Assembly: GCA_029260965.1 (NCBI GenBank)
Contig: JAJDCG010000001.1
Coordinates: forward strand, 89,221-153,220
Reading direction: 5' to 3'
Length of the DNA stretch: 64,000 bases
Origin: Candidatus Levyibacteriota bacterium
GTDB taxonomy: Bacteria > Patescibacteriota > Microgenomatia > Levybacterales > UBA12049
A program made the translations under genes and the position numbers. This document shows, in pieces, positions 1 to 64,000 of the stretch (positions are counted from its first letter, which is position 1; the number at the start of each line of letters is the position of its first letter). The notes beneath the pieces were generated by a model. That model ran no database searches. It was not told the origin of the DNA and saw nothing but the letters and a program-made list of their open reading frames with translations.

Positions 1-55
1 GAAAAAAGTAAAACTAGACAGAAAAACAAAATTAAAAATTACACCTCGTTCAGGT

Positions 56-1873
56 ATGCTTTTTATAATTTTTATGGTATTTGTACCTGTTTTCGTATTG
101 ATTTTTGCAATGTTGATTGGCTTTTTTTCAGTAAATATGTCTGCAAAAGTGGGAGAACGAGCCAAATTTCAACTGGCAGAGAATTATGCAGCAACAGCTA
201 GAAGTGCATTTTTAGTATCAGAAGAATTGACAAAAAATTATTTTCTTTTTTATCTACTCGGTTCTGAAAAAAATAGGCTGATTGAAAATCTAACTATTGC
301 TCGTGAGGTTGCTGAGACCGAAGAAGAACTTTTTGCAGCTGCACATAATTTGACTAGGATTTATGCTGGTAAAAGTAAGGAGCCAAAAAAAGATTTTTAT
401 AAAAGTATTACAACTGTTCGAAACTCTCTCTTGAATTTGCAAAAAATAAAAGCAGAGGATAGACTTCCTGGGAACCTGAAAACAAAAATACAGGAGCTTT
501 CATATATGACTTCATTGGTGGGAAATCTTGTTGATACACTACCTATACTTCTGGGTTTCGAAGGTGAAAAAACATACCTTGTTATTTTTCAAAACAACAT
601 GGAAATAAGACCTACGGGTGGATTTATCGGATCATATGCGATTTTATCATTGAATCAAGGCAGGGTGGGCAAGTTTGAAATAATGGATGTTTATGATGCT
701 GATGGCAAGTTGACTACTCATGTGGAGCCACCAATGGAGCTGAGGAGGTATTTGGGATCATCTCATCTCTTTCTAAGAGACAGCAATTATAGCGTTTCAT
801 TTGATTCAAACGCCAGAGCTGCATCTGATCTTTTAGAAAAATCTATTGGAGTCAAGACTGATGGTGTAATTGCGCTGGATACTAATTTTATAAAAGAAAT
901 GTTAAGTGTTTTGGAGGGTGTTGAGGTCCCCGAATATAAAGAAAGCGTTACAGCAGACAATTTTTATCTTCTGACACAAAATCATGCAGAGCGCGATTTT
1001 TTCCCAGGATCTACCCAAAAAAAGGATTTTCTTCGTGCTCTTTCAAGAGCTATTCTTAATGATTTATCCTTGAGAGAAGACCTGCCGTACATAGCGCTGA
1101 TGAATGCTGTCGGTAAGTCTATAAAGGAGAAGCACCTTATGCTTGCAGTGAAAAACGAGTCAATACAGGATGTTTTAAGTGTCAATGAGATGTCCTCATC
1201 TCTAAATGACACCAGGGAAGGAGAAGGAAATATTTTTCTCGACTACTTAGGTGTTGTTGATTCAAATCTTGGACAAAACAAGGTAAATTATTATATAAAA
1301 CGAAAATTTTTGCAGAACTCTGTTCTTGATCAGTCGGGAAATATCAGAACAACTGTTGAGGTGGTCTATGCTAATACAAGTGAAAAGCAAAGCGCATACG
1401 GAGGTGAGTACAAAAACTATGTGCGTTTTTTAATTCCTGTAAATGCATTACTTACCAATATATCGATTGACGATCAAGTTGTCTTGACAACAGTTGCGAT
1501 TACAGACCCGTCTGTTTACACAGCAGAGGCTTTTGTACCACCAGCAGGACTTGAGATCGCAACAAGCATAGTATCTGAAAAAAAAGAAATTGGATTTTTT
1601 GTTACTATTCCTCCCAAATCATCAAAGAAGGTTTCAGTTACATATCTGATTACAGGGGGTGTAAATACAAATAATTCTCAATTTTCCTATGCAACAAGAA
1701 TTTATAAACAGCCAGGTACAGATCAGGATTCGTACAAGTTATTATTTTCATATCCTCCAGATTTTAGGTTAGTTGATCCTGGGGAGGGTATGGTTGATCT
1801 TGGAGGAAAAGTTACTTTTGAGACAAGCCTTACAGAAAATCGCGATATTCAGATTAATTTTGCCCAGAAGTAA
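56..1873 (+). CDS. DUF4012-domain membrane-anchored protein
   Basis: 605-aa ORF. It has an N-terminal TM helix and the motif NNMEIRPTGGFIGSY (N..E.RP.GG..G) typical of the DUF4012 family, which is common in CPR genomes. Confidence 0.6.
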   Translation: MLFIIFMVFVPVFVLIFAMLIGFFSVNMSAKVGERAKFQLAENYAATARSAFLVSEELTKNYFLFYLLGSEKNRLIENLTIAREVAETEEELFAAAHNLTRIYAGKSKEPKKDFYKSITTVRNSLLNLQKIKAEDRLPGNLKTKIQELSYMTSLVGNLVDTLPILLGFEGEKTYLVIFQNNMEIRPTGGFIGSYAILSLNQGRVGKFEIMDVYDADGKLTTHVEPPMELRRYLGSSHLFLRDSNYSVSFDSNARAASDLLEKSIGVKTDGVIALDTNFIKEMLSVLEGVEVPEYKESVTADNFYLLTQNHAERDFFPGSTQKKDFLRALSRAILNDLSLREDLPYIALMNAVGKSIKEKHLMLAVKNESIQDVLSVNEMSSSLNDTREGEGNIFLDYLGVVDSNLGQNKVNYYIKRKFLQNSVLDQSGNIRTTVEVVYANTSEKQSAYGGEYKNYVRFLIPVNALLTNISIDDQVVLTTVAITDPSVYTAEAFVPPAGLEIATSIVSEKKEIGFFVTIPPKSSKKVSVTYLITGGVNTNNSQFSYATRIYKQPGTDQDSYKLLFSYPPDFRLVDPGEGMVDLGGKVTFETSLTENRDIQINFAQK

Positions 1874-1875
1874 TA

Positions 1876-2862
1876 TTATTGGTTTTTGAGAGCCTCGCTG
1901 TGTTCTTTTTCAAATTGTTTACTACCAACATCTTTGGTTTGAGATTTAATCGCGTGGATTTTATCCAGTTGATAGACAAGATAACCACCAAGCACCATCA
2001 GGAGGATGGCAGAGAAAAAGTTGAGGTCAATACTTGGTGGTAAGGTGTTTTTTACAATTATTGGTACGATGTTTCCATGGTTGTCAATTTCGGTTTTTAA
2101 GACATCCTGCCATGGCCAAATTTTTCTAATTGAACCGAGCATAAAGCCTGAAAGTATAGCAATAGATATGTCGTGATGGTTTTTAAAAAGCCAGGATAGC
2201 ACTCTTGCGAAAAGCGATATTCCAACGATTGTACCGAGAAAAAAAACACCGAGTGTTAAAAAGTCTTTTCCTGTTACAGCGTATAATACCTGTTGGTATT
2301 TACCTAGAAGAAGAAGAATAAAAGAACCTGAAATTCCAGGAAGAATCATGGCTGTGATGGCTATCATTCCACTTAGGAAAAAAAATGGTAGGGTAGCTGG
2401 TGTTTGACCTGGTACAAGACCTACGATAAGATAGGCAAATACAGCTGATAGAATAAAGCTAATTTTGTCTGATGGATCCCACTTAATAATTCTTTTAAGC
2501 ACTACGAAGACTGAAACAAGAACTAATCCAAAAAAGAATGACCAGATATATACTGGGTACTCAGTGAGGAGAAGTGACAATATGTTTGACAGAGTTAGAA
2601 TAGCTATTAAGAGACCCGTTCCCAAGGGTATTAAGAACTTGAATGGTGTTAGTTTTAGAGCCTCTATTACTTTGCCACGCAGCAGGAGTCTGACTACGTC
2701 GCCTGTGACTGTTTTGATAGAGTAAAGAAGCTCTTCGTAAATTCCTGCCAGAAAAGCAATTGTTCCGCCTGAAACGCCTGGGATCAGGTCTGCTGTTCCC
2801 ATACCAAGTCCTGTTAAAAAAAGCCTAAAGCGATCTTTGAAAGCTTTGGGGAGTTTTATCAT
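1876..2862 (-). CDS. DUF368 family membrane protein (putative undecaprenyl-phosphate transporter)
   Basis: It is polytopic and carries two internal repeats, LIPGVSGGTIAFLAG and ILPGISGSFILLLLG (PG.SRSG.T-like), as in DUF368. Confidence 0.6.
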   Translation of the reverse strand: MIKLPKAFKDRFRLFLTGLGMGTADLIPGVSGGTIAFLAGIYEELLYSIKTVTGDVVRLLLRGKVIEALKLTPFKFLIPLGTGLLIAILTLSNILSLLLTEYPVYIWSFFFGLVLVSVFVVLKRIIKWDPSDKISFILSAVFAYLIVGLVPGQTPATLPFFFLSGMIAITAMILPGISGSFILLLLGKYQQVLYAVTGKDFLTLGVFFLGTIVGISLFARVLSWLFKNHHDISIAILSGFMLGSIRKIWPWQDVLKTEIDNHGNIVPIIVKNTLPPSIDLNFFSAILLMVLGGYLVYQLDKIHAIKSQTKDVGSKQFEKEHSEALKNQ

Positions 2863-2883
2863 AAAAGTAATTATAGCAGAAAA

Positions 2884-4053
2884 CTATTGTGAGCTTAGTG
2901 CCTGAATGCCAGGGAGGGTGCCGTTTTCAATGTAGAAAAGCATTGCTCCTCCTCCAGTTGAGATATGGGTTATTTTATCTAGATATTCCTTTTTGGAGAT
3001 AGCAGCCAGAGTATCACCTCCTCCAATTACAGACATTGCTTTCTCGTTTTCTGCAATTGAATAGTAGAGAAAGTCTGTTCCTCTTTTGAAAACTGGATTT
3101 TCCATGTAGCCAACTGGTCCGTTCCAGATAATGGTGCCTGCCTGATCTATAATTTTTCCAAACTCTGCTTCCGTCTCAGGACCGATATCTAGTACTTGGT
3201 TATGTGGTTCTATTTCTTCGATTTTTTTAACCTCGCTGGTTTTTCCATTTTTGTCATTTGCAATAATCGCATCTTTAGGTAATTCAAAACGAGTTTTTTC
3301 TTCGCGTGCCAAAGATAATATTTCTTTTGCGGTTTTTATATCCTGTTCTTCAATTGGCCCATTGTCAAAACTGTGCCCCTCGGCAACCAGGAAAGCGTTA
3401 GCAAGACCTCCTCCAAGAAGAAGGTAGTCAGCAACAGTTACAAGCTTGTTTATAAATTTTATCTTGGTTCTTATTTTTTTCCCTCCGATGATTGCAACAA
3501 ACGGTTTCTTGGGATTTTTCATTACCCGATCAAGGATAGTAATTTCTTTTTTCATGAGTAAGCCTCCGTATGAAGGAAGATGTTTGGGAATTCCAACAAC
3601 TGATGCGTGCTCACGGTGACTGACACCAAAGGCATCGTTTACATAGACATCACCAAGTGTTGACAGTTCTTTGGCAAATTCAGGATCGTTTTTGGTTTCG
3701 CCTGGATAAAACCTGATGTTCTCAAGGAGTACAATGTCGTGATTATTTTTTGTTAGTCCTTCTGGGTTTTTCAAAAAATCTTTTACAAAGACTATTTTCT
3801 TATCAGGAAGGTACTCTGCAAGCCTGTTCTTGACTCTTATGAGAGAGTCATCAGAATTTCTTTTTTCAGGTTCAGATAGATGTGCAATAATCACGAGCTT
3901 GTTGTGGTTTTTGAGAAGGTATTTGATAGTAGGAAGAGATTGTTTAATTCTCTGATCATCTGCAATTGAGAGGTTAGGGTTAAGCGAGACATTAAAGTCC
4001 ACCCTTAGAAGAACAGTTTTATTTTTTATTTCAACTTCATCAACAAATTTCAT
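2884..4053 (-). CDS. pgk: phosphoglycerate kinase
   Basis: 389 aa. The N-terminus MKFVDEVEIKNKTVLLRVDFNV and an overall length and fold pattern typical of PGK. Confidence 0.85.
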   Translation of the reverse strand: MKFVDEVEIKNKTVLLRVDFNVSLNPNLSIADDQRIKQSLPTIKYLLKNHNKLVIIAHLSEPEKRNSDDSLIRVKNRLAEYLPDKKIVFVKDFLKNPEGLTKNNHDIVLLENIRFYPGETKNDPEFAKELSTLGDVYVNDAFGVSHREHASVVGIPKHLPSYGGLLMKKEITILDRVMKNPKKPFVAIIGGKKIRTKIKFINKLVTVADYLLLGGGLANAFLVAEGHSFDNGPIEEQDIKTAKEILSLAREEKTRFELPKDAIIANDKNGKTSEVKKIEEIEPHNQVLDIGPETEAEFGKIIDQAGTIIWNGPVGYMENPVFKRGTDFLYYSIAENEKAMSVIGGGDTLAAISKKEYLDKITHISTGGGAMLFYIENGTLPGIQALSSQ

Positions 4054-4115
4054 GGGGTGTGACTTGAGTATAACACAGAGTTTTGAAATAATTTAAATTA
4101 AGTTAATATAAGATT

Positions 4116-4832
4116 GTGAATCAGAACGGAAAGTTGCTACAGCTAAAAAAAGAAATAAAATCTTTTGGGAGTGCTGAGAAGGCGGAGTTTGCCAAGAGAT
4201 TTTTTAAATCAGGCAAGGGCGAGTATGGCGAGGGTGATATATTCCTCGGGCTTACCGTTCCCGAGCAGAGAAAGATCGCATCAGGTTATACTGATCTGAG
4301 TCTACCTGACCTGCAAAAGCTTCTAGATGATAGGATTCATGAGTACCGATTTGTTGCGCTGGTGATCCTAATGCACAAATATAAAAAAGCTGATAAAGAG
4401 GGCAAGAAAGAAATCTTTGATTTTTATATAAAGAATACATTGCAAGTGAATAATTGGGATTTGGTTGATGTTTCAGCACCTGGTATAGTTGGAGATTATT
4501 TATCTGACAAAGATAAAAAAATTCTTTATAGACTTGCTCGATCAAAAAATCACTGGGAAAGGAGAATTGCTATAGTCGCTACTTTCGCCTTTATCCGCAA
4601 AAATGAATTTGGGAATACTCTCGCGATTGCAGAGATATTGCTGAGTGATATGCATGATCTCATCCACAAAGCTGTTGGCTGGATGCTGCGGGAGGTTGGG
4701 ATAAGAGACGTTGGAGCACTCTACAAGTTTTTGGATAAGCATTGTAAAGTCATGCCTCGCACTACGCTCCGCTACTCGCTTGAGAAATTTGAAAAAAAGA
4801 AAAAAGAATTTTATATGGGGGGGAAAGGTTGA
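4116..4832 (+). CDS. DNA alkylation repair protein (AlkD/AlkC-like HEAT-repeat glycosylase family)
   Basis: 238 aa with an FAKRFFKSGKGEYGEGDIFLG...NNWDLVD...GWMLREVG pattern, as in the DNA_alkylation family. Confidence 0.6.
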   Translation: MNQNGKLLQLKKEIKSFGSAEKAEFAKRFFKSGKGEYGEGDIFLGLTVPEQRKIASGYTDLSLPDLQKLLDDRIHEYRFVALVILMHKYKKADKEGKKEIFDFYIKNTLQVNNWDLVDVSAPGIVGDYLSDKDKKILYRLARSKNHWERRIAIVATFAFIRKNEFGNTLAIAEILLSDMHDLIHKAVGWMLREVGIRDVGALYKFLDKHCKVMPRTTLRYSLEKFEKKKKEFYMGGKG

Positions 4833-4854
4833 ATTTTTATAGTATAATTAAATT

Positions 4855-5343
4855 ATGAACCTTGGAAAGATTGATTTTAAAAAGGATATTGAAGCAGTAC
4901 ATTTGGTTATTGCAAAAGCTTTTTCAGATACCCCAGACATGAATTTGGATATATGGTTTTCTTTTTCAGAAATGAGTAAAATTATTTTAGAAGGTAGAGG
5001 AGTTTGCTTAAAAGCTATTTCTGAAAATAAGATTGTAGGTATGATTTTTGCCAAGCAGGAGAGTCCCGTAAACGGAAAAGAAGGATTAGAGAAATGGGTA
5101 ATTGTTGTGATAGCAGTAGATCCAGATATGGCCGATAAGGGTGTTGGTTCGCTTTTACTAGCTGAGGTTGAAAAAGAGGCTCAGGATATGGGTGCTTTAA
5201 AGATGTTTGTTTATACCAATTTTGATGACGAACGAGTGATCCATTTTTATAAGAAGAATAATTATCAAGATGCTGGATATATAAAGGATTATCAATACGG
5301 TAAAGATAATTCTGCTGTCTTTCTTCTTAAATATTTAAAATAG
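4855..5343 (+). CDS. GNAT family N-acetyltransferase
   Basis: The acetyl-CoA binding region VGSLLLAEVEKEAQDMGA..VYTNFDDERVIHFYKKNNY. Confidence 0.6.
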   Translation: MNLGKIDFKKDIEAVHLVIAKAFSDTPDMNLDIWFSFSEMSKIILEGRGVCLKAISENKIVGMIFAKQESPVNGKEGLEKWVIVVIAVDPDMADKGVGSLLLAEVEKEAQDMGALKMFVYTNFDDERVIHFYKKNNYQDAGYIKDYQYGKDNSAVFLLKYLK

Positions 5344-5440
5344 TGAATCTTACCACAAAGAAGATTCGATTTTGATTTTGTCAGATTTCTAAAATGATTT
5401 CTATTATATCTTAAGAAAATGACCAGAGATAATTAGCCTA

Positions 5441-6358
5441 CTACCTTGCTAGGTTTGATCTTAATTGATCGAAGATTTGTGGTATACTTTGCAATCTTTC
5501 TTCAACTATATTTTTCTCCGCGCAAGCTGTCTCCAGCGCGATCCTGTCATCTGCAGAAAGAACAGTCACAGTAGTTGTTTTTGAGAACATAATAGCTGAT
5601 TCATTTTCCATGTGTGGTATACCAATGGCGTGGCCAAATTCGTGTGCGAGGGTGTGCACTAGTTCTTCCCGGGAGGTGTCAAAGTAAATATTGATAGTTT
5701 CTTTACCTCCAGAGTACACATATTCTCCTTGTTCAGGTTTATATTTAAGCTCCTCGTTAAAATTTCTTATTGTTTGATTAAGCTCTCCCACCTGCTGGTT
5801 ATAGATATCAGTTGATTGATTAAGAGATGCTGCCTCAGATTTTAAGGATTCTGCCTCGGATTGTACTGACTTTTGTCTCTGGATTAAACTCTCATATTCA
5901 TCAGGTGGTGCGCCTCCTCTCTCATTCCAGTACTGTATATCTTCATTTAACTTTTTAACTATTATCTGAAATTCCTGCGCGCGCCTGTTGTAGTCTGCGA
6001 TTTTGGTATCCAGCTCGCCTTGCTCTGATTTTACCTGAGTATCCAGTTCGTTGATCTGACTGTTGAGAAATTGTCTTTGATCATAGACCAGATTTATCTC
6101 AATATCACCTTGGGGATCGTATTCAAATAATGTTGACGGATACTCAGAATTCCAAATTTGGGCTGCTTCATCAACATAAGAAAGGAATTGGGATTCAGAC
6201 ATATTATAGCGGTTATCAATTGATCCTATTTTGTATGTTTTTGGATTTTTACAGGATGATTGATAGACTAGATCGCGCGCAGCGTTTGAAATATATGGCG
6301 TGCTGAAAGCTCCAAAGCTCAAGGTGAGAATTGCTATAAAAATCAATATTTTTTTCAT
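5441..6358 (-). CDS. secreted zinc metalloprotease (matrixin/metzincin-like) with coiled-coil region
   Basis: It has an N-terminal signal peptide. The central region is heptad- and charge-rich. The C-terminal motif HEFGHAIGIPH matches HExxHxxGxxH. Confidence 0.55.
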   Translation of the reverse strand: MKKILIFIAILTLSFGAFSTPYISNAARDLVYQSSCKNPKTYKIGSIDNRYNMSESQFLSYVDEAAQIWNSEYPSTLFEYDPQGDIEINLVYDQRQFLNSQINELDTQVKSEQGELDTKIADYNRRAQEFQIIVKKLNEDIQYWNERGGAPPDEYESLIQRQKSVQSEAESLKSEAASLNQSTDIYNQQVGELNQTIRNFNEELKYKPEQGEYVYSGGKETINIYFDTSREELVHTLAHEFGHAIGIPHMENESAIMFSKTTTVTVLSADDRIALETACAEKNIVEERLQSIPQIFDQLRSNLAR

Positions 6359-6361
6359 AGG

Positions 6362-6916
6362 TTATCTTAAATTTTTACCTGCCCAGCCAATTTTTTTATT
6401 TTTTTTAGTTTTTTCAATAAAGTTATTTAGTCTTTTTATGAAATCATCTGGTCTGGATCGGGCAGCTTCAATAAATCCTAGTCTAATATTTTGATATGAT
6501 TTTGGAAAGTTTTGAAAATTTGTCCAAACAAGTTCGTCTTTTTTAAGCTCTTTGAGTATATCAGGTGATATCCCTTGTTCTTTTATAGGTGTGTAGTATT
6601 TTAGGCCTGCTGGGGTCATCAAATTCTCTCTAATGAGCTTCTTCATCCGTTCTATATTAAGTACAGACCAGTTGCTTTTTGCACGCCTGATAGAAAATCG
6701 TTGAGCATAAGTCTCATCATCAATTCCTTTGACTGTGCTGTCAATCCAGCCATAGCAAAGAGCCTCCTCTACAGCGTCATCATAAGTAATTCGAGGCTTG
6801 CCCGATGCTTTTTTATAATAAATCAGCCAGATTTCTTTTTCTTTATTATGGTTATTGGAGAGCCAAGCGCGCCAGGCTTTTCGCGTTTTAACATAAAGTG
6901 TTTTGCCAATCTGCAT
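6362..6916 (-). CDS. YdeI/OmpD-associated (DUF1801-related) family protein
   Basis: The segment LYVKTRKAWRAWL...IWLIYYKK.SGKPRITYDDAVEEALCYGWIDS resembles the YdeI family. Confidence 0.5.
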   Translation of the reverse strand: MQIGKTLYVKTRKAWRAWLSNNHNKEKEIWLIYYKKASGKPRITYDDAVEEALCYGWIDSTVKGIDDETYAQRFSIRRAKSNWSVLNIERMKKLIRENLMTPAGLKYYTPIKEQGISPDILKELKKDELVWTNFQNFPKSYQNIRLGFIEAARSRPDDFIKRLNNFIEKTKKNKKIGWAGKNLR

Positions 6917-7004
6917 TAGTTTATTTTACCCCCACATCATAAATCGGTCAATTAGGGCGAGCTAGTAGGAAGTCTGATTGTGTTTATGGTATAATCCCGT
7001 GGCA

Positions 7005-7769
7005 ATGACTGAAAGGCGGACAGGCAGAGAGGCTGAGGGGGGCAATGTAGATCTCCGGGCACAACTTAGAGAATTTGCGGGTATTCGAGATGGCAAGGAG
7101 AGGGAGGTGGCTCTGATCCGCTTGGCTAGGAATATGAGATCCGCAAACATAAAAGAGATTGATGCTTTAATTCCTCCTGAATGGGCCAAAATACAAAAAC
7201 ACCTTGAGAAGAAGGTTGACCACACACTTATAACCCTTATAAAGCTTTATGCTAGTTCAGAACCCCGACAGATTTGGACAGGAAAGGCAGCTGTTGCAGT
7301 CTTATCCCGAGAGGGAGAAGTTTTAGGCCTGACACATAGAGAACACAGTGAAGAAGAAGATGATGGACGGGTCGCTGCAATGGGAGAGGCTATCGTGAGG
7401 GCAGCAACAACCCTTCATTTTGAGCAACTGCAGAGAAGTGGAGGTTTGGCTAGTAGAGATAATTACAAAGAATTAAAGCGTATAGAAAAAAGATACGGAG
7501 TAAGGTTGTCATCAGGATCAGCGGATAATTCTATTAATTATGATAACAGATTTATATATGTCGCAGGTGCAAGCACGGGTGTAAGACCTGGGTTTTTAGA
7601 CCCCTTTTCCAAGTCTCCTATAAAGCGTAATGAGACAAAACAGGAATTTTTTGATAAAGTTTTTTCCGATAGAGTTTTGTGGCTATATGTATATCCGTTA
7701 AGAGATCATGGTCCGATCGTTTTGGGTCCATATTCAACCTCAAAAAGAAAACCTCTTGACAAAAATTAG
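7005..7769 (+). CDS. hypothetical protein (GC-richer orphan)
   Basis: An ORF in the 6978..7769 frame. The ATG at 7005 lies ~10 nt after an extended -10 (TGgTATAAT at 6987-6995). Composition is visibly GC-richer than the flanks. No recognisable domain. Confidence 0.4.
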   Translation: MTERRTGREAEGGNVDLRAQLREFAGIRDGKEREVALIRLARNMRSANIKEIDALIPPEWAKIQKHLEKKVDHTLITLIKLYASSEPRQIWTGKAAVAVLSREGEVLGLTHREHSEEEDDGRVAAMGEAIVRAATTLHFEQLQRSGGLASRDNYKELKRIEKRYGVRLSSGSADNSINYDNRFIYVAGASTGVRPGFLDPFSKSPIKRNETKQEFFDKVFSDRVLWLYVYPLRDHGPIVLGPYSTSKRKPLDKN

Positions 7770-7784
7770 CAGTCGTTGTATATT
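7756..7784 (+). promoter_or_regulatory. sigma70-type promoter of hsp20 (-35 TTGACA, 17-nt spacer, -10 TATATT)
   Basis: TTGACA at 7756-7761 and TATATT at 7779-7784. A strong SD (GGAAGGAGGTG) precedes the ATG at 7812. Confidence 0.55.
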
Positions 7785-7811
7785 AGTGCTAATAGGAAGG
7801 AGGTGAAGAAG

Positions 7812-8243
7812 ATGGCATACGATTTGATTCCAAATAGATTTTTATCATTTCCGGGAAATTCGTTATCGTCTATTTTTGATGACGATGAGTTCTTTAATTC
7901 TCCTGTAAGCCAAAATGGTCTTTCTATCTCAGAGGATGAGAAAAAAGTCTATGTAGAAGCTGCAATACCAGGTGTGAATCCTGATAATGTAGAGGTTACA
8001 TTTCATGACGGATACCTCTGGATAAGAGGTGAACAAAAAAAAGAGGAAAAAGATAAAAAGAGAAAGTTCTACAGGCAGGCTGCTACATCTTTCTCATACA
8101 GAGTCGCCGTACCAGGTGAGATAGATCAAAATACAGAGCCTGAGGCTCACTACAAGCACGGTGTGATGAAGGTGCAATTTGCTAAATCTCCCAAAGTTGA
8201 GCCCAAAAAAATTAAAGTCAACGTTGAGAAGCAAGATAAATAA
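7812..8243 (+). CDS. Hsp20/alpha-crystallin family small heat-shock protein
   Basis: An alpha-crystallin domain: VYVEAAIPGVNPDNVEVTFHDGYLWIRGE...FSYRVAVPGEIDQ...HYKHGVMKVQFAK. Confidence 0.8.
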   Translation: MAYDLIPNRFLSFPGNSLSSIFDDDEFFNSPVSQNGLSISEDEKKVYVEAAIPGVNPDNVEVTFHDGYLWIRGEQKKEEKDKKRKFYRQAATSFSYRVAVPGEIDQNTEPEAHYKHGVMKVQFAKSPKVEPKKIKVNVEKQDK

Positions 8244-8271
8244 TTGGAGTTGACAAGGTGAGTATTTAACA

Positions 8272-8300
8272 AAGCTCCGCCTCATGAGGCGGAGCTTTTT
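8272..8300 (+). terminator. Rho-independent terminator after hsp20
   Basis: A perfect hairpin, GCTCCGCCTCATGAGGCGGAGC, followed by TTTTT. Confidence 0.75.
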
Positions 8301-8334
8301 CATGATGTCTAACCCTGTGTTATAATTAGGCTCA

Positions 8335-10521
8335 ATGGACAAGGCATACGATCATAAGAAGTTTGAGGATGATTTATATAATTTTTGGGAGAAAAATGGT
8401 TATTTCAAGCCTGAGATAAATCCTGACGGAAAACCATATTCTATTGTTCTCCCTCCTCCAAATGTAACAGGTACGCTTCATATCGGTCATGCATTTGAAG
8501 GAACGCTTCAGGATATTGCTATTAGATATCATCGCATGCGTGGAGATAAGACCGTTTGGATTCCGGGTACAGATCATGCAGCAATTGCGACTCAGTCAAA
8601 ATTTGAAAAAGAGCTATATAAAAAGCATAAAAAATCAAGGCATGATTTTCCCCGCGAGAAATTCTTTGAGATGGTTAATGAGTTTGCAGTTTCCAATCAG
8701 GATAGAATCTTGGGACAGCTTCATAAAATAGGCTTCTCACTTGACTGGGAGAGGCTTTCTTTTACTTTAGATGAAAAGCGTGAGCTTGCAGTGCGGACTG
8801 CTTTTGAGAAGATGTACAAGGCAGGACTTATTTATAGGGGCGATCGGATAGTTAATTGGGATCCGAAAAGTCAGACAACTGTTGCGGATGATGAGATAGA
8901 GCATGTTAGTCAAAAAGATCCATTTTATTATTTCAAATATGGTCCTTTTATAATTGGAACAGTCAGACCTGAGACAAAATTTGGCGATAAATATGTGGTC
9001 ATGCACCCGAGGGACAAGAGATACAAGGATTATAAACATGGACAAAAAATTGACCTTGAATGGATAAACGGGCCAATGACAGCAACTGTTATTAAGGACG
9101 TGGCTGCGGATATGGATAAAGGATCTGGTGTTATGACGATCACCCCTGCGCACTCTGCAATTGATTTTGAAATAGCTCAAAGACATGGACTTGATATTGA
9201 AAAAGTGATTGATGATAGGGGCATACTTCTTCCAATTGCAGGGGAATTTGAGGGGCAACATATTAAAAAAGCGAGAGCATTGATAGTTGAGAAACTGAGA
9301 AAAAAAGGTCTTGTAGATAGGATAGATGAAAATTATGAGCATAATGTTTCGACAAATTATCGAGGCAACGGTATGATCGAGCCTCAGATTAAAAGACAAT
9401 GGTTTGTTGCTGTTAATAAAGAATTCCGCATTGAAAATTCGAAAATTCCAGGTATCAAATCAGGTTCAGAGGTTACACTTAAGCAAATTATGAAAAAGTC
9501 AGTTGAGGCAGGAGGCGTAAAAATCAAGCCTTTAAGGTTTGAAAAAATCTATTATCACTGGATTGATAATCTCAGAGATTGGTGTATTTCAAGACAAATT
9601 ATATATGGACACCAAATTCCTGTTTGGTACAGAAATGATGATATGTACGTTGGGCTTAAGGCACCCGAGGGAGATGGATGGAAACAGGATACAGACACCC
9701 TTGATACTTGGTTTTCCAGTGGTCTTTGGACTTTCTCAACTCTTGGTTGGCCTGAAAAAACACCAGATCTTAAAACATTTCATCCAAACTCCAATATGAT
9801 GCCAGGATATGAGATTCTTTTTTTCTGGGTTGCTCGCATGATTTTAATGAGCGGATTTTTATTGGGCGAGGTTCCTTTTAGTCGAGTTTATTTACATGGC
9901 ATTGTCCGTGACAAACAGGGAAGAAAGTTTAGTAAATCTTTAAACAATGGCATTGATCCTTTGGAGATGGTTGATAAATACGGAACCGACGCGCTTAGAA
10001 TTGCCCTTATTTTTGGTGCGGGAATTGGAAATGACGTGATGTTTGATGAGCAAAAAGTGAAGGGCATGAAGCATTTTGCCAATAAACTTTGGAATATAGC
10101 GCGGTTTATTGAAGTGAATAAGCAAAAAGCAAAAAGCAGTATGCAAAAAGCAAAAAAAATTGAGGATTTAGAAAAGATTGCAGACAATAAAATTGATAAA
10201 GAGTGGGTGAAAAAAACAGTAAATTTGATAGAAGAAGTCACAAAAAGTTTGGATAATTATAAATTTAATTTAGCTGCAGAAAGGCTTTATGAATTTATAT
10301 GGCATGAGTTTGCGGATGTTTATATAGAAGATGTTAAAAGTAGAATTGATGAAAACTCATTCTCTGTTCTCTGTTCTCTGTTTTCTGTTCAGCTAAAACT
10401 CCTTCATCCCTTCATGCCTTTTGTAACTGAGGCTATTTATCAGGAATTTCGAAAAAACGGGATCTTGACTGAGGGGAAAGAATCGATAATGATTGAGAAA
10501 TACCCTATGCTGAAATTCTAA
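8335..10521 (+). CDS. valS: valine--tRNA ligase (short form)
   Basis: A class I aaRS. The HIGH region is PPPNVTGTLHIGHAF. The KMSKS-like motif is KFSKSLNN. The editing and anticodon-binding regions are valS-like. Confidence 0.8.
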   Translation: MDKAYDHKKFEDDLYNFWEKNGYFKPEINPDGKPYSIVLPPPNVTGTLHIGHAFEGTLQDIAIRYHRMRGDKTVWIPGTDHAAIATQSKFEKELYKKHKKSRHDFPREKFFEMVNEFAVSNQDRILGQLHKIGFSLDWERLSFTLDEKRELAVRTAFEKMYKAGLIYRGDRIVNWDPKSQTTVADDEIEHVSQKDPFYYFKYGPFIIGTVRPETKFGDKYVVMHPRDKRYKDYKHGQKIDLEWINGPMTATVIKDVAADMDKGSGVMTITPAHSAIDFEIAQRHGLDIEKVIDDRGILLPIAGEFEGQHIKKARALIVEKLRKKGLVDRIDENYEHNVSTNYRGNGMIEPQIKRQWFVAVNKEFRIENSKIPGIKSGSEVTLKQIMKKSVEAGGVKIKPLRFEKIYYHWIDNLRDWCISRQIIYGHQIPVWYRNDDMYVGLKAPEGDGWKQDTDTLDTWFSSGLWTFSTLGWPEKTPDLKTFHPNSNMMPGYEILFFWVARMILMSGFLLGEVPFSRVYLHGIVRDKQGRKFSKSLNNGIDPLEMVDKYGTDALRIALIFGAGIGNDVMFDEQKVKGMKHFANKLWNIARFIEVNKQKAKSSMQKAKKIEDLEKIADNKIDKEWVKKTVNLIEEVTKSLDNYKFNLAAERLYEFIWHEFADVYIEDVKSRIDENSFSVLCSLFSVQLKLLHPFMPFVTEAIYQEFRKNGILTEGKESIMIEKYPMLKF
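10362..10389 (+). repeat. heptanucleotide tandem repeat (CTCTGTT x3 plus a variant) inside valS coding sequence
   Basis: The sequence ctctgttctctgttctctgttttctgtt encodes FSVLCSLFSVQ. Confidence 0.6.
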
Positions 10522-10623
10522 TATCTAATTTCTAATATCTAAAAAACATTAAAATTATTGTTTCGAAAATAGATACTCAATACAAGTTGTTATTTTTACC
10601 AATTTGAATTATATTAGTAGGCA

Positions 10624-11001
10624 ATGGGCAAGGATTCTCAAAAAAAAGTTTTTTCCCCGAATATATCCCGATTTATTACCGAAGAAGGTAAAAATCTAGC
10701 CTTTAGTATGGTTGCAACTATGCTTGTTATAGGCATTTTTGTACAGGGATTGTCTCTGACCCACAATCTAAGTAAGCAAGAAGATGCAAGCAATAGGCAG
10801 AAAGAAATAAGTGCAGAGCTGGATTTTTGGAAGGAATTTATCGGCAAAAACGGTGATTATAGGGATGTTTATTACCGTATGGCTGAACTGGAATATAAGC
10901 TTGGAAATATAAATGAGGCAAGGTTGAATCTAGCAAAAGTAGAGGAGCTTGACCCAAATTTCAAAGATGCAGATGTTTTAGGAGTCAAGATAGAAGAGTA
11001 A
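10624..11001 (+). CDS. hypothetical membrane-anchored TPR-like protein
   Basis: One TM helix, then a segment YYRMAELEYKLGNINEARLNLAKVEELDPNF that looks TPR-like. Confidence 0.35.
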   Translation: MGKDSQKKVFSPNISRFITEEGKNLAFSMVATMLVIGIFVQGLSLTHNLSKQEDASNRQKEISAELDFWKEFIGKNGDYRDVYYRMAELEYKLGNINEARLNLAKVEELDPNFKDADVLGVKIEE

Positions 11002-11004
11002 TAG

Positions 11005-11712
11005 TTATTCTTCTTTTTTGTTTTCTTCTTTATCTCCGCTTTCAGCTGGTTTTTCGCCTTCAGGTTTTACCTCTCCATCCTTGGCCTCGCCTTCCTTACC
11101 TTCGCCTTCTTCACCTTCTGCACCTTCTGCGGGTTCTGGTTCTGGCTCTGGTTCAGGTGCGACAAGTTCTGCTATTTTCACAACTGTCTGGTCAGGAGCT
11201 GTGAGTATTTCTACTCCTTCTGGAGCCTTTAAGTCACCGACTAGTATATGGGCATCAAGCTCAGCTAAATGCTCCACGCTTACTTCAATGTTTTCGGGGA
11301 GTTTGTCGGGTAAAGCTTCAACCTCAACTTCAGATAGTGGTTGAAGAAGAAGGCCGACTTTTTCTGCAACAGCTTTAGCCTCGCCTACAATTGCAAGCGG
11401 AACTGTGGTTTTTACTTTTTCTTTGAGGTTTACCTGGTAAAAGTCAGCATGAAGAGGTGTGTGTGTCTCAAAATCCATTTGAAGGTTTTTGACCAGAACA
11501 GGATGAGTTTTACCGTCAAATTCAAGATCAATAAGTCCTGAATCTCCTGCTTCTTTATGAACGTTTTCAAAGTCAGCAAGCTTTACTTGTAGTGCGGTAG
11601 ACTCAAGACCTTTTCCGTAAACATTGCCTGGGAGAATGCCCTCACGTCTGAGATTTTTTACTTTTTTTCCAAGAATAGTCCTTTTTTCAGCAGTGAGCTT
11701 TGGGTGTTTCAT
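11005..11712 (-). CDS. rplY: 50S ribosomal protein L25 / general stress protein Ctc with acidic PE-rich C-terminal tail
   Basis: The N-terminus is KLTAEKRTILGKKVKNLRREGILPGNVYGKG. The C-terminus is EPEPEPEPAEGAEGEEGEGKEGE. The plus-strand Ser/Pro-rich ORF opposite it is an antisense artefact. Confidence 0.8.
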   Translation of the reverse strand: MKHPKLTAEKRTILGKKVKNLRREGILPGNVYGKGLESTALQVKLADFENVHKEAGDSGLIDLEFDGKTHPVLVKNLQMDFETHTPLHADFYQVNLKEKVKTTVPLAIVGEAKAVAEKVGLLLQPLSEVEVEALPDKLPENIEVSVEHLAELDAHILVGDLKAPEGVEILTAPDQTVVKIAELVAPEPEPEPEPAEGAEGEEGEGKEGEAKDGEVKPEGEKPAESGDKEENKKEE

Positions 11713-11784
11713 GTATTTATGTATTTTACCTTAAATTTTCTGCTAAAACAAGCAATTAGTCTTTTGTCTTTGTATAATGTAGAT

Positions 11785-12300
11785 ATGCGGATACTTGGAA
11801 TAGATCCTGGGATTGGGAGATGTGGATGGGGAATCATAGAAGCAAAAGGCAACAAGCAAATAGCAATAAGCTATGGTTGTATTGAGACTGATAAAGACTT
11901 GCCACTTGATACAAGGCTTGAACAACTTTTTGATCAGGTTACAAAAATTATAAAGACTGAAAAGCCAGAGAGCTTTGCAATAGAGGATCTTTTTTTTAAT
12001 ACCAATGCCAAGACAGCAATGGTGGTTGGACAGGCACGGGGTGTAATTCTCTTGGCAGCGGTTAAGGCTAAGCTTCCGATCGGGATTTATACACCGCTGC
12101 AGGTTAAGATGGCGGTCACAGGTTATGGCAGGGCAGATAAGAATCAAATGGGTCAGATGATAAAAGTTTTATTAAAACTTGATAAAATCCCAAAACTTGA
12201 TGATACAGCAGACGCCTTGGCAGTTGCCATAACACATGCATTTTCAAATAAATTCGAAGCACAAAATAAGAAATCCGAAACGATGTCAAAATACAAATAA
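11785..12300 (+). CDS. ruvC: crossover junction endodeoxyribonuclease RuvC
   Basis: MRILGIDPGIGRCGWGII... with the catalytic D/E pattern. The start was taken at the internal ATG at 11785; the upstream residues of the longer ORF are not RuvC-like. Confidence 0.8.
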   Translation: MRILGIDPGIGRCGWGIIEAKGNKQIAISYGCIETDKDLPLDTRLEQLFDQVTKIIKTEKPESFAIEDLFFNTNAKTAMVVGQARGVILLAAVKAKLPIGIYTPLQVKMAVTGYGRADKNQMGQMIKVLLKLDKIPKLDDTADALAVAITHAFSNKFEAQNKKSETMSKYK

Positions 12301-12358
12301 TCAAATACAAAAAAAGAACATTCGGATTTCGAATTTTTAGTGCTATAATCTCAGTAAT

Positions 12359-12931
12359 ATGATTGGTGCTTTAAAAGGAGTTGTTGAACTGAGACAAGAT
12401 CCGACAATTATAATTGATGTGAATGGTGTTGGTTACCGCGTGCTTGTTCCTCTTAGTGTTTCCTCAAAACTAGATGGTTTAGGTTCTAAAATCAAGCTCT
12501 TTACCTACACACATGTCAGGGAAGATGCATTGGAGCTTTATGGCTTTGCTGAGTCAGAAGATTTGAGAGTCTTTGAATATCTGATAAGTGTCAATGGTGT
12601 TGGTTGTCGGACTGCTTTGAATGTTTTTTCAGTGGGGACACGTATGGATATCATGAAGGCAATTACCTCAAATGATGTTAATTTTTTTACATCAGTCCCC
12701 AGACTTGGCAAGAAAAACGCGCAGAAAATAATAATTGAGCTGAAGAATAAAATAGGTGGAGAGGACATAGATCTTTCAGCAGATTCGGGAGATAATGATG
12801 AAGTGATCGGAGCACTTAGATCATTTGGTTATTCAACCAAAGAGGCACAAAGCGCAATTAGTTTATTAAAAGGTGAAGGAGCAACTGTTGAGGAAAAAAT
12901 ACGACTTGCCCTGAAATATTTAGGAAAATAA
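12359..12931 (+). CDS. ruvA: Holliday junction DNA helicase RuvA
   Basis: The N-terminus is MIGALKGVVELRQDPTIIIDVNGVGYRV. The tandem HhH segment is ISVNGVGCRTALNV. Confidence 0.85.
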   Translation: MIGALKGVVELRQDPTIIIDVNGVGYRVLVPLSVSSKLDGLGSKIKLFTYTHVREDALELYGFAESEDLRVFEYLISVNGVGCRTALNVFSVGTRMDIMKAITSNDVNFFTSVPRLGKKNAQKIIIELKNKIGGEDIDLSADSGDNDEVIGALRSFGYSTKEAQSAISLLKGEGATVEEKIRLALKYLGK

Positions 12932-12969
12932 ACTCGAAAACCGAATATCGAAACTAGAAACAATATCAA

Positions 12970-13335
12970 ATGAGAGAAATAAGAAATTCAAAACTCTATG
13001 ATTTAGAAGATAGGACATTACAGTTTGCAAAAGACAATAGATCGTTTGTCAAACAATTACCAAAAACGATCGGTAATATTGAAGATGGAAAACAACTTGT
13101 GAGATCATCAGGTTCAGTTGGCGCAAATTATATTGAAGCAAACGAATCATTTAGTAAAAAAGATTTTGTATTAAGGACTAAGATTTGCCGTAAAGAGGCA
13201 AAAGAAAGTAGGTATTGGTTAAATTTGGTAGATACAAGTGGTGATACCAAGCTTGAGAAAGAGTGGAAACGCTTAATCCAGGAAGCAACAGAGCTGATGA
13301 ACATTTTTGGTTCAATTATAAGAAAGTCTGAATAG
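12970..13335 (+). CDS. four-helix-bundle protein (23S rRNA intervening-sequence protein family, TIGR02436-like)
   Basis: The core YDLEDRTLQFAKDNRSFVKQLPKT...QLVRSSGSVGANYIEANES.SKKDF..R..I..KEAKESRYWL. It is inserted between ruvA and ruvB. Confidence 0.6.
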   Translation: MREIRNSKLYDLEDRTLQFAKDNRSFVKQLPKTIGNIEDGKQLVRSSGSVGANYIEANESFSKKDFVLRTKICRKEAKESRYWLNLVDTSGDTKLEKEWKRLIQEATELMNIFGSIIRKSE

Positions 13336-13363
13336 TTTATAATTTTGATAATTTAAGTTTTGT

Positions 13364-13398
13364 ATTTGTTTCGGATTTCGGGTTTCGTGCTTCGAATT
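13364..13398. repeat. ~35-nt dispersed intergenic repeat copy (tttgtttcggatttcgggtttcgtgcttcgaattt)
   Basis: Its reverse complement matches 22636-22670 at about 31 of 35 positions. Partial copies lie at 12318-12340 and 12932-12969. All copies sit directly upstream of ATG start codons that lack an SD. Confidence 0.6.
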
Positions 13399-13405
13399 TA
13401 AAGTT

Positions 13406-14446
13406 ATGGATAAGTCTAAAACAAAAGTAAAAGAAGTAAAGGAGGTAACACTTGAAGAGGAAAAACTATTCGTATCCCTCAGGGCTTCTTCCTGGGAGGA
13501 TTTTCATGGTCAGCAGAACATAAAGGCATCGCTTCAGATTGCGATAGAAGCAGCAACCAAAAGAGGTGAGGCAATTGAGCATATCCTTTTGTATGGACCG
13601 CCTGGGCTTGGAAAAACCACGCTTTCTCATATCGTGGCACGGAAAATGAAAGCCAATATCAGGGTCACCTCAGGTCCAGCGCTTGAGCGCTCTGGTGATC
13701 TGGCATCAATTCTGACCAATCTTGAAAAGGGTGACATTTTATTTATTGATGAGATTCACAGGCTCAACCCAACAGTTGAAGAGACACTTTATCCTGCAAT
13801 GGAGGATTTCGCGCTTGATATTGTGCTTGGCAAGGGACCTTCGGCGCGTACTGTCAGGCTTGATCTTCCACAGTTTACGATAATTGGCGCCACAACTCGC
13901 GCAGGACTTCTCTCAGCGCCCCTGAGGGACAGATTTGGAGTAACGCATAGACTCAATTTTTATGAAGCAGAGGAACTTGGAAAAATCATTCAGGAAGCAG
14001 CGGGGAAGCTAAAGGTAAAAATAGATACAGACAGTATAATAGAAATTGCCAAAAGAGCGCGCGGTACACCACGTATTGCTCTCAAGGTTCTCAAAAGAGT
14101 TAGGGATTATGCTCAAGTCAAAGGCGGAGGTCATATTGATTTTGCATCAGCCAAGAAAGCTCTTTCTATGCTTGAGGTTGATGAGAAGGGGCTTGATCCT
14201 CTAGATATTAAATTTCTTCGTGCAATTATTGATAAGCATCATGGAGGTCCTGTTGGGATTGAAACAATTGCATCAACCATTTCTGAAGATAGTGGCACGC
14301 TTGAGGACTTGGTGGAGCCATATCTCATGCAGCTTGGATTTATCAAACGTACATCTCGTGGTCGTGTGGCGACCAAGGCAGCCTACGAGCACTTGGGATT
14401 AACACACCCTGAAGACAAAAGCGGCAAACAGGAAAAGTTGTTATAA
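13406..14446 (+). CDS. ruvB: Holliday junction DNA helicase RuvB
   Basis: The Walker A motif is [18 protein letters not shown]. An AAA+ domain is followed by a winged-helix C-terminus. Confidence 0.9.
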
Positions 14447-14470
14447 AAAAGTTGATTGTAGCCAAAAAGC

Positions 14471-15220
14471 TTACCAGCAAAAGACCCAGAGGAAACAAGA
14501 TTTTTGAGGAGCACTGGGCGGGTTTGTGATCGTTTTTTCTTGAGGAGTATTGGTTGGTTTTACTAGTTGTTTATTTCCTTCAACAGGCTTAGCAATGTTT
14601 TTAACAGTGTTTTTTATGTAGTTAAAGCTGATGGCAAGATAGCCAATACTTGCCTGACTCTTGGGATAATACTTGTTTACTGTTTTTGTGTTATTCGCAC
14701 CAGTTTTAATCGTCAAATTATTACTCCAAGGACCTGTCTTGCAGTCATTTGCAGCTCTCACTTTAAATGTATAGATTGTATTGGGCTTAAGAAGGTAAAT
14801 GTCATATTCTAAGGCTCCAGTGCTTTGGCTTAGGGAAAATTCTGCACCATAGCCTTCGCTATTTTTTCCATCACCAAATGAAACATAATATCCTGTATAT
14901 GGGTGTTGGGAAGGTGTGAAAAAAAGCTTGGCAGTAGTTCTGGTTGTGTCTATTTGAAAAAGATCTGGTGGAGATGTTGGAGCTTGTTTTGTGCAAACAC
15001 TGCTTCCGTCACCTGATGAGCCGGAGTTGGATGATCCAGAATTTGATGAGGATATAGGAGTTGGTGTCGGGCATTGATGATTGTATGAACCTCCTCCATA
15101 GGAGCAACCACCATATGTGGAAGCATTCACTTGTTCACTAGTATAAAAAAAACCAAGTAGAAAAAAGACGATAATAAAAAGAAGGTGAATTAAGCTTTTC
15201 AGCTTTATGGTTAGTAACAT
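14471..15220 (-). CDS. signal-anchored secreted protein with Ser/Gly-rich linker and fibronectin type III-like domain
   Basis: An N-terminal TM helix, then a low-complexity SSNSGSSNSGSSGDGSS stretch. The beta-sandwich-like segment is TTAKLFFTP...YTFKVRAANDCKTGPWS. Confidence 0.45.
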   Translation of the reverse strand: MLLTIKLKSLIHLLFIIVFFLLGFFYTSEQVNASTYGGCSYGGGSYNHQCPTPTPISSSNSGSSNSGSSGDGSSVCTKQAPTSPPDLFQIDTTRTTAKLFFTPSQHPYTGYYVSFGDGKNSEGYGAEFSLSQSTGALEYDIYLLKPNTIYTFKVRAANDCKTGPWSNNLTIKTGANNTKTVNKYYPKSQASIGYLAISFNYIKNTVKNIAKPVEGNKQLVKPTNTPQEKTITNPPSAPQKSCFLWVFCW

Positions 15221-15280
15221 TTTAGCTCTTGATTTTCAGTATATATGCATATATAGTTGATATCAACAGGGGAAATAATT

Positions 15281-15457
15281 ATGTTTGGTATAGGCGTTCA
15301 AGAATTAGTAATAATACTCGTAATCGTACTTTTGCTTTTTGGTGGAAAAAAACTTCCCGAATTGTCAAAGGCTGTTGGTGAGGCAATACGAGACATAAGA
15401 AAAGGCTTTACAGACGATAGTCATAAAGACAATAAAAAAGAAGAGAAAAAGTCTTGA
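15281..15457 (+). CDS. tatA: twin-arginine translocase subunit TatA
   Basis: MFGIGVQELVIILVIVLLLFGGKKLPELSKAVGEAIRDIRKGF. An SD (AGGGGAAAT) precedes the internal ATG at 15281. Confidence 0.8.
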   Translation: MFGIGVQELVIILVIVLLLFGGKKLPELSKAVGEAIRDIRKGFTDDSHKDNKKEEKKS

Positions 15458-15479
15458 CGCGCAATACCTGCACCAATTA

Positions 15480-16334
15480 ATGGAATTATCAGTAAAAAAA
15501 GGCTTAACATTTTTGGATCATATTTCCGAGCTACGATCCCGTCTTTTCTGGTCCTTGTTTAGTTTTTTTATAGGTGGAATAATCGGATTTTTATTAAACA
15601 GTCAGATTTTAGCTTTTCTTATCTCTCCTCTTAGTCAGCCACTTTTCTATTCGTCTCCAGCAGGAGGGTTTGATTTTGTTTTTAAGTTAAGTATTTTTTT
15701 TGGTTTTGTTATATCAATCCCTGTTTTTACTTACCATGTTATTAAATTTATAGAACCTGTACTCTCAGAACATTTTCATGTTTTCATCAGTCGTTTATTG
15801 ATTGCATCATGTCTGCTTACAGCAAGCGGTATTTTATTTGCTTATTATCTTAGTCTTCCCGCAGCTCTTCATTTTCTAAATCAATTTGGATCAGATAAGG
15901 TTCGCTCACTAATTTCAGCTACTGAATATTTCTCATTTGTGACGGCGTACATAGCAGGATTTGCAATTTTATTTCAACTCCCGCTTGTTTTATTTCTTAT
16001 CAACCGTGTTACTCCTCTAAAACCTGGACAATTAATGAAAAGACAACAGTATGTAATACTGGTTAGTTTTATAATTGCAGCCATACTTACACCTACGCCA
16101 GATGTTTTAAATCAGACCATAATGGCTCTTCCCCTGATTGGTTTATATCAAGTATCAATTTTAATTATTTGGGTAAGTAATTACATGGCGCATGTTAAAA
16201 AGGAACATGCAGAGGCTGCAAGTGTGTCATCGCGGAGCAGGTTAAACAGGAGTAAGCTTAGAAAGCTTAAGTTTTTTCAAAGTTCAACTAGAAAATTAAA
16301 TTATCAACCATTAATCAAATCATCATACTCGTAA
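15480..16334 (+). CDS. tatC: twin-arginine translocase subunit TatC
   Basis: Six predicted TM helices. The N-terminus FLDHISELRSRLFWSLFSFF is TatC-like. Confidence 0.8.
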   Translation: MELSVKKGLTFLDHISELRSRLFWSLFSFFIGGIIGFLLNSQILAFLISPLSQPLFYSSPAGGFDFVFKLSIFFGFVISIPVFTYHVIKFIEPVLSEHFHVFISRLLIASCLLTASGILFAYYLSLPAALHFLNQFGSDKVRSLISATEYFSFVTAYIAGFAILFQLPLVLFLINRVTPLKPGQLMKRQQYVILVSFIIAAILTPTPDVLNQTIMALPLIGLYQVSILIIWVSNYMAHVKKEHAEAASVSSRSRLNRSKLRKLKFFQSSTRKLNYQPLIKSSYS

Positions 16335-16338
16335 GATA

Positions 16339-16539
16339 ATGACAAATCCTATTAAAAATATTTTAAATAAAGAAATGAGCAGAAAAGATTTTCTGAGTTA
16401 TTCAGGCATGACTTTATTATCCTTTACAGGAGCTCTGACTATCCTGGGAAAGCTTGAAGATGCAGATCTTCTTAAATTCTACAAAAAACAAACAGTTGGT
16501 TTCGGGTCAGGAAGCTATGGTGGAAAGGAGAAAACATAA
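16339..16539 (+). CDS. small protein with Tat-like (S-R-K-D-F-L) signal peptide
   Basis: MSRKDFLSYSGMTLLSFTGALTILG resembles an S/T-RR-x-F-L-K Tat signal in an RK variant. Its stop overlaps the ATG of the next gene (TAATG). Confidence 0.45.
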   Translation: MTNPIKNILNKEMSRKDFLSYSGMTLLSFTGALTILGKLEDADLLKFYKKQTVGFGSGSYGGKEKT

Positions 16540-18365
16540 TGGCACGATTACCAATACCAGGTTCAGATGATGGAACATGGGGAGATGTGCTCAATGATTT
16601 TTTATCTCAAGAGCATAATTCAGACGGAACACACAATGGAGTAAATGCAGGCTCACTCAAGACCACAGGGGCATCAGTTGTTATTTCAGGTGCAGATGCG
16701 CCAACTACTGGACAAGTTCTCAAAGCAACCAGCGCAACAGTTGCAAGTTGGCAAACGTTGAGCTCAGTTGGAACACCTGAAGTTTTAATTGCTGCTACAA
16801 ACACCGCCCAGGATATAAAAGATGTAGCAGATTATACATGCGATGGAGTCAATGATGAAGTACAGATCAATGCGGCTATTACAAGTCTTGTAACTCTTGG
16901 AGGAAGGGTAGTTCTTAGTTATGGAACTTTTACTGTCTCAGACGAGATTTTGATGAAAACAGGGGTAGAAATATCAGGGCAAGGTCCTGGGACACATGTG
17001 AAAGCATCAGGTTTTTCAGCTGGAAAAGCAATGTTTCGTCTAGCTGATGTCAATGTGCATGCTACAGGAATTTATGACATGTTAATAGATGGAAATTTTT
17101 CGGCTGGTGGAGCGGTTGCTGGTATTGATTATGATAATACAGGTGGCGTTTTTACTGGAGGTGCAATCAGTACTAATTCAGATTGCGCTCATCGTCTGCA
17201 ACGTTTGATTGTCCGAAATACAGGATCAGCTGCGACACCTCGTTATGGTTTTCGTAATATTGGTTCATTTGCGTCAAATTTTGTTAGTGACATTCGTTTT
17301 CAGCAGTGTCGTAATGGCGTATATGTTGACAGTCCAGATTCTTTTTATAGCAATCTTGAAATTTCCTCTGCTGATGGAGTGGGTTTTACTATAGCAGGCG
17401 CCAATAATCGTATCGTCAATTCCAAAGCATATTTTAATGCAACCGATGGATTTCTGATTACTGCCGGACGTAATACGTTGACTGGATGCGAGGCTCAGGA
17501 TAATGGACGTTGGGGATTGAACTTAACTGCTGGGGATTGCAATATCGCTGGGTTTATGGCTGACTCAAATCAGAAAAATGATAATTCAGGTGGTGGTGTG
17601 CTGATTGCAAGTAGTGGGAATAATTTGATTGGACTTGATATTTTTGATCGGGCCCCATCTGGTCATACGTTTCCACAAACAAGAGGTGTGTCATTTTCTG
17701 GTACAAGAACTAATAATGTCGTCATAGGTAGAGTTCATGTGCCTAGTGGCACAAACTATGTTGAAGGCATTACATCTGGTGCCAGCAATTTAATTGAAAT
17801 TGTTACCAAACAAGGTAGTACCGCACAATCGTTAACAACAACTCGTATTAACGCTCAGGACACAAAACCTACTGGTGCTTTATTTCAAAATTTTGATCGA
17901 CAACTAGCAGGTAATACGGCTATTGCTCCTACTTCGGGTACTATGCGACTGGTATCTATTTGGTTACCAGCTGGCACTCTAGTAACATCAGCTACTTTTT
18001 GTGCAGGTACAACTGCCATGTCTGGTGGTACACATGGATGGGCTGCTCTATATGATTCTTCACTTGCTTTAGTTGGATCTCAATCAGCAAATGACACAGG
18101 AATTACGTGGGCAGCTAATGCAGCAAAAACTTTTACGTTTGGCTCTACTTATACTACGACCTACACAGGACTGTATTATGTTGGGCTTTTAATGGTTGCA
18201 AGTACTATGCCAACAATGTGTGGTCAAACAATTGGCATTGGGATATCGGGCATGGCGCCTGCAATGGGGGGGAACTCAACTACAAGTCTGACAACTACAG
18301 CGCCTAACCCTGCTGCTGCAATTTCTGGAGGTACTGCAGGCATGATCTACTGTTATGTTGGTTAA
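16539..18365 (+). CDS. right-handed parallel beta-helix (pectate-lyase-like) protein, tail-fibre/adhesin-like
   Basis: 608 aa and GC-richer. Repeated N/G/T-rich beta-helix rungs, for example NNRIVNSKAYFN..NTLTGCEAQDNGRWGLNLTAGDCNIAG. The C-terminus is Gly/Thr/Ala-rich. The conserved N-terminus is MARLPIPGSDDGTWGD. Confidence 0.55.
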   Translation: MARLPIPGSDDGTWGDVLNDFLSQEHNSDGTHNGVNAGSLKTTGASVVISGADAPTTGQVLKATSATVASWQTLSSVGTPEVLIAATNTAQDIKDVADYTCDGVNDEVQINAAITSLVTLGGRVVLSYGTFTVSDEILMKTGVEISGQGPGTHVKASGFSAGKAMFRLADVNVHATGIYDMLIDGNFSAGGAVAGIDYDNTGGVFTGGAISTNSDCAHRLQRLIVRNTGSAATPRYGFRNIGSFASNFVSDIRFQQCRNGVYVDSPDSFYSNLEISSADGVGFTIAGANNRIVNSKAYFNATDGFLITAGRNTLTGCEAQDNGRWGLNLTAGDCNIAGFMADSNQKNDNSGGGVLIASSGNNLIGLDIFDRAPSGHTFPQTRGVSFSGTRTNNVVIGRVHVPSGTNYVEGITSGASNLIEIVTKQGSTAQSLTTTRINAQDTKPTGALFQNFDRQLAGNTAIAPTSGTMRLVSIWLPAGTLVTSATFCAGTTAMSGGTHGWAALYDSSLALVGSQSANDTGITWAANAAKTFTFGSTYTTTYTGLYYVGLLMVASTMPTMCGQTIGIGISGMAPAMGGNSTTSLTTTAPNPAAAISGGTAGMIYCYVG

Positions 18366-18440
18366 GCCTTATTAAGATCGGGACTCCAACACGCTTAATA
18401 TTTTAGCGAACATAAATATATATAGATAAATAAATTAATA

Positions 18441-18733
18441 ATGGCACGATTACCAATACCAGGTTCAGATGATGGAACATGGGGAGACACCCTTAACGAA
18501 TTCTTATTAGTTGAGCACAACTCTGATGGCAGTCGAGATAATGCTAATACGAGCTTGGGGGTTTAGCCTTTATAGGTGGATCAAGTGCTACTGAGCCTCC
18601 AATCAGCTCAGCGGTTTGGGTGACAAATGCATTGGTTGTGCCAAGTGGTACGACCAAAGTCAGACTAATTGATTTTTTTAAGGGTGCAGGAACTGTTAGA
18701 ATTGGGCGAATGTGTATTAGAAAATCCGGAACT
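18441..18733 (+). pseudogene. decayed partial paralogue of the beta-helix gene (41-codon N-terminal ORF, then a frameshifted C-terminal-like remnant)
   Basis: 18441-18487 is 47/47 identical to 16539-16585. It encodes MARLPIPGSDDGTWGDTLNEFLLVEHNSDG... and stops at 18566. The +2 frame at 18569-18733 is open and encodes ...ALVVPSGTTKVRLIDF, which resembles IWLPAGTLVTSATF of the full gene. Confidence 0.55.
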
Positions 18734-18740
18734 TAGTTTT

Positions 18741-20273
18741 TTAGTACAAACTATCAGTTTTTGGTCTGTATTGTAGCGCTTCAGCAATATGGTTAGGTTT
18801 GATCTCAGAATTTCCCTCTAGATCAGCTATGGTGCGTGCGAGCTTGATCATTCGATAGTAAGATCTACCTGATAAATTCATCTTGCTGACTGCAACACGC
18901 AGGAGATTTACACACTCTTCTGTTAGTGCGCAAAAAACTTTTATATCCCTGTTAGTCAGTTCAGCATTTGATGCAATGTTTGATTTTTTATATCGCTTGA
19001 TCTGTTTGTTTCGTGCAGCCTGTACTCTTTTTCTGATGCTTTTAGAGTCTTCAATTGAACCTGAATCTGCTTCAGTTAGTTTTTCTACCTTTACAGCTGG
19101 AACCTCGATATGAATATCAATTCTATCAAGAAGCGGTCCTGAGACCTTTTTTTGATAACGAAGGATTTGTGACGGCGCGCAGCTGCAGGGTTTTTGTTTA
19201 TCCCCAAGATATCCACAAGGGCAAGGATTCTGAGCTGCAACAAGCATGAATTTGGCTGGAAAAGTTACCTTGCCTTTGGATCTGGAGACAGAAACAATAT
19301 TGTCCTCAATTGGTTGCCTGAGACTTTCAAGCACGCTGCGTGGGAATTCAGGAAATTCGTCAAGAAAGAGTACTCCGCGATGGGCAAGTGTGATTTCGCC
19401 TGGTTTTGGATGAGAGCCACCACCTATGAGACCAACCAGGGAGGTTGTGTGGTGGGGTGATCTGAAAGGACGGGTTTTGACCATTGCATCTTTACCCAGA
19501 AGACCTGCGATTGAGTAAATTTTAGTGACTTCAATCATTTCATCAAACGTAAGATCTGGAAGAATTGATGGAAAGGATCTAGCCAAAAGCGTTTTTCCAG
19601 CGCCAGGCGGGCCCTTCATTAAAATATTGTGCCCACCTGCTGCTGCTATTTCAAGCGCTCTTTTGGTTTGTTGTTGGCCTTTTATTTCACGCATATCATA
19701 CTCAAAGCTCGTGTTTGAATTTTGGCTAGAAAACCTGAGGGGCTTTATGGGCTTTATTGCAGTTAGATTTGCTAGATGTTGATAAATCTCTTTAAGTGTG
19801 CTGACAGGATAAATATCAAGCTTTGTGACAATTGCTGCTTCGCGAGCATTTTCTGAGGGCAGGAAAAGTCTTTTGTATTTTTTATCTTTGGCCAATATTG
19901 CTTGATTTAGTGCCCCGTTTATGGAACGCACACGTCCATCAAGTGAAAGCTCGCCTGTGAAAATCGCATCATTAGCATCAGTTACGAGTTGGCCAGATGC
20001 CATCAGTATTCCAAGGGCAATTGGCAAATCATAAGACGCGCCTTCTTTTGGTAGATCCGCTGGCGCGAGATTAACTGTTATTTTTTTGGCAGGAAATTCA
20101 GCGCCTGTGTTTTTGATAGCAGATCGCACTCGTTCTTTGGCCTCATCAACTGATTTATCAGGAAGCCCAACAATGGTAAATGAGGGAAGTCCCATGGAAG
20201 CTATATCCACCTCTACCTCAATCGGTACAGCCTCAAGTCCGATAACAGCAGCGGAAATGACTTTTGCCAGCAT
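18741..20273 (-). CDS. YifB/ComM family Mg-chelatase-like AAA+ ATPase
   Basis: The N-terminal Lon-like domain is MLAKVISAAVIGLEAVPIEVEVD. Walker A is GPPGAGKT. The C-terminus is typical of ComM. The start was set at the internal Met at 20273. Confidence 0.8.
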   Translation of the reverse strand: MLAKVISAAVIGLEAVPIEVEVDIASMGLPSFTIVGLPDKSVDEAKERVRSAIKNTGAEFPAKKITVNLAPADLPKEGASYDLPIALGILMASGQLVTDANDAIFTGELSLDGRVRSINGALNQAILAKDKKYKRLFLPSENAREAAIVTKLDIYPVSTLKEIYQHLANLTAIKPIKPLRFSSQNSNTSFEYDMREIKGQQQTKRALEIAAAGGHNILMKGPPGAGKTLLARSFPSILPDLTFDEMIEVTKIYSIAGLLGKDAMVKTRPFRSPHHTTSLVGLIGGGSHPKPGEITLAHRGVLFLDEFPEFPRSVLESLRQPIEDNIVSVSRSKGKVTFPAKFMLVAAQNPCPCGYLGDKQKPCSCAPSQILRYQKKVSGPLLDRIDIHIEVPAVKVEKLTEADSGSIEDSKSIRKRVQAARNKQIKRYKKSNIASNAELTNRDIKVFCALTEECVNLLRVAVSKMNLSGRSYYRMIKLARTIADLEGNSEIKPNHIAEALQYRPKTDSLY

Positions 20274-20354
20274 AGATTTATGATAGCAGAAAGTTTCTCT
20301 CAAAGAATGTTTTGAAACTTTTTTTCTCCAAAGTGCGTATAATAAGGGCGCGAG

Positions 20355-20876
20355 ATGGATGAGAAAAAAATAATTAATCAAATCCTGGCAGGGGATGATA
20401 AGAAATATAAATTACTTTTGGAACGTTACCAGCCAGGTCTCGTCCGACATTGTCTTGCTATGGTGCATGATCCAGAACAGGCAAACGATTTGGTGCAAGA
20501 AGCATCAATCAAAGCTTATTTTCAGCTTAAAAAGTATGACGATAAATACCGTTTTTCTACCTGGATTTATAAGATTGCAACCAATTTAAGTCTGGATTAT
20601 TTAAGAAAGAAGAAACATTTCTCTCTTGAAGATGTTTCTGATTTGAGAAGCAACATGCCAACACCGCCAGAAGAATTGGATAAGAAGGAAGCTGTGAATT
20701 CAGTGCAAAAAGCAGTCATGAAATTACCAATAAAATATCAAGGTGTTATAAGTCTTTATTACTGGCAGGATCAAACTTATGAAGAAATTGCACATATTAT
20801 GAACGTGCCAACAAATACTATTCGTACTTGGCTTAAAAGAGCAAAGGAAAAATTAAAGGAGGAGCTGAATGGATAA
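20355..20876 (+). CDS. ECF-type RNA polymerase sigma factor (sigma-70 family regions 2 and 4)
   Basis: Region 2 is DLVQEASIKAYFQLKKYDDKYRFSTWIYKIATNLSLDYLRKK. Region 4 is the HTH EIAHIMNVPTNTIRTWLKRAKEKL. Confidence 0.8.
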   Translation: MDEKKIINQILAGDDKKYKLLLERYQPGLVRHCLAMVHDPEQANDLVQEASIKAYFQLKKYDDKYRFSTWIYKIATNLSLDYLRKKKHFSLEDVSDLRSNMPTPPEELDKKEAVNSVQKAVMKLPIKYQGVISLYYWQDQTYEEIAHIMNVPTNTIRTWLKRAKEKLKEELNG

Positions 20877-22371
20877 TCTGGATAAACTGTTGCAAAAAAA
20901 TGAACTTAAGGCAAAGGCTAGAGAAAGTCTGACTGAGGATACTTTGATTTTAATTTCAGAGATAAAGTCTGTAAAGACAATCCAAAAAAAACTGGCATTT
21001 ACATTTTTTGTACTTGTTTTTATTTTTATCACCAAGTGGCTCAGTAATGATATATTATTTTTAATAAATTTAGCAATTACAAAATACACTTTTGTCCGTT
21101 CGCAGATGTTTTTATATTTTGAAGCATTACTTGAATCTATCCCAAGGTTTCAATTTTTCGCAATTCTTTTTACCAGTATTTTATGGCTAGGATGGAAGAG
21201 GTTTGAAACTTTTATTCAGCACACTCGTATAACAAGTAAGAAAACATTTGCTATGAAAATTATGAAAATGACACCACGACTACTTATTGCAAGTATATTA
21301 TTGGTAGGTACTGTTTTGGGTTTTTCTGGATATACCTATGCTCAAAAAGAGGAACAAAAAAAACTTGAGATTTTAAAAGAATATGTTAATGCGACCGGAC
21401 GGGTAGAGCTTGATACAAACTATGAAGAGGAGTGTAAATCTTCGCTTGGTGACTATCTACAAAATCGAACTAATAAATTTGAAATTAAACAAGGATCAGG
21501 ACTTAGCGCAGGAGATGCTCAGAAAATATTGGAAGCTAACTGTCTTGTCCGCAATGCAAGAATGTTTATTAAAGATAAATTTTCAAGTGGGAAACAAAAC
21601 AGCAGCAGTTATGAACATATGATATTAGGAGAGTCTAAAATTATAGAACTGTCAAAAAATACAATAACAATAGAGTTTTCAAACGTTCCAGAAAAAATTC
21701 AAATTCCTTCGGAAGAATATACTGTCACGAATAATACAAAAATATATAAAAATCAGATCTTAACCTCAAAAGAGTCACTTAAAAAAGGTGACATTGTAAT
21801 AGTCATAGGTGAGCATGGTGATAGAGAAAATACCGATAAAGCATTAATAAGCAAAGAGGCGTTGGGAGTTTACGTTCTTCCAGAACAGCCTGAATTTAAA
21901 TGGTATAATCCGATGTTGATTTACTCTCTTACTCAGATTCAACATTGTGAAGGTAACCCTGATGACAGATGCAGCTTTACAGGAAGTATAGATCTTTTTC
22001 CAAGTGGTGCTGGAGAAGGAAATTTTTTTAATCCGAAATTTACTCCATTGGAGTTTCCTCCCACTAAAAATAGTCCTGTTATAAAAGAAATTGCTGGATC
22101 GTTGATTGAAATTAACGATAAATATGTAAAAATTAAATCTTCATCAGGAAGAGAGCTTACGGTAAATTTTCAAAGCAATCCGATTGATTATTTTAATAAA
22201 AATATTTCACAAAATCATAATAATCTAAAAATAGAATTAGGTGATACGATTATGGTAAGATATGCTGAAGCACACGATGAGCATTCAGTAATTATAGAAA
22301 ATAAACAGATAATGAATGCAGTTTTTGTAATAGAAGTTACATTAAAATATGATTCGGTTGAGAAGTATTAA
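20869..22371 (+). CDS. putative membrane anti-sigma factor / regulatory partner of the ECF sigma
   Basis: Its start overlaps the sigma gene stop (ATGGATAA). A short cytoplasmic N-terminus is followed by TM segments and a large extracytoplasmic domain with no known fold. Confidence 0.4.
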   Translation: MDNLDKLLQKNELKAKARESLTEDTLILISEIKSVKTIQKKLAFTFFVLVFIFITKWLSNDILFLINLAITKYTFVRSQMFLYFEALLESIPRFQFFAILFTSILWLGWKRFETFIQHTRITSKKTFAMKIMKMTPRLLIASILLVGTVLGFSGYTYAQKEEQKKLEILKEYVNATGRVELDTNYEEECKSSLGDYLQNRTNKFEIKQGSGLSAGDAQKILEANCLVRNARMFIKDKFSSGKQNSSSYEHMILGESKIIELSKNTITIEFSNVPEKIQIPSEEYTVTNNTKIYKNQILTSKESLKKGDIVIVIGEHGDRENTDKALISKEALGVYVLPEQPEFKWYNPMLIYSLTQIQHCEGNPDDRCSFTGSIDLFPSGAGEGNFFNPKFTPLEFPPTKNSPVIKEIAGSLIEINDKYVKIKSSSGRELTVNFQSNPIDYFNKNISQNHNNLKIELGDTIMVRYAEAHDEHSVIIENKQIMNAVFVIEVTLKYDSVEKY

Positions 22372-22373
22372 AA

Positions 22374-22556
22374 TCAGCAGAATTCGCAGGATTTGGCTTT
22401 TTTCTTTGAAGATTTATCTATACTCCCACAACATTTTTCGCAGCAGTATTTTTGACCCTCTTTTGTGAATGGCTCACCTGCTTTTATTTTTTTATCGCAG
22501 TGTGAACAAACGTGAGCTTCCTGATCTGTTTTTGGTCCTAGTCCGAAAATACCCAT
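22374..22556 (-). CDS. small TRASH/YHS-like Cys-rich metal-binding protein
   Basis: 60 aa, HVCSHCDKKIKAGEPFTKEGQKYCCEKCCGS, i.e. C-x2-C-x17-CC-x2-CC, and a terminal CEFC. Confidence 0.5.
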   Translation of the reverse strand: MGIFGLGPKTDQEAHVCSHCDKKIKAGEPFTKEGQKYCCEKCCGSIDKSSKKKAKSCEFC

Positions 22557-22635
22557 ACCATTAACTTACTACAGATTTGATTTGGTTGTCAAATAAGGTG
22601 GCTTTTTTGATAAACTGGAATAGTCCAGGAAATAA

Positions 22636-22670
22636 AAATCCGAAGCACGAAATCCTAAATTCGAAACAAT
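22636..22670. repeat. ~35-nt dispersed intergenic repeat copy (aaatccgaagcacgaaatcctaaattcgaaacaat) in the 5' leader of the P-type ATPase gene
   Basis: The reverse-complement match to 13364-13398. It lies between a putative promoter (TTGTCA at 22586-91) and the ATG at 22691. Confidence 0.6.
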
Positions 22671-22690
22671 TTCAAAATTTAAAAATCCAA

Positions 22691-25375
22691 ATGACAGAAA
22701 CTGCCCATTTTTATCAATTAACAAAAGAAAAGCTTTTTGGTCTTTTCAAAACTTCTGATCAGGGACTGTCTGAGGTAGATGCGAAAAAGCGTCTTGATCA
22801 AAATGGTGTCAATCAGCTAACAGCAAAGAAAAAAGTATCTGCCTTCGCGCTCTATTTGTCCCAGTTCAAAAATACACTGACACTTATTCTTATTGCCGCC
22901 TCAATTTTAGTACTATTTATTTATTACTTCGGAGAACGTGATCCATCTGACCTCATAGAAGCTGGGTTGATACTGGCGATTGTTTTTATGATAACGCTTC
23001 TTGGATTCATCCAGGAGTACAAAGCAGAAAAAGCTATTGAATCATTAAAAAAACTACTTTCATATAAAACAAAAGTGTTAAGAGATGGAACAGAGCGAGA
23101 GGTTGATGTGGCAGATTTGGTAACAGGAGATATAGTAATCATTGAGGAAGGTAGCAAGACACCAGCAGATATGAGATTGCTTGAAGCGTACTCTCTCATG
23201 ATAAATGAAGCATCACTCACTGGTGAATCGGTGCCTGTTTCAAAATTTACGGATCTGATTTCTGGTAATACGCAGATTGCAGATCAGAAAAATATGCTTT
23301 TTGCAGGAACATCTGTGACATCAGGTCGTGGGATTGGCTTGGTTGTAGCTACGGGAGATGGTACTGAGATAGGTAAAATCGCCAAGAATGTTGCTGAGGT
23401 TGAAAAAGAAGCAACACCAATTCAAAAAAAATTATCAAGAATAGGGAAGATAATCGGGCTTGTTGTCTTGGCAATAAGTCTTGTTGTTTTCGTATTTATT
23501 GTTTTCTTTGCTGAAGATTTTACTAGTCAGCCAATCCTACAGCGTATTATTCATTCATTTATCGCAAGTGTTGCGCTTGCTGTTGCGGCAATTCCTGAAG
23601 GGCTTCCTGCGGTAGTTACCATTTCGCTTGCATTTGGTACGCAAAGAATGCTCAAAAAAAACGTGTTGGTTAGAAAGCTTAATTCAGTCGAGACACTGGG
23701 ATCAACAGATACCATTTGTTCTGATAAAACAGGGACTCTCACAAAGGGAGAAATGACTGTCAGAAAAATTTATTTTGGAGGAAAACTGATTGAAGTTACA
23801 GGTGCAGGTTATGTAACTAAAGGAGAATTCCTTTTTGGGGATAAAAAGATAGGTGTTAAAGAAGTAGCCCCGCTTTTGGAATGTGGTTTCTTTTGTAACA
23901 ATGCAAAACTTGAAGACAAAAATATTTTGGGAGATCCCACAGAGGCAGCACTTCTTGTTTCATCTGCGAAGGCCGGTATAAATCCCAAAGGAAAAAGAGT
24001 TTTAGAAATTCCTTTTAGTAGTGAACGAAAAATGATGTCTGTAGTAGTTGAAAAAAATGACAAATTGGTAATTTATACCAAGGGTGCTGTGGAAGAAGTT
24101 TTGAATCATTCAAATATTTCCCCCACTGAAAAAAGAAAGATTTTAGCAGTAAATGAAAAGTTGGCAGGAGAAGCTCTACGTGGTCTTGCATTTGCTTTTA
24201 AAGAAATATCAAAATCAGAATTTGTGAAACAAAAAAATTCTTCGAGAGGCTCAGGACAGAAAAAACTCGAGTCAGGTTTAACTTTTCTAGGTATTCAAGC
24301 CATGATTGATCCGCCGCGTACTGAGGTTGCGCCACTTATCAAATCATGTCAGGAATCAGGAATACGAGTCGTGATGATAACAGGAGACCACATAGATACG
24401 GCGCGTGCTGTTGCCCGTGAGATCGGTATAACAGGTGAGGGTTTGACAGGTTTAGAGCTTGAGAAAATGAATGATTCAGAGTTTATAAAAACAGTTGAAA
24501 ATATAAGTATATATGCAAGAGTTAATCCAAATACAAAAATGAGAATTATTTCAGCATTAAAGAAAAAAGGTCATATTGTTGCGATGACAGGAGATGGAGT
24601 AAATGATGCGCCAGCTTTGAAAAAATCAGATATTGGTATTGCAATGGGAATAACGGGTACTGATGTTGCTAAGGAGTCAGCTGATATGGTTTTGTTGGAC
24701 GATAAATTTTCAACGATAGTTGCATCAGTTGAGGAGGGGCGAGGTATATTCCACAATATTCGTAAATTTGTGACATATCTTCTCTCGTGCAATATTGGTG
24801 AAGTGATGTTGGTTTTTGTATCAGTAATGCTATTTCAGAAATTGCCATTATCTGCGACAATGCTTCTCTGGATAAATATCGTTACTGATGGGATACCAGC
24901 AATTGCACTTGGTGTTGATCCTGCGGAGAAAAATATCCTCTCACACAAGCCTGCAGTTTTTCAAAAAAATATTATTACGCGCAGGCTTTGGGTTGAGATG
25001 ATTGTCTTTGGAGTTTTATTAACCATTGCTTGTATTGGTATATTTTTGATTGATCTTCCATTTGGTTTGGAGCGGGCACGTGGTGCTGTATTTACGGCAA
25101 TAGTGTTTTTTGAGCTGGTTGGCCTTTTTTTAATACGTGATGATTATAAAGTATCATTTTTTTCAAATCCCTGGCTTCTCATATCGGTTTTTGTGACAGT
25201 AATTATTCAGCTTATGATTGTATATATCCCTGTAATTGCAAGTCTTTTTGAGATAAAAGCAGTTGATTATCTGGATTGGATTTATATAATGGCAGCATCA
25301 GGTCTGATTTGGTTGATTTTTAAATCTGCAGAAAATATACTTGATCAATTTTCATCGATGAGAATGGATGCCTGA
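22691..25375 (+). CDS. P-type cation-transporting ATPase (P2/Ca2+-Mg2+ type)
   Basis: DKTGTLT at the phosphorylation site, [21 protein letters not shown], and IPEGLP in TM4. It lacks a CPC heavy-metal motif. The start was set at the internal ATG at 22691, after the leader repeat. Confidence 0.85.
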
Positions 25376-25428
25376 TAGGCCTTGTAGAATATCTACAAAT
25401 ACGTTAATCTAGATATAGATCTATATTT

Positions 25429-26148
25429 ATGGAAGACCTGCTCAATTCTTATGCGTTAAATGTGCTGCTTTTGGGAACAATACTACTTGTTCTTTTTGCC
25501 GTAATTTCTCTAAAAAAGAGAAAACTATCAGAAGATAGTAAAAAGATGCTTTTTGGGGGAATAATAACTGCAACCATTATACCAACGCTCTTGATGGCAG
25601 GATCAACCATCTATCTAAACACAATCTCATCAAGTGGTGGTCCTGTTCATTGGCATGCTGATTTTGAAGTATGGAGCTGTGGGAGGCAGGTAGAATTGGT
25701 AGACCCGAAGGGTTTCAGTAATAAGATTGGTACAGCAACCCTCCATGAACATAATGACAAAAGAATTCACCTAGAAGGATTAGTGATGGAGTCTCTGGAT
25801 GCCAGCCTTGGGAATTTTTTTAATGTGGTTGGTGGACATCTGAGTACGAATTCATTTAGTATGCCAACAACTGATGGAGATGTATATTTTGAGAATGGAC
25901 AATCCTGTCAAGAGGGTGTTGCGGAAGTTCAGGTTTTTGTCTACAGGACGGATGAAAATAATCAGTTTTTTCAGGAAAAGCTCGATAATCCAGTTGACTT
26001 TATCATCAGAGATAATTCGGCAGTGCCACCAGGAGATTGCATAATCGTTGAGTTTGATACCCCCAAGGATAAGACAGACAAGCTATGTAAGAGTTATCAA
26101 GTAGCAGAGGAGATAGAAGAAATAGAGAGGAGGCCAAATGGGAATTGA
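25429..26148 (+). CDS. hypothetical membrane protein (two N-terminal TM helices, extracytoplasmic domain)
   Basis: It overlaps the start of the downstream CcdA gene. No recognisable domain. Confidence 0.4.
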   Translation: MEDLLNSYALNVLLLGTILLVLFAVISLKKRKLSEDSKKMLFGGIITATIIPTLLMAGSTIYLNTISSSGGPVHWHADFEVWSCGRQVELVDPKGFSNKIGTATLHEHNDKRIHLEGLVMESLDASLGNFFNVVGGHLSTNSFSMPTTDGDVYFENGQSCQEGVAEVQVFVYRTDENNQFFQEKLDNPVDFIIRDNSAVPPGDCIIVEFDTPKDKTDKLCKSYQVAEEIEEIERRPNGN

Positions 26149-26842
26149 TCTACCAACACTATCAGTAGTTGTTTCTGCAGCAGCAATTGACAGCATAAAC
26201 CCATGCGCTATAGGAGTTCTTATTCTTATGGTGTCAGTAATCCTTGGAGGTAAGGGATCTACTAAAAGACTTTTGTTTCTCGGTAGTCTTTATATCCTTG
26301 CTATTTTCATGACTTATCTGATTGCTGGACTTGGTCTCATTTATTTTTTGGCAAGTGTGCCACTTTATATAGCTGAATATTTGTCGCTTGTTGTGGGTGT
26401 TTTAGTTATACTTGCAGGACTTTTGGAGATTAAAGACTTTTTTTGGTACGGTCAGGGCTTTTCGCTTCAGATACCTCCTTATTTTGCTGAAAAAATTCAC
26501 AAATTTTCCAAAAACGTTACAGTACCAGGAGTCATATTCCTTGGTGCATTCATAGCAGGCGTGGAGCTTCCATGTACAGGCGCGCCCTATCTGGCAATCA
26601 TTACACTTCTTTCGCTTAACTTTAATTTCCAGGCTTTCATGATGCTTGTTTTATATAATATAGTTTTTGTATTGCCACTTATCATAATTCTTTTAATGGT
26701 AGCAGGAGGCACAAAAGTAAGCAGCATTAAGAAGTGGAAACAGAGCAACAAGGGCTACATGAGATTTGCAATTGGCTATCTTTTGATTGCTCTTGGTTGG
26801 CTTTTGATACTTATTGCAAACGGAACAATTAACTTTGGCTGA
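26138..26842 (+). CDS. cytochrome c biogenesis CcdA/DsbD-family thiol:disulfide transporter
   Basis: The conserved TM cysteines are AIDSINPCAIGVLILM and GVELPCTGAPYLAII. Confidence 0.75.
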   Translation: MGIDLPTLSVVVSAAAIDSINPCAIGVLILMVSVILGGKGSTKRLLFLGSLYILAIFMTYLIAGLGLIYFLASVPLYIAEYLSLVVGVLVILAGLLEIKDFFWYGQGFSLQIPPYFAEKIHKFSKNVTVPGVIFLGAFIAGVELPCTGAPYLAIITLLSLNFNFQAFMMLVLYNIVFVLPLIIILLMVAGGTKVSSIKKWKQSNKGYMRFAIGYLLIALGWLLILIANGTINFG

Positions 26843-26843
26843 T

Positions 26844-27113
26844 ATGACACACTTGGTTAAAAGAAAAGGGCATATTGAGGAATTTGATGAGCGCAAGATC
26901 TACGCTAGCGTTTTTGCATCCTGTATGGTGCTTCGCATGACTGATGAAGAATCAGAAGTAATTGCAGATATGGTAACCCATGAGGTGCTGGATGCTCTTA
27001 AAAAAGAAAAAGACATACAAGCACACAAAATTCACGAAGAAGTTGTAAAGACATTGAGAAAGTATAATCCTGATGTAGCCTACATGTATGACACTCACAA
27101 GGATATTTATTAA
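26844..27113 (+). CDS. stand-alone ATP-cone domain protein
   Basis: MTHLVKRKGHIEEFDERKIYASVFASC matches the ATP-cone pattern (VIKRDG..E.FD..KI..AI). 89 aa. Confidence 0.55.
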   Translation: MTHLVKRKGHIEEFDERKIYASVFASCMVLRMTDEESEVIADMVTHEVLDALKKEKDIQAHKIHEEVVKTLRKYNPDVAYMYDTHKDIY

Positions 27114-27136
27114 AAGGTACCACAGGAAATTTAAGT

Positions 27137-28519
27137 ATGCTTAGTAGATTTAGAAAAAAACATCATTACGATTACGATCTTATTGTCATCGGATCAGGTG
27201 CAGGTGGATCAGTTGGTGCCCATTATGCGCGTGATCTTGGTAAAAAAGTTGCTATCTTTGAGGCAGATGCGATAGGTGGAGAGTGTCCGAATTTCGCATG
27301 CGTACCAACCAAGGCTCTTCTCCATGCTTCTCATGCGTATAATCAATCCCAAAATTTAAAATTTTTAGGAACAGAAGTCGGAGAATCATCATTAAACTAT
27401 CATGCTGTTAAAAAATGGAAAGATTTGGTTGTTTCGCGCACTGGAGCTGCTCACGGTACTGAGTCATTTCAAAAAGACGGTATTGATGTAATAAAACATA
27501 AAGCATCATTTATCTCATCTCATGAAGTGGAAGCAGGAGGCAAGACTTATTCTGCAGCTAAATTTTTAATAGGTACAGGATCAGGTATTTTTGTGCCTCC
27601 AATTACAGACCTTGAGGATGTGGGGTATATCACATATAGAGAAGCAGTAGATCTTGAAAAGCCTCCAGGATCAATCCTTATTTTTGGTAGTGGAGCTGTG
27701 GGTTGTGAATTTGCACAGATTTTTTCTGATTTTGGATCTAAAGTAACTATAGTTAATAGATCTAATCAGGTTTTAAGCAAGGAAGATGAGGAGGTCGGTG
27801 ATTTGGTGAAGGCGCTTTTTGAAAATGTTGGCATACAGGTATTGACTGGGACGAGTGTTATAAGAGTTGAGAAAAAAGGCAACAAAAAAATAGTTCATTT
27901 CCAAAAAGGGTCAGAGCAGTATTTTGGAGAATATGACGAGATTTTGATTGCAACTGGTAAGAAGCCTCTTCTCAACTTTGCTCCAGAAAAAGCAGACATA
28001 GAGGTTGATCAAGGTAGGCTTGTTGTTAACAAGTATCTTCAGACCACAAATCCTCATGTTTTCGCAGCAGGTGACGTGGTGGGACCATATCTCTTCACAC
28101 ATACAGGCTATTATCAGAGCTACATAGCAGCTCACAACGCTTTCTCAAGCAAGAAGCTTAAACCAGACCTGACTGTGGTGCCAAGATGTGTATTTATCAG
28201 GCCTGAGGTTGCATCTGTTGGCATGAGTGAGGCGGATGCTGTTAATAAGAAGATTAAAATCAGAAAAGGTATTGTACCGATCTCTATTTTGGGACGTTCA
28301 AATACCTCAAATGATTTTGACGGATTTGTAAAAATAATTACTGATGAAAATTATTTCATAATAGGGGGTTCAATTGTCGCGCCTCGTGCTGGAGAGTTGA
28401 TTCACGAAGTAGCACTAGCTATAAAAACACACACAACAGCTCGTGAATTATCTGAAATGATTCATGCCTATCCTACCTTCTCTGAAGGGATAAAAATCGC
28501 TGCAAGCGTGGTGGAATAG
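27137..28519 (+). CDS. class I pyridine nucleotide-disulfide oxidoreductase (dihydrolipoamide dehydrogenase / mercuric reductase family)
   Basis: The FAD site is YDLIVIGSGAGG. The redox-active disulfide is GGECPNFACVPTK. The NAD site is ILIFGSGAVGCEFA. The C-terminal dimerisation motif is HAYPTFSE. Confidence 0.8.
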   Translation: MLSRFRKKHHYDYDLIVIGSGAGGSVGAHYARDLGKKVAIFEADAIGGECPNFACVPTKALLHASHAYNQSQNLKFLGTEVGESSLNYHAVKKWKDLVVSRTGAAHGTESFQKDGIDVIKHKASFISSHEVEAGGKTYSAAKFLIGTGSGIFVPPITDLEDVGYITYREAVDLEKPPGSILIFGSGAVGCEFAQIFSDFGSKVTIVNRSNQVLSKEDEEVGDLVKALFENVGIQVLTGTSVIRVEKKGNKKIVHFQKGSEQYFGEYDEILIATGKKPLLNFAPEKADIEVDQGRLVVNKYLQTTNPHVFAAGDVVGPYLFTHTGYYQSYIAAHNAFSSKKLKPDLTVVPRCVFIRPEVASVGMSEADAVNKKIKIRKGIVPISILGRSNTSNDFDGFVKIITDENYFIIGGSIVAPRAGELIHEVALAIKTHTTARELSEMIHAYPTFSEGIKIAASVVE

Positions 28520-28527
28520 CTGAATAC

Positions 28528-28737
28528 TTGACAAGTCATTAAAAAAAGTATTACGCTAGATATGTCTGATTGGTGTACAACTGTCTGACTTGCCAATAAA
28601 TTAGGCTTTCTAGAGACTTAGTTTTGCGGGACTATAAAATTCGAAAGGCATGGGAATCGGCTTGGAGGGTAAAACCGATAAGTTGAAACTTGTGAACTTT
28701 CAACAAAGAGATCTGTCACAAGCAGATCTTTTTGTTT
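28528..28737 (+). promoter_or_regulatory. putative structured leader/sRNA: promoter-like TTGACA, two hairpins, and an intrinsic terminator immediately upstream of gene 28782
   Basis: TTGACA at 28528-33. A hairpin GTTGAAA-cttgtgaac-TTTCAAC at 28682-28704. A terminator hairpin AGATCTG-tcacaag-CAGATCT plus TTTTTGTTT at 28709-28737. Confidence 0.4.
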
Positions 28738-28781
28738 ATACACCAGATGTAGTATTTATTACGTTTATATATAATTAATCT

Positions 28782-29669
28782 ATGGATGACAATGAATGGT
28801 GGAAAGATCCAACAGTTACTGGTAAAGCACCGTTGGGTAATGTGGGAAATAGTTTAAGTGAAAAAAATGGTGATAAAAAAACTTGGTGGGATCAAGGACT
28901 TCCTCCAGTCCAAGACCAAGATGAACCTAAGCCACTGGTATTTGCCAAAGGAGCTGATAATCCTTTTTTCAATTCTGTTTCAAAAATTGTTGAGTCACGT
29001 CTAAAAGACTTAGATTTAGACGGTGAGGCGGAGATGCTTAATCCTGCATGGTGGGAATGGAACAAGAGAAACCAAACATCCGGTAGACTACGAGAAGAAA
29101 ACGAACCTGTACAAACAAGAAAATTGATCTTTCAAGAAATAGCCAGCCAGGGCAAGGGCTGGAAATTTCATCTGAATTTTGATGCGCAAGATCCCGCAAA
29201 AGTACAAACAGTTGGTAATTTTCTAACTGCAATGGAAGAATGCGGGGCAATAACTGCATTTAAAATTGGAAAAGGTGGTGGTAAAGAGTCTGATGCTCCA
29301 GGAAAAGAAGCGACTGTTTATATTGGGCATCGGAATAAAGCAAATGCCATGGCTCCAATTATTGAAGAAGCGCTGGGAGGTGTTCTGGATGATCCCGAAG
29401 GAGATGCTCTTAAAGACGATGTGGTCTTTACGCCACTTGTAAGGGGACGCTTCGAGATTACAAACCTTGATCCTGAATTTCATCAGTATGGTGCGAAAGG
29501 TCATCCGTTGTTAAGAGATGATATGAGAGGTAGTCCTCAATGGCAAAGGACAAGTATGGTCGATGAGCAAGATAGTGCTAGATTTAAAAAGGAAGCTACT
29601 GCGCGAGCCAATAGCTGTCTTAAAGAACGCTATGGAGTTTTTTATACTGGTTCACAAGCTGCAGTCTAA
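28782..29669 (+). CDS. hypothetical protein (GC-richer orphan, W/D/E-rich)
   Basis: 295 aa with no recognisable motif. Composition is clearly GC-richer than neighbouring genes. Confidence 0.45.
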   Translation: MDDNEWWKDPTVTGKAPLGNVGNSLSEKNGDKKTWWDQGLPPVQDQDEPKPLVFAKGADNPFFNSVSKIVESRLKDLDLDGEAEMLNPAWWEWNKRNQTSGRLREENEPVQTRKLIFQEIASQGKGWKFHLNFDAQDPAKVQTVGNFLTAMEECGAITAFKIGKGGGKESDAPGKEATVYIGHRNKANAMAPIIEEALGGVLDDPEGDALKDDVVFTPLVRGRFEITNLDPEFHQYGAKGHPLLRDDMRGSPQWQRTSMVDEQDSARFKKEATARANSCLKERYGVFYTGSQAAV

Positions 29670-29671
29670 TT

Positions 29672-30661
29672 TTATAAAAGATCTATTACCGCTTTTGCTA
29701 GTTTGTCAGGATCGTGGCGAATAATTGAGCGTCTTTGTTGGTCTGCAATATTTTTCTTGAGAATCACGTCTTTGATTAGATTATTGCTGATAATCTTAAA
29801 TGTATTTATTTTTTCTAGATTATTTAAAACAGGTTCCTCAGCAAATTTTTCGTACCACTCAAGAGTTTTTTTATTTGGCATCTTATTATTTACCAAGACA
29901 AAATCCAGCATATTTTTACCAATATATTTTTCAAGATCCTGTACATGATCAGAAGCGCTGTAATGGGTCGTTTGTCCGTATTTTGTCATCAGGTTTAGCG
30001 CATAGACTTTTTTAGCTTTTGATTTTTTGAGAGCGTTTGTAACACCTCCAACTAGCAGATTCGGGATGATGCTGGTATAGAGATCGCCAGGTCCGATGAG
30101 GATGAGATCAGCATGCGTTATTGCATTTATTGCAGTAGGGTTTGAGATTACTTTTGGTTTTAGAAAGGCTTTTTTTATGCGTGACCGTTTTTTCTTGCCA
30201 TCAGCATCGTCTATGTGTGTCTCGCCCTCAATTATTTTACCATCTATCAATTCAACGCAGAGATCAGTTTTGCTAAAAGTTACAGGCGCGACCGTGCCCT
30301 CAATTTTCAAAATTTTTCCAATTTCTGAGATTGCTTTTTCAATACTTCCCGTTGTTTTTTCAAGAGTTGACAAGAATATGTTGCCAAAAGTATGCCCTTT
30401 TAGATTACCATCCTCAAATCTATAGGTAAAAAGATCTCGCATCAAGGTGCTGGAATGAGAAAGAGCAACAAGACATTGTCTGATATCTCCGGGGGGTAGT
30501 ACTCCGAGTTCGTCTCGTAGCCTACCGCTTGATCCACCACTATCCATCATAGTAACAACTGCAGTAAGATTAACAGGATATTTTTTGAGACCTGTGAGCG
30601 CTGTGAAGCTGCCAGTTCCTCCACCTATTACTACAATCCGAGGTTTAGAATTTTTATTCAT
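29672..30661 (-). CDS. YvcK/gluconeogenesis factor (CofD-like, UPF0052) family protein
   Basis: The N-terminus is PRIVVIGGGTGSFTALTGLK. A later segment is TMMDSGGSSGRLRDELGVLPPGDIRQCLVALS. Confidence 0.75.
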   Translation of the reverse strand: MNKNSKPRIVVIGGGTGSFTALTGLKKYPVNLTAVVTMMDSGGSSGRLRDELGVLPPGDIRQCLVALSHSSTLMRDLFTYRFEDGNLKGHTFGNIFLSTLEKTTGSIEKAISEIGKILKIEGTVAPVTFSKTDLCVELIDGKIIEGETHIDDADGKKKRSRIKKAFLKPKVISNPTAINAITHADLILIGPGDLYTSIIPNLLVGGVTNALKKSKAKKVYALNLMTKYGQTTHYSASDHVQDLEKYIGKNMLDFVLVNNKMPNKKTLEWYEKFAEEPVLNNLEKINTFKIISNNLIKDVILKKNIADQQRRSIIRHDPDKLAKAVIDLL

Positions 30662-30756
30662 GTCTGTTTTAATATCAAATTTCAGCCGTTTGTGCAAGCG
30701 ATATGAGCATTAAGGATTCTATTATACTTTATACTTACTTATTTAATACCAAAAAT

Positions 30757-32544
30757 TCATTTAACAGTTACGCTTTTTGCCAGGTTTCTTGGTTTGTCAG
30801 GGTCATAGCCTTTTTTAAGTGCCAGCTCATAGGCGATAAGTTGTAGCGGAACTATTTGAGAAAGTGCTGTTGCATCAGATGTATTTTTAACTTCTATAAA
30901 ATAATCAAAAGCCGGATGATTTTTGTTGCTCACACCAATTATTATTCCACCGCGGGATCTTATCTCTATGGCGTTTGATAAAATAGCATCATGTGTTTCA
31001 TCCAGGGGAGCAAAAACAATACAGGGCGTTCCTTTTGAGATAAGGGCAATTGTTCCATGTTTTAGCTCTCCCCCTGCCAGTCCCTCAGCATGAATATATG
31101 AAACTTCTCGTATTTTGAGTGCTGCCTCAAGCGCAGTTGGATATGAAACACCTCTTCCGATGATGTAGATATGTTTGTTTTTTGCAAGCAATTCAACCAC
31201 AGGCTTAAGTTTTTTTTTGTTTTTTATTATTTTTTCAATCTCATTTGCAGATTCAATTAGTTGTTCCGATGCAGTTTTTGAGCTATTTACTAATTGATAA
31301 GAGAGCATTAGAAGTATTGATAGTTTGGCAATATATGCCTTCGTTGAGGCAACAGCTTGTTCTATCCCTGCTCCCAAGAGAATTTTTTCATCGCTCATTC
31401 GGTAAATTGTTGAACCCTGAGTGTTGGTGAGAGTTGCTATTTTGGCTTTTTTCTTTTTTGCAATTGTGAGTGGTTCTACTACATCTATTGTTTCTCCAGA
31501 TTGTGAAAGCGCAATTATGAGACTTTTATTTTTGATAAAATCAAGAAGATAATTAAATTCAGACGCATATGCCATATTGACATGTTTATTAGCTATTTTT
31601 GAGAAAAAATATGTACCTATTAAACCCGCAAAAGAAGCAGTTCCTGCACCGATAAAAAAAGTACCCTTTGCCGTTTTAATTGTTTTTGTTAGGGATGAGA
31701 CTTGGTCTTGATAGGTAGTCGCGATATTACGGATTATATTTGGTTGTTCTGAAATTTCTTTTATCATAAAATGAGGAAATTTTCCCTTTTTTAAATTTTG
31801 ACTTTTCCAATTTATAGTTTCGAAATTTATTTTTTGTTTTTTACCATCTCCCAGATTTATTAGCTGAAGATTTTTACCAATTATTGCCATCTCATTGTCT
31901 TTTATAAAAAGCATTTTTTTTGTGTGTGGTAAGATGCTTGTTGCATCAGATGAAACAAAAAATTCTTTTTTATTCTCTCCAATTACTAGGGGGGAGCCTG
32001 TTTTAGCAATTACCATCTCGCTTGATATTGAGTATGCAGCAACAATTGCATTCATTCCCCTTAACATGTTAAATGCATTTCTTACTGAAGTTGCAAAACC
32101 AAATTTTTTTAATTCTTCTTCAATTAGATGAGGAATGATTTCAGAATCAGTATCAGATAAAAATTTATGATGTTTTTTTTCAAGTAGCTTTTTTAATTCT
32201 TGATAATTTTCAATTATTCCATTGTGAATTATGCTTATTTTTCTTGTACAGTCGATATGTGGATGTGCATTTTTGTCTGTAACCCCACCGTGAGTTGCCC
32301 ATCTGGTGTGGCCCAAGGCCAAACTAGAATTAAGAATTAAGAATTTAGAATTTAGTTTTGCATCAGCTATTTTCCCAGTACGTTTTTCTACAACGAATTT
32401 TGTTTTTTGCTCTTTGTTTCCCCCCTTTTCTTTTACTGCCACACCCCAAGAATCATAGCCTCTATATTCAAGCAGCTTGAGTCCCTCAAGGACAGTCTGA
32501 GCAGCATTTTTTTTAGTTCCTACGTAGCCGAAAATTCCACACAT
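30757..32544 (-). CDS. glmS: glutamine--fructose-6-phosphate aminotransferase (isomerising)
   Basis: MCGIFGYVG at the N-terminal Cys-hydrolase, followed by two SIS domains. 595 aa. Confidence 0.9.
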   Translation of the reverse strand: MCGIFGYVGTKKNAAQTVLEGLKLLEYRGYDSWGVAVKEKGGNKEQKTKFVVEKRTGKIADAKLNSKFLILNSSLALGHTRWATHGGVTDKNAHPHIDCTRKISIIHNGIIENYQELKKLLEKKHHKFLSDTDSEIIPHLIEEELKKFGFATSVRNAFNMLRGMNAIVAAYSISSEMVIAKTGSPLVIGENKKEFFVSSDATSILPHTKKMLFIKDNEMAIIGKNLQLINLGDGKKQKINFETINWKSQNLKKGKFPHFMIKEISEQPNIIRNIATTYQDQVSSLTKTIKTAKGTFFIGAGTASFAGLIGTYFFSKIANKHVNMAYASEFNYLLDFIKNKSLIIALSQSGETIDVVEPLTIAKKKKAKIATLTNTQGSTIYRMSDEKILLGAGIEQAVASTKAYIAKLSILLMLSYQLVNSSKTASEQLIESANEIEKIIKNKKKLKPVVELLAKNKHIYIIGRGVSYPTALEAALKIREVSYIHAEGLAGGELKHGTIALISKGTPCIVFAPLDETHDAILSNAIEIRSRGGIIIGVSNKNHPAFDYFIEVKNTSDATALSQIVPLQLIAYELALKKGYDPDKPRNLAKSVTVK

Positions 32545-32547
32545 AAT

Positions 32548-33027
32548 TTAATCTTTCGAGTTTATAACGGGTATTATATCATTTAGGTTCTGGATTGTAA
32601 TATCAGGAAAAAATTCTTTGGTATTTTGATTTGTATTTGAGTACCTGCCTCGGTTGAAAAAAATCGTTACAAGAGTAGGAAGCGCATGTTTGGCGTGTGA
32701 TAAATTTATCAAAAGATTATCTACGAAGAAAATTTTCCCATCAAAGTTTTTATATTTTTTTAGTTCGTTTATCAGATTTGCATCTTTTTGAGCAACAATG
32801 TGGAGATGGTCCTTGCTGAAAAAGTGAATTATTTTTGTTTCTATTAGTTTTTTGTTTTGAAATTCAACATTTCCCTTGGATAAGATACCCAGTAGAGTAA
32901 TTTGAGATAATTCAGCTAACGTTTTTTCAACATCTGGATATAGGTGGAATTCAGTAAGGGAGCTTTTCTTGAAGCGGTTCGTATCAAAAAGAACATCGTC
33001 AATGTCAAAAAGAATTAATTTTTGCAT
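32548..33027 (-). CDS. HAD-superfamily hydrolase (small)
   Basis: The first Asp motif is MQKLILFDIDDVLFD. The size and layout fit a HAD phosphatase. Confidence 0.55.
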   Translation of the reverse strand: MQKLILFDIDDVLFDTNRFKKSSLTEFHLYPDVEKTLAELSQITLLGILSKGNVEFQNKKLIETKIIHFFSKDHLHIVAQKDANLINELKKYKNFDGKIFFVDNLLINLSHAKHALPTLVTIFFNRGRYSNTNQNTKEFFPDITIQNLNDIIPVINSKD

Positions 33028-33029
33028 TT

Positions 33030-33671
33030 TTAATTTTTAATTATCTCGTTTTCTTGGTGCGTGCCAGTTACGGATATTAGTGGATAGACAATTGTACTTT
33101 TGCCAAGGATTGTTCCAGGGTTAAGAACGGAGTTGACACCTACATTTGATCCATCTCCTATTATTGCGCCTAGTTTTCTGAGACCAGTTTGATATTTTTC
33201 TTTACCGGAGCTTACGGATACTGGTTTTTTATCCAGTCTATAATTTGCAAGTATTGATCCTGCGGACAGGTTGACTTTATTGCCAATAATACTATTTCCA
33301 ACATAATTAAAATGTCCGGCAATACTCCCATTTAGAAAAATACTGTCTTTTACTTCTACTGCGTGGCCTGCTTTCGCATTGTCTGCGAAGAGACACGCTC
33401 CGCGAAGAAATGCACCATGAGAAATCATGCAGTTTTTGCCTATGATTGCAGGACCTGTGATCTCAGCTGTTTCATGAACTACTGTTCCCTCGCCGATATA
33501 GACGTCATTGCGGTTTTTGTAGTTTGATTTTATTTTTCCTGACTTGAACTGTTCTCGGATGTATTCTTCAAGATTATTAAAAACTTCCCATACATTCTCC
33601 TTGTCTTTAAAAAGATCAGCAAAATATATATCAGATAAGTCAAAAAAATTTTTAGCTGAAAAACTATTCAT
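33030..33671 (-). CDS. left-handed beta-helix (hexapeptide-repeat) acyl/acetyltransferase, GlmU C-terminal-domain-like
   Basis: Repeated [LIV]-G-x-x-x-x hexapeptides, for example IGKNCMISHGAFLRGACLFADNAKAGHAVEVKDSIFLNGSIAGHFNYVGNSIIGNKVNLSAGSIL. It is adjacent to glmS. Confidence 0.6.
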   Translation of the reverse strand: MNSFSAKNFFDLSDIYFADLFKDKENVWEVFNNLEEYIREQFKSGKIKSNYKNRNDVYIGEGTVVHETAEITGPAIIGKNCMISHGAFLRGACLFADNAKAGHAVEVKDSIFLNGSIAGHFNYVGNSIIGNKVNLSAGSILANYRLDKKPVSVSSGKEKYQTGLRKLGAIIGDGSNVGVNSVLNPGTILGKSTIVYPLISVTGTHQENEIIKN

Positions 33672-33730
33672 AGTCTATGTATTCTACCATAATTGCAAAA
33701 GACCGAAAGGGAGTATATACTTTCCTCAAT

Positions 33731-35494
33731 ATGGATGAGGTAGATCAAATAAGAGATAAAACAGATATTGTATCTTTGATTTCTGAGTATGTGACTGTAA
33801 AAAAAGCAGGCAGGAATTTTAAGGCAAATTGTCCATTTCACAATGAAAAAACCCCGTCATTTGTTATATCTCCAGAACGCCAGATCTGGCATTGTTTCGG
33901 GTCATGTAACAAGGGAGGGGATGCGTATAGTTTTGTTATGGAGTATGAGAAAGTTGATTTTCCAGAGGCACTTAGGATGCTTGCTAAGAGGTCTGGAATA
34001 GAGCTTTCCCAATCAAGAGATACAGGTGTCACCTCTTCACAAAAAGAAAGCTTTTATAGAATAAATGCTCTTGCAAAGGAGTATTACCATTATATACTTA
34101 CAAAACATAAAGCAGGTGAAAAGGCATTGAGTTATCTCAAGAAACGAGGAATTAATGAAAAGTTAATTGAATCTTTTAAGGTTGGTTTTGCACCTCGTAC
34201 ACAAGATGGTTTAGTAAAGTATCTTACTCAGAAAAAAAAGCATAACATTCAGGATGTTATTGAGGCAGGACTTGCTTTTAAAAAGGGCGTACAGCCAACA
34301 GATTTTTTTTGGGGTAGACTTATTTTCCCATTAGTTGATCACAGGGATAACGTGGTCGGATTTTCAGGGCGAATCCTTGATAATAATTCTTCTGTTTCTA
34401 AGTATATAAATACGAGGGAGACGCTTGTTTATCACAAAAGCGATCATGTTTTTGGACTTAATATCACAAAAGAATCAATCAGACGTGAGAATCAGGTCAT
34501 AATAACTGAGGGAGAATTTGATGTGATGGCATGTTACAAAAATGGTATTGGAAATGTGGTTGCTGTGAAGGGCACAGCGCTTACTGAAGCGCAGGTTAAT
34601 CTTATTGGACGCTTTGCGGAAAAAATTACATTCTGTTTTGATACTGACAAAGCAGGACTTGAGGCAATAAAGAGAAGCATAGGAGTAGTTGAGAAAAAAG
34701 GTCTTTCTCCGACAGTTATTGAGATAGTGGGTGGAAAAGATGCGGATGAAGCTCTTTTGAAAAACCCTACTGGTTTTAAGAAAGCAGCAAAAGAAGACGT
34801 ATCTGTTTATGAATTTTTGATTAAAAAGGCACTTGAATTATTTGATGTAAATATAGCAGATGGAAAGAAAAAATTTTCCAATGAAACACTTCCTTATGTA
34901 GCGCAAATCGGCAACGAAATAATCAAAGAGCACTATCTAAAAAAGATTGCTAAAGAACTGGATACATCATATGAGAGTATCCAGAAAGAGGTTGAGAGGA
35001 TAGGTAAAAAGATAGAAAAGACAGAAGTTAAAATAGATGCTGTCAGCAAAAGACCACAAGATGAAATCCTTGAGGAGTATTTGCTCGCGCTGATTCTCCA
35101 ATCAGATAATCGGAGTGAGGATCTCAAATCCGCGATACAGATATTGTCAGATACGGGAATTGCTAAAAAATCCCAACACAAGATAATGGATAAGCTTTCA
35201 GAGTTTTTGGGAAAAAATAAAAAATTTGATGCCGATAAATTTATAAATACTCTTCCACAGGAGCTTTTGTCCTCATATGATACGAGTTTTCTTTTCCCAC
35301 TACCTGAGTTCAGTGATGAGAAGCACTATCACAATGAGGTTGAAAAAATAGCTAAGAACCTGAAGACTATCTATGTCCGAGAAAGGCTGAAGGAAGTATC
35401 TGAGGAGATAAGGCAAAAAGAGCGGGATGGAAAAGAGAAGGATATAGAAAAATTACAGAAAGAGTATTCAGCTCTCGTAGCGAATTTAGGTTGA
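33731..35494 (+). CDS. dnaG: DNA primase
   Basis: The CHC2 zinc finger is CPFHNEKTPSFVISPERQIWHCFGSC. The TOPRIM is VIITEGEFDVMA...DTDKAG. Confidence 0.85.
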   Translation: MDEVDQIRDKTDIVSLISEYVTVKKAGRNFKANCPFHNEKTPSFVISPERQIWHCFGSCNKGGDAYSFVMEYEKVDFPEALRMLAKRSGIELSQSRDTGVTSSQKESFYRINALAKEYYHYILTKHKAGEKALSYLKKRGINEKLIESFKVGFAPRTQDGLVKYLTQKKKHNIQDVIEAGLAFKKGVQPTDFFWGRLIFPLVDHRDNVVGFSGRILDNNSSVSKYINTRETLVYHKSDHVFGLNITKESIRRENQVIITEGEFDVMACYKNGIGNVVAVKGTALTEAQVNLIGRFAEKITFCFDTDKAGLEAIKRSIGVVEKKGLSPTVIEIVGGKDADEALLKNPTGFKKAAKEDVSVYEFLIKKALELFDVNIADGKKKFSNETLPYVAQIGNEIIKEHYLKKIAKELDTSYESIQKEVERIGKKIEKTEVKIDAVSKRPQDEILEEYLLALILQSDNRSEDLKSAIQILSDTGIAKKSQHKIMDKLSEFLGKNKKFDADKFINTLPQELLSSYDTSFLFPLPEFSDEKHYHNEVEKIAKNLKTIYVRERLKEVSEEIRQKERDGKEKDIEKLQKEYSALVANLG

Positions 35495-35534
35495 CAAACT
35501 AGTAAAAACGGAGTATTATTTCAGCCAGATAGCA

Positions 35535-36359
35535 ATGAGGACAGAACATGTAAGGCCAGGCAATGACATTATTGGTTCATCTAGGGAACGACTCTTACCC
35601 CCTCTTTCTTTGCAAGAACAGGTAACAAGAGGTGCCAAAAAATTATTCTTCGGTTTTCCATTTGCTTTTGTTGGAAAAGATTTAGACGATTATCTTCAAG
35701 ATTTTTATGTTCCTGCGGGAGTAAAACAACTACTTGAGCATAAAGACGATACGCTTGTGGTGATTGATCCCCGAATTTCTCGTTCACAACAGGTCTATCA
35801 ACAATATCATGGCTCAAGGAGATCAGAAACGCTGGGTGTAAGTTTAGTATCAGAATTCGAGCTACCAAATGCTTTTTCCAGATATGGAGGAGAGGAGCAG
35901 ATCAGAAGAGAGCAAAACAAAAAAAGGCTAGATTGGGATGTAGTAGATATCAATGGCACACAAACTTCGCCTTATGTGATTTGGGTTAGAACTGATTCAT
36001 CAACTAATAGGCCTGGAGCAACTATCGATGTAGCAAAAACATTGGATGAGGGTCAAGTAGGTTTATCACTTACTGAATTACTACATGTTAATCTTTTTGC
36101 ACCCCACCTACTTACAAATTTCAATCCAGCATTGGGCTCAGAAGTGCCGTATAAGATTCGAGCTGAATCTGGCGTAGAAGGAGATGGTCTTCAGGAAAGG
36201 AATCTTTCTCCAGCTTTAGTGAGAGATGGTTTTGGAAATAAAAAATTGGTTGTTTGTTTTGGCCAGGGTGTGGGGCTGCACTATAATTCAGCTTTGAGCC
36301 GTGGAAGAGATGTGATAATGCTTGGTCCAAAAGATTCTGATAACATGGTCAAAGCGTAA
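35535..36359 (+). CDS. hypothetical protein (GC-richer orphan inserted between dnaG and rpoD)
   Basis: 274 aa with no recognisable domain. Composition is GC-richer than the flanks. Confidence 0.4.
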   Translation: MRTEHVRPGNDIIGSSRERLLPPLSLQEQVTRGAKKLFFGFPFAFVGKDLDDYLQDFYVPAGVKQLLEHKDDTLVVIDPRISRSQQVYQQYHGSRRSETLGVSLVSEFELPNAFSRYGGEEQIRREQNKKRLDWDVVDINGTQTSPYVIWVRTDSSTNRPGATIDVAKTLDEGQVGLSLTELLHVNLFAPHLLTNFNPALGSEVPYKIRAESGVEGDGLQERNLSPALVRDGFGNKKLVVCFGQGVGLHYNSALSRGRDVIMLGPKDSDNMVKA

Positions 36360-36436
36360 AGCTAAAATAGCTTTAGTGTTCTCAAAATAATCTTCTGTCT
36401 ACCTAGATTTGCCAATTTGTGTTAAAATAAGAAACT

Positions 36437-37519
36437 ATGTCCCAGAAATTAACCCCTGTTATCTCAGAAGTAGTAGCTAGTGCTAAAAAAAGAGGCTATA
36501 TCACGCAAGAAGAAATACTTGGAATTTACACTAAGCCAGAAGAACATATCGAAGATCTTGATTCTCTTTATGACAAGCTCATGAAGGGTAGTATTGATGT
36601 GTTTGAGTCAGTTGCTCAGTCGCAGGAGCAGGACAAACCAATTGAAGATCTGGAAAAAGAGCTTGAGGCTCTCACAGTCCTGACAGAGGGATCGGTATCT
36701 GATCCTGTGCGTATGTACCTCAAAGAGATAGGTCGCATACCCCTTCTTACTTTTGATCAGGAAATTGATTTAGCCAAAAGAGTTGAAAAAAGCGAAATTG
36801 CAGCAAAAAAGAAGCTTATAAATTCAAATTTGAGACTAGTTGTCTCAATTGCCAAAAAATATATTGGTAGGGGCTTGACACTTCTTGATCTTATCCAAGA
36901 GGGGAATCAGGGCTTGATCCGTGCGGTAGAGAAATATGACTGGAGAAGAGGATTTAAGTTTTCAACTTATGCTACATGGTGGATCAGGCAATCTGTGACA
37001 CGTGCAATTGCCGATCAGGCTCGTACTATCCGAATTCCAGTTCACATGGTTGAGAATATTAACAGATTTCTTCGAAGTCAGCGAAAGCTGATGCAGGAGC
37101 TTGGTCGTGAACCCACACCAGAGGAGGTCGCAAAAGTGCTTGGAATTGAACCTGATAAAGCACTTGAAATTATAAAAATTTCCCAAAATCCAGCCAGTCT
37201 AGAGGCGCCGGTTGGAGACGAGGAAGATTCACGCCTCGGAGATTTTATATCAGATAGTTCCGCACCTACTCTTTTTGATTCTGCTAGTCGTGAGCTTCTC
37301 AAGGAACAGGTTGATCAGGTGCTTGATACACTTTCTGATCGTGAAAGAAGGGTTTTGAAAGAGCGTTTTGGTCTGGATGATGGCAGGCCCAAGACACTTG
37401 AAGAGGTGGGACGCATGTTTCAGGTCACCCGTGAGCGTATCCGTCAGATTGAAGCTAAGGCTCTGCGCAAACTCCGCCACCCCAGTCGTGGTAACAAGCT
37501 CCGTGATTATCTAGTCTAA
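36437..37519 (+). CDS. rpoD: RNA polymerase sigma factor RpoD (sigma-70)
   Basis: Region 2 is [54 protein letters not shown]. Regions 3 and 4 are present. Confidence 0.9.
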
Positions 37520-38787
37520 TTGACTTCTCTTTTCTTTTCGATAATATCTGATGCTGGATTTGTACGACGCGCCAGATAGATGAAGGGAAGAGCCATCGCG
37601 TAAATAATTCCAGATACAGCATAAGAGGTTGAGTAGTTCCAGATGTCAGCAACTCTTCCAAGTGCTGGTTGTATGATAACACCTCCACTTGATCCGATTA
37701 AAGAATCAAATGACAATACAGTCGCGCGCTGCTGTGATGGTATGAGACCGTTTAGATAACTTTGTCTTATCGGGATTAGTGCTGCAAACATCAGTCCCCA
37801 GATGAAAATAAGCACCAGAACAGCATAGAAATTCTGAACAAATGATACGGAAGTTAAAATAACTGCAGATATTAGAATTCCGGTAAAAATAGCAGTAGTG
37901 CGTCTTCTAAAAAGCTTTCTCATATAGGATGCGCTAAACCCTCCTGCGATTTGAGCACTTGCCACAAGGGCTGCTGCTAAACCTGCGACACCATATGCTT
38001 CTTTATTTCCATAAAGCTCAAGTAAATATGGCTGCAGTGCATAAAATCCATAAAAACTGACGCCCATGGTAAATGGTGCTGCAATCATAATCCATCTAAC
38101 AGGAGGATTTTTGAGGCCGTGATCTATGGAATTTTTAAATATCTTCTTCATTTCTTTTAGAGGCGTTTTGCTTTTCTGGGGTGCAAATCCCAGATCCCGC
38201 ATTAGGAAAAATGCTGTGAAGAAATTTATGATAAGTATTGCGGTTCTTATGATATATGGCACACCCAAGTTTGTCATTTGTGCGATGAAACCACCAGCAA
38301 TTGATCCTGTTAACATGGCAACACCTGATGCAATTTGACCCTTTGCAAAAACGCCGTCCAGATCACCCGTGAAATTGGTGGCAGTGAGAGCATCAACCAA
38401 CCACGCTTCAAGTGCGCCTGAGAAAAATGTAAACCCAAGACCAAGCACCATAGAAGAGACGGCCCAGCCCCAGAAAGGACCTTGAATCTGCCACATGAAT
38501 AAATAAAGCGCTGTTGATAAAGAGAGGGTTATTGCGCCAAGTAGATATGAAATGCGTCTACCATATGTATCAGCAACTACTCCTGTTGGCACCTCAAAAA
38601 TTACCTGACCAAGGGTGAAAAAAGCATTGGCAGCAAATGCCTGAAGGTTACTAAGTCCTGCATCAAGTAGAAAAAGTGTATTGACTCCCCAGATAAAGGA
38701 TGCGGCAAGTGTGTTCCCGAGTACGAGATAAATATAGATCCTCTGAATGCTTCGAGGTTTTTTAACCATGGTTGGATTTTGCGACAA
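37516..38787 (-). CDS. MFS transporter
   Basis: 12 predicted TM helices. An MFS motif-A-like segment [16 protein letters not shown]. Confidence 0.7.
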
Positions 38788-39100
38788 AGTAGTTGATGAA
38801 CGAAAGGATTATGCTAAACAAAAGCGCCCACCAGAAGCTGTCAACCGAAAAGCCAGGTACAACGGCACTAGCAAGAAGTATCATCAATGCATTTATAACA
38901 AATGCAAAAAGACCTAGTGTAACAACTGTTAGAGGGAGGGTTAGAAGGATAATAACGGGTTTTACAAGCACATTGATAACACCCAGTACAACAGCTACAA
39001 CAAAAGCAGAAACAAAACCTGATAGTTGTACGCCTGGCAGGATATAGGCGGTCACAAAAATAACGATTGCACTGAGTAACCAGTTGATAAGTATGGTCAT
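38762..39100 (-). CDS. phage-holin superfamily IV / DUF360-like small membrane protein
   Basis: 112 aa with 4 TM helices: LLSAIVIFVTAYILPGV...VVAVVLGVINVLVKP. Confidence 0.5.
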   Translation of the reverse strand: MTILINWLLSAIVIFVTAYILPGVQLSGFVSAFVVAVVLGVINVLVKPVIILLTLPLTVVTLGLFAFVINALMILLASAVVPGFSVDSFWWALLFSIILSFINYFVAKSNHG

Positions 39101-39148
39101 AAATATATTATACAGCTTTTTTCAAATTTATAAAAACGCTGAGAGGAA

Positions 39149-39766
39149 TTAGAAGCCTAAGTCTTCTTCAATTAGAATGAATTTGATTTTGCGGGCATTC
39201 ATTGGGCTTTCGTTTTTGAAGATAACTATTTTATTTAGACTTGTTCCCATGCCGTATTTTTCCTTCATGTGCTGGTCCTCAAGAGGAACGATATGCTTCT
39301 CAAGCCTTTTCATAGCTGATTCCAGATTTGGAACTATTTTTTTGGTGCTAACTATAAAAATAAGATTTTCGGAAGAATAGACAATATGTGAGAGTTGGCT
39401 GGCAGTATTGCTGGCAACCAAAAATTCACCTGATTGAGTAAGGGCGTGTACGCTTCCCAGGTAATAATCTGACAGCAATCCATGTTTTCGCAGTTTGGCT
39501 TTTTTTATAGGATCAGTTTCGCTAACAATTTTTTTATGTAGATTGTTCCATTTGTGCTTATCTGTTTTTAGATAATCGACAAATCCTATTTGCTCACTGG
39601 TCACAGATGCGCCATTCATCAGAGTTGCTCCCTCTGGAATTGATTTTTTTACCTCAATCAATGCATCTTCTTTATTTTTTACGATAGTTGCTTCATATCC
39701 CTTATCGTTGAGGCTTTTGACTGTTTTATCCAATGTTTTCTTATCTGCCAGTTTATTAAATTGCAT
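39149..39766 (-). CDS. LUD (lactate-utilisation LutC/YkgG-like) domain protein
   Basis: KTVKSLNDKGYEATIVKNKEDALIEVKKSIPEGATLMNGASVT...GVSHALTQSGEFLVASNTASQ. The start is ambiguous between 39766 and 39826. Confidence 0.5.
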   Translation of the reverse strand: MQFNKLADKKTLDKTVKSLNDKGYEATIVKNKEDALIEVKKSIPEGATLMNGASVTSEQIGFVDYLKTDKHKWNNLHKKIVSETDPIKKAKLRKHGLLSDYYLGSVHALTQSGEFLVASNTASQLSHIVYSSENLIFIVSTKKIVPNLESAMKRLEKHIVPLEDQHMKEKYGMGTSLNKIVIFKNESPMNARKIKFILIEEDLGF

Positions 39767-39781
39767 ATTAGATGTATAATA

Positions 39782-39831
39782 CATACTAAGTATGGATTTA
39801 ACAAGTACATACTTTTTGTATACCAAGTATG
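39782..39831. promoter_or_regulatory. operator-like AGTATG/CATACT inverted repeats in the divergent LUD / hxlR intergenic region
   Basis: A perfect palindrome CATACT-A-AGTATG at 39782-39794. Further half-sites: CATACT at 39808-13 and AGTATG at 39826-31. GTATAC at 39818-23. Confidence 0.45.
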
Positions 39832-40140
39832 AAAGATGTTAGCATGTGTCAGTTAGACAAAACCCTGAGTATAATTGGAGGAAAATGGAAAATGGTAATT
39901 CTCTGGCATTTATCACATGATGTGCTGAGGTTCTCTGAGCTTGAGAAAAAAATTCCAGAAATAACTCAAAAAATGCTTTCCCAATCTCTTCGTGAGCTGG
40001 AAAAAAATAAATTAATCTCAAGGAAAGTTTATCCTGTCATCCCCCCAAAAGTAGAATACGCGATTACCGCGCATGGCGTATCACTTGGAAAAGTACTAAA
40101 CGAGCTAAATAAATGGAGCCAGACTCATCTGACAAAATAA
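39829..40140 (+). CDS. HxlR-family winged-helix transcriptional regulator
   Basis: CQLDKTLSIIGGKWKMVILWHLSHDVLRFSELEKKIPEITQKMLSQSLRELEKNKLISRKVYPVIPPKVEYAIT. Confidence 0.8.
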   Translation: MKDVSMCQLDKTLSIIGGKWKMVILWHLSHDVLRFSELEKKIPEITQKMLSQSLRELEKNKLISRKVYPVIPPKVEYAITAHGVSLGKVLNELNKWSQTHLTK

Positions 40141-40220
40141 TCCACTATCCTCTGGATTTGAAGTGTGTTAAATGTTAAAATACTTCTTATCATGTATGCC
40201 AAGTTGGGATACATAGATAT

Positions 40221-40292
40221 TCCCCTGTAGCTCAATGGTAGAGCGCGCGACTGTTAATCGCTAGGTTCGAGGTTCGAATCCTCGCGGGGGAG
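40221..40292 (+). tRNA. tRNA-Asn (anticodon GTT)
   Basis: The acceptor is TCCCCTG/CGGGGGA. D-arm GCTCAATGGTAGAGC. Anticodon loop CTGTTAA. T-arm CGAGGTTCGAATCCTCG. The CCA is not encoded. Confidence 0.85.
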
Positions 40293-40305
40293 CAAAATTG
40301 TCAAT

Positions 40306-40392
40306 TTGTAGCTCAGCGGTACCTGCCTGCCGGCAGGCAGGGAGCAGGAAGCTGCTAACTTCAAGGTCCGAGGTTCGAATCCTCGCGTGGGA
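40306..40392 (+). pseudogene. tRNA-like element / probable tRNA pseudogene with 20-nt palindromic insertion in the D-loop
   Basis: The canonical D-arm GTAGCTCAGCGGTA|GAGC is interrupted by the perfect palindrome CCTGCCTGCCGGCAGGCAGG at 40322-40341. The anticodon-like loop is CTGCTAA. The T-arm and 3' acceptor are near-identical to the tRNA-Asn 3' end, but no complementary 5' acceptor strand is present. Confidence 0.5.
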
Positions 40393-40701
40393 ATCGTAGG
40401 AAGAACAGAACTAGATTTAGACAAACAAATAGCAACCTTTGAGAAAGAAAAGGAGGTAATGTTTACAGTAAAAGATGGTTTGTACGCACATACACCAGAT
40501 GATGGTGGGTTGTTCACAATAAAGCGAGGGCCATTTAGTGTAGCGCTCGATGCGATGCTTTACTGTCGGCTAACAATGGAATATTTAACTCTTGAGAGTT
40601 TTCTCAATATTTTGGAATTTATGTATAAAATCGCTTCTCAAAGAAGAAGTGATGATGCATACTTCCCTAGATTTAGGAATGAAAACGAGTTTTGGAATTA
40701 A
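40387..40701 (+). CDS. hypothetical protein
   Basis: A 104-aa ORF beginning inside the tRNA-like element. The true start is probably an internal Met near 40459. Confidence 0.3.
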   Translation: MGIVGRTELDLDKQIATFEKEKEVMFTVKDGLYAHTPDDGGLFTIKRGPFSVALDAMLYCRLTMEYLTLESFLNILEFMYKIASQRRSDDAYFPRFRNENEFWN

Positions 40702-40734
40702 CTACGTTGCAGGAGTACGGAAAAGTGCCAAATA

Positions 40735-41730
40735 TTGATATTGAAGTACAAATATATGAGCTACTACGAACTAGAGCAAGATAAAGCCATTAGGCAATTT
40801 TTAAAGGATTTTCCTGAACCAACAAAGGACAATCTTTTTATCTTATTTCATAGCCATTTCATATACCCAGATATAGAAACTGAATTTCTAAACAAAGTTG
40901 CAAAAAATGCTATTGATGTAAGTTACGATTATTTTATTTCTCTCCCGAAAACAAAGAGATTCCATTTTTTACGAGCCTTGGGAAAATTAATAGATTCTGC
41001 CTTGTCGTTAAAAATCTGGGAATTCCAGCTCTCAAGAAATGATGCTAAGTGGTATTGGAAAGGTACCCCTACTTACTTTTTAGCATTAACACATTTAGTA
41101 GAACCTCTTGAATCTTTAAGGCACGAAATGGGATTAGTTAAAAGAAAACATTTGTATGAAAAAATTGTTTGTGTAGAGGGAGAAAGCGAACTTAGTTTTA
41201 TAAGGACTATGTATCTAACTGCAAAATATGCAAACTTTGACTTTCCTGTCTACAGCTATAGAGGGAAGGGTGAAATACAGAATTTAATACACTTTATTAA
41301 AGAAAAAAATAGGCAAGGAATAAGAGTTCTCTTATCGTACGATATGGATAGACAGTCAGACTCATTTATTAAGAACATTAAGAAAAAATGCGTTATTGAA
41401 AAAACTTTTGGGTTCAACCAAGACTTCGAAAGCTCATTCCCGCCTAAAATACTAAAGTACTCATTAGATTCCTATATCAAAAGGTACACAAAGTTAAAAA
41501 TATCATTAAATGAAAAAGATGTTGCCGACTTATTAACTCAACAAAAGCCATTTTTAAAAATATTTAGTCAAAAATATAATGTAAAAATTAACAAAGTGAA
41601 GTTTGGTGAGATAATGGGGAAAATTATGGCAGGCATACTATATCAACATTGGAACGATGTTTTTAATAAGCCCATGAAAGCACCATTTAACTATGAAATA
41701 TTTAAGTTTTTAAAATATTTAGTCACATGA
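40735..41730 (+). CDS. TOPRIM-like (DUF4435/RloB/OLD-type) domain protein with N-terminal extension
   Basis: The conserved glutamate lies in KIVCVEGESELSFIRTMY. About 55 aa later, an acidic DxD motif lies in VLLSYDMDRQSD. This is the E...DxD spacing of Toprim folds. The N-terminal ~140 aa has no recognisable domain. Confidence 0.45.
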   Translation: MILKYKYMSYYELEQDKAIRQFLKDFPEPTKDNLFILFHSHFIYPDIETEFLNKVAKNAIDVSYDYFISLPKTKRFHFLRALGKLIDSALSLKIWEFQLSRNDAKWYWKGTPTYFLALTHLVEPLESLRHEMGLVKRKHLYEKIVCVEGESELSFIRTMYLTAKYANFDFPVYSYRGKGEIQNLIHFIKEKNRQGIRVLLSYDMDRQSDSFIKNIKKKCVIEKTFGFNQDFESSFPPKILKYSLDSYIKRYTKLKISLNEKDVADLLTQQKPFLKIFSQKYNVKINKVKFGEIMGKIMAGILYQHWNDVFNKPMKAPFNYEIFKFLKYLVT

Positions 41731-42386
41731 TGTATATAATAAGCTGGCTTCAAGATAACTATGGCTGGACAATTAGTTTGGTGATACAAGGTTTTATTGC
41801 CTATCACGTTTTCTTTTTATCCCAAAGACTATCAAACAGGGAGAGGTTAAAACACAAAGATGCTATAAAAAATAAGGCAGATGAATTGTTATCAGAAATT
41901 CGGAGAAAGAAATTAAATAGTGAAGTATATTTAGTAAACATTAACAGATATTTTAAAGACTATCCATCCAACGAGAAAAGACGATTTGAAGGATATTCCC
42001 ATATCAAAGCAGAAATAAAAACTACAAGATTTGATGGCATTGAGTTTTTTGCTGAAATGCCAAGGGAAGTATATAGAAAATCAGATGGGAGCCTGTCGTT
42101 TAAGGGAAGCAAGAAAGAACATGTATTTAATGCGTTTCCAGTTGGCGTAGTGCCGTATGAATGGATAGAGCATGTGGACACTGCAGGTGATGAGTATGCC
42201 TATGTACCATTGTTCTACTGTCATTTTAAGGGAAGAACACATTGGAAATTTTGGAAACGTTTACTTTTCTTTGGGTATCCTTACAAGCAAATGCTTTATT
42301 ATCGTCTAAGTGATGTGTATAACGAAAGAAATGATCCGATGGAAATGAAGTATGCCTATATAAACGAACCTATTACTAAATCCTAA
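41727..42386 (+). CDS. hypothetical membrane-anchored protein, translationally coupled partner of the TOPRIM-like gene
   Basis: A 4-nt ATGA overlap with the upstream gene. An N-terminal TM helix (WTISLVIQGFIAYHVFFL), then a ~190-aa soluble domain with no known motif. Confidence 0.45.
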   Translation: MMYIISWLQDNYGWTISLVIQGFIAYHVFFLSQRLSNRERLKHKDAIKNKADELLSEIRRKKLNSEVYLVNINRYFKDYPSNEKRRFEGYSHIKAEIKTTRFDGIEFFAEMPREVYRKSDGSLSFKGSKKEHVFNAFPVGVVPYEWIEHVDTAGDEYAYVPLFYCHFKGRTHWKFWKRLLFFGYPYKQMLYYRLSDVYNERNDPMEMKYAYINEPITKS

Positions 42387-42856
42387 CTGACTATAGCCAT
42401 CGCTGGCCGTACTTTCTCCATTTCCTCCTTTAGTTGGTTGATGAACCTAAAATTCTCAAATACCTTGAAGATACGCACAAATTGACTGGTTATATTAACG
42501 TTACGATCCCCGAGCCAAATGGGATTTGCAGGTCGCAAATCCGGGAATTGTGCGAACAAATCAGTATATCTCTGAGGTTCGACCCAATCCTTATACTTTT
42601 CACTCCATTTTTCTTGTTCTGCAAAGGGTATGAGGTGATCATCCAGTTCTATCAATACTTTTTTGTGATTCACCTGTAAGTTCGAGCCGATGTTAAACAA
42701 TACTTCTCTTCTCGCGTCACGACCTCCAACCTTAAATTTTATAGCAGAGCCATAAGCAATATCGATTGCTTCTTCGATTTTTATTCTCCATGATGAAAGA
42801 CTGCCGTGAGCGTTTTCTATCTTGTTAATTAGGGTTTGTTTTGTTGATATGCCCAT
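42383..42856 (-). CDS. hypothetical protein
   Basis: 157 aa. Its C-terminal 30 codons are covered by repeat copy A at 42413-42503. A decayed paralogous C-terminal fragment lies at 45302-45468. Confidence 0.4.
   Translation of the reverse strand: MGISTKQTLINKIENAHGSLSSWRIKIEEAIDIAYGSAIKFKVGGRDARREVLFNIGSNLQVNHKKVLIELDDHLIPFAEQEKWSEKYKDWVEPQRYTDLFAQFPDLRPANPIWLGDRNVNITSQFVRIFKVFENFRFINQLKEEMEKVRPAMAIVS
42413..42503. repeat. ~90-nt direct repeat copy A (about 80% identical to 45362-45451)
   Basis: Shared core ttgaa.at.c.cacaaatt.actggttatattaac.ttacgatcc.cgagc. Confidence 0.6.
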
Positions 42857-43074
42857 ATTTTCGTACCTAACTCCGTATCAGCTAAACTAATTTTTTCCAC
42901 CAGGGCATTCATTCTTGAAAGCCTTCTATTTCCTGTTTGAACTCGAAACTCATGAACACGTAATTCTGTTAAGACATTTCGTGCTTCAACCACCGCTTCT
43001 CTGATTGTTTTCTTGAGGTACTCTTTATCGTTACTACCCTTCCTCTGCGGACAATTCAGCCTTTCGTTTCGCAT
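42829..43074 (-). CDS. hypothetical small protein
   Basis: An 81-aa ORF overlapping the 157-aa gene. No motif. The start is uncertain because the alternative small ORF 43037-43177 overlaps it. Confidence 0.25.
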   Translation of the reverse strand: MRNERLNCPQRKGSNDKEYLKKTIREAVVEARNVLTELRVHEFRVQTGNRRLSRMNALVEKISLADTELGTKIWAYQQNKP

Positions 43075-43177
43075 AATTCACAGCATATGCAACAATAGCT
43101 GCAAGTCCTAAGTTCATTAAAAACAAAACTGCAAAATCAGCAAAAGTAAGCGTTATCATAATCGTATTATAATCCAT
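43037..43177 (-). CDS. small hydrophobic peptide (47 aa, single TM, charged C-terminus)
   Basis: MDYNTIMITLTFADFAVLFLMNLGLAAIVAYAVNYAKRKAELSAEEG. A good SD (AGAGG, 5 nt upstream of the ATG). Not in the ORF track because it is under 60 aa. Confidence 0.35.
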
Positions 43178-43207
43178 TTGAACCTCTGATATAATCACAT
43201 CATTAGT

Positions 43208-43693
43208 ATGGAAGATGAAAATGTTAAGAAAGCCAAAGATATAATCTCAAAAATTCTTTATATCACTATTGCTACTGCTTCCAAAGATGGAACTCCTTGG
43301 AATAGCCCTGTTTATTCAGCATACGATGACGAGTATAATTTCTTTTGGGCATCAGATCAAAACGGTCAGCATTCAAAGAACATAGCGGAAAACAACAAAG
43401 TGTTTCTGGTTATTTATGACTCTACAGCAGCAGAAGGAACTGGTGAAGGAGTATATATTCAAGCAAAGACATCCATGCTTACTGATCCTGAAGAAATAGC
43501 ACATGCGCTAGAATGCCTTGATGGACGAGTGAACAAGAAGAAAGACCCCCTGTCAAGAATTGCTCAGTTTCAAGGAGACAAGCCAAGAAGGGTCTATAAA
43601 GCAGTTCCAGAAAAAGTTTGGATAAATGGTGATGGAGACGTAAATGGCGAGTATATTGATATACGGATGGAGATTGATTTACTAGGGAAATAG
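43208..43693 (+). CDS. pyridoxamine 5'-phosphate oxidase-like FMN-binding (general stress protein 26 family) protein
   Basis: ILYITIATASKDGTPWNSPVYSAYDDEYNFFWASDQNGQHSKNIAENNKVFLVIYD. Confidence 0.6.
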   Translation: MEDENVKKAKDIISKILYITIATASKDGTPWNSPVYSAYDDEYNFFWASDQNGQHSKNIAENNKVFLVIYDSTAAEGTGEGVYIQAKTSMLTDPEEIAHALECLDGRVNKKKDPLSRIAQFQGDKPRRVYKAVPEKVWINGDGDVNGEYIDIRMEIDLLGK

Positions 43694-43694
43694 T

Positions 43695-44165
43695 ATGGAC
43701 GACAAGCATTACTTACAACTAGCCATAGAACAAGCAAAAAAATCAGTTGACGAAGATGGTTTCCCAGCTGGAGCAATCATTGTCAAGAATGGGCAAGTAC
43801 TAGCTGAAGGGATTAGTGTTGGCTTCAAGAACAACGACCCAACGGGGCATGCCGAAACTTCTGCAATAAGAGCAGCTTGTCAAAAAGTAAAATCTTCTGA
43901 TTTAACAGGTGCAGTGTTGTATGAGTCCTTGGAATGTTGCAACATGTGCTTTTCGGTAGCAAATTGGGCAGGTGTATCAAAAATCGTATTTGCTTGCAAG
44001 AAGACACCTGAGATGGTAAATAAACTTTATTATGAAGGAACTACCAGTAATTATTTACTTAACCAAAGTAACAGTCATAAAATAGACCTCGTATTTATTC
44101 CTGATTTCGAGCAAGCAGCTCTAGATCTAGTTAAAAGTTGGGAGGAAAAAAACAATGGAATATAA
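43695..44165 (+). CDS. CMP/dCMP-type nucleoside/nucleotide deaminase (TadA/guanine deaminase-like)
   Basis: The zinc ligands are HAETSAIRAAC...LECCNMCFSVANWAG (H.E and PC..C). Confidence 0.7.
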   Translation: MDDKHYLQLAIEQAKKSVDEDGFPAGAIIVKNGQVLAEGISVGFKNNDPTGHAETSAIRAACQKVKSSDLTGAVLYESLECCNMCFSVANWAGVSKIVFACKKTPEMVNKLYYEGTTSNYLLNQSNSHKIDLVFIPDFEQAALDLVKSWEEKNNGI

Positions 44166-44529
44166 CAAATTAACAATAATTATTAAAAAACCACTTGCGG
44201 AAGTTTTTGCATTTTGTATTACGCCACCAAAGGCAAAACTCTGGGTGCCAAATATTATCGATGAAAAAACAAATGAGTCGCCAATTAAAGTTGGGACTGT
44301 TTATACAGAATATAAGGATGACAAGACCTCATTTAACATAATCGTTACCGATTACAGGGAGAATGATTACATCGAGTGGAAAACAGAGGATGGGAATTAT
44401 CATGTTAGATATACGTTTACATCGATTGACCAAAATACTACACAACTTGAATATGTTGAAACTGGAAATGTTGATGAGCCTTTTACTCAAGAGGTTTTGG
44501 AGAAACTTAAGGTTGTCATAGAAAGTTAA
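44155..44529 (+). CDS. SRPBCC (START/Bet v1-like, polyketide cyclase-type) domain protein
   Basis: 124 aa, IIIKKPLAEVFAFCITPPKAKLWVPNI...YIEWKTEDGNYHVRYTF. Confidence 0.5.
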   Translation: MEYNKLTIIIKKPLAEVFAFCITPPKAKLWVPNIIDEKTNESPIKVGTVYTEYKDDKTSFNIIVTDYRENDYIEWKTEDGNYHVRYTFTSIDQNTTQLEYVETGNVDEPFTQEVLEKLKVVIES

Positions 44530-44666
44530 ATTGAGAGCAATGTTTTTGTCTGTTGCATAACAACATCAGGATAATCAATAATCTCTAACCAGTTGGAGCC
44601 GTAGAAATCGTTCCACTTGGGGAGCATAATTAATTTGGCCTTGAAATTAATCAACCCAGTTAATAT

Positions 44667-45305
44667 TTAATATAGCCTTTGGCTACATGAGGCAGACCCA
44701 AGCCATGTATGTGGATTGCCATCCCAACACCACCCAAGATTTGGTTGTTTTTTTGAATTTAGCCATATAGCTGGAACTCTTTTATTCCCTTTGCATCGAG
44801 ATGCTAAAAGCGAAAAGCAATTATTTTTCATCAAAAATTTAGGATAGTGAGTAATGATTGCAACTCCCTCATCAATGGTTAATGGGAAACGACTATCTTT
44901 AGCTATTAAGTCAAATGCTTCATTTGGTGGGAGATTTATGTTTAGTTTCCCTCTGTCTATGTTGAGACACATATAAACGTTTTGTTTTGGAATAGGTACA
45001 TCCTTTATTGGACTGAAATTTCTGGGTTCATGTGGGTAGAGTTTTATTATTCCATCTTTGCCGTCTTTGCTGGCGTGTGTCATGGCAAACTCCGTCGAGA
45101 CAAATTTGTTTGATACGACAATTACAAAAGGTAGTGTGCCTTTTTCGTAATCAATATCATATGTTGCTGAGTCCACCTTCATTATAAGTGGTTCTACTAT
45201 AGCCTTGAATTTCTCTCTGGATAAATTTGCTGCTTCGGGGTAGCCGTTATCCAGCAAATTATCCAGCTGTCGTTTAAACTCCAAATGTAATATGTCTTGT
45301 TTCAT
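44667..45305 (-). CDS. hypothetical protein
   Basis: 212-aa ORF. Its ATG overlaps the stop of the upstream pseudogene fragment (ATGA). No assignable domain. The 3' boundary is uncertain. Confidence 0.4.
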   Translation of the reverse strand: MKQDILHLEFKRQLDNLLDNGYPEAANLSREKFKAIVEPLIMKVDSATYDIDYEKGTLPFVIVVSNKFVSTEFAMTHASKDGKDGIIKLYPHEPRNFSPIKDVPIPKQNVYMCLNIDRGKLNINLPPNEAFDLIAKDSRFPLTIDEGVAIITHYPKFLMKNNCFSLLASRCKGNKRVPAIWLNSKKQPNLGWCWDGNPHTWLGSASCSQRLY

Positions 45306-45468
45306 ATATAAATAATAGCATTTATCCCTGTATAGGAACTACTACTGGCTTCACTTTGTTCATTTTTTCTTAGTTGGCCAGTAAACTTGAAATCTTCAAA
45401 CATCTTGAATATGCACACAAATTTACTGGTTATATTAACCTTACGATCCTCGAGCTCAACCAAAAGTT
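45302..45468 (-). pseudogene. C-terminal gene fragment paralogous to the 3' end of gene 42383-42856 (repeat copy B)
   Basis: The minus-strand translation ELLVELEDRKVNITSKFVCIFKMFEDFKFTGQLRKNEQ... matches WLGDRNVNITSQFVRIFKVFENFRFINQLKEEMEK. The frame opens straight after an in-frame TAG stop and the first in-frame Met is the internal M of KMFEDF. Confidence 0.5.
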
Positions 45469-45493
45469 CCTAAAGTGTGTTAGAATAAATAAA

Positions 45494-45994
45494 ATGAGTA
45501 AACTAATTACATGCATTTGGTTTGCGGGCAATGACGGAGAAGAGGCAGCAAACTACTACATAGATACTTTTAATTCTGCACCAGGTGATCACAGTGCAAA
45601 AATAGGAGATATTACAAAATCTCCTAAAGCATCAGAAGAAGTTTCCGGAAGACCTGAAGGATCTGTTATGACAGCTGAATACGAGCTTGATGGAATAAGC
45701 TTCATGGCTCTCAATGGTGGTCCTGTTGATCAATTCAAACTTAACGGCGCAACTTCATATATTGTGGAGTGCGAAACACAAGAAGAAATTGATTTCTTCT
45801 GGGAAAAACTTTCAGCAGATCCTGAAGCTGGACAATGCGGATGGTGTCAAGACCGCTTCGGTGTCACATGGCAAATAGTTCCAAGGATTTTGGATGAACT
45901 GATGAGAGATCCTCAAAAAGCTGAGGCAGTAACCGCTGCTTTTATGCCAATGAAGAAAATTGACCTTGAAACAATCCGAAAAGCCGGCGAATAA
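45494..45994 (+). CDS. VOC-superfamily (PhnB/3-demethylubiquinone-9 3-methyltransferase-like) protein
   Basis: MSKLITCIWFAGNDGEEAANYYIDTF...GQCGWCQDRFGVTWQIVP. The start was set at the internal ATG at 45494. The upstream extension of the longer ORF is the repeat. Confidence 0.7.
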   Translation: MSKLITCIWFAGNDGEEAANYYIDTFNSAPGDHSAKIGDITKSPKASEEVSGRPEGSVMTAEYELDGISFMALNGGPVDQFKLNGATSYIVECETQEEIDFFWEKLSADPEAGQCGWCQDRFGVTWQIVPRILDELMRDPQKAEAVTAAFMPMKKIDLETIRKAGE

Positions 45995-46128
45995 AGCCGT
46001 TGCTATAGAAGAGTATTTATGAAATAGCTTCTAACTATCATAAAAAGAATGATTCGGTTTTATTTTGCCTACCTAAGTACTCCCCAAATCCAGCCCGTAG
46101 GATAATAAATTTTTGCTATACTTTATTT

Positions 46129-46485
46129 ATGAAAATTAGAACAGTTGATGAATATATTGCAAATGCTCCGAAACAAATACAAAGCAGGCTCAAAGAGTTA
46201 CGTTCTGCTATCAAATCCGCAGCACCAAAAGCTTCAGAAAAAATAAGTTATGGCATGCCTTATTACAGTTACAAAGGAAGGCTTATTTATTTTGGTTTTG
46301 CTAAAAATCACATTGGGATTTATACTATGCCACCCATTGTTGAGGAATTTGGTAAGGAGCTCAAAAAATACCAGACAGGTAAAGCAACCATCCGTCTGCC
46401 TCTTGATGAAAATTTACCGATTGAGTTAATCAAAAAACTAGTTAAAGCCAGAGTAAAATTTAACGACAATGCGAAAAAATCCTAA
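46129..46485 (+). CDS. DUF1801 (YdhG-like) domain protein
   Basis: RTVDEYIANAPKQIQSRLKELRSAIKSAAPKASEKISYGMPYYSYKGRLIYFGFAKNHIGIY. Confidence 0.6.
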   Translation: MKIRTVDEYIANAPKQIQSRLKELRSAIKSAAPKASEKISYGMPYYSYKGRLIYFGFAKNHIGIYTMPPIVEEFGKELKKYQTGKATIRLPLDENLPIELIKKLVKARVKFNDNAKKS

Positions 46486-46503
46486 ATAGTATATAATACA
46501 CTT

Positions 46504-46635
46504 ATGGCAAAAAGAGATACAGGAGTTGGAAAAAAAAGGAATAAATTAAAAAGACCTCACAAAACAGCAAAAAGGCTGGATGCTAAAAAAGTCATGCTTG
46601 CTGCCAAAAAACCCGCAAAAAGAAGGACAAAATAA
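46504..46635 (+). CDS. small highly basic protein (43 aa)
   Basis: MAKRDTGVGKKRNKLKRPHKTAKRLDAKKVMLAAKKPAKRRTK. It sits exactly between two genes. Not in the ORF track because it is under 60 aa. Confidence 0.35.
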   Translation: MAKRDTGVGKKRNKLKRPHKTAKRLDAKKVMLAAKKPAKRRTK

Positions 46636-46656
46636 CTCCTCTGATATAATGGCTGG

Positions 46657-47052
46657 ATGAAGACAATAGTCTCATCAGACAAGATTTACGTTTCCGTTTC
46701 AAAAATCCCTGACTCTGGTCGTGGAGTATTTGCTAGAGTTGATATCAAAAAAGGAGAAATTATCGAGACCTGTCCTCTGATAGAAATACCAGTAAATGAT
46801 TTTGCAAACATAAATCAAAGCTTTCTAGTAACGTACTTTTTTTCATTTGGAGCCAAAAAAGAAACACTAGCAATAGCCCTTGGTTTTGGCGCTATTTATA
46901 ACCATACCTATACTCCAAATGCTACTTATAAAAAGGTGTCAGGTGAAAGCATTATGAAATTTATTGCGCTTAAAAACATCAAAAAGCACCAAGAAATAAC
47001 CGTAAATTATAACAACGGTGATCCAACAGACACCACCCCTCTCTGGTTTTAG
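46657..47052 (+). CDS. SET-domain protein (bacterial lysine methyltransferase-like), minimal form
   Basis: GRGVFARVDIKKGEII, then NHTYTPNA (the NHS motif), then EITVNY (the ELxxDY-like motif). 131 aa, with no post-SET Cys cluster. Confidence 0.65.
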   Translation: MKTIVSSDKIYVSVSKIPDSGRGVFARVDIKKGEIIETCPLIEIPVNDFANINQSFLVTYFFSFGAKKETLAIALGFGAIYNHTYTPNATYKKVSGESIMKFIALKNIKKHQEITVNYNNGDPTDTTPLWF

Positions 47053-47102
47053 TAATTAATTTTCTTACAAAAAACTTACATTTATGATATAGAATTATAT
47101 TT

Positions 47103-47996
47103 ATGTCAAATAAAAAAATTGTCCCTCATCTATGGTTTGATACTCAGGCTGTTGAAGCAGCTGATTTTTATGTATCGACATTTGGTGAAGGATCAAAAGT
47201 TACCAACAAGTATAAACTTCACAATACGCCATCAGGAGATGTAGACACAGTGAGCTTCAATCTCTTGGGAATAGATTTTATGGCAATTTCAGCTGGACCT
47301 TTTTTCAAATTTAATCCATCAATTTCATTTATTGTTGGCTGCGAAACCAAAGAGGAGGTAAATAGACTCTGGGAAAAATTATCAGAAGGCGGAAAGACGC
47401 TTATGCCTCTTGATAAATATCCATTTTCTGAACGCTTTGGCTGGATTCAGGATAAATTTGGCCTTTCATGGCAGCTAATCTTTACACATCCTGAGGGTGA
47501 TCAAAGACCCAGAATTGTCCCAGCTCTTCTTTTTACAAATGAAGTTTCTGGAAAGGCAGATGAGGCGATTAGGTTCTATTTATCTGTTTTTAAAGATTCC
47601 AAGATGGGCAGCAAAATGACTTACGGACCAGATCAAAAACCAGAAAAAGAAGGAAATATCATGTTTGCTGACTTCCAGCTTTTTGACACATGGATGGCTG
47701 CAATGGATAGCTCTCTAGATCACAAATTCAATTTCGGTGAAGCAATCTCATTTATCCTTAACTGTGATACGCAGGAAGAAATAGATTATTATTGGGAGAA
47801 ATTATCTTTTGTTCCAGAATCAGAGCAATGCGGCTGGCTCAAGGATAAGTATGGTATCAGCTGGCAGATTATTCCAAAGATTCTTGACGAGATGCTTGAG
47901 AAAGGTAGCAAAGAGCAGGCAGAACGTGTCACACAAGCCTTTCTTAAAATGAAAAAATTTGATATCAAAAAACTCAAAAAGGCTTATACTAAATAA
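47103..47996 (+). CDS. tandem-domain VOC/PhnB-like protein
   Basis: There are two repeats, each with the pattern [18 protein letters not shown]...[14 protein letters not shown]. The second repeat has [16 protein letters not shown]. Confidence 0.7.
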
Positions 47997-47997
47997 T

Positions 47998-48384
47998 ATG
48001 TTTAAAAATACACCTGCATTCAGTGGATTTTCAGTTGACAACCTTGAGAAAGCAAGAAAATTTTATGGTGATACACTTGGAGTAAATGTCGATAAGGATG
48101 ACATGGGATTGTATCTTAATCTAAAGGGAGCAGGCAAGATATTTGTTTACGAAAAAGAAAATCATATACCTGCAACATTTACACTTCTTAATTTTATAGT
48201 TCCAGATATAAACAAAGCAGTTGATGAATTATCAAAAAAAGGGATAAGATTTGAACACTACACAGGTGATATGGCAACAGATGAAAAAGGGATTCTTCGA
48301 GGGATTGCAGCCAACATGGGCCCTGATATTGCCTGGTTCAAAGATCCAGCTGGTAATTTTCTTTCAGTACTTCAAGAAAAATAA
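47998..48384 (+). CDS. VOC/glyoxalase-family protein
   Basis: FSGFSVDNLEKARKFYGDTLGVNV...WFKDPAGNFLSVLQ. The start is the ATG at 47998, just after the upstream stop. Confidence 0.65.
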   Translation: MFKNTPAFSGFSVDNLEKARKFYGDTLGVNVDKDDMGLYLNLKGAGKIFVYEKENHIPATFTLLNFIVPDINKAVDELSKKGIRFEHYTGDMATDEKGILRGIAANMGPDIAWFKDPAGNFLSVLQEK

Positions 48385-48430
48385 TCTCATTTAATCTCTC
48401 CAATATCTATGCTAGAGTATATACATACCT

Positions 48431-48922
48431 ATGGTTGATCAAATAAATAATCAGGAGAGTGAAAAAATGCATGAAATTGAAGAAGCAGCAGAAAAAATAT
48501 CTGATGAACTGCATGTAGAATTACCAGCTAAGGGACTTCTCTTTCCAATCAGAATAATCGCGCTTTTTGCGCTTCTTGGCGGTCTTGGGATAATTGGATC
48601 AGGATTTGCTGATATCCTTGATGCGACAAAAAACAATGTTTGGGTATATATATTTCGAACCTCAGTTGGGATATTGGCACTTGCTGCAGCTTATGGAATA
48701 ATTGAGCACAAAAGATGGGCGATTTGGTTTTTTGGATTGATTGTTTTCATGGGTCTTGTTATAAACCCAATTATTACGCTCTTTCCCCTGGCAGCTTTTA
48801 TCTATTTATTTACAAAACGAGAACTTTTTGAACCTTCAAGATTTGATAAACTTCTTGATTTAGTCTGGCAGGCAATAAGAGAAAAGATTCAAAAACAAAA
48901 ACCAACAGATAATTTATCATAG
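48431..48922 (+). CDS. hypothetical membrane protein
   Basis: Four predicted TM helices and no motif. Confidence 0.35.
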   Translation: MVDQINNQESEKMHEIEEAAEKISDELHVELPAKGLLFPIRIIALFALLGGLGIIGSGFADILDATKNNVWVYIFRTSVGILALAAAYGIIEHKRWAIWFFGLIVFMGLVINPIITLFPLAAFIYLFTKRELFEPSRFDKLLDLVWQAIREKIQKQKPTDNLS

Positions 48923-49161
48923 CTCTTACTTGCTGAGGGTCTTGATATACTGTATTTACTTATGCAATTTCTTGGTCTTACATTTCAAGTTACTGGCGAG
49001 GTCATGATAGGGCTTACTGCTATCATGGTGCATCGAAGGGTCTGGAAAGAACACAAAATAGATCCTGCAGTTTATAAAGAGATGAGAAGGGAACAAACCG
49101 TGGGGATACTTGGAATTTCTTTTTTAATAATCGGGTATTTCTTGCAGATTCTCTTTTAATC

Positions 49162-49482
49162 TTATTTTTTTCCTTTTCTTCTTGATTCTGATCTGTATTG
49201 CATTTGAGCTGTTAACTCCTCAATTACAGACACCACTAATCCATATACAATGAGCGCGAAAAGCGCTGAAAATTCTATCACAAATCCTCCCTTAATTGCA
49301 GGTGATGGGAACATGCCAGTAAAAGGTGTGAGGAGCGGAGCGCTTGTCTCATAAACCCATTTAACAAATGGCGCACTTTGATTGGCTCCGAAAAATTTGA
49401 GCACCACCCGGAGTCCGACGATAAGTCCGATAAACCACAAAACCCAATTTACAAGTCTGAGTAACATTGTTGATGCATTCAT
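49162..49482 (-). CDS. small membrane protein (possibly YggT family)
   Basis: 106 aa with two TM helices and a basic C-terminus. Confidence 0.35.
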   Translation of the reverse strand: MNASTMLLRLVNWVLWFIGLIVGLRVVLKFFGANQSAPFVKWVYETSAPLLTPFTGMFPSPAIKGGFVIEFSALFALIVYGLVVSVIEELTAQMQYRSESRRKGKK

Positions 49483-49559
49483 AATTGTAATTTATAAAAT
49501 TTTATTTTTCTTGTCAAGATATTTATATAAACTTATTTCAGTTCTGCTATAATTTCCTC

Positions 49560-50083
49560 ATGGATACCAACCTCCGCCAACTCTTCAAAGATAAATTACA
49601 TGGAGCGCATGATTATTCACACATCAAACGGATTTTGCGATACGGTGAGCAAATTAACTCAGTCTATAAGGGTAAGTGGAGAATTTTGAAGCCGCACTTT
49701 TGCTTCACGAAATAACAAAGAATAACCTTCCAAGCATAAAAAAATATTTACCCGAGTTTACTAATGATGAGGTGGAGAAGGTTACATATTGCATCAGACA
49801 CCATTATGATTTTGTAGATAAGCCGACAACACTTGAGGGCAAAATAGTGCAAGACTGCGACATAATAGATATGCTTGGTGCTGTGGGAGTCGCAAGAGGC
49901 TTTATGTCATCGGGTGAGCGCGGGCTTGATCTGGTAGAGGGTAAGAAAGAGTATAAAAAGAAAAGGCTAAGCGTAATAGATCATCTGAATCTTGAAGAAT
50001 CAAAAAAGATTGCTGAAGAAAGAGCGGAGTTAACGAAATTATTTTTCAAGAAGATAGATGAAGAGATGAGTGCAATATATTGA
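49560..50083 (+). pseudogene. HD-domain phosphohydrolase gene split by a -1 frameshift (ORF 49560-49715 plus ORF 49676-50083)
   Basis: The upstream ORF MDTNLRQLFKDKLHGAHDYSHIKRILRYGEQI carries the His motif. The downstream frame VENFEAALLLHEITK carries the aaLLHDIGK-like motif. Re-reading one base near 49674-49676 joins them into a ~175-aa HD protein. Confidence 0.55.
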
Positions 50084-50117
50084 CAAGTGGGGCCTTATGT
50101 TATAACATGGTTATAAT

Positions 50118-50360
50118 ATGCAACAGACTGTAATAAAAGTCGGAAATTCTCTTGCTGTAACTGTTCCCAGCACTTTTGCAAAAGAAAGGAAACTCAAGGC
50201 TGGTCAGAAAGTATTTGTTCAGGCAGATTCTGATTCTGATATTATGCAGGTAAGCACAGAACAAAACCCTGATACAAGTATGAGTCCGGAATTTTTGAGT
50301 TGGCTTAAAAAATTTAATGCAAAATATAAGAAAGGCCTCACAGAGCTTGCCAAAAAGTGA
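50118..50360 (+). CDS. AbrB/MazE/SpoVT-type antitoxin
   Basis: MQQTVIKVGNSLAVTVPSTFAKERKLKAGQKVFV is a swapped-hairpin beta-barrel. A 4-nt overlap with the downstream Doc gene. Confidence 0.7.
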   Translation: MQQTVIKVGNSLAVTVPSTFAKERKLKAGQKVFVQADSDSDIMQVSTEQNPDTSMSPEFLSWLKKFNAKYKKGLTELAKK

Positions 50361-50746
50361 AAGTAAGATACATATCTTTTAAAGAAGTAGCCGCAATTCA
50401 CGAAGACATGATTGATCAATATGGTGGAAGTCATGGGATTCGAGATCTGGGACTTGTAGAATCTGCGCTGGCAAGACCTCAAGCTCCATTTAGTAAAATT
50501 GATCTGTATAAGACAATCTTTGATAAAGCTGCAGCGCTTTTTCATTCCATGATGTTTAATTATGCATTTGTTGATGGCAATAAACGTACGACTTTTGCTA
50601 TAGCTGTTAGATTTTTGTATAAAAACGGCTATTCTTTGGAGATTTCTCAGGAAGAAGTAGTTAATTTTCCGCTTAGTGTAGAAAATGAACATCTTTCAGT
50701 GGAAGAAATCGCCGCGTGGCTCGAGGATAACTCCAAAAAAACTTAG
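50357..50746 (+). CDS. Doc/Fic-family toxin (death-on-curing)
   Basis: The Fic/Doc motif is HSMMFNYAFVDGNKRTTF (H.F.DGNKR). Confidence 0.8.
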   Translation: MKVRYISFKEVAAIHEDMIDQYGGSHGIRDLGLVESALARPQAPFSKIDLYKTIFDKAAALFHSMMFNYAFVDGNKRTTFAIAVRFLYKNGYSLEISQEEVVNFPLSVENEHLSVEEIAAWLEDNSKKT

Positions 50747-50920
50747 CCTTTTATCATTCATTTTTCTTACCATATTCCCATTATATTTATATAGGCATAC
50801 TTTATGATGCTAGTATCATGGAAACGCAATTCATTGTTATAACAGGGTGAGTAATAGGATTTTATATTTATTTTTATGGCTAAGTTTTTCTATTGGCCAA
50901 TCTATTGTTATAATTGGTTT

Positions 50921-51340
50921 ATGAAAAATTGCGCTTTTTGTGGAGATGAAATCAGGAATAGATATATTCAAGAAGAAAAGTTTTCTTTTGTTATCCTCAG
51001 TAATCCACGAGTTGTGCCAGGACATTTGCTCATTATCCCCAAACGACACGTCCAGAAATTTGCAGAACTAACACCAACGGAAACGCTTGAAATGATAAAT
51101 CTTCTCGGATTTTATCAGGAAAAAATTCTCTCAAAATTTTCAAAGGGGACTGAAATAAGACAAAATTACCGCCCGTATAAAAAAGATAGTAAGATACACG
51201 TAAATCATTTTCATTTTCATATTATCCCAAGGGAAGAAGCAGACGAATTGGAAAAAAAATTGGATATTCACAAAAGACTTTTTTACAAAGAATTGTCAGA
51301 CAAAGAAAGGGAGAAAATAGTCAAAAAACTTTTTGATTAA
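50921..51340 (+). CDS. HIT (histidine triad) family protein
   Basis: MKNCAFCGDEI...VVPGHLLIIPKRH...HVNHFHFHIIPR matches the HxHxHxx motif. Confidence 0.75.
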   Translation: MKNCAFCGDEIRNRYIQEEKFSFVILSNPRVVPGHLLIIPKRHVQKFAELTPTETLEMINLLGFYQEKILSKFSKGTEIRQNYRPYKKDSKIHVNHFHFHIIPREEADELEKKLDIHKRLFYKELSDKEREKIVKKLFD

Positions 51341-51912
51341 GATTTTTGAAAGTCTATGTCAGTGGGGAGCTGGAATTTTGACTCATCAGGCGTCCACGGC
51401 TGGCAATTAAACCTCATCTCACGACTTATCTGTTCGGCTTGTTGTTTTTTTTCCGCGGTCATTGATTCTGTTTCTTCTTTAAGTGTTTCATTTGTGAATT
51501 GGAAACCTTGTTTGATACCTGCTGTTTCAAGCCACATATAGATGTTGTTATCGATATAGATTGTGTTTGCCTCCATATTTACACCAGCTGTGTTGCCTGC
51601 GATCTGGCTTCTCCCTTTATTGTCCGTTGTCCATATTTTACCTGTTCCAAACAGGTTGTTTTCTGCCTCACCTGGAATTTTCCAGTCGCACTGGAGATTT
51701 TTACCTCTACTTATGAGGTTAGTTATAGTTCCAGTTGATTCACCAATAAAATCAGTATCATTTTTTTCGTGTATTATTTTTTCTTTTGTTGAATTGGACA
51801 AATCTTCAAGTGTGCTTTTTTGTATAAATACGATAAAACCTATTACACCTAAAACAACAAGTCCGATTCCAACAATAACTGGAGTTGAAAAACCCTTAAC
51901 AAGCTGATTCAT
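51337..51912 (-). CDS. hypothetical membrane-anchored protein
   Basis: An N-terminal TM helix and an N/T/G-rich ectodomain. Confidence 0.35.
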   Translation of the reverse strand: MNQLVKGFSTPVIVGIGLVVLGVIGFIVFIQKSTLEDLSNSTKEKIIHEKNDTDFIGESTGTITNLISRGKNLQCDWKIPGEAENNLFGTGKIWTTDNKGRSQIAGNTAGVNMEANTIYIDNNIYMWLETAGIKQGFQFTNETLKEETESMTAEKKQQAEQISREMRFNCQPWTPDESKFQLPTDIDFQKS

Positions 51913-51994
51913 ATATCAATAGTATTTAATTTGTCTATGTTTGTCCAGATGAATTTGACTATTCACCTAAAGTGATAGATAATAAGCGCGTATT

Positions 51995-52540
51995 ATGAAG
52001 AATAGATTAATCTTGCTTGGAGTTTTAGTGGGAGTTTTGGGATATATGTATTATTCATATGTAGTATCTAGCCCTCAGTATTCTGTCTTTCAGATGTACC
52101 AAGCGGTGCGTGCGCATGACTATGAAGGTTTTGATAAATATGCAGATATTGATCAGATAGCTGATAATATGGCAGATGAGATAGTGCCTGAGGCGCAGGT
52201 TGATACAAGTATTAATTTGAATCTAAATGTGTTTGAAATCGTCAAGTTAAATCTTGCACCCCGAATAAATACAGGTCTTACGAGAGCGGTTGTAATTGAC
52301 AATGCAAAAAGAGAGTTAAAGAATAATATTGAGGAAAAAGGAGAAATAGAAAAAGCAACATACAGGGAGGATAATTTGTTTAAGGCTCTTAATGAAATAA
52401 AAATTACAACACAAGGTAGTGTTGCACTGGTTGCAGTTCCGATTGATGGAAAGCCACTGAACTTAAAAATGAGAAAAGTTGAAAATTATTGGGAAGTTTT
52501 CGAAGTTGATATAAAATCTCCTGCGCTTCAAGACAACTGA
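51995..52540 (+). CDS. hypothetical secreted/membrane-anchored protein
   Basis: A signal anchor is present. AHDYEGFDKYADIDQIADNM is possibly DUF2939-like. Confidence 0.35.
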   Translation: MKNRLILLGVLVGVLGYMYYSYVVSSPQYSVFQMYQAVRAHDYEGFDKYADIDQIADNMADEIVPEAQVDTSINLNLNVFEIVKLNLAPRINTGLTRAVVIDNAKRELKNNIEEKGEIEKATYREDNLFKALNEIKITTQGSVALVAVPIDGKPLNLKMRKVENYWEVFEVDIKSPALQDN

Positions 52541-52560
52541 TACCTGTTATAATTATTGAA

Positions 52561-53334
52561 ATGGATTATTTTAGCGCTGTTATTTTCTCTATTGTTGAGG
52601 GACTGAGTGAATTTCTTCCCATTTCATCAACTGGACATCTTGTCTTGACTGCCAAGCTTCTTAATATTCCCCAAACAGATTTCGTCAAAAGTTTTGAAAT
52701 AATTATCCAACTCGGCGCGATACTTGCAGTCGTTGTTCTTTACTGGAATAAGATTTGGAATATCAAAAAAACATGGCGTCCTATTGTCCTAGCTTTTATT
52801 CCAACTGCGATAGTGGGATTTTTTCTTTATGAGTTGATTAAAAATTATTTGCTGGGAAATGAGTTTGTAACGCTTTGGGCGCTTGCGATAGGTGGAGTTG
52901 TTATGATTTTGGTTGAGAAATGGTTTGGATCAAGAAGTCTGAAGGTTTTAGAAATTGAAAATATTACAACAAAAAATGCAATTTTGATTGGTTTTTTTCA
53001 AGCATTATCTGTTGTTCCTGGAGTATCACGCGCTGCTGCAACAATAATAGGAGCAATGATACTAGGGACCAAGCGAAAAGCCGCAGTTGAGTTTTCTTTT
53101 CTTTTAGCAATCCCAACAATGGCTGCTGCCACAGGGCTTGATCTTTTGAAAACTGATCTTTCATTCACTGGACAGGAGTGGGGAGCTTTGTCAGTTGGAT
53201 TTATTGGATCTTTTATTTTCGCAATGATCGCGGTTAAGTTCCTCATACGCTTTGTACAAAACCATACATTTGTACCATTTGGTATATATAGAATAGTCCT
53301 CGCTCTGCTTTTTTATCTTTTTATTCTTCGTTAA
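52561..53334 (+). CDS. uppP: undecaprenyl-diphosphatase
   Basis: MDYFSAVIFSIVEGLSEFLPISSTGHLVL...PGVSRAAATIIGA. Confidence 0.85.
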   Translation: MDYFSAVIFSIVEGLSEFLPISSTGHLVLTAKLLNIPQTDFVKSFEIIIQLGAILAVVVLYWNKIWNIKKTWRPIVLAFIPTAIVGFFLYELIKNYLLGNEFVTLWALAIGGVVMILVEKWFGSRSLKVLEIENITTKNAILIGFFQALSVVPGVSRAAATIIGAMILGTKRKAAVEFSFLLAIPTMAAATGLDLLKTDLSFTGQEWGALSVGFIGSFIFAMIAVKFLIRFVQNHTFVPFGIYRIVLALLFYLFILR

Positions 53335-53398
53335 TTAAATTTTCAATATAAGTTTACTACTTGACTTATGTATCAGCATACTAGTATAATATAAAACA

Positions 53399-53656
53399 AT
53401 GAATAGAAATTCTAAAGAGTTGAATGAACTGATGAATGTGGTTTTGAAGCTAAAAAGTAGACGTGAGCTTGAAGATTTTTTATATGGAATTTTGACACCC
53501 AAAGAACTTATTGAAATTCCAAATAGGCTGAAAATTGTAAAACTTTTAAAAAATGGAATTACACATCAGGATATTTCAAGCAAGTTAAAAGTCGGGGTTG
53601 CGACAGTGACACGAGGATCACGCGAAATTCAGAAAGGGAGATTTAAATATGTATAA
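53399..53656 (+). CDS. YerC/YecD (TrpR-like) family DNA-binding protein
   Basis: LKSRRELEDFLYGILTPKELIEIPNRLKIVKLLKNGITHQDISSKLKVGVATVTRGSR. Confidence 0.65.
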   Translation: MNRNSKELNELMNVVLKLKSRRELEDFLYGILTPKELIEIPNRLKIVKLLKNGITHQDISSKLKVGVATVTRGSREIQKGRFKYV

Positions 53657-53744
53657 AAATAAAAATATAAAAAATTGGTGGAACAGCCTAACTCTTTTGG
53701 GAGGCTGATTTTCGCGTTTAAAATTTCCTAAACACCTACATGAA

Positions 53745-53768
53745 CCTCTCAATTCGAGAGGTTTTTTA
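53745..53768 (+). terminator. Rho-independent terminator
   Basis: CCTCTC-aattc-GAGAGG followed by TTTTTT. Confidence 0.65.
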
Positions 53769-54000
53769 TTGATTATGAAAGAATTTGAAATAAATACTAA
53801 TGGAAAGGAAACCCCACAGCCTGAAAAAGGTGAGGGGTCGGTTTGGAGAAAATAATAATGTAGTTGAGTTTACTACAGCAAGAGAATTTATGAGGTTCAT
53901 GTTTGATGAGTCAGGATCAGATAGTATTTCTGTCTTTTCTTCTTACCATACATATCAAAATAATATTAAAATTGGAAAAGTATTAAAGGAGGTAAACGCT

Positions 54001-54924
54001 ATGAGTAAAAGAAACATGGGAATTTATGACGGATCAAAAAAGGATGCACAGGTTATGATCCAGCCGGAAATGCGGGACGCATTAAGAGTGGCGGGTAGGG
54101 TGCTTGTAGATTTGGCGGATATTACAGATAGGATTATTTTACCTGAGTTCGGAGATGAAATGCACAATTTTATTGCCCAAGTTGTGTTTGCTCATACTCA
54201 AGACAAACCGATAAATATTTTTACGCCATGTTGTCCTGATTGGTCACGGGATTCAAAGGGACAATATGATTTTAAATCATTAGGTGGGGAAGTAAGTTTT
54301 ATCGCCCGAAAAGTTTTTCGGGAAGTGCCACCTGTTTTGCGGATATTAAATAAGCACGGCATTCCATATAATGGAACTTTGGTTTTAGCAAATTATGGTT
54401 CTGAAACTGAAATTACTGCAAAAGACACATATGGTAGGAAATTAAGTGCTGATGATATTCAAATGTGTTTTGCATCAAGTTTGGCAAAAACCGATGAAGA
54501 ACTTTCAGGACTGCAAAAGAATGATAGCGGAATTTTTAATTCATATCGGGTAATACCCATGACAGAATTCTTTGATGATCAGGGGATAGATGAGGATCAA
54601 ATATTGGGAGATGCTTGTGAATATTTCAAGTCAGATAGCAAAGGAAAGAAACTAGTCAGTCAATTGCATAGAGATAGTATTGGATTAAATAAAGGGCGAT
54701 TAGGTTTGAGTGAGGAAGAAAATTTAGAGCAAACAATACGCGGATGTGCGGAATATGGAGTGTTCGGGTATGCAATGGGGCAGCAGGGAGTTATTCTTGC
54801 CGCAGAATCCAGAACGACAAGCCGTGCATACAATCTTTTTAGACGCAGCAAAGGTCAAGATGTGATGCCTTTGTTTTATTTGAAAGGTAGAAGAGGGGTT
54901 AATGAAGGAGTTAATATATTATGA
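54001..54924 (+). CDS. hypothetical protein (GC-richer), upstream operon partner of a SET-domain gene
   Basis: A strong SD (AAGGAGG) lies 7 nt before the ATG at 54001. No recognisable domain. A 4-nt ATGA overlap with the SET gene. Confidence 0.45.
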   Translation: MSKRNMGIYDGSKKDAQVMIQPEMRDALRVAGRVLVDLADITDRIILPEFGDEMHNFIAQVVFAHTQDKPINIFTPCCPDWSRDSKGQYDFKSLGGEVSFIARKVFREVPPVLRILNKHGIPYNGTLVLANYGSETEITAKDTYGRKLSADDIQMCFASSLAKTDEELSGLQKNDSGIFNSYRVIPMTEFFDDQGIDEDQILGDACEYFKSDSKGKKLVSQLHRDSIGLNKGRLGLSEEENLEQTIRGCAEYGVFGYAMGQQGVILAAESRTTSRAYNLFRRSKGQDVMPLFYLKGRRGVNEGVNIL

Positions 54925-55409
54925 AAAATGAAGTTGTAATTAGAAAAACAAGTGATAAAGATTTTGGTCTATTTGCAACTCGTGATTTTATGAAAGGTGA
55001 AATTGTTGTACAGGGTAAAAAAATAAAAAAGGTACCTGATAGGACAATGCATTCATTTCAGATCGATAAAGCTACGCACATACAACTTGATAAAAAATCA
55101 CGAAGTATTAATCATTCCTGCGACCCAAACATGGGTATAAGGAATAATAAGTTTAATGCTTATGACTTTATTGCTCTGCGTAATATAGAAAAAGGCGAAG
55201 AGGTTACATGGGATTATGAGACAACAGAGCATGTTTCAATAGCCGTTGAAAAATGCTTGTGTAATACTACATCATGTAGAAAGAGCCTAATTGGTTTTAA
55301 GTACAGATCGGAAGAGCTGTTAGATAAGTATGGAATTTTTATTGCAGATTACTTAAAGTTTTTGTACGCTCAGCAACTCTTGCTTGCGAAAGTTTCAGCA
55401 AACAGATAA
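54921..55409 (+). CDS. SET-domain protein with post-SET cysteine cluster
   Basis: GLFATRDFMKGEIV, then INHSCDPN (the NHSC motif), then EEVTWDY, then the post-SET CLCNTTSCR. Confidence 0.7.
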   Translation: MKNEVVIRKTSDKDFGLFATRDFMKGEIVVQGKKIKKVPDRTMHSFQIDKATHIQLDKKSRSINHSCDPNMGIRNNKFNAYDFIALRNIEKGEEVTWDYETTEHVSIAVEKCLCNTTSCRKSLIGFKYRSEELLDKYGIFIADYLKFLYAQQLLLAKVSANR

Positions 55410-55425
55410 TATTAATGATGAAATT

Positions 55426-56418
55426 ATGAATATGAAAAAAAGGGTGCTATCTGGTATCAGAGCAACCGGGAGACTGCACCTTGGTAATTATCTTGGAGCG
55501 ATAAAGGGAATGCTTGAGCTTCAAGACAATCCTGACTATGAGAATCTTTATATGGTTGCTGATCTTCATACTTTGACGACTCCATATGATGTAGAGGAAT
55601 TAAGGAAAAATAGACGCGAGGTAATTATTGATTACTTGTCTGCAGGACTTGATCCTGAAAAAAGCATTCTTTTTCAACAAGCTGATAACCCATATCATCT
55701 GGAACTTGCTTATTTGTTTTCATCAGTTATGACAGTTGCCAAGATGCAACATCTGCCGACTTTTAAAGAAAAGGTCAAGCAGCATCCTGAAAATGTCACA
55801 ATGGCGCTACTTAATTATCCAGTCCTGATGGCAGCAGATATCCTGATCTATAAAGCAGATAGTGTGCCAGTTGGTCTTGATCAGGAGCCTCATGTTGAGG
55901 TCGCGCGTGAAATTGCTCGTCGTATGAATCAGGATTATGGAACGAATTTTCCGGAACCCAAGAGGTTTAAAACAGAGGGTCAATATGTTCCATCACTTCT
56001 TGGTGAAGGAAAGATGAGCAAGAGTGTGGAGGGAAGCTTTATTAATCTTGTTGATGATCTGGAGACAATAAAAGCAAAAATTGCGAAAGCTCCAACAGAT
56101 ACCGGTAGTATTGGAGGGGAGATACCAAAAGAAGGTGGAGTTGCAAATCTGTTTACACTGTTAAAATTGATTGGATCAGATGAAGTGTATAATAAATTTA
56201 TACTAGATTACAGAGACAAAAAAATCCGCTATAGTGAGATGAAAGAGATTCTCTCAGATGCAATTTATAAAGAGCTCCAGCCCATCCAGGAAAAGCGTAA
56301 ATATTTTGAAACACATCCTGAAATAGTAGGTGAAATTATTGCAGAGGGAAATAAAAAAGCAATTGCTATTGCCCGGGAAACAGTTGAGGAAGTAAAAAAG
56401 AAAATGGGATTATTATGA
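55426..56418 (+). CDS. trpS: tryptophan--tRNA ligase
   Basis: RVLSGIRATGRLHLGNYLGA is the HIGH-type motif. KMSKS is present. 55426 and 55432 are alternative starts. Confidence 0.85.
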   Translation: MNMKKRVLSGIRATGRLHLGNYLGAIKGMLELQDNPDYENLYMVADLHTLTTPYDVEELRKNRREVIIDYLSAGLDPEKSILFQQADNPYHLELAYLFSSVMTVAKMQHLPTFKEKVKQHPENVTMALLNYPVLMAADILIYKADSVPVGLDQEPHVEVAREIARRMNQDYGTNFPEPKRFKTEGQYVPSLLGEGKMSKSVEGSFINLVDDLETIKAKIAKAPTDTGSIGGEIPKEGGVANLFTLLKLIGSDEVYNKFILDYRDKKIRYSEMKEILSDAIYKELQPIQEKRKYFETHPEIVGEIIAEGNKKAIAIARETVEEVKKKMGLL

Positions 56419-57059
56419 AAGCAGTAATTTTAAATTGTACTCTTAAGAAATCTCCAAAGGTCTCCAACACAGAGGCACTTATCAAAAAGGTTGTTAAGGA
56501 ATACAAAAAACTTGGTGTTACATCAGATATCATTAGAGTTGTTGATTATAAAATCCCATTTGGCGTGTCCTCTTATGAAGGAAAGGGTGATGAGTGGCCG
56601 GTGATTCTTAAAAAAATTAAGTCTTGTGACATTCTCATTATCGCAGCCCCTATTTGGTTTGGTGTCAGATCATCCGTTGCCCAGCTTGTTATTGAGCGTC
56701 TTGATGGTACATATGAGGAAGGGGATAAAAAGACAGGACAGTTCCCGCTTTATGGAAAAGTTGCAGGATGTATCGTGACAGGAAATGAAGATGGAGCACA
56801 CGATGTAGCAGCTAATACTTTATTTAATCTAACTCATCTGGGATGTGTAGTTCCTCCCAATGTAGATACATATTGGGTAGGACCCGCAGGACCGGGACCA
56901 AGTTATATTGATGCGGGTGGAGAAAAGCATCTCTACACCAATAAAACTCTCAGATTTCTTGTTCACAATACAACCTACATGGCAAAGCTTCTGAAGAAAA
57001 ACCCAATTCCGACAAACCTTAAGGAATTGATAAACGAGGCGCAGAAAGAAAGCGAGTAA
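56415..57059 (+). CDS. flavodoxin-like fold NAD(P)H-dependent FMN reductase family protein
   Basis: MKAVILNCTLKKSP...CDILIIAAPIWFGVRSS. Confidence 0.6.
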   Translation: MKAVILNCTLKKSPKVSNTEALIKKVVKEYKKLGVTSDIIRVVDYKIPFGVSSYEGKGDEWPVILKKIKSCDILIIAAPIWFGVRSSVAQLVIERLDGTYEEGDKKTGQFPLYGKVAGCIVTGNEDGAHDVAANTLFNLTHLGCVVPPNVDTYWVGPAGPGPSYIDAGGEKHLYTNKTLRFLVHNTTYMAKLLKKNPIPTNLKELINEAQKESE

Positions 57060-57076
57060 GTCGTATTTGCAGAACC

Positions 57077-57925
57077 TTATATAAAAATTGTTGTCAGAAC
57101 CAGTATTGCCAGTAGTAGGCTTGATAACATTTCTCCCATTCTGACTTTCTCTTTTAAAATAAAATACCCAGACGTGTAGCGAAGAAGCGGTCCCAAGAGA
57201 AGCAAAAGCATGGCTTGTGTAACTCCCAATAAATCTATAGCAATAAGACTAACAATTGCGCCGATTGCATAAATTACACCTGCAAGAATACTATAAGAGG
57301 TCATCTTGTAGGACAAAGTTTCAAAGATCGGTTTGACTTGAAAGAATAATAGAGAAAAAATTAGGACCCCAAACACGCGAAAGAACGCAAGGTATGCTGG
57401 GCTAATTTTATTTAGAGCAACACTATATATGCTTGGCAATATTGATTCAAATACAACAGCAAGTAGGAGAAAGTGCATTCCTCTGATTTGAAAATTACGC
57501 AGTTTTCTGCGATGAGTTCCATAATAGACGATAAAAATGCTGATAATAAACATAAATAAATAAATTGGTTCACGCTCAGATGGAAAGAGAAAATATCCAA
57601 TTAAGCCTGCCAGAATCGGTTGAAAGTCATTTAATGGCTCCCGTAGCGAAAGATCATCAACCTTGAGGCTTAATTCATCAAATATGTTGCTTGCAAATGA
57701 AACCATTCCGATCAGAAGTACAAGACTAATAGAGATAAGAGAAAGAGTTGGAAACGCGCTTTTGGTAAATAGAAGAAACAAGAGTAAACATAAAGTCATC
57801 ACAATAAAAGTTAGAAGCATCATTTGTCGGGGAGTTATATGAGTTTGTGTAAAACTTATCTTATCAACTGTTTTGCCTGCGCTTTCTGCAATTACTGCAA
57901 TTAAGGGATAAATAAGGTTTAACAT
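57077..57925 (-). CDS. polytopic membrane protein (EamA/DMT-like)
   Basis: About 9-10 TM helices and two-halves symmetry. Confidence 0.4.
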   Translation of the reverse strand: MLNLIYPLIAVIAESAGKTVDKISFTQTHITPRQMMLLTFIVMTLCLLLFLLFTKSAFPTLSLISISLVLLIGMVSFASNIFDELSLKVDDLSLREPLNDFQPILAGLIGYFLFPSEREPIYLFMFIISIFIVYYGTHRRKLRNFQIRGMHFLLLAVVFESILPSIYSVALNKISPAYLAFFRVFGVLIFSLLFFQVKPIFETLSYKMTSYSILAGVIYAIGAIVSLIAIDLLGVTQAMLLLLLGPLLRYTSGYFILKEKVRMGEMLSSLLLAILVLTTIFI

Positions 57926-58160
57926 TTTTAGTTTTGTTTACTTTAAGTTACAAATGAAATTGTTATACACTCAGGATCTTTGATTTAGAGTTTTTAAAAA
58001 TAAAATCCTTTTGGAGATCCTCGCTTGTGAGAGATAGGAATTCTCCGAACTTATCACTTAGATTAACGGTAATTTTCAAGTTCGAAAGTCTATAGATCAA
58101 GCTCTTGTCTGTAAGTATATTTTTTATACTATATTTATTGTTTAGTTCTTTCACAATAGT

Positions 58161-58466
58161 CTAGACTATTTTTGAAAAAATAGCGATGAAGATAAGGATC
58201 GTGATACCTGCAAAGACTGCAACTGTTTTTAGGAAAAGATTTACCGCATCCTTTTTCTTGCCAGAGAGATAAAGTTGGATCGGCTTACCCAAAAACAAAT
58301 AACCCATTACCGCAGCAGATAGAGTAAAAAGTGAAATGAAGGCAATTGGCGCAAAGACGCTGTCATCTATTTTTCCTGCTGCTTTGGGCGCATAGTACAG
58401 AATTGATGCAATGATTGATATGTAAGCACTAGCTGCCAACGCATTGTAAATTGGATTCCTGGTCAT
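58161..58466 (-). CDS. hypothetical small membrane protein
   Basis: Three TM helices. Confidence 0.3.
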   Translation of the reverse strand: MTRNPIYNALAASAYISIIASILYYAPKAAGKIDDSVFAPIAFISLFTLSAAVMGYLFLGKPIQLYLSGKKKDAVNLFLKTVAVFAGITILIFIAIFSKIV

Positions 58467-58488
58467 ATCAGATATAGTTTAGCATAAA

Positions 58489-59031
58489 TCACTTATATTC
58501 GTCTTTTACCTTGCTACCAAATTGCGATAGGAGTTTTTTGATTTTAGGATCAATTATTACCTGACAATACATATTTAGATTGCGGTTTTGATCATAATAA
58601 TTTTTGTGATATTCCTCGGCGGGAAAAAAACTTGAAAGCTCTGCTATCTCGGTAACAATTGGATCTTCATATTTTCCTGAATTATTTAATTCATCAATTT
58701 TTTTCTCAGCAATTTTTTTCTGCTCATCATTATGCGAAAAAATCGCAGATCTGTACTGTGCACCGATATCATTCCCTTGGCGGTTTAGTTCAGTTGGATT
58801 ATGGGTTGCGAAAAAAACGTCAAGAATTGTATCGTATGAAACTACACTTGGATCAAATTCAACCTGGATACACTCCGCATGACCTGTCGTGCCGGTTGAA
58901 ACCTGTTCATAAGATGGATTTTTTCTTTGTCCGCCAGTATAGCCTGACATGACAGATTCAACCCCTTTTAATCTTTTGAATATCGCCTCTGTGCACCAGA
59001 AACATCCATTGGCAAGTGTTGCTTTTTCCAT
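58489..59031 (-). CDS. msrA: peptide-methionine (S)-S-oxide reductase
   Basis: KATLANGCFWCTEAIF, with the GCFWC active site. Confidence 0.85.
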   Translation of the reverse strand: MEKATLANGCFWCTEAIFKRLKGVESVMSGYTGGQRKNPSYEQVSTGTTGHAECIQVEFDPSVVSYDTILDVFFATHNPTELNRQGNDIGAQYRSAIFSHNDEQKKIAEKKIDELNNSGKYEDPIVTEIAELSSFFPAEEYHKNYYDQNRNLNMYCQVIIDPKIKKLLSQFGSKVKDEYK

Positions 59032-59111
59032 AATTCAATTATATCATTTTAAAATAGCTCTTGTGATTTTTTACTTGCTAATATACAATATTAACTTGGT
59101 TAATTAAGTAT

Positions 59112-59549
59112 ATGAAAAACAACAAACAATTAAATGCGTACAATACGGGTCTTTTGCAGGGAAAGGCATATGCAGTGCTTTATGAGAAACTTGAAGTTCC
59201 ACTCTCAAAATATAATATTTCAATTCCCGAATGGAAACTTTTGGGACAAGTTTTTGAAAGTGAGAGGATAAAATTGTCAGATTTGGCTGATATTCTCCGA
59301 TATGATCCACCCATGGTAACAAAATTGGTAAAAAATCTTGAGAAAAAAGGATTACTCAAAAGAACTCCTGATCCAAATGACGTGCGAGCAAAAATTGTTA
59401 CACCAACAGCAAATGGTAAAAAGCTAATTCTAAAAATAGAACCATTTGCAAAGAACGCAATTGCAAATGTGCTAAAAGGAGTAACAAGAACTGAGCTTGA
59501 AACTTATTTAAAAGTATTAAATAAAATGGTTCAAAACTCCAAAAGATAA
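59112..59549 (+). CDS. MarR-family transcriptional regulator
   Basis: The winged HTH LSDLADILRYDPPMVTKLVKNLEKKGLLKRTPDPNDVRAKIV. Confidence 0.75.
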   Translation: MKNNKQLNAYNTGLLQGKAYAVLYEKLEVPLSKYNISIPEWKLLGQVFESERIKLSDLADILRYDPPMVTKLVKNLEKKGLLKRTPDPNDVRAKIVTPTANGKKLILKIEPFAKNAIANVLKGVTRTELETYLKVLNKMVQNSKR

Positions 59550-59690
59550 TTTTTGCATATTCCTTGAAAAACTATTAATGCGATTTATACTTAATTAAGT
59601 TAATAATTAATATATAAATAAAAATAAAATAGGTTCTGATAAGTTTTTAAAATTTATTTTAGGCAATTGAGAGAATAAGAAAATTTTGTT

Positions 59691-60257
59691 ATGCTTGAAA
59701 TGTTTAGATTAAGATCTATGCTAAAAAAAGTCTTACTAATGATATTGATTTTTGCTTTATTGATAAGTGGATATTTTTTGTTTAATCAGAAAGTTAAAAA
59801 TAGAAAAGAGGTTGTTCCAACCAGATCTTCAAAAAACACAATAAAGGTAAGTTCAACTCCAACTGAAGCTGATTATGTTGCTGGGTTTTTGATATACACT
59901 AATGGCACAAGAAGAATCTTTACTGCCTCAATGTACCATGATCTCTCAGAAGACATATATATTGATTCAAGAAATCCAAATGTTGTTAATGTTAAAAAAC
60001 CAAATCAGACATGGAATGATTTTTTTAAGACACTTCCATTTAGCTTAACTAAAGATTGCCTAATAACGGGGACAGGGCAAACTTTTTGTACTGGACAAAA
60101 TGGTGATTTGAAATTTTATATCAATGGGAAAAACGATCCTGATGTATTGAATAAAATTATTGAAGAAAATGACAGGTTGTTGGTAAGCTTTGGTAGTGAA
60201 AGTAAGCAAGGAATTGAGGATCAGATTCAAGAGCTAGAAGCAGTATCTCTAAATTGA
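59691..60257 (+). CDS. hypothetical secreted protein
   Basis: A signal anchor and no motif. Confidence 0.35.
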   Translation: MLEMFRLRSMLKKVLLMILIFALLISGYFLFNQKVKNRKEVVPTRSSKNTIKVSSTPTEADYVAGFLIYTNGTRRIFTASMYHDLSEDIYIDSRNPNVVNVKKPNQTWNDFFKTLPFSLTKDCLITGTGQTFCTGQNGDLKFYINGKNDPDVLNKIIEENDRLLVSFGSESKQGIEDQIQELEAVSLN

Positions 60258-60258
60258 T

Positions 60259-60543
60259 TTATTTATTACCTTTTAAGTTTTTTTCTTCATCTGGCTCTAG
60301 GTAGTCATCGTCAACATAGCACCAGATAAAAGATGATTCATTTGCTGGATATGAAGCCATCACTTCATGTTTTGTTTGTTCTGCATGAATTCTCGCATGC
60401 TGACTACAAGAGTCACAACACCCAACATAACCGCATGTCACGCAGACTCTTTGTCCCAGGTTACAATTGTGATTTTCTTCACATTTTTCAGCTTTTGGAC
60501 CAACGAAATTTTTAGGTAAATGTTTGCAATCTTTTATTTTCAT
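60259..60543 (-). CDS. UBP-type zinc-finger (ZnF-UBP) domain protein
   Basis: CKHL...KCEEN...RVCVTCGYVGCCDSCSQHARIHAEQTKHEV...FIWCYVDD follows the ZnF-UBP spacing C.H...C..C...W.CL.CG.VGC.....HA..H....H...WCY.C. Confidence 0.65.
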   Translation of the reverse strand: MKIKDCKHLPKNFVGPKAEKCEENHNCNLGQRVCVTCGYVGCCDSCSQHARIHAEQTKHEVMASYPANESSFIWCYVDDDYLEPDEEKNLKGNK

Positions 60544-60755
60544 ATTTTATTTTTTTCTTTTTGTTTTGGCGGACATAAACTATCTGCATATGAACAAAAC
60601 ACACAACAATCTTTTGTTTTAGGTTTTAACATAGTATCACAATTTTTACATTTATAAAAATGTTGACAAGCATTAGTCGGCATTTCAACCTTCTGCACAT
60701 AATTACACGCGGGGCAAGTTAGTTGGGCGTTAGTCTTGAAAAAAGATTCTCTCAT
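60540..60755 (-). CDS. small Cys-rich zinc-ribbon protein with DCCVFC motif
   Basis: CPACNYV...CQHFYKCKNCDTML...KDCCVFCSYADSLCPP, nine cysteines in 71 aa. Its stop overlaps the start of the UBP gene. Confidence 0.5.
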   Translation of the reverse strand: MRESFFKTNAQLTCPACNYVQKVEMPTNACQHFYKCKNCDTMLKPKTKDCCVFCSYADSLCPPKQKEKNKI

Positions 60756-60763
60756 AGATAAAT

Positions 60764-61213
60764 TTAGATATTTTTAATAAGCTCTTCAAAATCGCCCCCA
60801 ATCCATCTTTTAATTTCTTCTCCATTTTTATCCAACATTACTAAAGTGTGTTGGATTGTGACAAAGTATTTTTTATTCAGAGCTTTATTATTATCATAGT
60901 CAGTCTTTAGAATGGTTATATTTTTTGGTAGATGCATACTTTTTTCTTTTATTTCCTTGTCAAGGTTTGAGCAGGTATTGCACCAGGTGGTTGCTGCGAA
61001 AAACAGAATGGTTTTTCCGTGGGATTTTGACATCTCAAGTGATTTATCAGAATACCTGTAATAATTAGTGGAGAGTTCTTTTATTTCAGATGCAGAGATA
61101 GGTGTAGGATTTTTAATCAGCTTTTTTGGATAAGAAAAAGCTCCCATCAGCAGAAGTATTACTACAAAAATAGACAAAATTTTTAAGTGACCTTTTTTAA
61201 TTCGTATTTTCAT
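60764..61213 (-). CDS. membrane-anchored thioredoxin-like protein (WCNTC active site)
   Basis: A signal anchor, then ILFFAATTWCNTCSNL. Paralogous to 62940-63437. Confidence 0.65.
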   Translation of the reverse strand: MKIRIKKGHLKILSIFVVILLLMGAFSYPKKLIKNPTPISASEIKELSTNYYRYSDKSLEMSKSHGKTILFFAATTWCNTCSNLDKEIKEKSMHLPKNITILKTDYDNNKALNKKYFVTIQHTLVMLDKNGEEIKRWIGGDFEELIKNI

Positions 61214-62261
61214 AAATAAGTGTATCTGGATTGAATGTGGCCCATGCAAACCAAAACAGTCTGATTGGGATAATATCCTCACCAGTATTTAGATTTGTAA
61301 CTATTATTTTACCACTTCTTGTTTTTTCAAGTTTGATATTGGCATTTCCCAATGTATCTGTTATTACAGAATCTTTTTCAAAGATAGTTTCAGGATATGC
61401 TTTTCTAGCATCATTTATACTTACTCCATAAACAACTGTTTTGATTTGTAGCTTTTTATTCAAATTTTTAACTCCAAAATAGAGCTCGTCATCCTGCTCA
61501 TATGTTCCGTATGGATATGCATCATAATTTCTGGAAAATCCAGTTTCACGAGACAAGATAACTCCATTAAGGTTTTCTTTTTTCCATGTCTGCCAATTTG
61601 TAGTTGAAATATGAATTTGCTTGAGAGTTTCATTTCGTCTTGCGGCTGGACCCACTATCCCTTCGCCAGTAATTTGCTGCCAGAGATTCCCTTCGAACCT
61701 ATCATACATAACAAGATCGCTATCGTGTAGTTTGCCAGAAACCCCAAACTCAGTAATAACCTCATTTACTTTTCTCTCAAATGCTAAGGCTGATCCACAA
61801 AGAGGACAAAAAGTGACTGCAATTGGCTCACCTTGGACTTCATCATTTACAATTTCATGCCAGTTCATAATCCGTTGAGGATATGCTCTTTGTTCATTCT
61901 TGTAATCTATCGCAAATACAGTATCTGTATCTTCAAGCCAATTGTCTGCCTCGTTGATAGATTCAAACTTTGGGTCATCAATACTGGGAATGCAGTCCTG
62001 ACCAGTACAGCCCTGGAGAAGATCTTCTTTTTTGACTTTTGCCCCAGTAAAATCATTTTGAAGCTCTATGTCTCTAACAACCGTCTCTCCTGGATTTGTT
62101 GATTGAAATTCTGATGGAGATGATCTTGAAAATATTTGATTAAATAAAATAATCCCTCCTCCAAGCAGGATAAAAGTAGTAATTATAAATTTTTTGGAAA
62201 GGAAGTTTTTTATAATCAAAGTATAATAAACTAAAATAAAAATGTAAAGCCTAGTTGACAA
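61197..62261 (-). CDS. DUF3179-domain protein, membrane-anchored
   Basis: GEPIAVTFCPLCGSALAFER, the hallmark CPLC motif of DUF3179. Confidence 0.6.
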   Translation of the reverse strand: MSTRLYIFILVYYTLIIKNFLSKKFIITTFILLGGGIILFNQIFSRSSPSEFQSTNPGETVVRDIELQNDFTGAKVKKEDLLQGCTGQDCIPSIDDPKFESINEADNWLEDTDTVFAIDYKNEQRAYPQRIMNWHEIVNDEVQGEPIAVTFCPLCGSALAFERKVNEVITEFGVSGKLHDSDLVMYDRFEGNLWQQITGEGIVGPAARRNETLKQIHISTTNWQTWKKENLNGVILSRETGFSRNYDAYPYGTYEQDDELYFGVKNLNKKLQIKTVVYGVSINDARKAYPETIFEKDSVITDTLGNANIKLEKTRSGKIIVTNLNTGEDIIPIRLFWFAWATFNPDTLIYENTN

Positions 62262-62312
62262 AAAGAATGAAACAAATTAATATGAACTTAATTATGTTGA
62301 CAAAAATAGTAT

Positions 62313-62519
62313 ATGGAAGAATATATAAATAACACAGTTCCTGTTCTTAGAAAAGAAAAAAATATAACTCAGGAGGAATTTGCTGATGCGGTAGGAGTAT
62401 CGCGCCAAACTGTTATTGCAATAGAGAAAGGAAATTACACGCCATCTCTTTTGTTGGGACTGAAAATTGCAAAATACTTTAAAAAGCCAATTGATGAGAT
62501 ATTTAGTTTGAAATCATGA
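62313..62519 (+). CDS. XRE-family (Cro/C1-type HTH) transcriptional regulator
   Basis: LRKEKNITQEEFADAVGVSRQTVIAIEKGNYTPSLLLGLKIAKYF. Confidence 0.8.
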   Translation: MEEYINNTVPVLRKEKNITQEEFADAVGVSRQTVIAIEKGNYTPSLLLGLKIAKYFKKPIDEIFSLKS

Positions 62520-62881
62520 AAAATAACTTCACAAGTGAAATAATAATATCCTTACTCCTAGTAAGTTTATTGGTGTTTTTTATAGATCCTTTAGATCTTT
62601 TAATGCCTCAATCTCTTAGTCCTTTTATGGTTCCATTCCTAATAATCCTATTTATATTATTTGCAGGATTCCTGTGGAACGAAAAGCCAGGCGATGAACG
62701 TGAGCAACTGCATAAATATATAGCCTCACGTTTTGCGTATTTTGCAGGAATTGCGGTTTTGATAATAGGAATTATCGCGCAGAGCACAAACCATGAAGTA
62801 GATCCATTTTTGATAATTGCTGTTTCGGTAATGCTTCTTGCCAAAATTTTGGGGAGTGTTTATGGGAAGTTGAAGCGATAA
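62516..62881 (+). CDS. small membrane protein co-transcribed with the XRE regulator
   Basis: A 4-nt overlap with the XRE gene. Four TM helices. Confidence 0.4.
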   Translation: MKNNFTSEIIISLLLVSLLVFFIDPLDLLMPQSLSPFMVPFLIILFILFAGFLWNEKPGDEREQLHKYIASRFAYFAGIAVLIIGIIAQSTNHEVDPFLIIAVSVMLLAKILGSVYGKLKR

Positions 62882-62939
62882 ATCATGCCAGATGTAAACT
62901 TTACTTGACATAGGCTACTTTATCGTTTAACATTAAATT

Positions 62940-63437
62940 ATGAAATCAAAAACCATCATTATTTTAGTTTTGATCATTTTGATTGGTGGTGGGTTTTTCC
63001 TCGTCGGTCAAAAATCTTCTGAGAATAATGCAGTCAATTCACCTCAAGCTGATGTTATGGAAATGAATAAAGATTCGGTCAGTGAAGAAACTGTTCCCGC
63101 AGAGAATCCTGAAGAATCAAGATATATTTTGTATTCAAAAGATGCATATGATCAATCAGTTGAACAAAAAAGAGTATTGTATTTTTACGCGAATTGGTGT
63201 CCAACCTGCAAAGTAGCAAATGCTGAGTTTACGCAAAAGACAGAAGAGATACCAGAAGACATTACTATATTGAGAATAAATTATAACGATTCAGACACAG
63301 ATAATGAAGAGAAAGAGCTTGCAAAAAAATACGGGGTAACCTATCAACATACATTTGTACAAGTTGATAAAGACGGAGAGCAGATCACGACCTGGAATGG
63401 TGGAGGTCTAACAGAGCTCGTCAGTAGAGTAGAATAA
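62940..63437 (+). CDS. membrane-anchored thioredoxin-like protein (WCPTC active site)
   Basis: VLYFYANWCPTCKVANAEF. The C-terminal region ITILRINYND...YQHTFVQVDKDGEQITTWNGG parallels that of the 60764-61213 protein. Confidence 0.7.
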   Translation: MKSKTIIILVLIILIGGGFFLVGQKSSENNAVNSPQADVMEMNKDSVSEETVPAENPEESRYILYSKDAYDQSVEQKRVLYFYANWCPTCKVANAEFTQKTEEIPEDITILRINYNDSDTDNEEKELAKKYGVTYQHTFVQVDKDGEQITTWNGGGLTELVSRVE

Positions 63438-63475
63438 TATTCCTCAAGAGAGCTTGTTGTTTTGTTAAATAGATT

Positions 63476-64000
63476 ATGTTTTTACTTACTTTATTCTCTT
63501 TCTTAGGAGGATTTGTAACAATTCTTTCTCCCTGTATTTTGCCTATTTTACCAATAGTTCTTTCAGGAAGTGTTGGTGGTGGAAAAAGAAAACCTCTTGG
63601 AATTGTGACAGGATTTATTCTGAGCTTCACCTTCTTCACACTTTTTTTGTCCGCAATTGTTAGAGCAACTGGACTTTCAGCTGATGCGCTGCGAACAGTG
63701 TCTGTTGTTATCCTAATATTATTTGGTGTAAGTCTTCTATTGCCACAATTTCAGTTGTTGATGGAGAAGCTTTTTAATAAATTATCAAACAAATTTGCAA
63801 CACCCAAAATAGGTAAGGATGGCTTGTCTACCGATAGGCAGGGTTTTATTGGGGGGACATTAATAGGGTTCAGTATTGGGCTTATTTGGACTCCGTGTGT
63901 AGGGCCAATTCTTGCATCAATTATCACACTTGCCGCGACAAGCACTGTGGGATTTAGTGCAGTTATTATTACTCTTTCCTATGCGCTAGGTACAGCAATA
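63476..64000 (+). CDS. CcdA/DsbD-family thiol:disulfide transporter (partial, runs off window end)
   Basis: SPCILPILPIVL and TPCVGPILASII are the two conserved TM cysteines. No stop is seen before 64000. Confidence 0.7.
   Translation, partial: MFLLTLFSFLGGFVTILSPCILPILPIVLSGSVGGGKRKPLGIVTGFILSFTFFTLFLSAIVRATGLSADALRTVSVVILILFGVSLLLPQFQLLMEKLFNKLSNKFATPKIGKDGLSTDRQGFIGGTLIGFSIGLIWTPCVGPILASIITLAATSTVGFSAVIITLSYALGTAI

Follow-up and report, generated by a model that had tools for sequence, protein, structure and literature searches.

Inverted heptamer arms around a four-helix-bundle gene between ruvA and ruvB: a probable intervening-sequence-like cassette, with decayed derivatives, in a Candidatus Levyibacteriota bacterium

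Results and Discussion

Copies of the repeat in the window

The window analysed here is a stretch of 64 kb (64,000 nucleotides) from the genome of a Candidatus Levyibacteriota bacterium, on a contig also assembled from run SRR15505512. It contains a gene for a four-helix-bundle protein in the neighbourhood of valS, ruvC, ruvA, ruvB and the genes for a TPR protein, L25 and an fn3 protein. Copies of a repeat, hereafter called arms, lie around this gene, at ruvC and at the start of a P-type ATPase gene (Table 1).

The repeat is real. HMMs trained solely on cassette arms of other metagenomes, and thus independent of the window, detect five arm copies; these are exactly their top five matches (E 6e-11 to 0.045), separated by a clean gap from the next-best match at E 2.3. 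With models derived from the window itself, Arm A is found at E 3.7e-7 (nhmmer) and Arm B at E 2.4e-8, and the left cassette arm is also recognised by the independent right-arm model (E 3.5e-6). These copies also make up the two longest inverted repeats in the window: I1 joins 12249-12305 and 13344-13400 (57 nt, 79% complementary) and I2 joins 13352-13399 and 22636-22683 (48 nt, 85% complementary). Pairwise, the three full copies are identical at 43 to 45 of 57 positions. Altogether, the window holds three elements. The region 10517-10627, which begins with a CTAA-type arm-like string, showed no fold and no significant model score.

The first-pass annotation had described this repeat as a sequence of about 35 nt occurring in both orientations. 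Such a sequence exists, but the similarity is longer and the arms reach about 55-70 nt. The strings given for the copies are indeed present, the one ahead of ruvB at 13365-13399 and not, one base too low, at 13364-13398; its reverse-complement similarity to 22636-22670 is real but amounts to 29 of 34 ungapped positions after this shift, not to 31 of 35. The two sites regarded as partial copies are genuine (independent models, E 8e-9 for 12929-12989 and 0.045 for 12319-12337), as are the others that were listed, but a full copy on the forward strand at the 3' end of ruvC (12249-12305) had been overlooked. A search with the consensus GGRTTTCGTGCTTCGRA gave 3 sites for 0.37 expected.

One could wonder whether A/T-rich, low-complexity intergenic DNA would resemble itself to this extent by chance, given the A/T-rich, internally repetitive make-up of the arms and the 0.565 identity that a gapped aligner still reaches with shuffled ones. 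This explanation is refuted by the E-values of the independent models with their gap to the background, by the rank of the two inverted repeats in the window and by an exact 28-nt arm pattern common to more than 120 further genome stretches, and we give it practically no chance. The copies of the window are neither the only ones nor comparable to random AT-rich sequence.

Table 1. Arms of the repeat and the enclosed gene in the window
Feature	Position	Strand	Remarks
Arm A, full, type 1 (heptamer GAAGCAC)	12249-12307	+	independent model E 2.9e-5
Truncated arm a'	12319-12337	-	independent arm model E 0.045, fifth best in the window
Left cassette arm, type 2, has CGAATATCG	12929-12989	+	left-arm model E 7.9e-9
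Four-helix-bundle gene (PF05635 / TIGR02436), 121 aa	12970-13335	+	between ruvA and ruvB, same strand
Arm B, right cassette arm, type 1	13344-13402	-	independent model E 8.2e-11
Arm C, solo arm, type 1	22635-22703	+	independent model E 6.1e-11 (22636-22701)

A cassette, a decayed hairpin and a solo arm

The four-helix-bundle protein matches Pfam family PF05635 (E 5.5e-13, 49.5 bits for a cut-off of 33.8) and TIGR02436 (72.3 bits for a cut-off of 24), and its closest solved structure is 2rld. Searched against the PADLOC profiles, it has no family match at E <= 0.01. Its gene is bracketed by the left arm and, in opposite orientation, by Arm B, and in the minimum-free-energy RNA fold 12929-12989 pairs with 13344-13400. 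The left arm opens with the ruvA stop codon TAA (12929-12931) and reaches into the enclosed gene, taking in its ATG (12970) and first codons; Arm B ends about 5 nt upstream of the ruvB ATG (13406), and the A/T-rich positions 13336-13343, right after the TAG stop, probably belong to it. This complete form encodes solely the 121-aa protein, and no transposase. The arms themselves are degenerate tandem heptamers (CGAAGCA CGAAATC CGAAATC CGAAACA AATTCAA ATGACCA ...), whose units follow each other in a fixed order. The autocorrelation over 126 arms reaches 0.48 at a lag of 7 nt and 0.43 at 14 nt, and the lag-7 periodicity is also found in each copy of the window.

A second element is fused to the 3' end of ruvC. 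Arm A, which overlaps the final 17 codons of this gene and its stop (12298-12300), and the truncated arm a', which corresponds to the outer 17-19 nt of an arm and reads aaattcgaaatccgaat on its A-rich strand, form a decayed gene-less hairpin (12249-12340). The RNA of 12240-12345 folds at -18.9 kcal/mol with a' paired to Arm A (z -4.5, 0 of 200 shuffles as good), and TTTTT follows. In L201, the closest relative, the RuvC tail is different and shorter. The truncated arm is not flush with the ruvA ATG, a TGcTATAAT box (12341-12349) lying between them; the box does not belong to the repeat, and L201, which lacks the repeat, has conserved it.

Arm C stands alone. The ATGAC motif in its inner part provides the P-type ATPase with a start codon (22691), so that the first ATPase codons (MTET) belong to the arm; ATPase homologues begin at the same alignment position. 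Arm C has no inverted partner and does not fold into a hairpin (z -0.4). The earlier statement that every copy ends a few nucleotides before an ATG does not hold: two arms contain the ATG of the next gene (12970 and 22691), and Arm A sits at the end of a gene.

The hairpins could also be ordinary intrinsic terminators or promoters of their neighbours, as their intergenic location, the TTTTT run after the ruvC hairpin and the TATAAT-type box in front of ruvA might suggest. However, a terminator scan of 12150-13500 found none, and a promoter scan placed none in the arms and gave a number of sites no higher than for shuffled sequence, in agreement with the first-pass opinion that the repeat is not a simple promoter. 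Moreover, the box is kept in L201 without the repeat, hairpin stems of this family are A/U-rich, 50-70 bp long and mostly located inside co-directional operons, and the same arm sequence occurs in phyla with differing promoter types. We thus consider this explanation very improbable.

Arms and hairpins in other genomes

The carriers of the 28-nt arm pattern belong to Planctomycetota, Desulfobacterota, Aminicenantes, Omnitrophota, Patescibacteria, Verrucomicrobiota and others. Counts from these genome scans are lower bounds and not a census, and genes in the loci were called approximately, from ORFs. Among the matches listed, neighbouring arms are convergent in 82 of 101 pairs, and the three loci with 337-459 nt between the arms all hold a PF05635-like ORF. 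At least 76 complete gene-less hairpins were found, with lengths of 89-194 nt (median 152) and a z of -8.1 in one example, and a single 8-kb locus holds up to three elements. In an iterated HMM search, only five of the 120 or more arm-pattern loci had four-helix-bundle ORFs, so that most pattern matches are gene-less. The gene-less hairpins are as near to stop codons as to start codons, 11 of 65 lie between convergent genes, and there is no bias in how their type 1 and type 2 arms are oriented with respect to transcription (9 vs 8). A search for carriers gave only 2 arm matches among 2.9 million viral contigs. Relatives of the four-helix-bundle protein are absent from phage records, and those in plasmid records are all distant. 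These data support the proposal of a dispersed, miniature element of the inverted-repeat kind. They do not support independent sites with a preference for 5' leaders, the copies being hairpin arms, one pair of which encloses the PF05635 gene.

In a reciprocal test, 80 metagenome loci were picked by protein alone (64-80% identity to the window gene). An arm is flush with the gene at 63 of them, and at 64 the flanks are complementary (62-88% over about 50-69 nt). None of the 80 has ruvA or ruvB as a flanking gene; genomic contexts differ, and the hosts span 33-65% G+C. In these homologous cassettes, the ATG is at about position 43 of the arm. The upstream neighbour is co-oriented at 57 of 66 loci, its stop codon often lying 39-48 nt before the ATG, that is, in the first bases of the arm, and cassettes are flush with this stop. 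Downstream, the neighbour is co-oriented at 49 of 63 loci and typically starts 79-97 nt past the stop of the cassette gene; at about one third of loci the cassette ends some 5-25 nt upstream of this next start codon. Both arms of a cassette have the same heptamer type in 57 cases, with 3 discordant. More distant PF05635 genes (32-38% identity), from cyanobacterial and Chloroflexota plasmids, lie between inverted arrays of heptamers that differ in sequence, with inverted-repeat scores of 26-67 vs 14-20 at neighbouring genes. Analogous cassettes are carried by plasmids pNPUN02 of Nostoc punctiforme PCC 73102 (NPUN_RS35560), pAfl69 of Dolichospermum flos-aquae (HGD76_RS24565) and pANACY.01 of Anabaena cylindrica (ANACY_RS28330). 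A Planktothrix four-helix-bundle gene lies between AATCCCC (= GGGGATT) arrays.

Constraint on the arms and state of orthologous sites

Third codon positions of the cassette genes are near saturation (identity 0.42 vs 0.26 when shuffled). The identity of the arms is 0.67-0.71, a modest excess over the gapped-alignment shuffle control given above. Mismatches show no excess of G.U over A.C, whether in gene-less hairpins (237 vs 253) or in cassettes read in the mRNA sense (182 vs 195); there is thus no RNA-specific signature, and complementarity could be kept at the DNA level. Arms match their own partner slightly better than those of foreign cassettes (mean score 45.1 vs 41.4; median rank 25 of 69), and this small excess indicates that the constraint bears mainly on the family consensus. 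RNAalifold returned no structure for 69 cassettes, because the modular arms align badly.

At the ruvA-ruvB site, the window has the gene with CGAA-type arms and L201 has a 118-nt gene-less hairpin of CTAA type (z -4.8). A second shared site has seven cassettes vs a gene-less form in L127. Of these seven orthologous cassettes, one has G:C and six have U:A at four heptamer-equivalent stem pairs, so that the bases differ on both arms. Flank joining at about 200 loci revealed no empty site but brought cassette vs gene-less orthologues to light; in the small sample of orthologous sites, each is occupied by a cassette or by a gene-less hairpin.

Another possibility is that the arms control initiation at the start codon just downstream, in place of a Shine-Dalgarno (SD) sequence. 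The ruvB start is 5-8 nt past the hairpin and SD-less in both the window and L201, and a subset of unrelated cassettes in other genomes likewise has an ATG 3-10 nt past the arm without SD. The conservation of the arms beyond synonymous sites, towards the family consensus and not just towards the partner, would also agree with such a role, which has been proposed for the TAACTGA repeats found near RBS-less starts in Beggiatoaceae (PMC4679880). On the other hand, 25 of 52 genes downstream of cassettes elsewhere carry an ordinary SD-like core in the interval from the arm to their start, the gene-less hairpins have the indifferent positions and orientations described above, and Arm A, a full copy, is at the 3' end of ruvC. 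In addition, SD-poor starts next to TATAAT boxes occur throughout the window: many of its 73 ORF-based gene calls have such a box at most 17 nt before the ATG, and only 14 of 73 have a 5-nt SD core and 27 of 73 a 4-nt core, so that the many strong GGAGG sites of the first-pass annotation were overstated. The lack of SD sites, which that annotation had tied to the repeat, is a feature of this genome, since many of its genes look leaderless, and the closeness of arms to start codons comes from the insertion of elements in short operon spacers. A translational or protein-binding role for the arms therefore appears improbable.

More serious, if still unlikely, is a miniature inverted-repeat element acting at the DNA level, the arms of which, as duplex or single-stranded DNA hairpins, would be recognised by a transposase or recombinase encoded elsewhere, with the gene as a passenger. 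Several features speak for it: the elements are small, end in inverted repeats, occur in several copies per contig, have derivatives that are gene-less, truncated or solo, and lie in varied contexts in hosts of widely differing G+C. The missing G.U bias is what upkeep at the DNA level predicts. Against it, no transposase gene adjoins any cassette examined and no target-site duplication is recognisable; the element ends read TAAAT...ATTTA, so that a TA or TAA duplication would look the same as the inverted repeat. The roughly 200 loci contain no pair of filled and empty sites. The gene and the arms have also stayed together across near-saturated synonymous divergence, with the ATG within the arm, which argues against mere cargo, and distant PF05635 genes show the same architecture with unrelated heptamers.

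Comparison with known elements

The closest known kind of element is the S23p-type intervening sequence (IVS) of 23S rRNA, as found in Coxiella burnetii and Leptospira (PMC4990558). Like the cassette, these IVSs measure about 430-500 nt with a PF05635 / S23p ORF, have complementary termini that form a long stem and carry tandem heptamers directly upstream of and into the start of the ORF, whose SD is poor or absent. Gene-less or decaying versions and a patchy distribution suggestive of horizontal transfer are also common to both. In Coxiella, the stem is formed by terminal inverted repeats, the heptamers directly precede the S23p ATG and RNase III cleaves at the first heptamer (PMC4990558); among the papers found in a literature search, this one alone links heptamers and S23p. 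The two kinds differ in location, the cassette lying in spacers of protein operons (ruvA/ruvB) and the S23p-type IVS in helix 9, 25 or 45 of 23S rRNA. Among about 200 loci, not one has an element inside rRNA, and the one rRNA motif in 205 sequences is about 2.7 kb from the arm. They also differ in the heptamer, CGAAATY in the cassette family and GACAGAT in Coxiella, and in the many gene-less hairpins and solo arms per genome, which are seen in the cassette family but not in the S23p-type IVS. Insertions with PF05635 genes have also been reported from 16S and 23S rRNA genes of CPR bacteria (10.1101/2024.02.27.582315).

With the intergenic tandem heptamer repeats (STRR, GGGAATC, TAACTGA), the arms share head-to-tail 7-nt units in intergenic DNA. 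Mazel et al. (1990) are said to have described the cyanobacterial STRR repeats as intergenic tandem heptamers. The GGGAATC arrays of Xanthomonas and the GGGGAYT arrays of Nostoc are, like the arms of the window, intergenic with period 7, often paired, convergent and capable of forming a stem-loop; they are transcribed, and related genomes keep them at the same positions with varying numbers of units (PMC4692102). They have been treated as G-quadruplex simple repeats and not tied to PF05635 (PMC4692102), and they are pure arrays, unlike the A/T-rich, degenerate, fixed-order heptamers of the window family. The TAACTGA repeats of Beggiatoaceae, Cyanobacteria and Bacteroidetes likewise are common to distant phyla with no known transfer mechanism and lie mostly a few nucleotides before start codons with rare ribosome-binding sites; unlike the window family, they are direct repeats, with one inverted case, no enclosed gene and no hairpin (PMC4679880).

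Terminal inverted repeats, small size, several copies and the lack of a transposase gene are shared with miniature inverted-repeat elements; these derive from transposase-encoding parents, whereas the full form of the cassette family encodes the four-helix-bundle protein alone. A parallel can also be drawn with the Correia elements of Neisseria, ERIC and the Rickettsia palindromic elements, imperfect palindromes of 100-170 nt which sit in operon spacers or gene ends and are transcribed together with the adjacent genes. RNase III acts on the hairpins of Correia elements, which also have a TA target duplication. Rickettsial palindromic elements add peptide segments to proteins, just as Arm A extends RuvC. 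To our knowledge, each of these families is confined to one genus or family, without heptamers and without a PF05635 full-length form. Finally, the Avd protein of diversity-generating retroelements is of the same four-helix-bundle superfamily as PF05635 (PMC10053308); neither a reverse transcriptase nor a template/variable repeat pair was found near the gene. An E-value scan of Rfam with the window region and a canonical hairpin gave only sub-threshold, generic miRNA-precursor-like matches, and at the gathering score 17 loci gave two tRNAs only and no match to the element.

A possible life cycle and its meaning

Altogether, we propose that the repeats probably belong to an intervening-sequence-like cassette, as its terminal inverted arms or as those of degenerate derivatives. 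We are highly confident about the identity and anatomy of the element. The complete unit would lie in an intergenic spacer of the host operon and share its strand, running from a left arm that contains the ATG of the PF05635 gene to a right arm just past its stop. Loss of the gene interior would leave a gene-less hairpin of 90-190 nt, and further decay truncated or solo arms, which may then provide neighbours with a new C-terminal tail, as for RuvC, or a start codon, as for the ATPase.

As to its mode of action, the cassette would be transcribed with the operon, and its arms would pair into a 50-70-bp stem burying the start codon of the four-helix-bundle gene. By analogy with the known IVSs, RNase III could cut this stem, so that the insert would be released and the flanking cistrons separated undamaged; we hold the chances for and against such processing to be about even. 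The family may have moved among genomes and sites, selection keeping the arms complementary and near the family consensus, and from its distribution we somewhat favour mobility.

A bolder hypothesis, which we put forward tentatively and judge less probable than its contrary, is that PF05635 proteins and inverted heptamer arrays make up one widespread, unrecognised class of self-propagating intervening sequences, present both in rRNA and in operon spacers of mRNA. The protein, a pentamer, would act on the heptamer hairpin as its cognate binder or mobility factor, and cassette decay would be a major source of intergenic heptamer repeats such as STRR, GGGAATC and related ones. Two puzzles that have been treated separately, the role of the S23p / IVS protein and the origin of the intergenic heptamers of cyanobacteria, xanthomonads and sulfur bacteria, meet in one anatomy: a four-helix-bundle gene with its start codon buried in a heptamer-array hairpin, outside rRNA and in at least a dozen phyla, the complementarity of its arms being maintained through compensatory change. 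RNase III processing of operon transcripts and binding of the protein to the heptamer stem thus become a concrete hypothesis for culturable carriers such as the plasmids of Nostoc, Anabaena and Dolichospermum. For genome annotation, the arms explain spurious ORFs of the 'FRISDFGFR' kind, the odd C-terminal tail of RuvC and the start codon that a repeat has donated to the ATPase.

An inverted repeat enclosing a four-helix-bundle gene

The first-pass annotation had described a repeat of about 35 nt, found in both orientations just upstream of ATG codons without a Shine-Dalgarno (SD) site. The repeat is genuine, but its meaning is different: it represents the arms of a PF05635 cassette resembling the S23p-type intervening sequence (IVS) of 23S rRNA, together with a decayed gene-less hairpin and a solo arm. 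An arm is a copy of about 55-70 nt built of degenerate 7-nt units; a cassette is a PF05635 four-helix-bundle gene between two inverted arms, and a gene-less hairpin has the arms only. Arm HMMs trained solely on cassettes from other metagenomes put five sites of the window on top, far beyond chance (E from 6e-11 to 0.045, the next match having an E of 2.3). The strings quoted earlier are present, although one starts a base further on (13365-13399) and, aligned without gaps, shares 29 of 34 positions with the reverse complement of 22636-22670, not 31 of 35. Similarity also extends beyond 35 nt. The two longest inverted repeats of the whole window, 12249-12305 / 13344-13400 (57 nt, 79% complementary) and 13352-13399 / 22636-22683 (48 nt, 85% complementary), thus define three full copies of about 57 nt, with pairwise identities of 75-79%; that at 12249-12305 had been missed.

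Features of the window, with rank and E-value of the arm HMM matches
Feature	Position	Strand	Rank	E	Remark
ruvC	ends 12300				longest ORF 11704-12300; gene caller start 11785
Decayed hairpin, arm	12249-12307	+	4	3e-5
Decayed hairpin, truncated arm	12319-12337	-	5	0.045
ruvA	12359-12931
Cassette, left arm	12929-12989	+	3	8e-9
PF05635 / TIGR02436 four-helix-bundle gene	12970-13335
Cassette, right arm	13344-13402	-	2	8e-11
ruvB	13406-14446
Solo arm	22636-22701	+	1	6e-11
P-type ATPase	start 22691
Example starts with TATAAT-like box, no SD	2862, 4855, 7005, 8335, 12359, 20355, 39100, 43208, 46657, 52561, 59031

The first bases of the left arm are the ruvA stop codon TAA, and this arm holds the ATG of the four-helix-bundle gene; the right arm begins right after the stop codon of that gene and reaches to within about 5 nt of the ruvB ATG. 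Both are paired in the minimum-free-energy fold of 12915-13410. The decayed hairpin (fold z -4.5) encodes, through its arm (12249-12300), the C-terminal 17 residues of RuvC. In the closest relative (L201 5120-5976) the RuvC tail is different, with 10 residues, and a 263-aa methyltransferase gene that the window lacks lies between ruvC and ruvA; this comparison hints at a deletion at the repeat. The solo arm (22635-22703) shows no hairpin fold. Its inner ATGAC motif supplies the start codon of the ATPase, and in an alignment this start coincides with that of homologous ATPases.

Other repeats were also seen in the window. Immediately 3' of the valS stop codon, 10519-10560 (TAATATCTAATTTCTAATATCTAAAAAAC) is similar to a CTAA-type arm; it lacks both a partner and a fold (z -0.07), and CGAA-trained models give it no significant score. 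A 92-nt direct repeat (16536-16627 and 18438-18529, 82% identical), whose first copy spans the start of an ORF at 16539 beginning MARLPIPGSDDGTWGD, may point to a pair of paralogues or to duplication of a 5' module. Two families of diverged direct repeats, 62-80% identical (45734-45818, 47304-47388 and 47727-47811; 42430-42515 / 45370-45455), probably lie within paralogous coding sequences.

Start codons near the repeat

Of the 73 ORF-based gene calls of the window, only 14 are preceded by an SD core of 5 nt and 27 by one of 4 nt, and many genes show a TATAAT-like box at most 17 nt before an ATG without SD. That of ruvA (TGcTATAAT, 12341-12349) is also present in a relative without the repeat. 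Since SD cores are few and such boxes also occur without the repeat, SD-less starts are a property of the genome; mRNAs that are leaderless or have a very short leader may be widespread in this Patescibacteria-like genome. The SD-less starts noticed beside the repeat are not a trait of the repeat. Outside the window, an SD-like core precedes 25 of the 52 genes that follow a cassette, and a subset has its ATG 3-10 nt past the arm and no core. Nor did the supposed preference for start codons hold, gene-less hairpins being equally close to stop codons. Among the matches listed, 65 of these hairpins lie between co-directional (46), convergent (11) or divergent (8) genes. They have no orientation bias, and the arms contain neither a promoter nor a terminator consensus.

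An arm family spread across phyla

A 28-nt pattern fitting all three full copies, YCGAAGCACRAAAYNNNAAATYCGAAAC, matches in at least 120 genome stretches, within a conserved stretch of about 65-70 nt. The hosts, mostly metagenome-assembled genomes with ORF-based gene calls, include, among the matches listed, Planctomycetota, Desulfobacterota, Aminicenantes, Omnitrophota, Patescibacteria, Verrucomicrobiota, Lentisphaerota, Binatia and others. The arm HMM detects at least 222 arms in these loci; among the matches listed, 82 of 101 neighbouring pairs are convergent, mostly 0-60 nt apart. Complete hairpins number at least 76, with lengths of 89-194 nt (median 152) and near-continuous stems; one example has a z of -8.1. 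Each arm consists of degenerate tandem heptamers (CGAAGCA CGAAATC CGAAATC CGAAACA AATTCAA ATGACCA AAATTCA AATGACC), with an autocorrelation of 0.48 at lag 7 and 0.43 at lag 14. Many elements pair one GAAGCAC arm with one GAATATC arm, the left one in the window cassette, which accounts for recurrent internal mismatches. No Rfam family matched. In 2.9 million viral contigs (IMG/VR), only two arm matches were found, a complete gene-less hairpin and a solo arm (L205 2231-2357 and L206 3715-3766), and the main carriers do not seem to be phages.

The arms are associated with the gene in both directions of search. Only three arm pairs among the matches listed in genome loci are 337-459 nt apart, and all three enclose a PF05635-like ORF starting at arm position ~43, in the motif CAAATGAC. 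Reciprocally, of 80 metagenome loci picked by protein similarity to the window gene alone (64-80% identity), the gene directly adjoins one or both arms in 63, and its two flanks are complementary in 64 (62-88% across about 50-69 nt by direct alignment). Neither ruvA nor ruvB is a neighbour in any of the 80, so the cassette occupies many different contexts; the G+C of the host flanks ranges from 33 to 65%. The gene before the cassette is co-directional with it in 57 of 66 loci, and the gene after it in 49 of 63. Often the TAA that begins the arm is also the stop codon of the upstream gene, and the downstream gene typically starts 5-25 nt beyond the right arm.

Evolution of the arms

Orthologous sites tell how the forms are related. 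Between ruvA and ruvB, the window carries the gene and mostly CGAA arms; in the closest relative (GCA_029260905.1, RuvA 82% identical) the site carries a gene-less CTAA hairpin of 118 nt (z -4.8), and in a more distant one the hairpin measures 117 nt (z -1.7) and is built of a third unit. At a second site, with the same two flanking genes, seven metagenome loci have a cassette and L127 a gene-less hairpin in which both arms persist and the gene is reduced to its first few codons. In L127, a single metagenome contig, this hairpin (816-954) lies 1.6 kb from a complete cassette (2570-3036). A gene-less hairpin thus corresponds to a cassette minus the ORF interior, and such deletion derivatives would most simply have arisen by internal deletion.

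Arm complementarity is maintained, as judged from paired changes among the seven orthologous cassettes: at four heptamer-equivalent stem pairs, one cassette has G:C where the remaining six have U:A, and eight pairs in all have changed on both sides. Two observations count against an RNA-only reading: mismatches between arms show no excess of G.U over A.C, and arms fit their own partner only slightly better than foreign ones. Third codon positions of the four-helix-bundle gene are close to saturation (0.42 identity vs 0.26 shuffled). Arm identity is 0.67-0.71, a modest excess because the gapped-alignment shuffle control already reaches 0.565. Of the three heptamer versions (CGAA, CTAA, CCAA), both arms of a cassette carry the same one in 57 cases and different ones in 3, and CTAA is scattered over the protein tree.

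Relation to known systems

The closest known system is the IVS of Coxiella burnetii 23S rRNA, which is 428 nt long and carries an S23p (PF05635) ORF; its termini are inverted repeats forming a 28-bp stem, and three tandem heptamers and a degenerate fourth, in strain-variable number, lie directly upstream of the ATG, the first being the RNase III cleavage site (PMC4990558). The window element shares the PF05635 ORF, the stem and the heptamers but is not in rRNA. Insertions in CPR rRNA sometimes encode a PF05635-family protein (10.1101/2024.02.27.582315). Only one of about 200 loci, L003, has a 23S rRNA motif (~5016, minus), about 2.7 kb from its arm (7779-7846).

Heptamer arrays are known from Xanthomonas (GGGAATC, about 70 convergent pairs per genome) and Nostoc (GGGGAYT) (PMC4692102), and TAACTGA repeats of Beggiatoaceae, Cyanobacteria and Bacteroidetes adjoin start codons without ribosome-binding sites (PMC4679880); all three families were described without any PF05635 link (PMC4692102, PMC4679880). 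Inverted heptamer arrays also bracket distant PF05635 genes (32-38% identity) of cyanobacterial and Chloroflexota plasmids, with a unit specific to each case (AATTCAA, AATTCGT, AATTCGC, AATCGTA / AATCCCC, GCAAGTC, AGTAAAA, GGATGAA), and inverted-repeat scores are 26-67 there vs 14-20 at neighbouring genes. These genes are usually co-directional inside operons, such as helicase / gene / N6-methylase or csx2 / gene / cas1. On cyanobacterial, Chloroflexota and Bacteroidota plasmids (L207-L216), distant four-helix-bundle genes lie inside CRISPR-cas loci (csx2 / gene / cas1, and also between cas2 and cas1), and others inside restriction-modification-like operons (helicase / gene / N6-methylase); all have inverted arrays of a heptamer of their own on both sides.

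We propose that the cassette would be co-transcribed with its operon and that its RNA could fold and be processed by RNase III, by analogy with the rRNA IVS; its distribution suggests a mobile family. Heptamer repeats are thereby tied to S23p-type proteins outside rRNA, a link that can now be tested.

Follow-up and report, generated by a model that had tools for sequence, protein, structure and literature searches.

Background

In the silent-cassette systems of Neisseria (pilE/pilS), Borrelia (vlsE) and Anaplasma (msp2), a promoterless partial copy lies beside an expressed gene and one segment is perfectly conserved; the cassettes are many, are homologous to the variable region, and are flanked by conserved sequence on both sides. 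In the Gin system of phage Mu, the Cin system of P1 and the Rci shufflons of R64, recombination at short inverted repeats couples a constant N-terminal part to alternative C-terminal parts, and a site-specific recombinase is encoded next to them. The tail fibres and tailspikes of phages (P22/HK620/Sf6, CBA120) likewise combine a conserved N-terminus with exchangeable bodies, and their mosaic genes have breakpoints at the module boundary. Tandem paralogues that undergo birth-and-death evolution with short-tract gene conversion show deletion, homopolymer frameshift, lost translation signals and a homogenised tract next to saturated divergence.

The window discussed here is the whole stretch of 64,000 nt that was analysed, from Candidatus Levyibacteriota bacterium (GCA_029260965.1; JAJDCG010000001.1:89221-153220); features lie on the plus strand unless stated otherwise. 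It holds a 608-aa gene (gene A) followed by a short fragment (fragment B) with the same 5' end. The pair shares with pilE/pilS, vlsE and msp2 a promoterless partial copy beside an expressed gene and one perfectly conserved segment, but here there is one fragment with an unrelated body, homologous only in the 5' module, and the direct orientation of the repeats favours deletion. As in the Mu, P1 and R64 systems a constant N-terminal part is joined to alternative C-terminal parts through recombination within the coding sequence, whereas here the repeats are direct, no recombinase is encoded nearby, and the alternative part is defective. In architecture there is a likeness to phage tail fibres and tailspikes: the bodies are exchangeable (beta-helix lyase-like, GDSL esterase, collagen-like, fibre repeats), the breakpoints fall at the module boundary, and the gene A beta-helix structurally matches the tailspikes of CBA120 and HK620. 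Unlike those, the present genes are chromosomal and multi-copy, stand among housekeeping genes (ruvABC, tatAC, comM) of a bacterium of the candidate phyla radiation (CPR), with no other phage genes nearby, and do not imply attachment to a virion. From ordinary tandem-paralogue birth-and-death with short-tract conversion nothing essential differs, the sole oddity being that the tract lies within a module extremely conserved at protein level across hundreds of genomes.

Gene A and the 50-nt direct repeat

Gene A (16539-18365; 608 aa) is preceded by a Shine-Dalgarno sequence, AAGGAG (16525-16530), which was read from the sequence 8 nt before the ATG. Its first 33 codons (16539-16637) form the MARLP module described below, residues ~80-425 a predicted beta-helix, and residues 438-608 an orphan C-terminus. 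The protein itself has no Pfam match; its homologues, 30-35% identical over the first 56%, carry Pfam Beta_helix. The AlphaFold2 model is confident at ~80-425, with pLDDT mostly 83-98 over 80-400 and a low-confidence loop at 202-214. The best Foldseek matches are to the AlgE4/AlgE6 epimerases and to the tailspikes of CBA120 (TSP2/3) and HK620, with E-values of 3e-8 to 1e-5 for AlgE4/E6 and CBA120 TSP2/3. The predicted structure is that of a right-handed parallel beta-helix, of the carbohydrate-active or tailspike type. No homologue of residues 438-608 (17850-18362) was detected among 5.8 billion clustered proteins, and their AlphaFold2 pLDDT is below 50; these C-terminal ~170 residues form an orphan domain, which could be the part that determines specificity.

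A sequence-only reading of the window had noticed that 18441-18487 is identical at 47/47 positions to 16539-16585. This proved correct, and three more identical nucleotides upstream extend it to a 50-nt direct repeat (16536-16585 and 18438-18487; 50/50 identical, spacing 1,902 nt), of which 3 nt precede the start codon and 47 nt are coding. These two copies were the only ones in the window in a search tolerating 3 mismatches, and 0/100 shuffles gave a match. Between 13000 and 21000 there are no further repeats of at least 30 nt, nor are there inverted repeats.

Up to nucleotide 47 the coding sequences of gene A and the fragment show 0/47 differences, and thereafter 20/46 (Fisher p = 5e-8). From nucleotide 48 on, the divergence equals that of any paralogue pair in a comparison across the family. 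The reading had also seen homology at protein level past the identical 5' end, which is borne out by 27/36 identical residues; within codons 16-30 the third position differs in 9/11 codons specifying the same residue. Since third positions are saturated past nucleotide 47, the downstream homology is old and anciently diverged, and the first 50 nt became identical recently.

The spacer between gene A and fragment B (18366-18437) is AT-rich and ~75 nt long. It holds no Shine-Dalgarno sequence ahead of fragment B, in contrast to the AAGGAG of gene A, and no promoter or terminator was called in it. An RNA element in the spacer or the 5' end was considered and set aside, since Rfam gave no match and the predicted folding was not significant (z = -1.1).

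Composition of fragment B

Fragment B opens with a module remnant of 31 codons (18441-18533; MARLPIPGSDDGTWGDTLNEFLLVEHNSDGS). In frame 0 it ends after 41 codons, as had been claimed, at a premature TAG (18564-18566). A +2-frame stretch follows, which is indeed open at 18569-18733; the likeness of its product to the C-terminus of the 608-aa gene, the other half of the same claim, was rejected. By tblastn the product gave two non-colinear matches to gene A (E-values of 0.07 and 0.2, with 434 nt searched), and a profile comparison (hhalign) with the last 208 residues of gene A returned a probability of 0.2%.

Searched with phmmer against 1.84 billion representative proteins, the 55-residue +2-frame product gave four matches, three of them to the extreme C-termini of P0070 (449 aa), P0071 (555 aa) and P0073 (413 aa), with E-values of 8.6e-12, 1.1e-10 and 4.5e-6 respectively. 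Pfam Lipase_GDSL_2, the GDSL/SGNH hydrolase domain, is present in P0070 and P0073. The P0073 gene (8001-9242) lies on a 38.6-kb phage-like contig (L121; Logan SRR15505513) that also specifies a lytic transglycosylase, a protein with a faint capsid-like match and a family-A DNA polymerase, the GDSL gene standing between the last two.

The frame-0 tail of the fragment, RDNANTSLGV, resembles RDNANVSLGV of P0071, which stands directly upstream of the +2-frame match in that protein. When one G is added to the G5 homopolymer at 18557-18561, which has one base fewer than in the homologues, a continuous frame of 98 codons results, codons 1-31 being module and codons 32-98 the C-terminus of a GDSL protein. 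The latter align without gaps to residues 383-449 of P0070 and with a single one-residue gap to residues 490-555 of P0071, at 54-58% identity over 67 residues and in both cases up to the stop. The C-terminal remnant (18534-18736; RDNANTSLG...RIGRMCIRKSGT*) thus corresponds to the final 67 codons of a protein of the GDSL-hydrolase type, in frame with codon 31 at the junction 18533/18534 and now split across frame 0 and frame +2. Its alignment reaches the very end of the protein, as belongs to the C-terminal domain of GDSL/SGNH tail-type proteins, and the motif that it shares with its GDSL/SGNH relatives is ...GTTK[VI]R...KGAGT.RIG.M. Judged from homologues of 413-555 aa, the missing interior would amount to ~315-460 codons, or ~0.95-1.4 kb.

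By these alignments the fragment is an in-frame internal-deletion derivative that subsequently suffered a one-base frameshift. The description of it as a decayed duplicate of the beta-helix gene was wrong, in that the body 3' of the module is a GDSL-hydrolase-type C-terminus; fragment B is the remnant of a different paralogue, which shares with gene A only the N-terminal module. Relative to intact homologues it is a pseudogene in three respects, namely its disrupted frame, its missing interior and its want of a Shine-Dalgarno sequence. Having no ribosome-binding site, it is, we infer, most likely not expressed. The frameshift was read from a single assembly, and were it a miscall the 98-codon reading frame would be intact and would still encode only part of a domain. 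Open reading frames of at least 150 aa tile the window, which argues against an assembly riddled with homopolymer errors.

The putative ancestral architecture of gene B is deduced from just the three proteins that share its C-terminal domain (P0070, P0071 and P0073), and the MARLP module is absent from all three. An SGNH catalytic domain in the ancestor would be read solely from P0070, P0073 and proteins such as P0018, in which the module-plus-GDSL architecture exists. Proteins with this C-terminal domain seem to stem from high-GC organisms, whereas the window has 37% GC, which suggests that the domain moves between phages and CPR genomes.

The MARLP module family

Both gene A and fragment B carry the module at the start of the reading frame. 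Its consensus is M-A-R-L-P-x-P-G-x-D-x-G-T-W-G-x-[ILV]-L-N-x-[FY]-L-x3-H-x2-D-G, or in short form MARLPxPGxDxGTWG..LN..L...HN.DG, of ~33 residues. Over the first 33 residues (MARLPIPGSDDGTWGDVLNDFLS.EHNSDGT), ~60 otherwise different proteins show 75-91% identity; their bodies consist of tail-fibre repeats (DUF5907, PTR, BppL_N), Beta_helix, GDSL lipase or collagen repeats. In Pfam, NCBIfam and the PDB the module has no match of its own, and literature on DUF5907, Saccharibacteria Tat and Patescibacteria tail fibres yielded no description of the family. The MARLP module is apparently undescribed.

A degenerate DNA pattern located the module in at least 120 blocks (8 kb) of species-representative genomes, with at least 126 copies and up to four in 16 kb. 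The blocks listed are mostly from Saccharibacteria, with others from further CPR bacteria, Chloroflexota and Actinomycetota, and they include single Burkholderiales and Verrucomicrobiia MAGs. Among Actinomycetota the module was seen in genomes of Mycolicibacterium agri, Acidithrix ferrooxidans, Galbitalea, Salinibacterium and Pseudonocardiales. Cultivated Saccharibacteria grow on actinobacterial hosts.

In phages, the module stands at the start of proteins from Streptomyces phages (six records, among them gp186 of BRock, L202), and it occurs in 26 IMG/VR viral contigs (L203-L228). In one of these, L207, the module gene (8001-9365) directly follows the tape-measure gene, the usual place of a minor tail protein. 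The family is large and multi-copy and comprises tail-fibre-like proteins in Saccharibacteria and other CPR bacteria, and putative minor-tail proteins in actinophages.

An exact shared 5' segment followed by ordinary divergence was found in 2/45 within-genome paralogue pairs, counted over loci among the matches listed. In the JACOTW pair, L027:6768(-) and L029:334(+), the exact segment runs from -59 to +44 (103 nt), and in the CAYTYX pair, L037:282(+) and L054:411(+), from -64 to +48 (112 nt). Both shared units hold promoter-like sequence, a ribosome-binding site and the 5'UTR, and the genes are full-length with diverged bodies. In each of these two pairs different genes thus reuse a common 'expression head'. 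The right-hand boundaries of the shared segments, at 44, 47 and 48 when the present locus is included, all lie just past the invariant G-T-W-G codons. It is around G-T-W-G that the paralogues are most alike, so homologous crossovers would be expected to resolve there and a site-specific mechanism need not be invoked.

General concerted evolution of the 5' ends was rejected, within-genome identity being raised equally for nucleotides 1-48 and 49-99; only rare discrete events are seen. Degraded family members occur elsewhere as well: a decayed copy in L083 is multiply frameshifted and lies downstream of an intact copy, and a stub copy in L016 abuts a convergent gene.

Genomic context and a close relative

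Gene A follows a small ORF of 66 aa (16339-16539) with a Tat-signal-like N-terminus (SRKDFL and a hydrophobic stretch). It matches NCBIfam NF038009, 'Tat system-associated protein', at 28 bits, which is below the cut-off. The TAA stop of the small ORF overlaps the ATG of the family gene (TAATG) both in the window, where that gene is gene A, and in L038, and homologues of the small ORF sit upstream of family genes in other genomes. Common to these small Tat-signal-like proteins are the motif M(S/D)R(K/R)(D/E)F, a hydrophobic stretch, and a tail of the form GYG..YGG. Among the matches listed tatC is present in 18/120 module-bearing blocks, often in the order tatA, tatC, small ORF, family gene, as in the window. 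Such Tat-linked module genes were observed here (15257-16539) and in L001, L003, L024, L038, L047, L050, L063, L098 and others. Inspection of N-termini by eye revealed no signal peptide in the family proteins. The linkage to tatA/tatC and the small ORF, together with the lack of a visible signal peptide, suggests that the module may be tied to Tat export, by hitch-hiking.

On the other side, fragment B is convergent with a ComM/Mg-chelatase-like gene (18741-20273, minus strand), identified by Pfam, which forms a conserved right flank. The neighbours include genes for a class I aminoacyl-tRNA synthetase, L25, RuvC/A/B, TatA/C, ComM, an ECF sigma factor and a P-type ATPase. The ORFs scanned within ~10 kb on either side included no gene for a recombinase, an integrase or a reverse transcriptase. 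In distant relatives (L124-L126, L141 and L143; ComM 60-65% identical) ruvB and comM are convergent neighbours, and the 0.5-3 kb that separate them contain neither tat genes nor family genes, so the block 14471-18736 (fn3 protein, tatA, tatC, small ORF, family genes) seems to have entered the lineage of the window as one insertion. A scan of metagenomes with ComM found nearest relatives 53-67% identical and without the whole tat/MARLP block, and no strain-level variants.

A close relative was available in L009 (JAJDCH010000013.1), a MAG labelled Levyibacteriota. Its ComM protein is 94% and the corresponding DNA 87% identical to that of the window, with flanks of 87-90% nucleotide identity. The last part of the small upstream ORF has the same protein sequence in both (100% identity); the L009 contig stops 73 nt ahead of the family gene. 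Where the window has gene A and fragment B, L009 carries one family gene of 533 aa (P0036, Pectate_lyase_3 type), and the body of P0036 is unrelated to both. At nucleotide level L009 is homologous to the window from upstream as far as ~nt 68-89 of the gene A coding sequence, and again from 18740, where the ComM gene ends; there are 4 differences in the first 68 nt and then 11 in 25. Against nucleotides 48-68 of gene B, L009 shows 10/21 differences. This gap in homology, from the module to comM, implies that everything between was exchanged in one of the two lineages and that the left breakpoint lies within the module. By this comparison the segment between module and comM is a replacement hot spot. 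A likeness of L009 to fragment B at nucleotides 69-93 was considered as a third breakpoint and dismissed, half of the synonymous sites being different, so that the similarity is at the protein level only.

Origin of fragment B

The fragment is probably the decayed remnant of a second, tandem member of the family, its 50-nt identity to gene A being the result of a recent homologous recombination event in the module. Genes A and B would have been tandem paralogues with a shared module and unrelated bodies, gene B having formerly been full-length with a GDSL/SGNH-type C-terminal domain. An in-frame deletion would then have removed ~0.95-1.4 kb of its interior and joined codon 31 to the last 67 codons, and the subsequent loss of one G from the G5 run would have brought about the stop after 41 codons. 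A short homologous-recombination event inside the module, in its simplest form a gene conversion between the tandem neighbours, would have erased the differences over the first 50 nt. A and B have no sequence in common other than the module, and crossovers would resolve at its most conserved codons, 10-15 (D-x-G-T-W-G).

The suggestion in the sequence-only reading that recombination or gene conversion lay behind the conserved 5' end is supported by the contrast of 0/47 with 20/46 differences and by the recurrence of such mosaics in two other genomes; its fallback, plain decay, was right as well, as witnessed by the internal deletion, the frameshift and the missing Shine-Dalgarno sequence. Its observation was real in the 47-nt identity and misdescribed in the likeness to the C-terminus of gene A, and its interpretation, sound as to recombination and decay, was largely wrong in taking the fragment for a duplicate and a cassette. 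Overall, the locus is best explained by ordinary turnover, through gene birth and death, in a modular family prone to recombination.

That the event was a gene conversion and not an insertion joint we infer as probable, and the same holds for its direction. A conversion tract that starts exactly where homology starts, at -3, is unusual and would fit an insertion joint equally well. Under such a joint, a serious if less likely alternative, gene B would have been the resident gene, translationally coupled to the small Tat-signal ORF, and the body of gene A with its 3' spacer would have entered by crossovers in the module, from an imported tandem array or an excised circle; the first 50 nt would thereby have been duplicated, the ribosome-binding site taken over, and gene B displaced and left to decay. 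The identity does begin exactly at the TAATG stop/start overlap, gene B has no Shine-Dalgarno sequence of its own, body replacement with a breakpoint inside the module took place at this very locus by comparison with L009, and tandem arrays with 75-100-nt spacers and identical-5'-module genes exist in other genomes. It is the 5' end of gene A, however, that continues the orthologous flank, with only 4 differences from L009 in 68 nt. Since gene A resembles L009 there and nucleotides 48-68 of gene B do not (10/21 differences), gene B does not look like the ancestral resident. An insertion joint would also need a donor whose downstream module was already identical over 50 nt.

Another reading is that the region still codes for a functional short protein, either the 41-residue module peptide or, with the G5 frameshift a sequencing error or bypassed by slippage, one of 98 residues. 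We consider this quite improbable. One changed base does restore a continuous frame, the deletion is in frame, and family members of 97-140 aa occur in other genomes. To be set against this are the lack of a Shine-Dalgarno sequence and of any promoter call, the fact that the 67-residue piece is just the end of a C-terminal region that is longer in the homologues, and the sequence G5 then UUUAG, which is no canonical slippery site. A search with the 41-aa ORF as query returned seven short ORFs only; of two that were looked up, one lay on a contig of fragmented genes and the other was a frameshifted longer gene, and several others are on very short contigs. Short ORFs matching the query are frameshifted longer genes or are ended by contig edges.

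The proposal that had accompanied the original observation, a silent cassette kept as donor for programmed surface-protein variation of the pilin kind, is highly improbable. A perfectly kept 5' end beside divergent sequence, a variable multi-copy family and a locus hypervariable between relatives are what one would look for in such a system. Yet the 64-kb window contains a single fragment and, at nucleotide and protein level, no module copy beyond those of gene A and fragment B. As the body of the fragment has no homology to that of gene A, there is no variant segment to donate; homology exists on one side only, and what is left is just 67 codons of a truncated domain, and frameshifted. No recombinase or reverse transcriptase is encoded within ~10 kb, no other repeats were found, and the repeats being direct, recombination between them would simply delete gene A. 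Two other switching mechanisms were likewise rejected: site-specific inversion or a shufflon, on account of the direct repeat, the lack of inverted sites and the absence of a recombinase among the ORFs within ~10 kb; and a diversity-generating retroelement, there being no further repeat of at least 30 nt in 13000-21000 and no reverse transcriptase within ~10 kb.

An artefact of assembly or polishing is hardly credible as the source of the tandem order or of the 50-nt identity, for although the assembly is of metagenome type and the L009 contig end, 73 nt upstream of the family gene, suggests a region that is hard to assemble, the repeat sits inside a contig of 549,591 bp with unique flanks near both copies, ordinary reads can span 50 nt, the join of gene A 3' end, spacer and module must be present in reads, and comparable mosaics exist in independent assemblies.

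Implications

Fragment B is, on the preferred reading of decay and recombination between tandem paralogues, an ordinary remnant of a gene in which a short tract has recombined, and it should not be counted as evidence of machinery for antigenic variation in CPR bacteria. Its context is the more useful part, in that it exposes an extremely conserved 33-residue module shared with putative minor-tail proteins of actinophages. The family is often linked to tatA/tatC, and at this locus at least, close relatives differ by wholesale replacement of the gene body. Among Saccharibacteria and the ultra-small bacteria related to them, the module heads hundreds of tail-fibre-, depolymerase- and esterase-like proteins; these are candidate determinants of host recognition or breaching by episymbionts, and the module offers a simple means of finding them.

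A wider reading, which we put forward tentatively and with considerable doubt, is that the module serves CPR episymbionts as a dedicated docking or export 'handle', possibly a Tat hitch-hiker by way of the small ORF protein, and at the same time as the point at which domains are swapped, the fragment being a scar of such a swap and the tatC-comM interval a hot spot of exchange. If this were true, phage-derived host-recognition or wall-degrading domains would be swapped in and out of chromosomal expression sites, and the Tat-comM locus would tune which host surfaces an episymbiont can attack.

Follow-up and report, generated by a model that had tools for sequence, protein, structure and literature searches.

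A tRNA-Asn pseudogene split by a 20-bp palindrome in a Patescibacteria genome, and the GIY-YIG nuclease cassettes that carry the same palindrome at tRNA genes

In the 64-kb stretch of DNA analysed here as a whole, called the window hereafter and taken from a Patescibacteria (CPR) genome (G+C about 37%), an intact tRNA-Asn(GTT) gene is followed by a second tRNA-like copy, and our results revealed that this copy is a tRNA pseudogene derived from tRNA-Asn, with a 20-bp perfect palindrome in its D-loop. The palindrome very probably belongs to a family of hairpins linked with a nuclease, which is found in other genomes within a cassette that consists of a partial tRNA copy split by a GC-rich hairpin, a GIY-YIG gene of about 80 aa and an adjoining intact copy of the same tRNA. 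By analogy with these cassettes, the window element would be the relic of a mirror-type cassette that invaded tRNA-Asn and has since lost its nuclease gene, a reading to which we give a probability of roughly 0.55.

Anatomy of the locus

Table 1. Features of the tRNA-Asn locus in the window
Feature	Position	Strand	Basis or remark
Upstream flank of tRNA-Asn (promoter region), ancestral	40176..40220	+	Alignment with the flank of the relative L001
tRNA-Asn(GTT), intact, presumably functional	40221..40293	+	ARAGORN call; Rfam 68.7 bits, full length
13-nt spacer AAAATTGTCAATT	40294..40306	.	Sequence
Dead tRNA-Asn copy, left part TGTAGCTCAGCGGTA, tRNA positions 6-21	40307..40321	+	
20-bp perfect palindrome CCTGCCTGCCGGCAGGCAGG	40322..40341	.	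Insertion between tRNA positions 21 and 22 (D-loop)
Dead tRNA-Asn copy, right part GAGC...CGTGGGA, tRNA positions 22-72	40342..40392	+	

The left part of the dead copy holds part of an acceptor strand, the D-stem and the D-loop, with the 5' acceptor strand missing, and the right part holds the 3' strand of the D-stem, the anticodon arm, the T-arm and the 3' acceptor strand, in which a single G-to-T change is seen. The 7-bp acceptor stem of a canonical tRNA gene is absent, since the 5' sequence CAATTTG is unable to pair with CGTGGGA; the anticodon and T arms are normal, and the D-loop carries the 20-nt insert. The anticodon loop reads CTGCTAA, where the anticodon GTT has become GCT at 40354-40356, and GCT does not suit an Asn-type class I body. 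The Rfam tRNA model scores the copy at 34.8 bits (gathering score 29) over 40307-40387, but only by a local match of model positions 6-65, with a 21-nt insertion in the D-loop and without the acceptor stem; no Rfam family except tRNA matches this stretch. ARAGORN calls only 40221-40293 and leaves the second copy uncalled, and the fold stability of the stretch is not above that of shuffled sequence (z = -0.8). The dead copy is non-functional, and the function of tRNA-Asn is carried by the neighbouring gene.

Between the dead copy and the 3' part of the intact tRNA-Asn there is a direct repeat of 41 nt with 83% identity, and over the last 29 nt the two genes have 2 mismatches; no third repeat of the tRNA 3' part is present in the 64-kb window. 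Neither an integrase nor a recombinase was found in the 64 kb, and an HMM search of the window ORFs together with tblastn detected there no GIY-YIG gene or recognisable remnant of one. Nothing significant in defence-system or integrase content was found downstream of the element. The genes beyond 40.4 kb have little or no family assignment.

The empty site is found in the closest relative that was retrieved, L001 (GCA_029260905.1), whose LUD protein is 68% identical to that of the window. The tRNA-Asn of this relative consists of TCCCCTGTAGCTCAGCGGTA followed directly by GAGCAGGAAGCTGTTAACTTCAAGGTCCGAGGTTCGAATCCTCGCGGGGGA, and the boundary of the two, between GGTA and GAGC, is the position of the palindrome in the window; the junction itself reads AGCGGTA followed by GAGCAGGAAGCTGTTAACTTC. 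Compared with this site, the palindrome in the window is a precise 20-bp insert without target-site duplication. With the palindrome taken out, the dead copy has 64 of 66 bases the same as in L001, the two differences being the anticodon change from GTT to GCT and the G-to-T change in the acceptor strand, and its left part is identical to L001 there, including the lineage-type D-loop AGCGGTA. Against the intact neighbour (40221-40293), only 52 of 66 bases are the same, and the differences include a fully re-paired anticodon stem. The intact gene of the window in turn agrees with the tRNA-Asn of L001 at 61 of 73 bases, and it deviates from the lineage type in the D-loop, the anticodon stem and the variable loop.

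Upstream of the intact gene, 45 nt were compared with the upstream flank in L001, where 29 of 45 bases agree, a score that was equalled by 1 of 2000 shuffles; the window flank is homologous to that of L001, and therefore the tandem stands at the ancestral locus. Since the two tRNA-Asn bodies clearly differ, one of them is taken to be of foreign origin, acquired horizontally, and parsimony, with the single relative L001 as its basis, favours the intact gene as the foreign one. In three further relatives (L237, L238 and L239), tRNA-Asn is absent within reach. LUD is carried by all three of them, and HxlR by L237 and L238.

These results bear on the preliminary description of the element, which was made from the letters alone. 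The tRNA-like pseudogene of tRNA-Asn with a 20-nt perfect palindrome in its D-loop, as described there, is borne out by the sequence, by the local Rfam match and by the 64 of 66 bases shared with L001, and the loss of the 5' acceptor strand is confirmed by the unpaired ends and by the Rfam match that lacks the acceptor stem. The match of the 3' end with tRNA-Asn is real as a repeat, and the 3 mismatches once counted become 2 over the last 29 nt. The gene finder calls the intact tRNA only, an empty site is indeed present in the tRNA-Asn of a relative, and the alternative then offered, namely a tRNA inactivated by a palindromic mini-element, is in essence correct. The search for other copies of the palindrome that was proposed there is strongly positive in other genomes and in viruses, as described below, and not in the window, where CCTGCCTGCCGGCAGGCAGG is single-copy even when 3 mismatches are allowed (0 expected by chance).

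The palindrome in other genomes and viruses

In an exact-match scan over one genome per prokaryotic species, the 20-mer was found in at least 120 stretches, while a chance estimate with uniform composition gives about 0.5 matches in 596 Gb; it was also found in 35 stretches of viral contigs, where a composition-matched control palindrome has 0. The hosts among the matches listed are Patescibacteria of many classes, Omnitrophota, Bacteroidota, Planctomycetota, Gamma- and Deltaproteobacteria, and further Bdellovibrionales, Thermodesulfovibrio and Chloroflexi. Cultured isolates of Bacteroidota also carry it, namely Winogradskyella, Flagellimonas, Longitalea and Flavivirga. The flanks of the palindrome are unrelated from locus to locus, and the copies include diverged ones, nested ones (a copy in a copy near the centre) and some inside larger local repeats. 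At about 12 sites a paralogous empty site exists in the same locus and reveals a precise 20-bp insertion, and no target-site duplication is seen where the empty allele is known. Of the 125 sites among the matches listed, several lie in tRNA D-loops. Solo palindromes, without a nuclease gene nearby, make up about 110 of the 125 sites among the genome matches listed and 34 of the 35 viral loci, and for solo copies in non-tRNA repeats, too, paralogous empty sites are found (L020, L085, L110).

The palindrome is depleted from coding sequence, as a long ORF spans 20% of palindromes versus 61% of random positions. In-frame read-through as LPAGRQ is found in FtsK, GatB, RpsF, RfbB and membrane proteins; in GatB, for example, LPAGRQ lies in a loop about 5 residues longer than in the solved GatB structures, and the reference already has GRQ there. 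A spliced mini-intron was considered and rejected, as exact removal of the 20 nt restores long frames no oftener than other offsets do, and read-through with the palindrome present is commoner than frames restored by its removal. Hairpin-loop targeting as a rule of insertion was rejected as well, the junction lying in a predicted hairpin loop at 17% of sites versus 12% for shifted controls, which is too weak. Complementarity of the immediate flanks is not enriched at palindrome sites. The palindrome does not have the character of a MITE or a REP, being present once in 64 kb, without a duplicated target site where the empty allele is known and without a GTAG head.

Within a family of hairpins that have the arms CCTGCCTG and CAGGCAGG and a loop of 0 to 35 nt between them, this palindrome is the form met most often. 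The arms covary, with compensatory double changes at 4 of 8 pairs, for example CCCGCCCG/CGGGCGGG and GCTG../..CAGC; such changes keep the pairing, and therefore the pairing itself is selected. In a comparison of strands that bears on whether the hairpin acts as DNA or as RNA, the hairpin variants have 11 C-to-T versus 4 G-to-A changes on the sense strand, these variants being probably not independent of one another.

The GIY-YIG nuclease cassette

Clustering of the ORFs from the 120 listed loci revealed one family that adjoins the palindrome, a small GIY-YIG protein. The other genes linked in the same clustering belong only to housekeeping families (GatA/GatC, SmpB, ABC transporters) and were set aside. 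The nuclease matches the Pfam family GIY-YIG PF01541; in the PDB it matches the UPF0213 structures 1ywl and 1zg2 at E ~6e-4 and, more weakly, Slx1 (7wme, E 0.13; 4xlg, E 0.84), and its homologues carry no annotation beyond 'GIY-YIG nuclease family protein' or 'endonuclease'. For example in L038, a record of candidate division WWE3 labelled 'complete_curated', GGGGACGTAGCTCAGTGGTAGA, the palindrome and GCAGCGGC are followed by a 79-aa ORF and then by an intact tRNA-Lys, whose first 30 nt are the same. In L107 the ORF lies between positions 1-46 of a tRNA-Gly, with the palindrome after position 31, and an intact tRNA-Gly, and in L119 between positions 1-27 of a tRNA-Leu, with the palindrome after position 14, and an intact tRNA-Leu.

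For a test that does not depend on the palindrome, 80 metagenome loci with 88 nuclease ORFs were selected by nuclease homology only, their nucleases being 40-57% identical to the query except for one self-match of 100%. The palindrome lies at most 150 nt upstream of the nuclease ORF in 53 of 82 cases (43 exact, 10 with at most 2 substitutions), where it sits inside a partial tRNA copy, and the CCTGCCTG..CAGGCAGG hairpin is found at 71 of the 88 nuclease ORFs. After the ORF, a tRNA on the same strand follows in 54 of 77 cases, no more than a few tens of bases away from the stop codon; by isotype they are Arg (20), Leu (18), Lys (3), Val (3), Gly (2), Phe (2), Asn (2) and others. In most cases the palindrome follows tRNA positions 20-25, in others positions 9-10, 14-15 or 31-32, and in the tRNA-Asn cassettes L164, L182 and L201 it is inserted between GGTA and GAGC, which is the site of the window. 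In 54 of 64 pairings of palindrome and tRNA, the duplicated part is the 5' part of the tRNA. Nuclease, palindrome and tRNA are linked, and the insertion is precise and the architecture family-wide: the palindrome marks one border of the cassette, and the cassette recurs at the same tRNA position with an intact tRNA retained beside it, while the 20-mer also occurs solo. Among 50,697 records of cultured phages there were 2 weak matches to the nuclease, and a full-text literature search did not find a description of the cassette.

Several variants of the cassette resemble the window. A mirror arrangement, with the intact tRNA upstream and the palindrome-bearing copy downstream, is found in 10 of the 64 pairings, and the closest analogue of the window is L123, where the order is intact tRNA-Arg, spacer, palindrome, ORF and palindrome-bearing copy. 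This copy covers positions 7-75 by automated alignment or 8-75 as read by eye, it is without the 5' acceptor strand, and its palindrome comes after position 21 (by eye) or 22 (automated). In complete mirror-type cassettes, the nuclease gene stands where the window has the 13-nt spacer. Relics without the ORF are also found: in L005 a palindrome-bearing fragment lies 5 nt from a tRNA-Leu, in L084 the ORF beside an intact tRNA has shrunk to a 22-nt stub, and L002, L016 and L030 are of the same kind. Most complete cassettes, unlike the window, have two tRNA copies that hardly differ; L153 is an exception, where the body of the fragment has diverged from that of the intact tRNA, much as between the two copies of the window. 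Moreover, L125, L140, L141 and L189 are tandem arrays, in which a unit of tRNA fragment, palindrome, short tRNA piece and ORF is repeated and one intact tRNA comes last, and these arrays agree with several rounds of insertion at one tRNA position or with unequal exchange.

Set beside the cassettes, the window has the hairpin as the exact 20-mer, it has it in a dead partial tRNA copy after position 21, where the usual range is 20-25, and it has an intact gene of the same isoacceptor, tRNA-Asn(GTT), 13 nt away. The GIY-YIG ORF of about 80 aa between the dead and the intact copies is lacking, and the window element is therefore filed as an ORF-less relic or a solo copy, like L005 and L084.

Origin of the window element

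In the mechanism that we propose, the nuclease would break a tRNA gene in or near the D-arm region, and repair on the conserved tRNA homology would copy the cassette from a donor. Such repair may let the cassette cross between distant hosts and drag donor tRNA sequence along, which would explain the foreign tRNA-Asn body in the window, most simply as co-conversion from a diverged donor in homing-like repair. The intact adjoining tRNA copy would keep the function of the tRNA. The hairpin may be the structure that is recognised, bound or cut and processed by the nuclease, and its role as a nuclease substrate would fit the kinship with the structure-specific nucleases of Slx1 type. Solo copies may arise from collapse between two flanking palindromes, or from mobilisation in trans. 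Two observations at the sequence level may be relevant to homing, namely that units are re-inserted in tandem at one site and that some tRNA bodies are chimeric or diverged.

As the window holds no GIY-YIG gene or remnant, a former nuclease gene at this locus is argued by analogy, and since most copies of the palindrome among the genome matches listed and in the viral samples are solo, a solo insertion is a real alternative, which we consider less likely. It would mean that the palindrome was mobilised in trans, by a nuclease elsewhere in the genome, in a past host or in a phage, into a tRNA-Asn copy that was already redundant or truncated, and that the locus never had a nuclease gene. The dominance of solo copies (about 110 of 125 sites among the genome matches listed, and 34 of 35 viral loci) speaks for it, together with the solo copies that have paralogous empty sites in the non-tRNA repeats L020, L085 and L110, those read through in frame in proteins, and the lack of an ORF remnant in the window. 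However, what the window copy lacks is just the 5' acceptor strand, and an intact isoacceptor adjoins it, a layout shared with the cassette-derived copy of L123, the junction of positions 21 and 22 is the preferred site of the cassette, and an extra event would still be required for the tandem of two diverged tRNA-Asn bodies.

The other explanations weigh much less than the relic of a mirror-type cassette. The preliminary description had preferred the scar of an integrative element. In the classic form of that reading, a tyrosine or serine integrase enters tRNA-Asn and duplicates its 3' end, and the palindrome would be incidental. There is some reason to think of it, as in L001 an island with a serine recombinase and a type I R-M system abuts tRNA-Asn, in L238 a serine recombinase lies near HxlR, and the genes past 40.4 kb in the window have little or no family assignment; but this lead is not upheld and is now very improbable, for neither an integrase or recombinase nor a third repeat was found in the 64-kb window, only 13 nt and no island separate the two copies, the dead one takes in nearly all of the tRNA (positions 6-72) and not only an att core, and the palindrome marks a different family of elements, the matching architecture elsewhere being the GIY-YIG cassette. 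Still less probable is a functional non-canonical RNA, for example a tRNA that has gained an intron in the D-loop or an additional arm, or a 5' leader of tRNA-like form for the downstream ORF. The intact D, anticodon and T arms and an Rfam score above the gathering threshold would suit such an RNA, and elsewhere the hairpin does occur in complete tRNAs (L226, a tRNA-fMet with the palindrome in the variable loop, and L169, with repeated full copies). Against it stand the absent acceptor stem, an anticodon, GCT, at odds with the Asn-type class I body that bears it, a fold no stabler than shuffled sequence (z = -0.8) and an insert of 20 nt that is far too short for a group I intron or its core; moreover, as read by eye, the sequence has no motif like bulge-helix-bulge, the palindrome being perfect and without bulges, and the finding at other sites that exact removal of the 20 nt is not preferentially frame-restoring argues against splicing. 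Finally, an identical sequence in unrelated assemblies is what a contaminating adapter would give, and an artefact of assembly or library has to be considered. It is hardly credible here, where the palindrome stands mid-contig with genuine flanks, the record names point to varied assemblers, platforms and laboratories with cultured isolates included, diverged, compensated and nested copies exist along with copies inside larger repeated units, and the position is fixed relative to a gene family.

Comparison with known systems

SegB of phage T4 is a free-standing GIY-YIG homing endonuclease in the tRNA region, and it is inherited together with flanking tRNA sequence via break-induced gene conversion (PMC2330249, PMC13096335); it can also drive segmental amplification (PMC13096335). 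By analogy, SegB in the T4 tRNA cluster is the nearest functional counterpart of the cassette: in both, an intron-less gene for a GIY-YIG nuclease lies among tRNA genes, and the segmental amplification recalls the tandem arrays of the cassette. The differences are also clear. The cassette protein, of about 80 aa, is the catalytic domain alone and is closest to UPF0213 and more weakly related to Slx1, whereas SegB has an added DNA-binding part; the cassettes are mostly chromosomal and spread over many phyla; and they combine a partly duplicated tRNA with a conserved hairpin, two features that have not been described for Seg enzymes.

Integrative elements that target tRNA genes resemble the cassette in that they insert into a tRNA gene, of which they carry or duplicate a part so that an intact tRNA is preserved, the displaced fragment being a direct repeat. 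Unlike them, the cassette is without integrase, it usually duplicates the 5' part of the tRNA and not the 3' part, its cargo is a single gene of about 240 bp, and its displaced tRNA copy is interrupted by a hairpin. As for the palindrome itself, the Rickettsia palindromic elements and the GC clusters of yeast mitochondria are short, GC-rich, palindromic selfish insertions that occupy intergenic DNA, RNA genes and, in frame, protein genes, and the solo palindromes insert similarly, including the in-frame LPAGRQ. However, the unit here is much shorter, with 20 bp, it is letter-identical between phyla and not lineage-specific, it is without visible target-site duplication, and there is a specific nuclease gene to which it is physically linked. 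REP/REPIN sequences with their RAYT transposases also combine a dispersed short hairpin repeat with one associated enzyme gene flanked by the repeat, just as a hairpin repeat and one enzyme gene are combined here, but the enzyme of the cassette is a GIY-YIG nuclease and not HUH/Y1, the GTAG head is absent, and the palindrome is common to many phyla and has a strong preference for tRNA genes. With UPF0213 (YhbQ-like) proteins and Slx1 the nuclease has a related catalytic domain in common. Slx1 enzymes cut branched or hairpin-like DNA, and such a type of substrate would fit a hairpin or cruciform as the substrate of the cassette nuclease; in the full-text literature that was searched, neither mobility nor tRNA linkage nor a conserved palindrome is described for UPF0213, YhbQ or Slx1.

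A wider reading, which we put forward tentatively and as a whole at slightly short of even odds, is that the hairpin CCTGCCTGCC/GGCAGGCAGG and its GIY-YIG partner of about 80 aa form a previously undescribed class of minimal mobile elements that crosses phyla. Its nuclease gene may colonise tRNA genes, and occasionally 5S rRNA genes, in a homing-like manner in which partial duplication spares the host copy; the lone 20-bp hairpin, in phages and in frame in essential proteins, may then be the smallest known non-autonomous derivative; and the window element may be one fossil of the class and a record of how, in a CPR bacterium, the body of a tRNA was replaced horizontally.

Conclusions

Taken alone, the window has a modest meaning, as a tRNA pseudogene is explained. 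More generally, Patescibacteria, Bacteroidota, Omnitrophota, Planctomycetota, Proteobacteria and viral contigs share a conserved non-coding 20-mer that is identical in every letter and is tied to a minimal nuclease gene, and the cassette of nuclease and hairpin that invades tRNA genes is widespread and apparently undescribed. If the proposed mechanism is true, it would suggest a function for these UPF0213-like proteins, which would be candidate mobility nucleases, and it would explain a class of tRNA fragments in metagenomes as well as tRNAs that gene finders call 'with introns'. It would moreover offer a route for the horizontal exchange of tRNA gene bodies, and the nuclease with its recognition hairpin would be a very small and experimentally tractable pair.

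Palindrome-bearing RNA genes and variant hairpins

Besides the partial tRNA copy in the window, the palindrome, namely the 20-nt hairpin-forming insertion, or a variant of it is found in RNA genes or gene copies of a different kind. For example in L226, a viral contig, it lies in the variable loop of a tRNA-fMet (2239-2330) that is complete in other respects and whose acceptor stem is paired. ARAGORN reports it as a tRNA of 92 nt; this gene might still be functional, akin to a tRNA with a long variable arm. In another locus, L169, a tandem of three complete tRNA-like copies (1-800) carries a palindrome variant after position 9 in each, and these copies, which have an anticodon arm unlike that of the neighbouring tRNA-Arg, are miscalled by ARAGORN as long tRNA-Pro. 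Moreover, in L094 (820-1180) the 5S rRNA gene is duplicated in part, and the duplicate holds the palindrome, about 100 nt from an apparent intact 5S gene, judged as such by eye; hence the phenomenon may be wider than tRNA genes.

Six loci (L147, L148, L154, L166, L188 and L192) have altered hairpins no more than about 140 nt upstream of their nuclease ORFs. The hairpin takes nested or co-evolving forms here: in one type the arms are retained and the centre is enlarged by an extra hairpin of 11-35 nt, while in the other the arms have compensated changes (CCCGCCCG/CGGGCGGG). In the mirror-type cassette at tRNA-Arg, L123, a near-consensus sigma-70 promoter (TTGACA, 17 nt, TATAAT; 1112-1200) is placed between a palindrome variant and an old tRNA-Arg fragment, which hints that the cassette is driven by tRNA promoters.

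The palindrome in coding genes and on a viral contig

Long ORFs containing the palindrome in frame, translated as (x)LPAGRQ(x), are observed at L014:5955, L105:3773, L048:3381, L022:2815, L044:2000 and L072:5886, and the proteins with this read-through are FtsK, GatB, ribosomal protein S6, dTDP-glucose dehydratase and membrane glycosyltransferase-like proteins. An insert of 20 nt by itself would shift the reading frame, 20 not being divisible by 3, so at such sites it has to be offset by a further change of 1 or 2 nt. The density of the palindrome is unusually high on the viral contig IMGVR_UViG_3300037242_000417 (L222, L229, L230), with six exact copies in 29.5 kb.

Other repeats and the tRNA-Asn site

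Three further repeat families are present in the window.

Further repeats in the window
Repeat	Window positions	Orientation	Identity
AT-rich, ~50 nt (AAATTCGAAGCACGAAA..CGAAAC...), three copies	12249-12305, 13344-13400, 22636-22683	direct + inverted	79-85%
92 nt	16536-16627, 18438-18529	direct	82%
86 nt	42430-42515, 45370-45455	direct	80%

The 92-nt copies lie where two adjacent paralogous genes begin, and these genes have the N-terminus MARLPIPGSDDGTWGD in common (translated by eye). The 86-nt pair flanks about 2.9 kb with genes for PNPOx, cytidine deaminase and DUF5701 and a further small ORF, and may reflect a gene that was duplicated in part, or else mark where an accessory patch ends.

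In L001 (997-2517), the closest relative retrieved, the palindrome-free tRNA-Asn overlaps the end of a serine recombinase gene (493 aa), which leads an island that carries genes for type I restriction-modification, HTH_17 and Mrr. Accordingly, tRNA-Asn is also an integrase target in this lineage.
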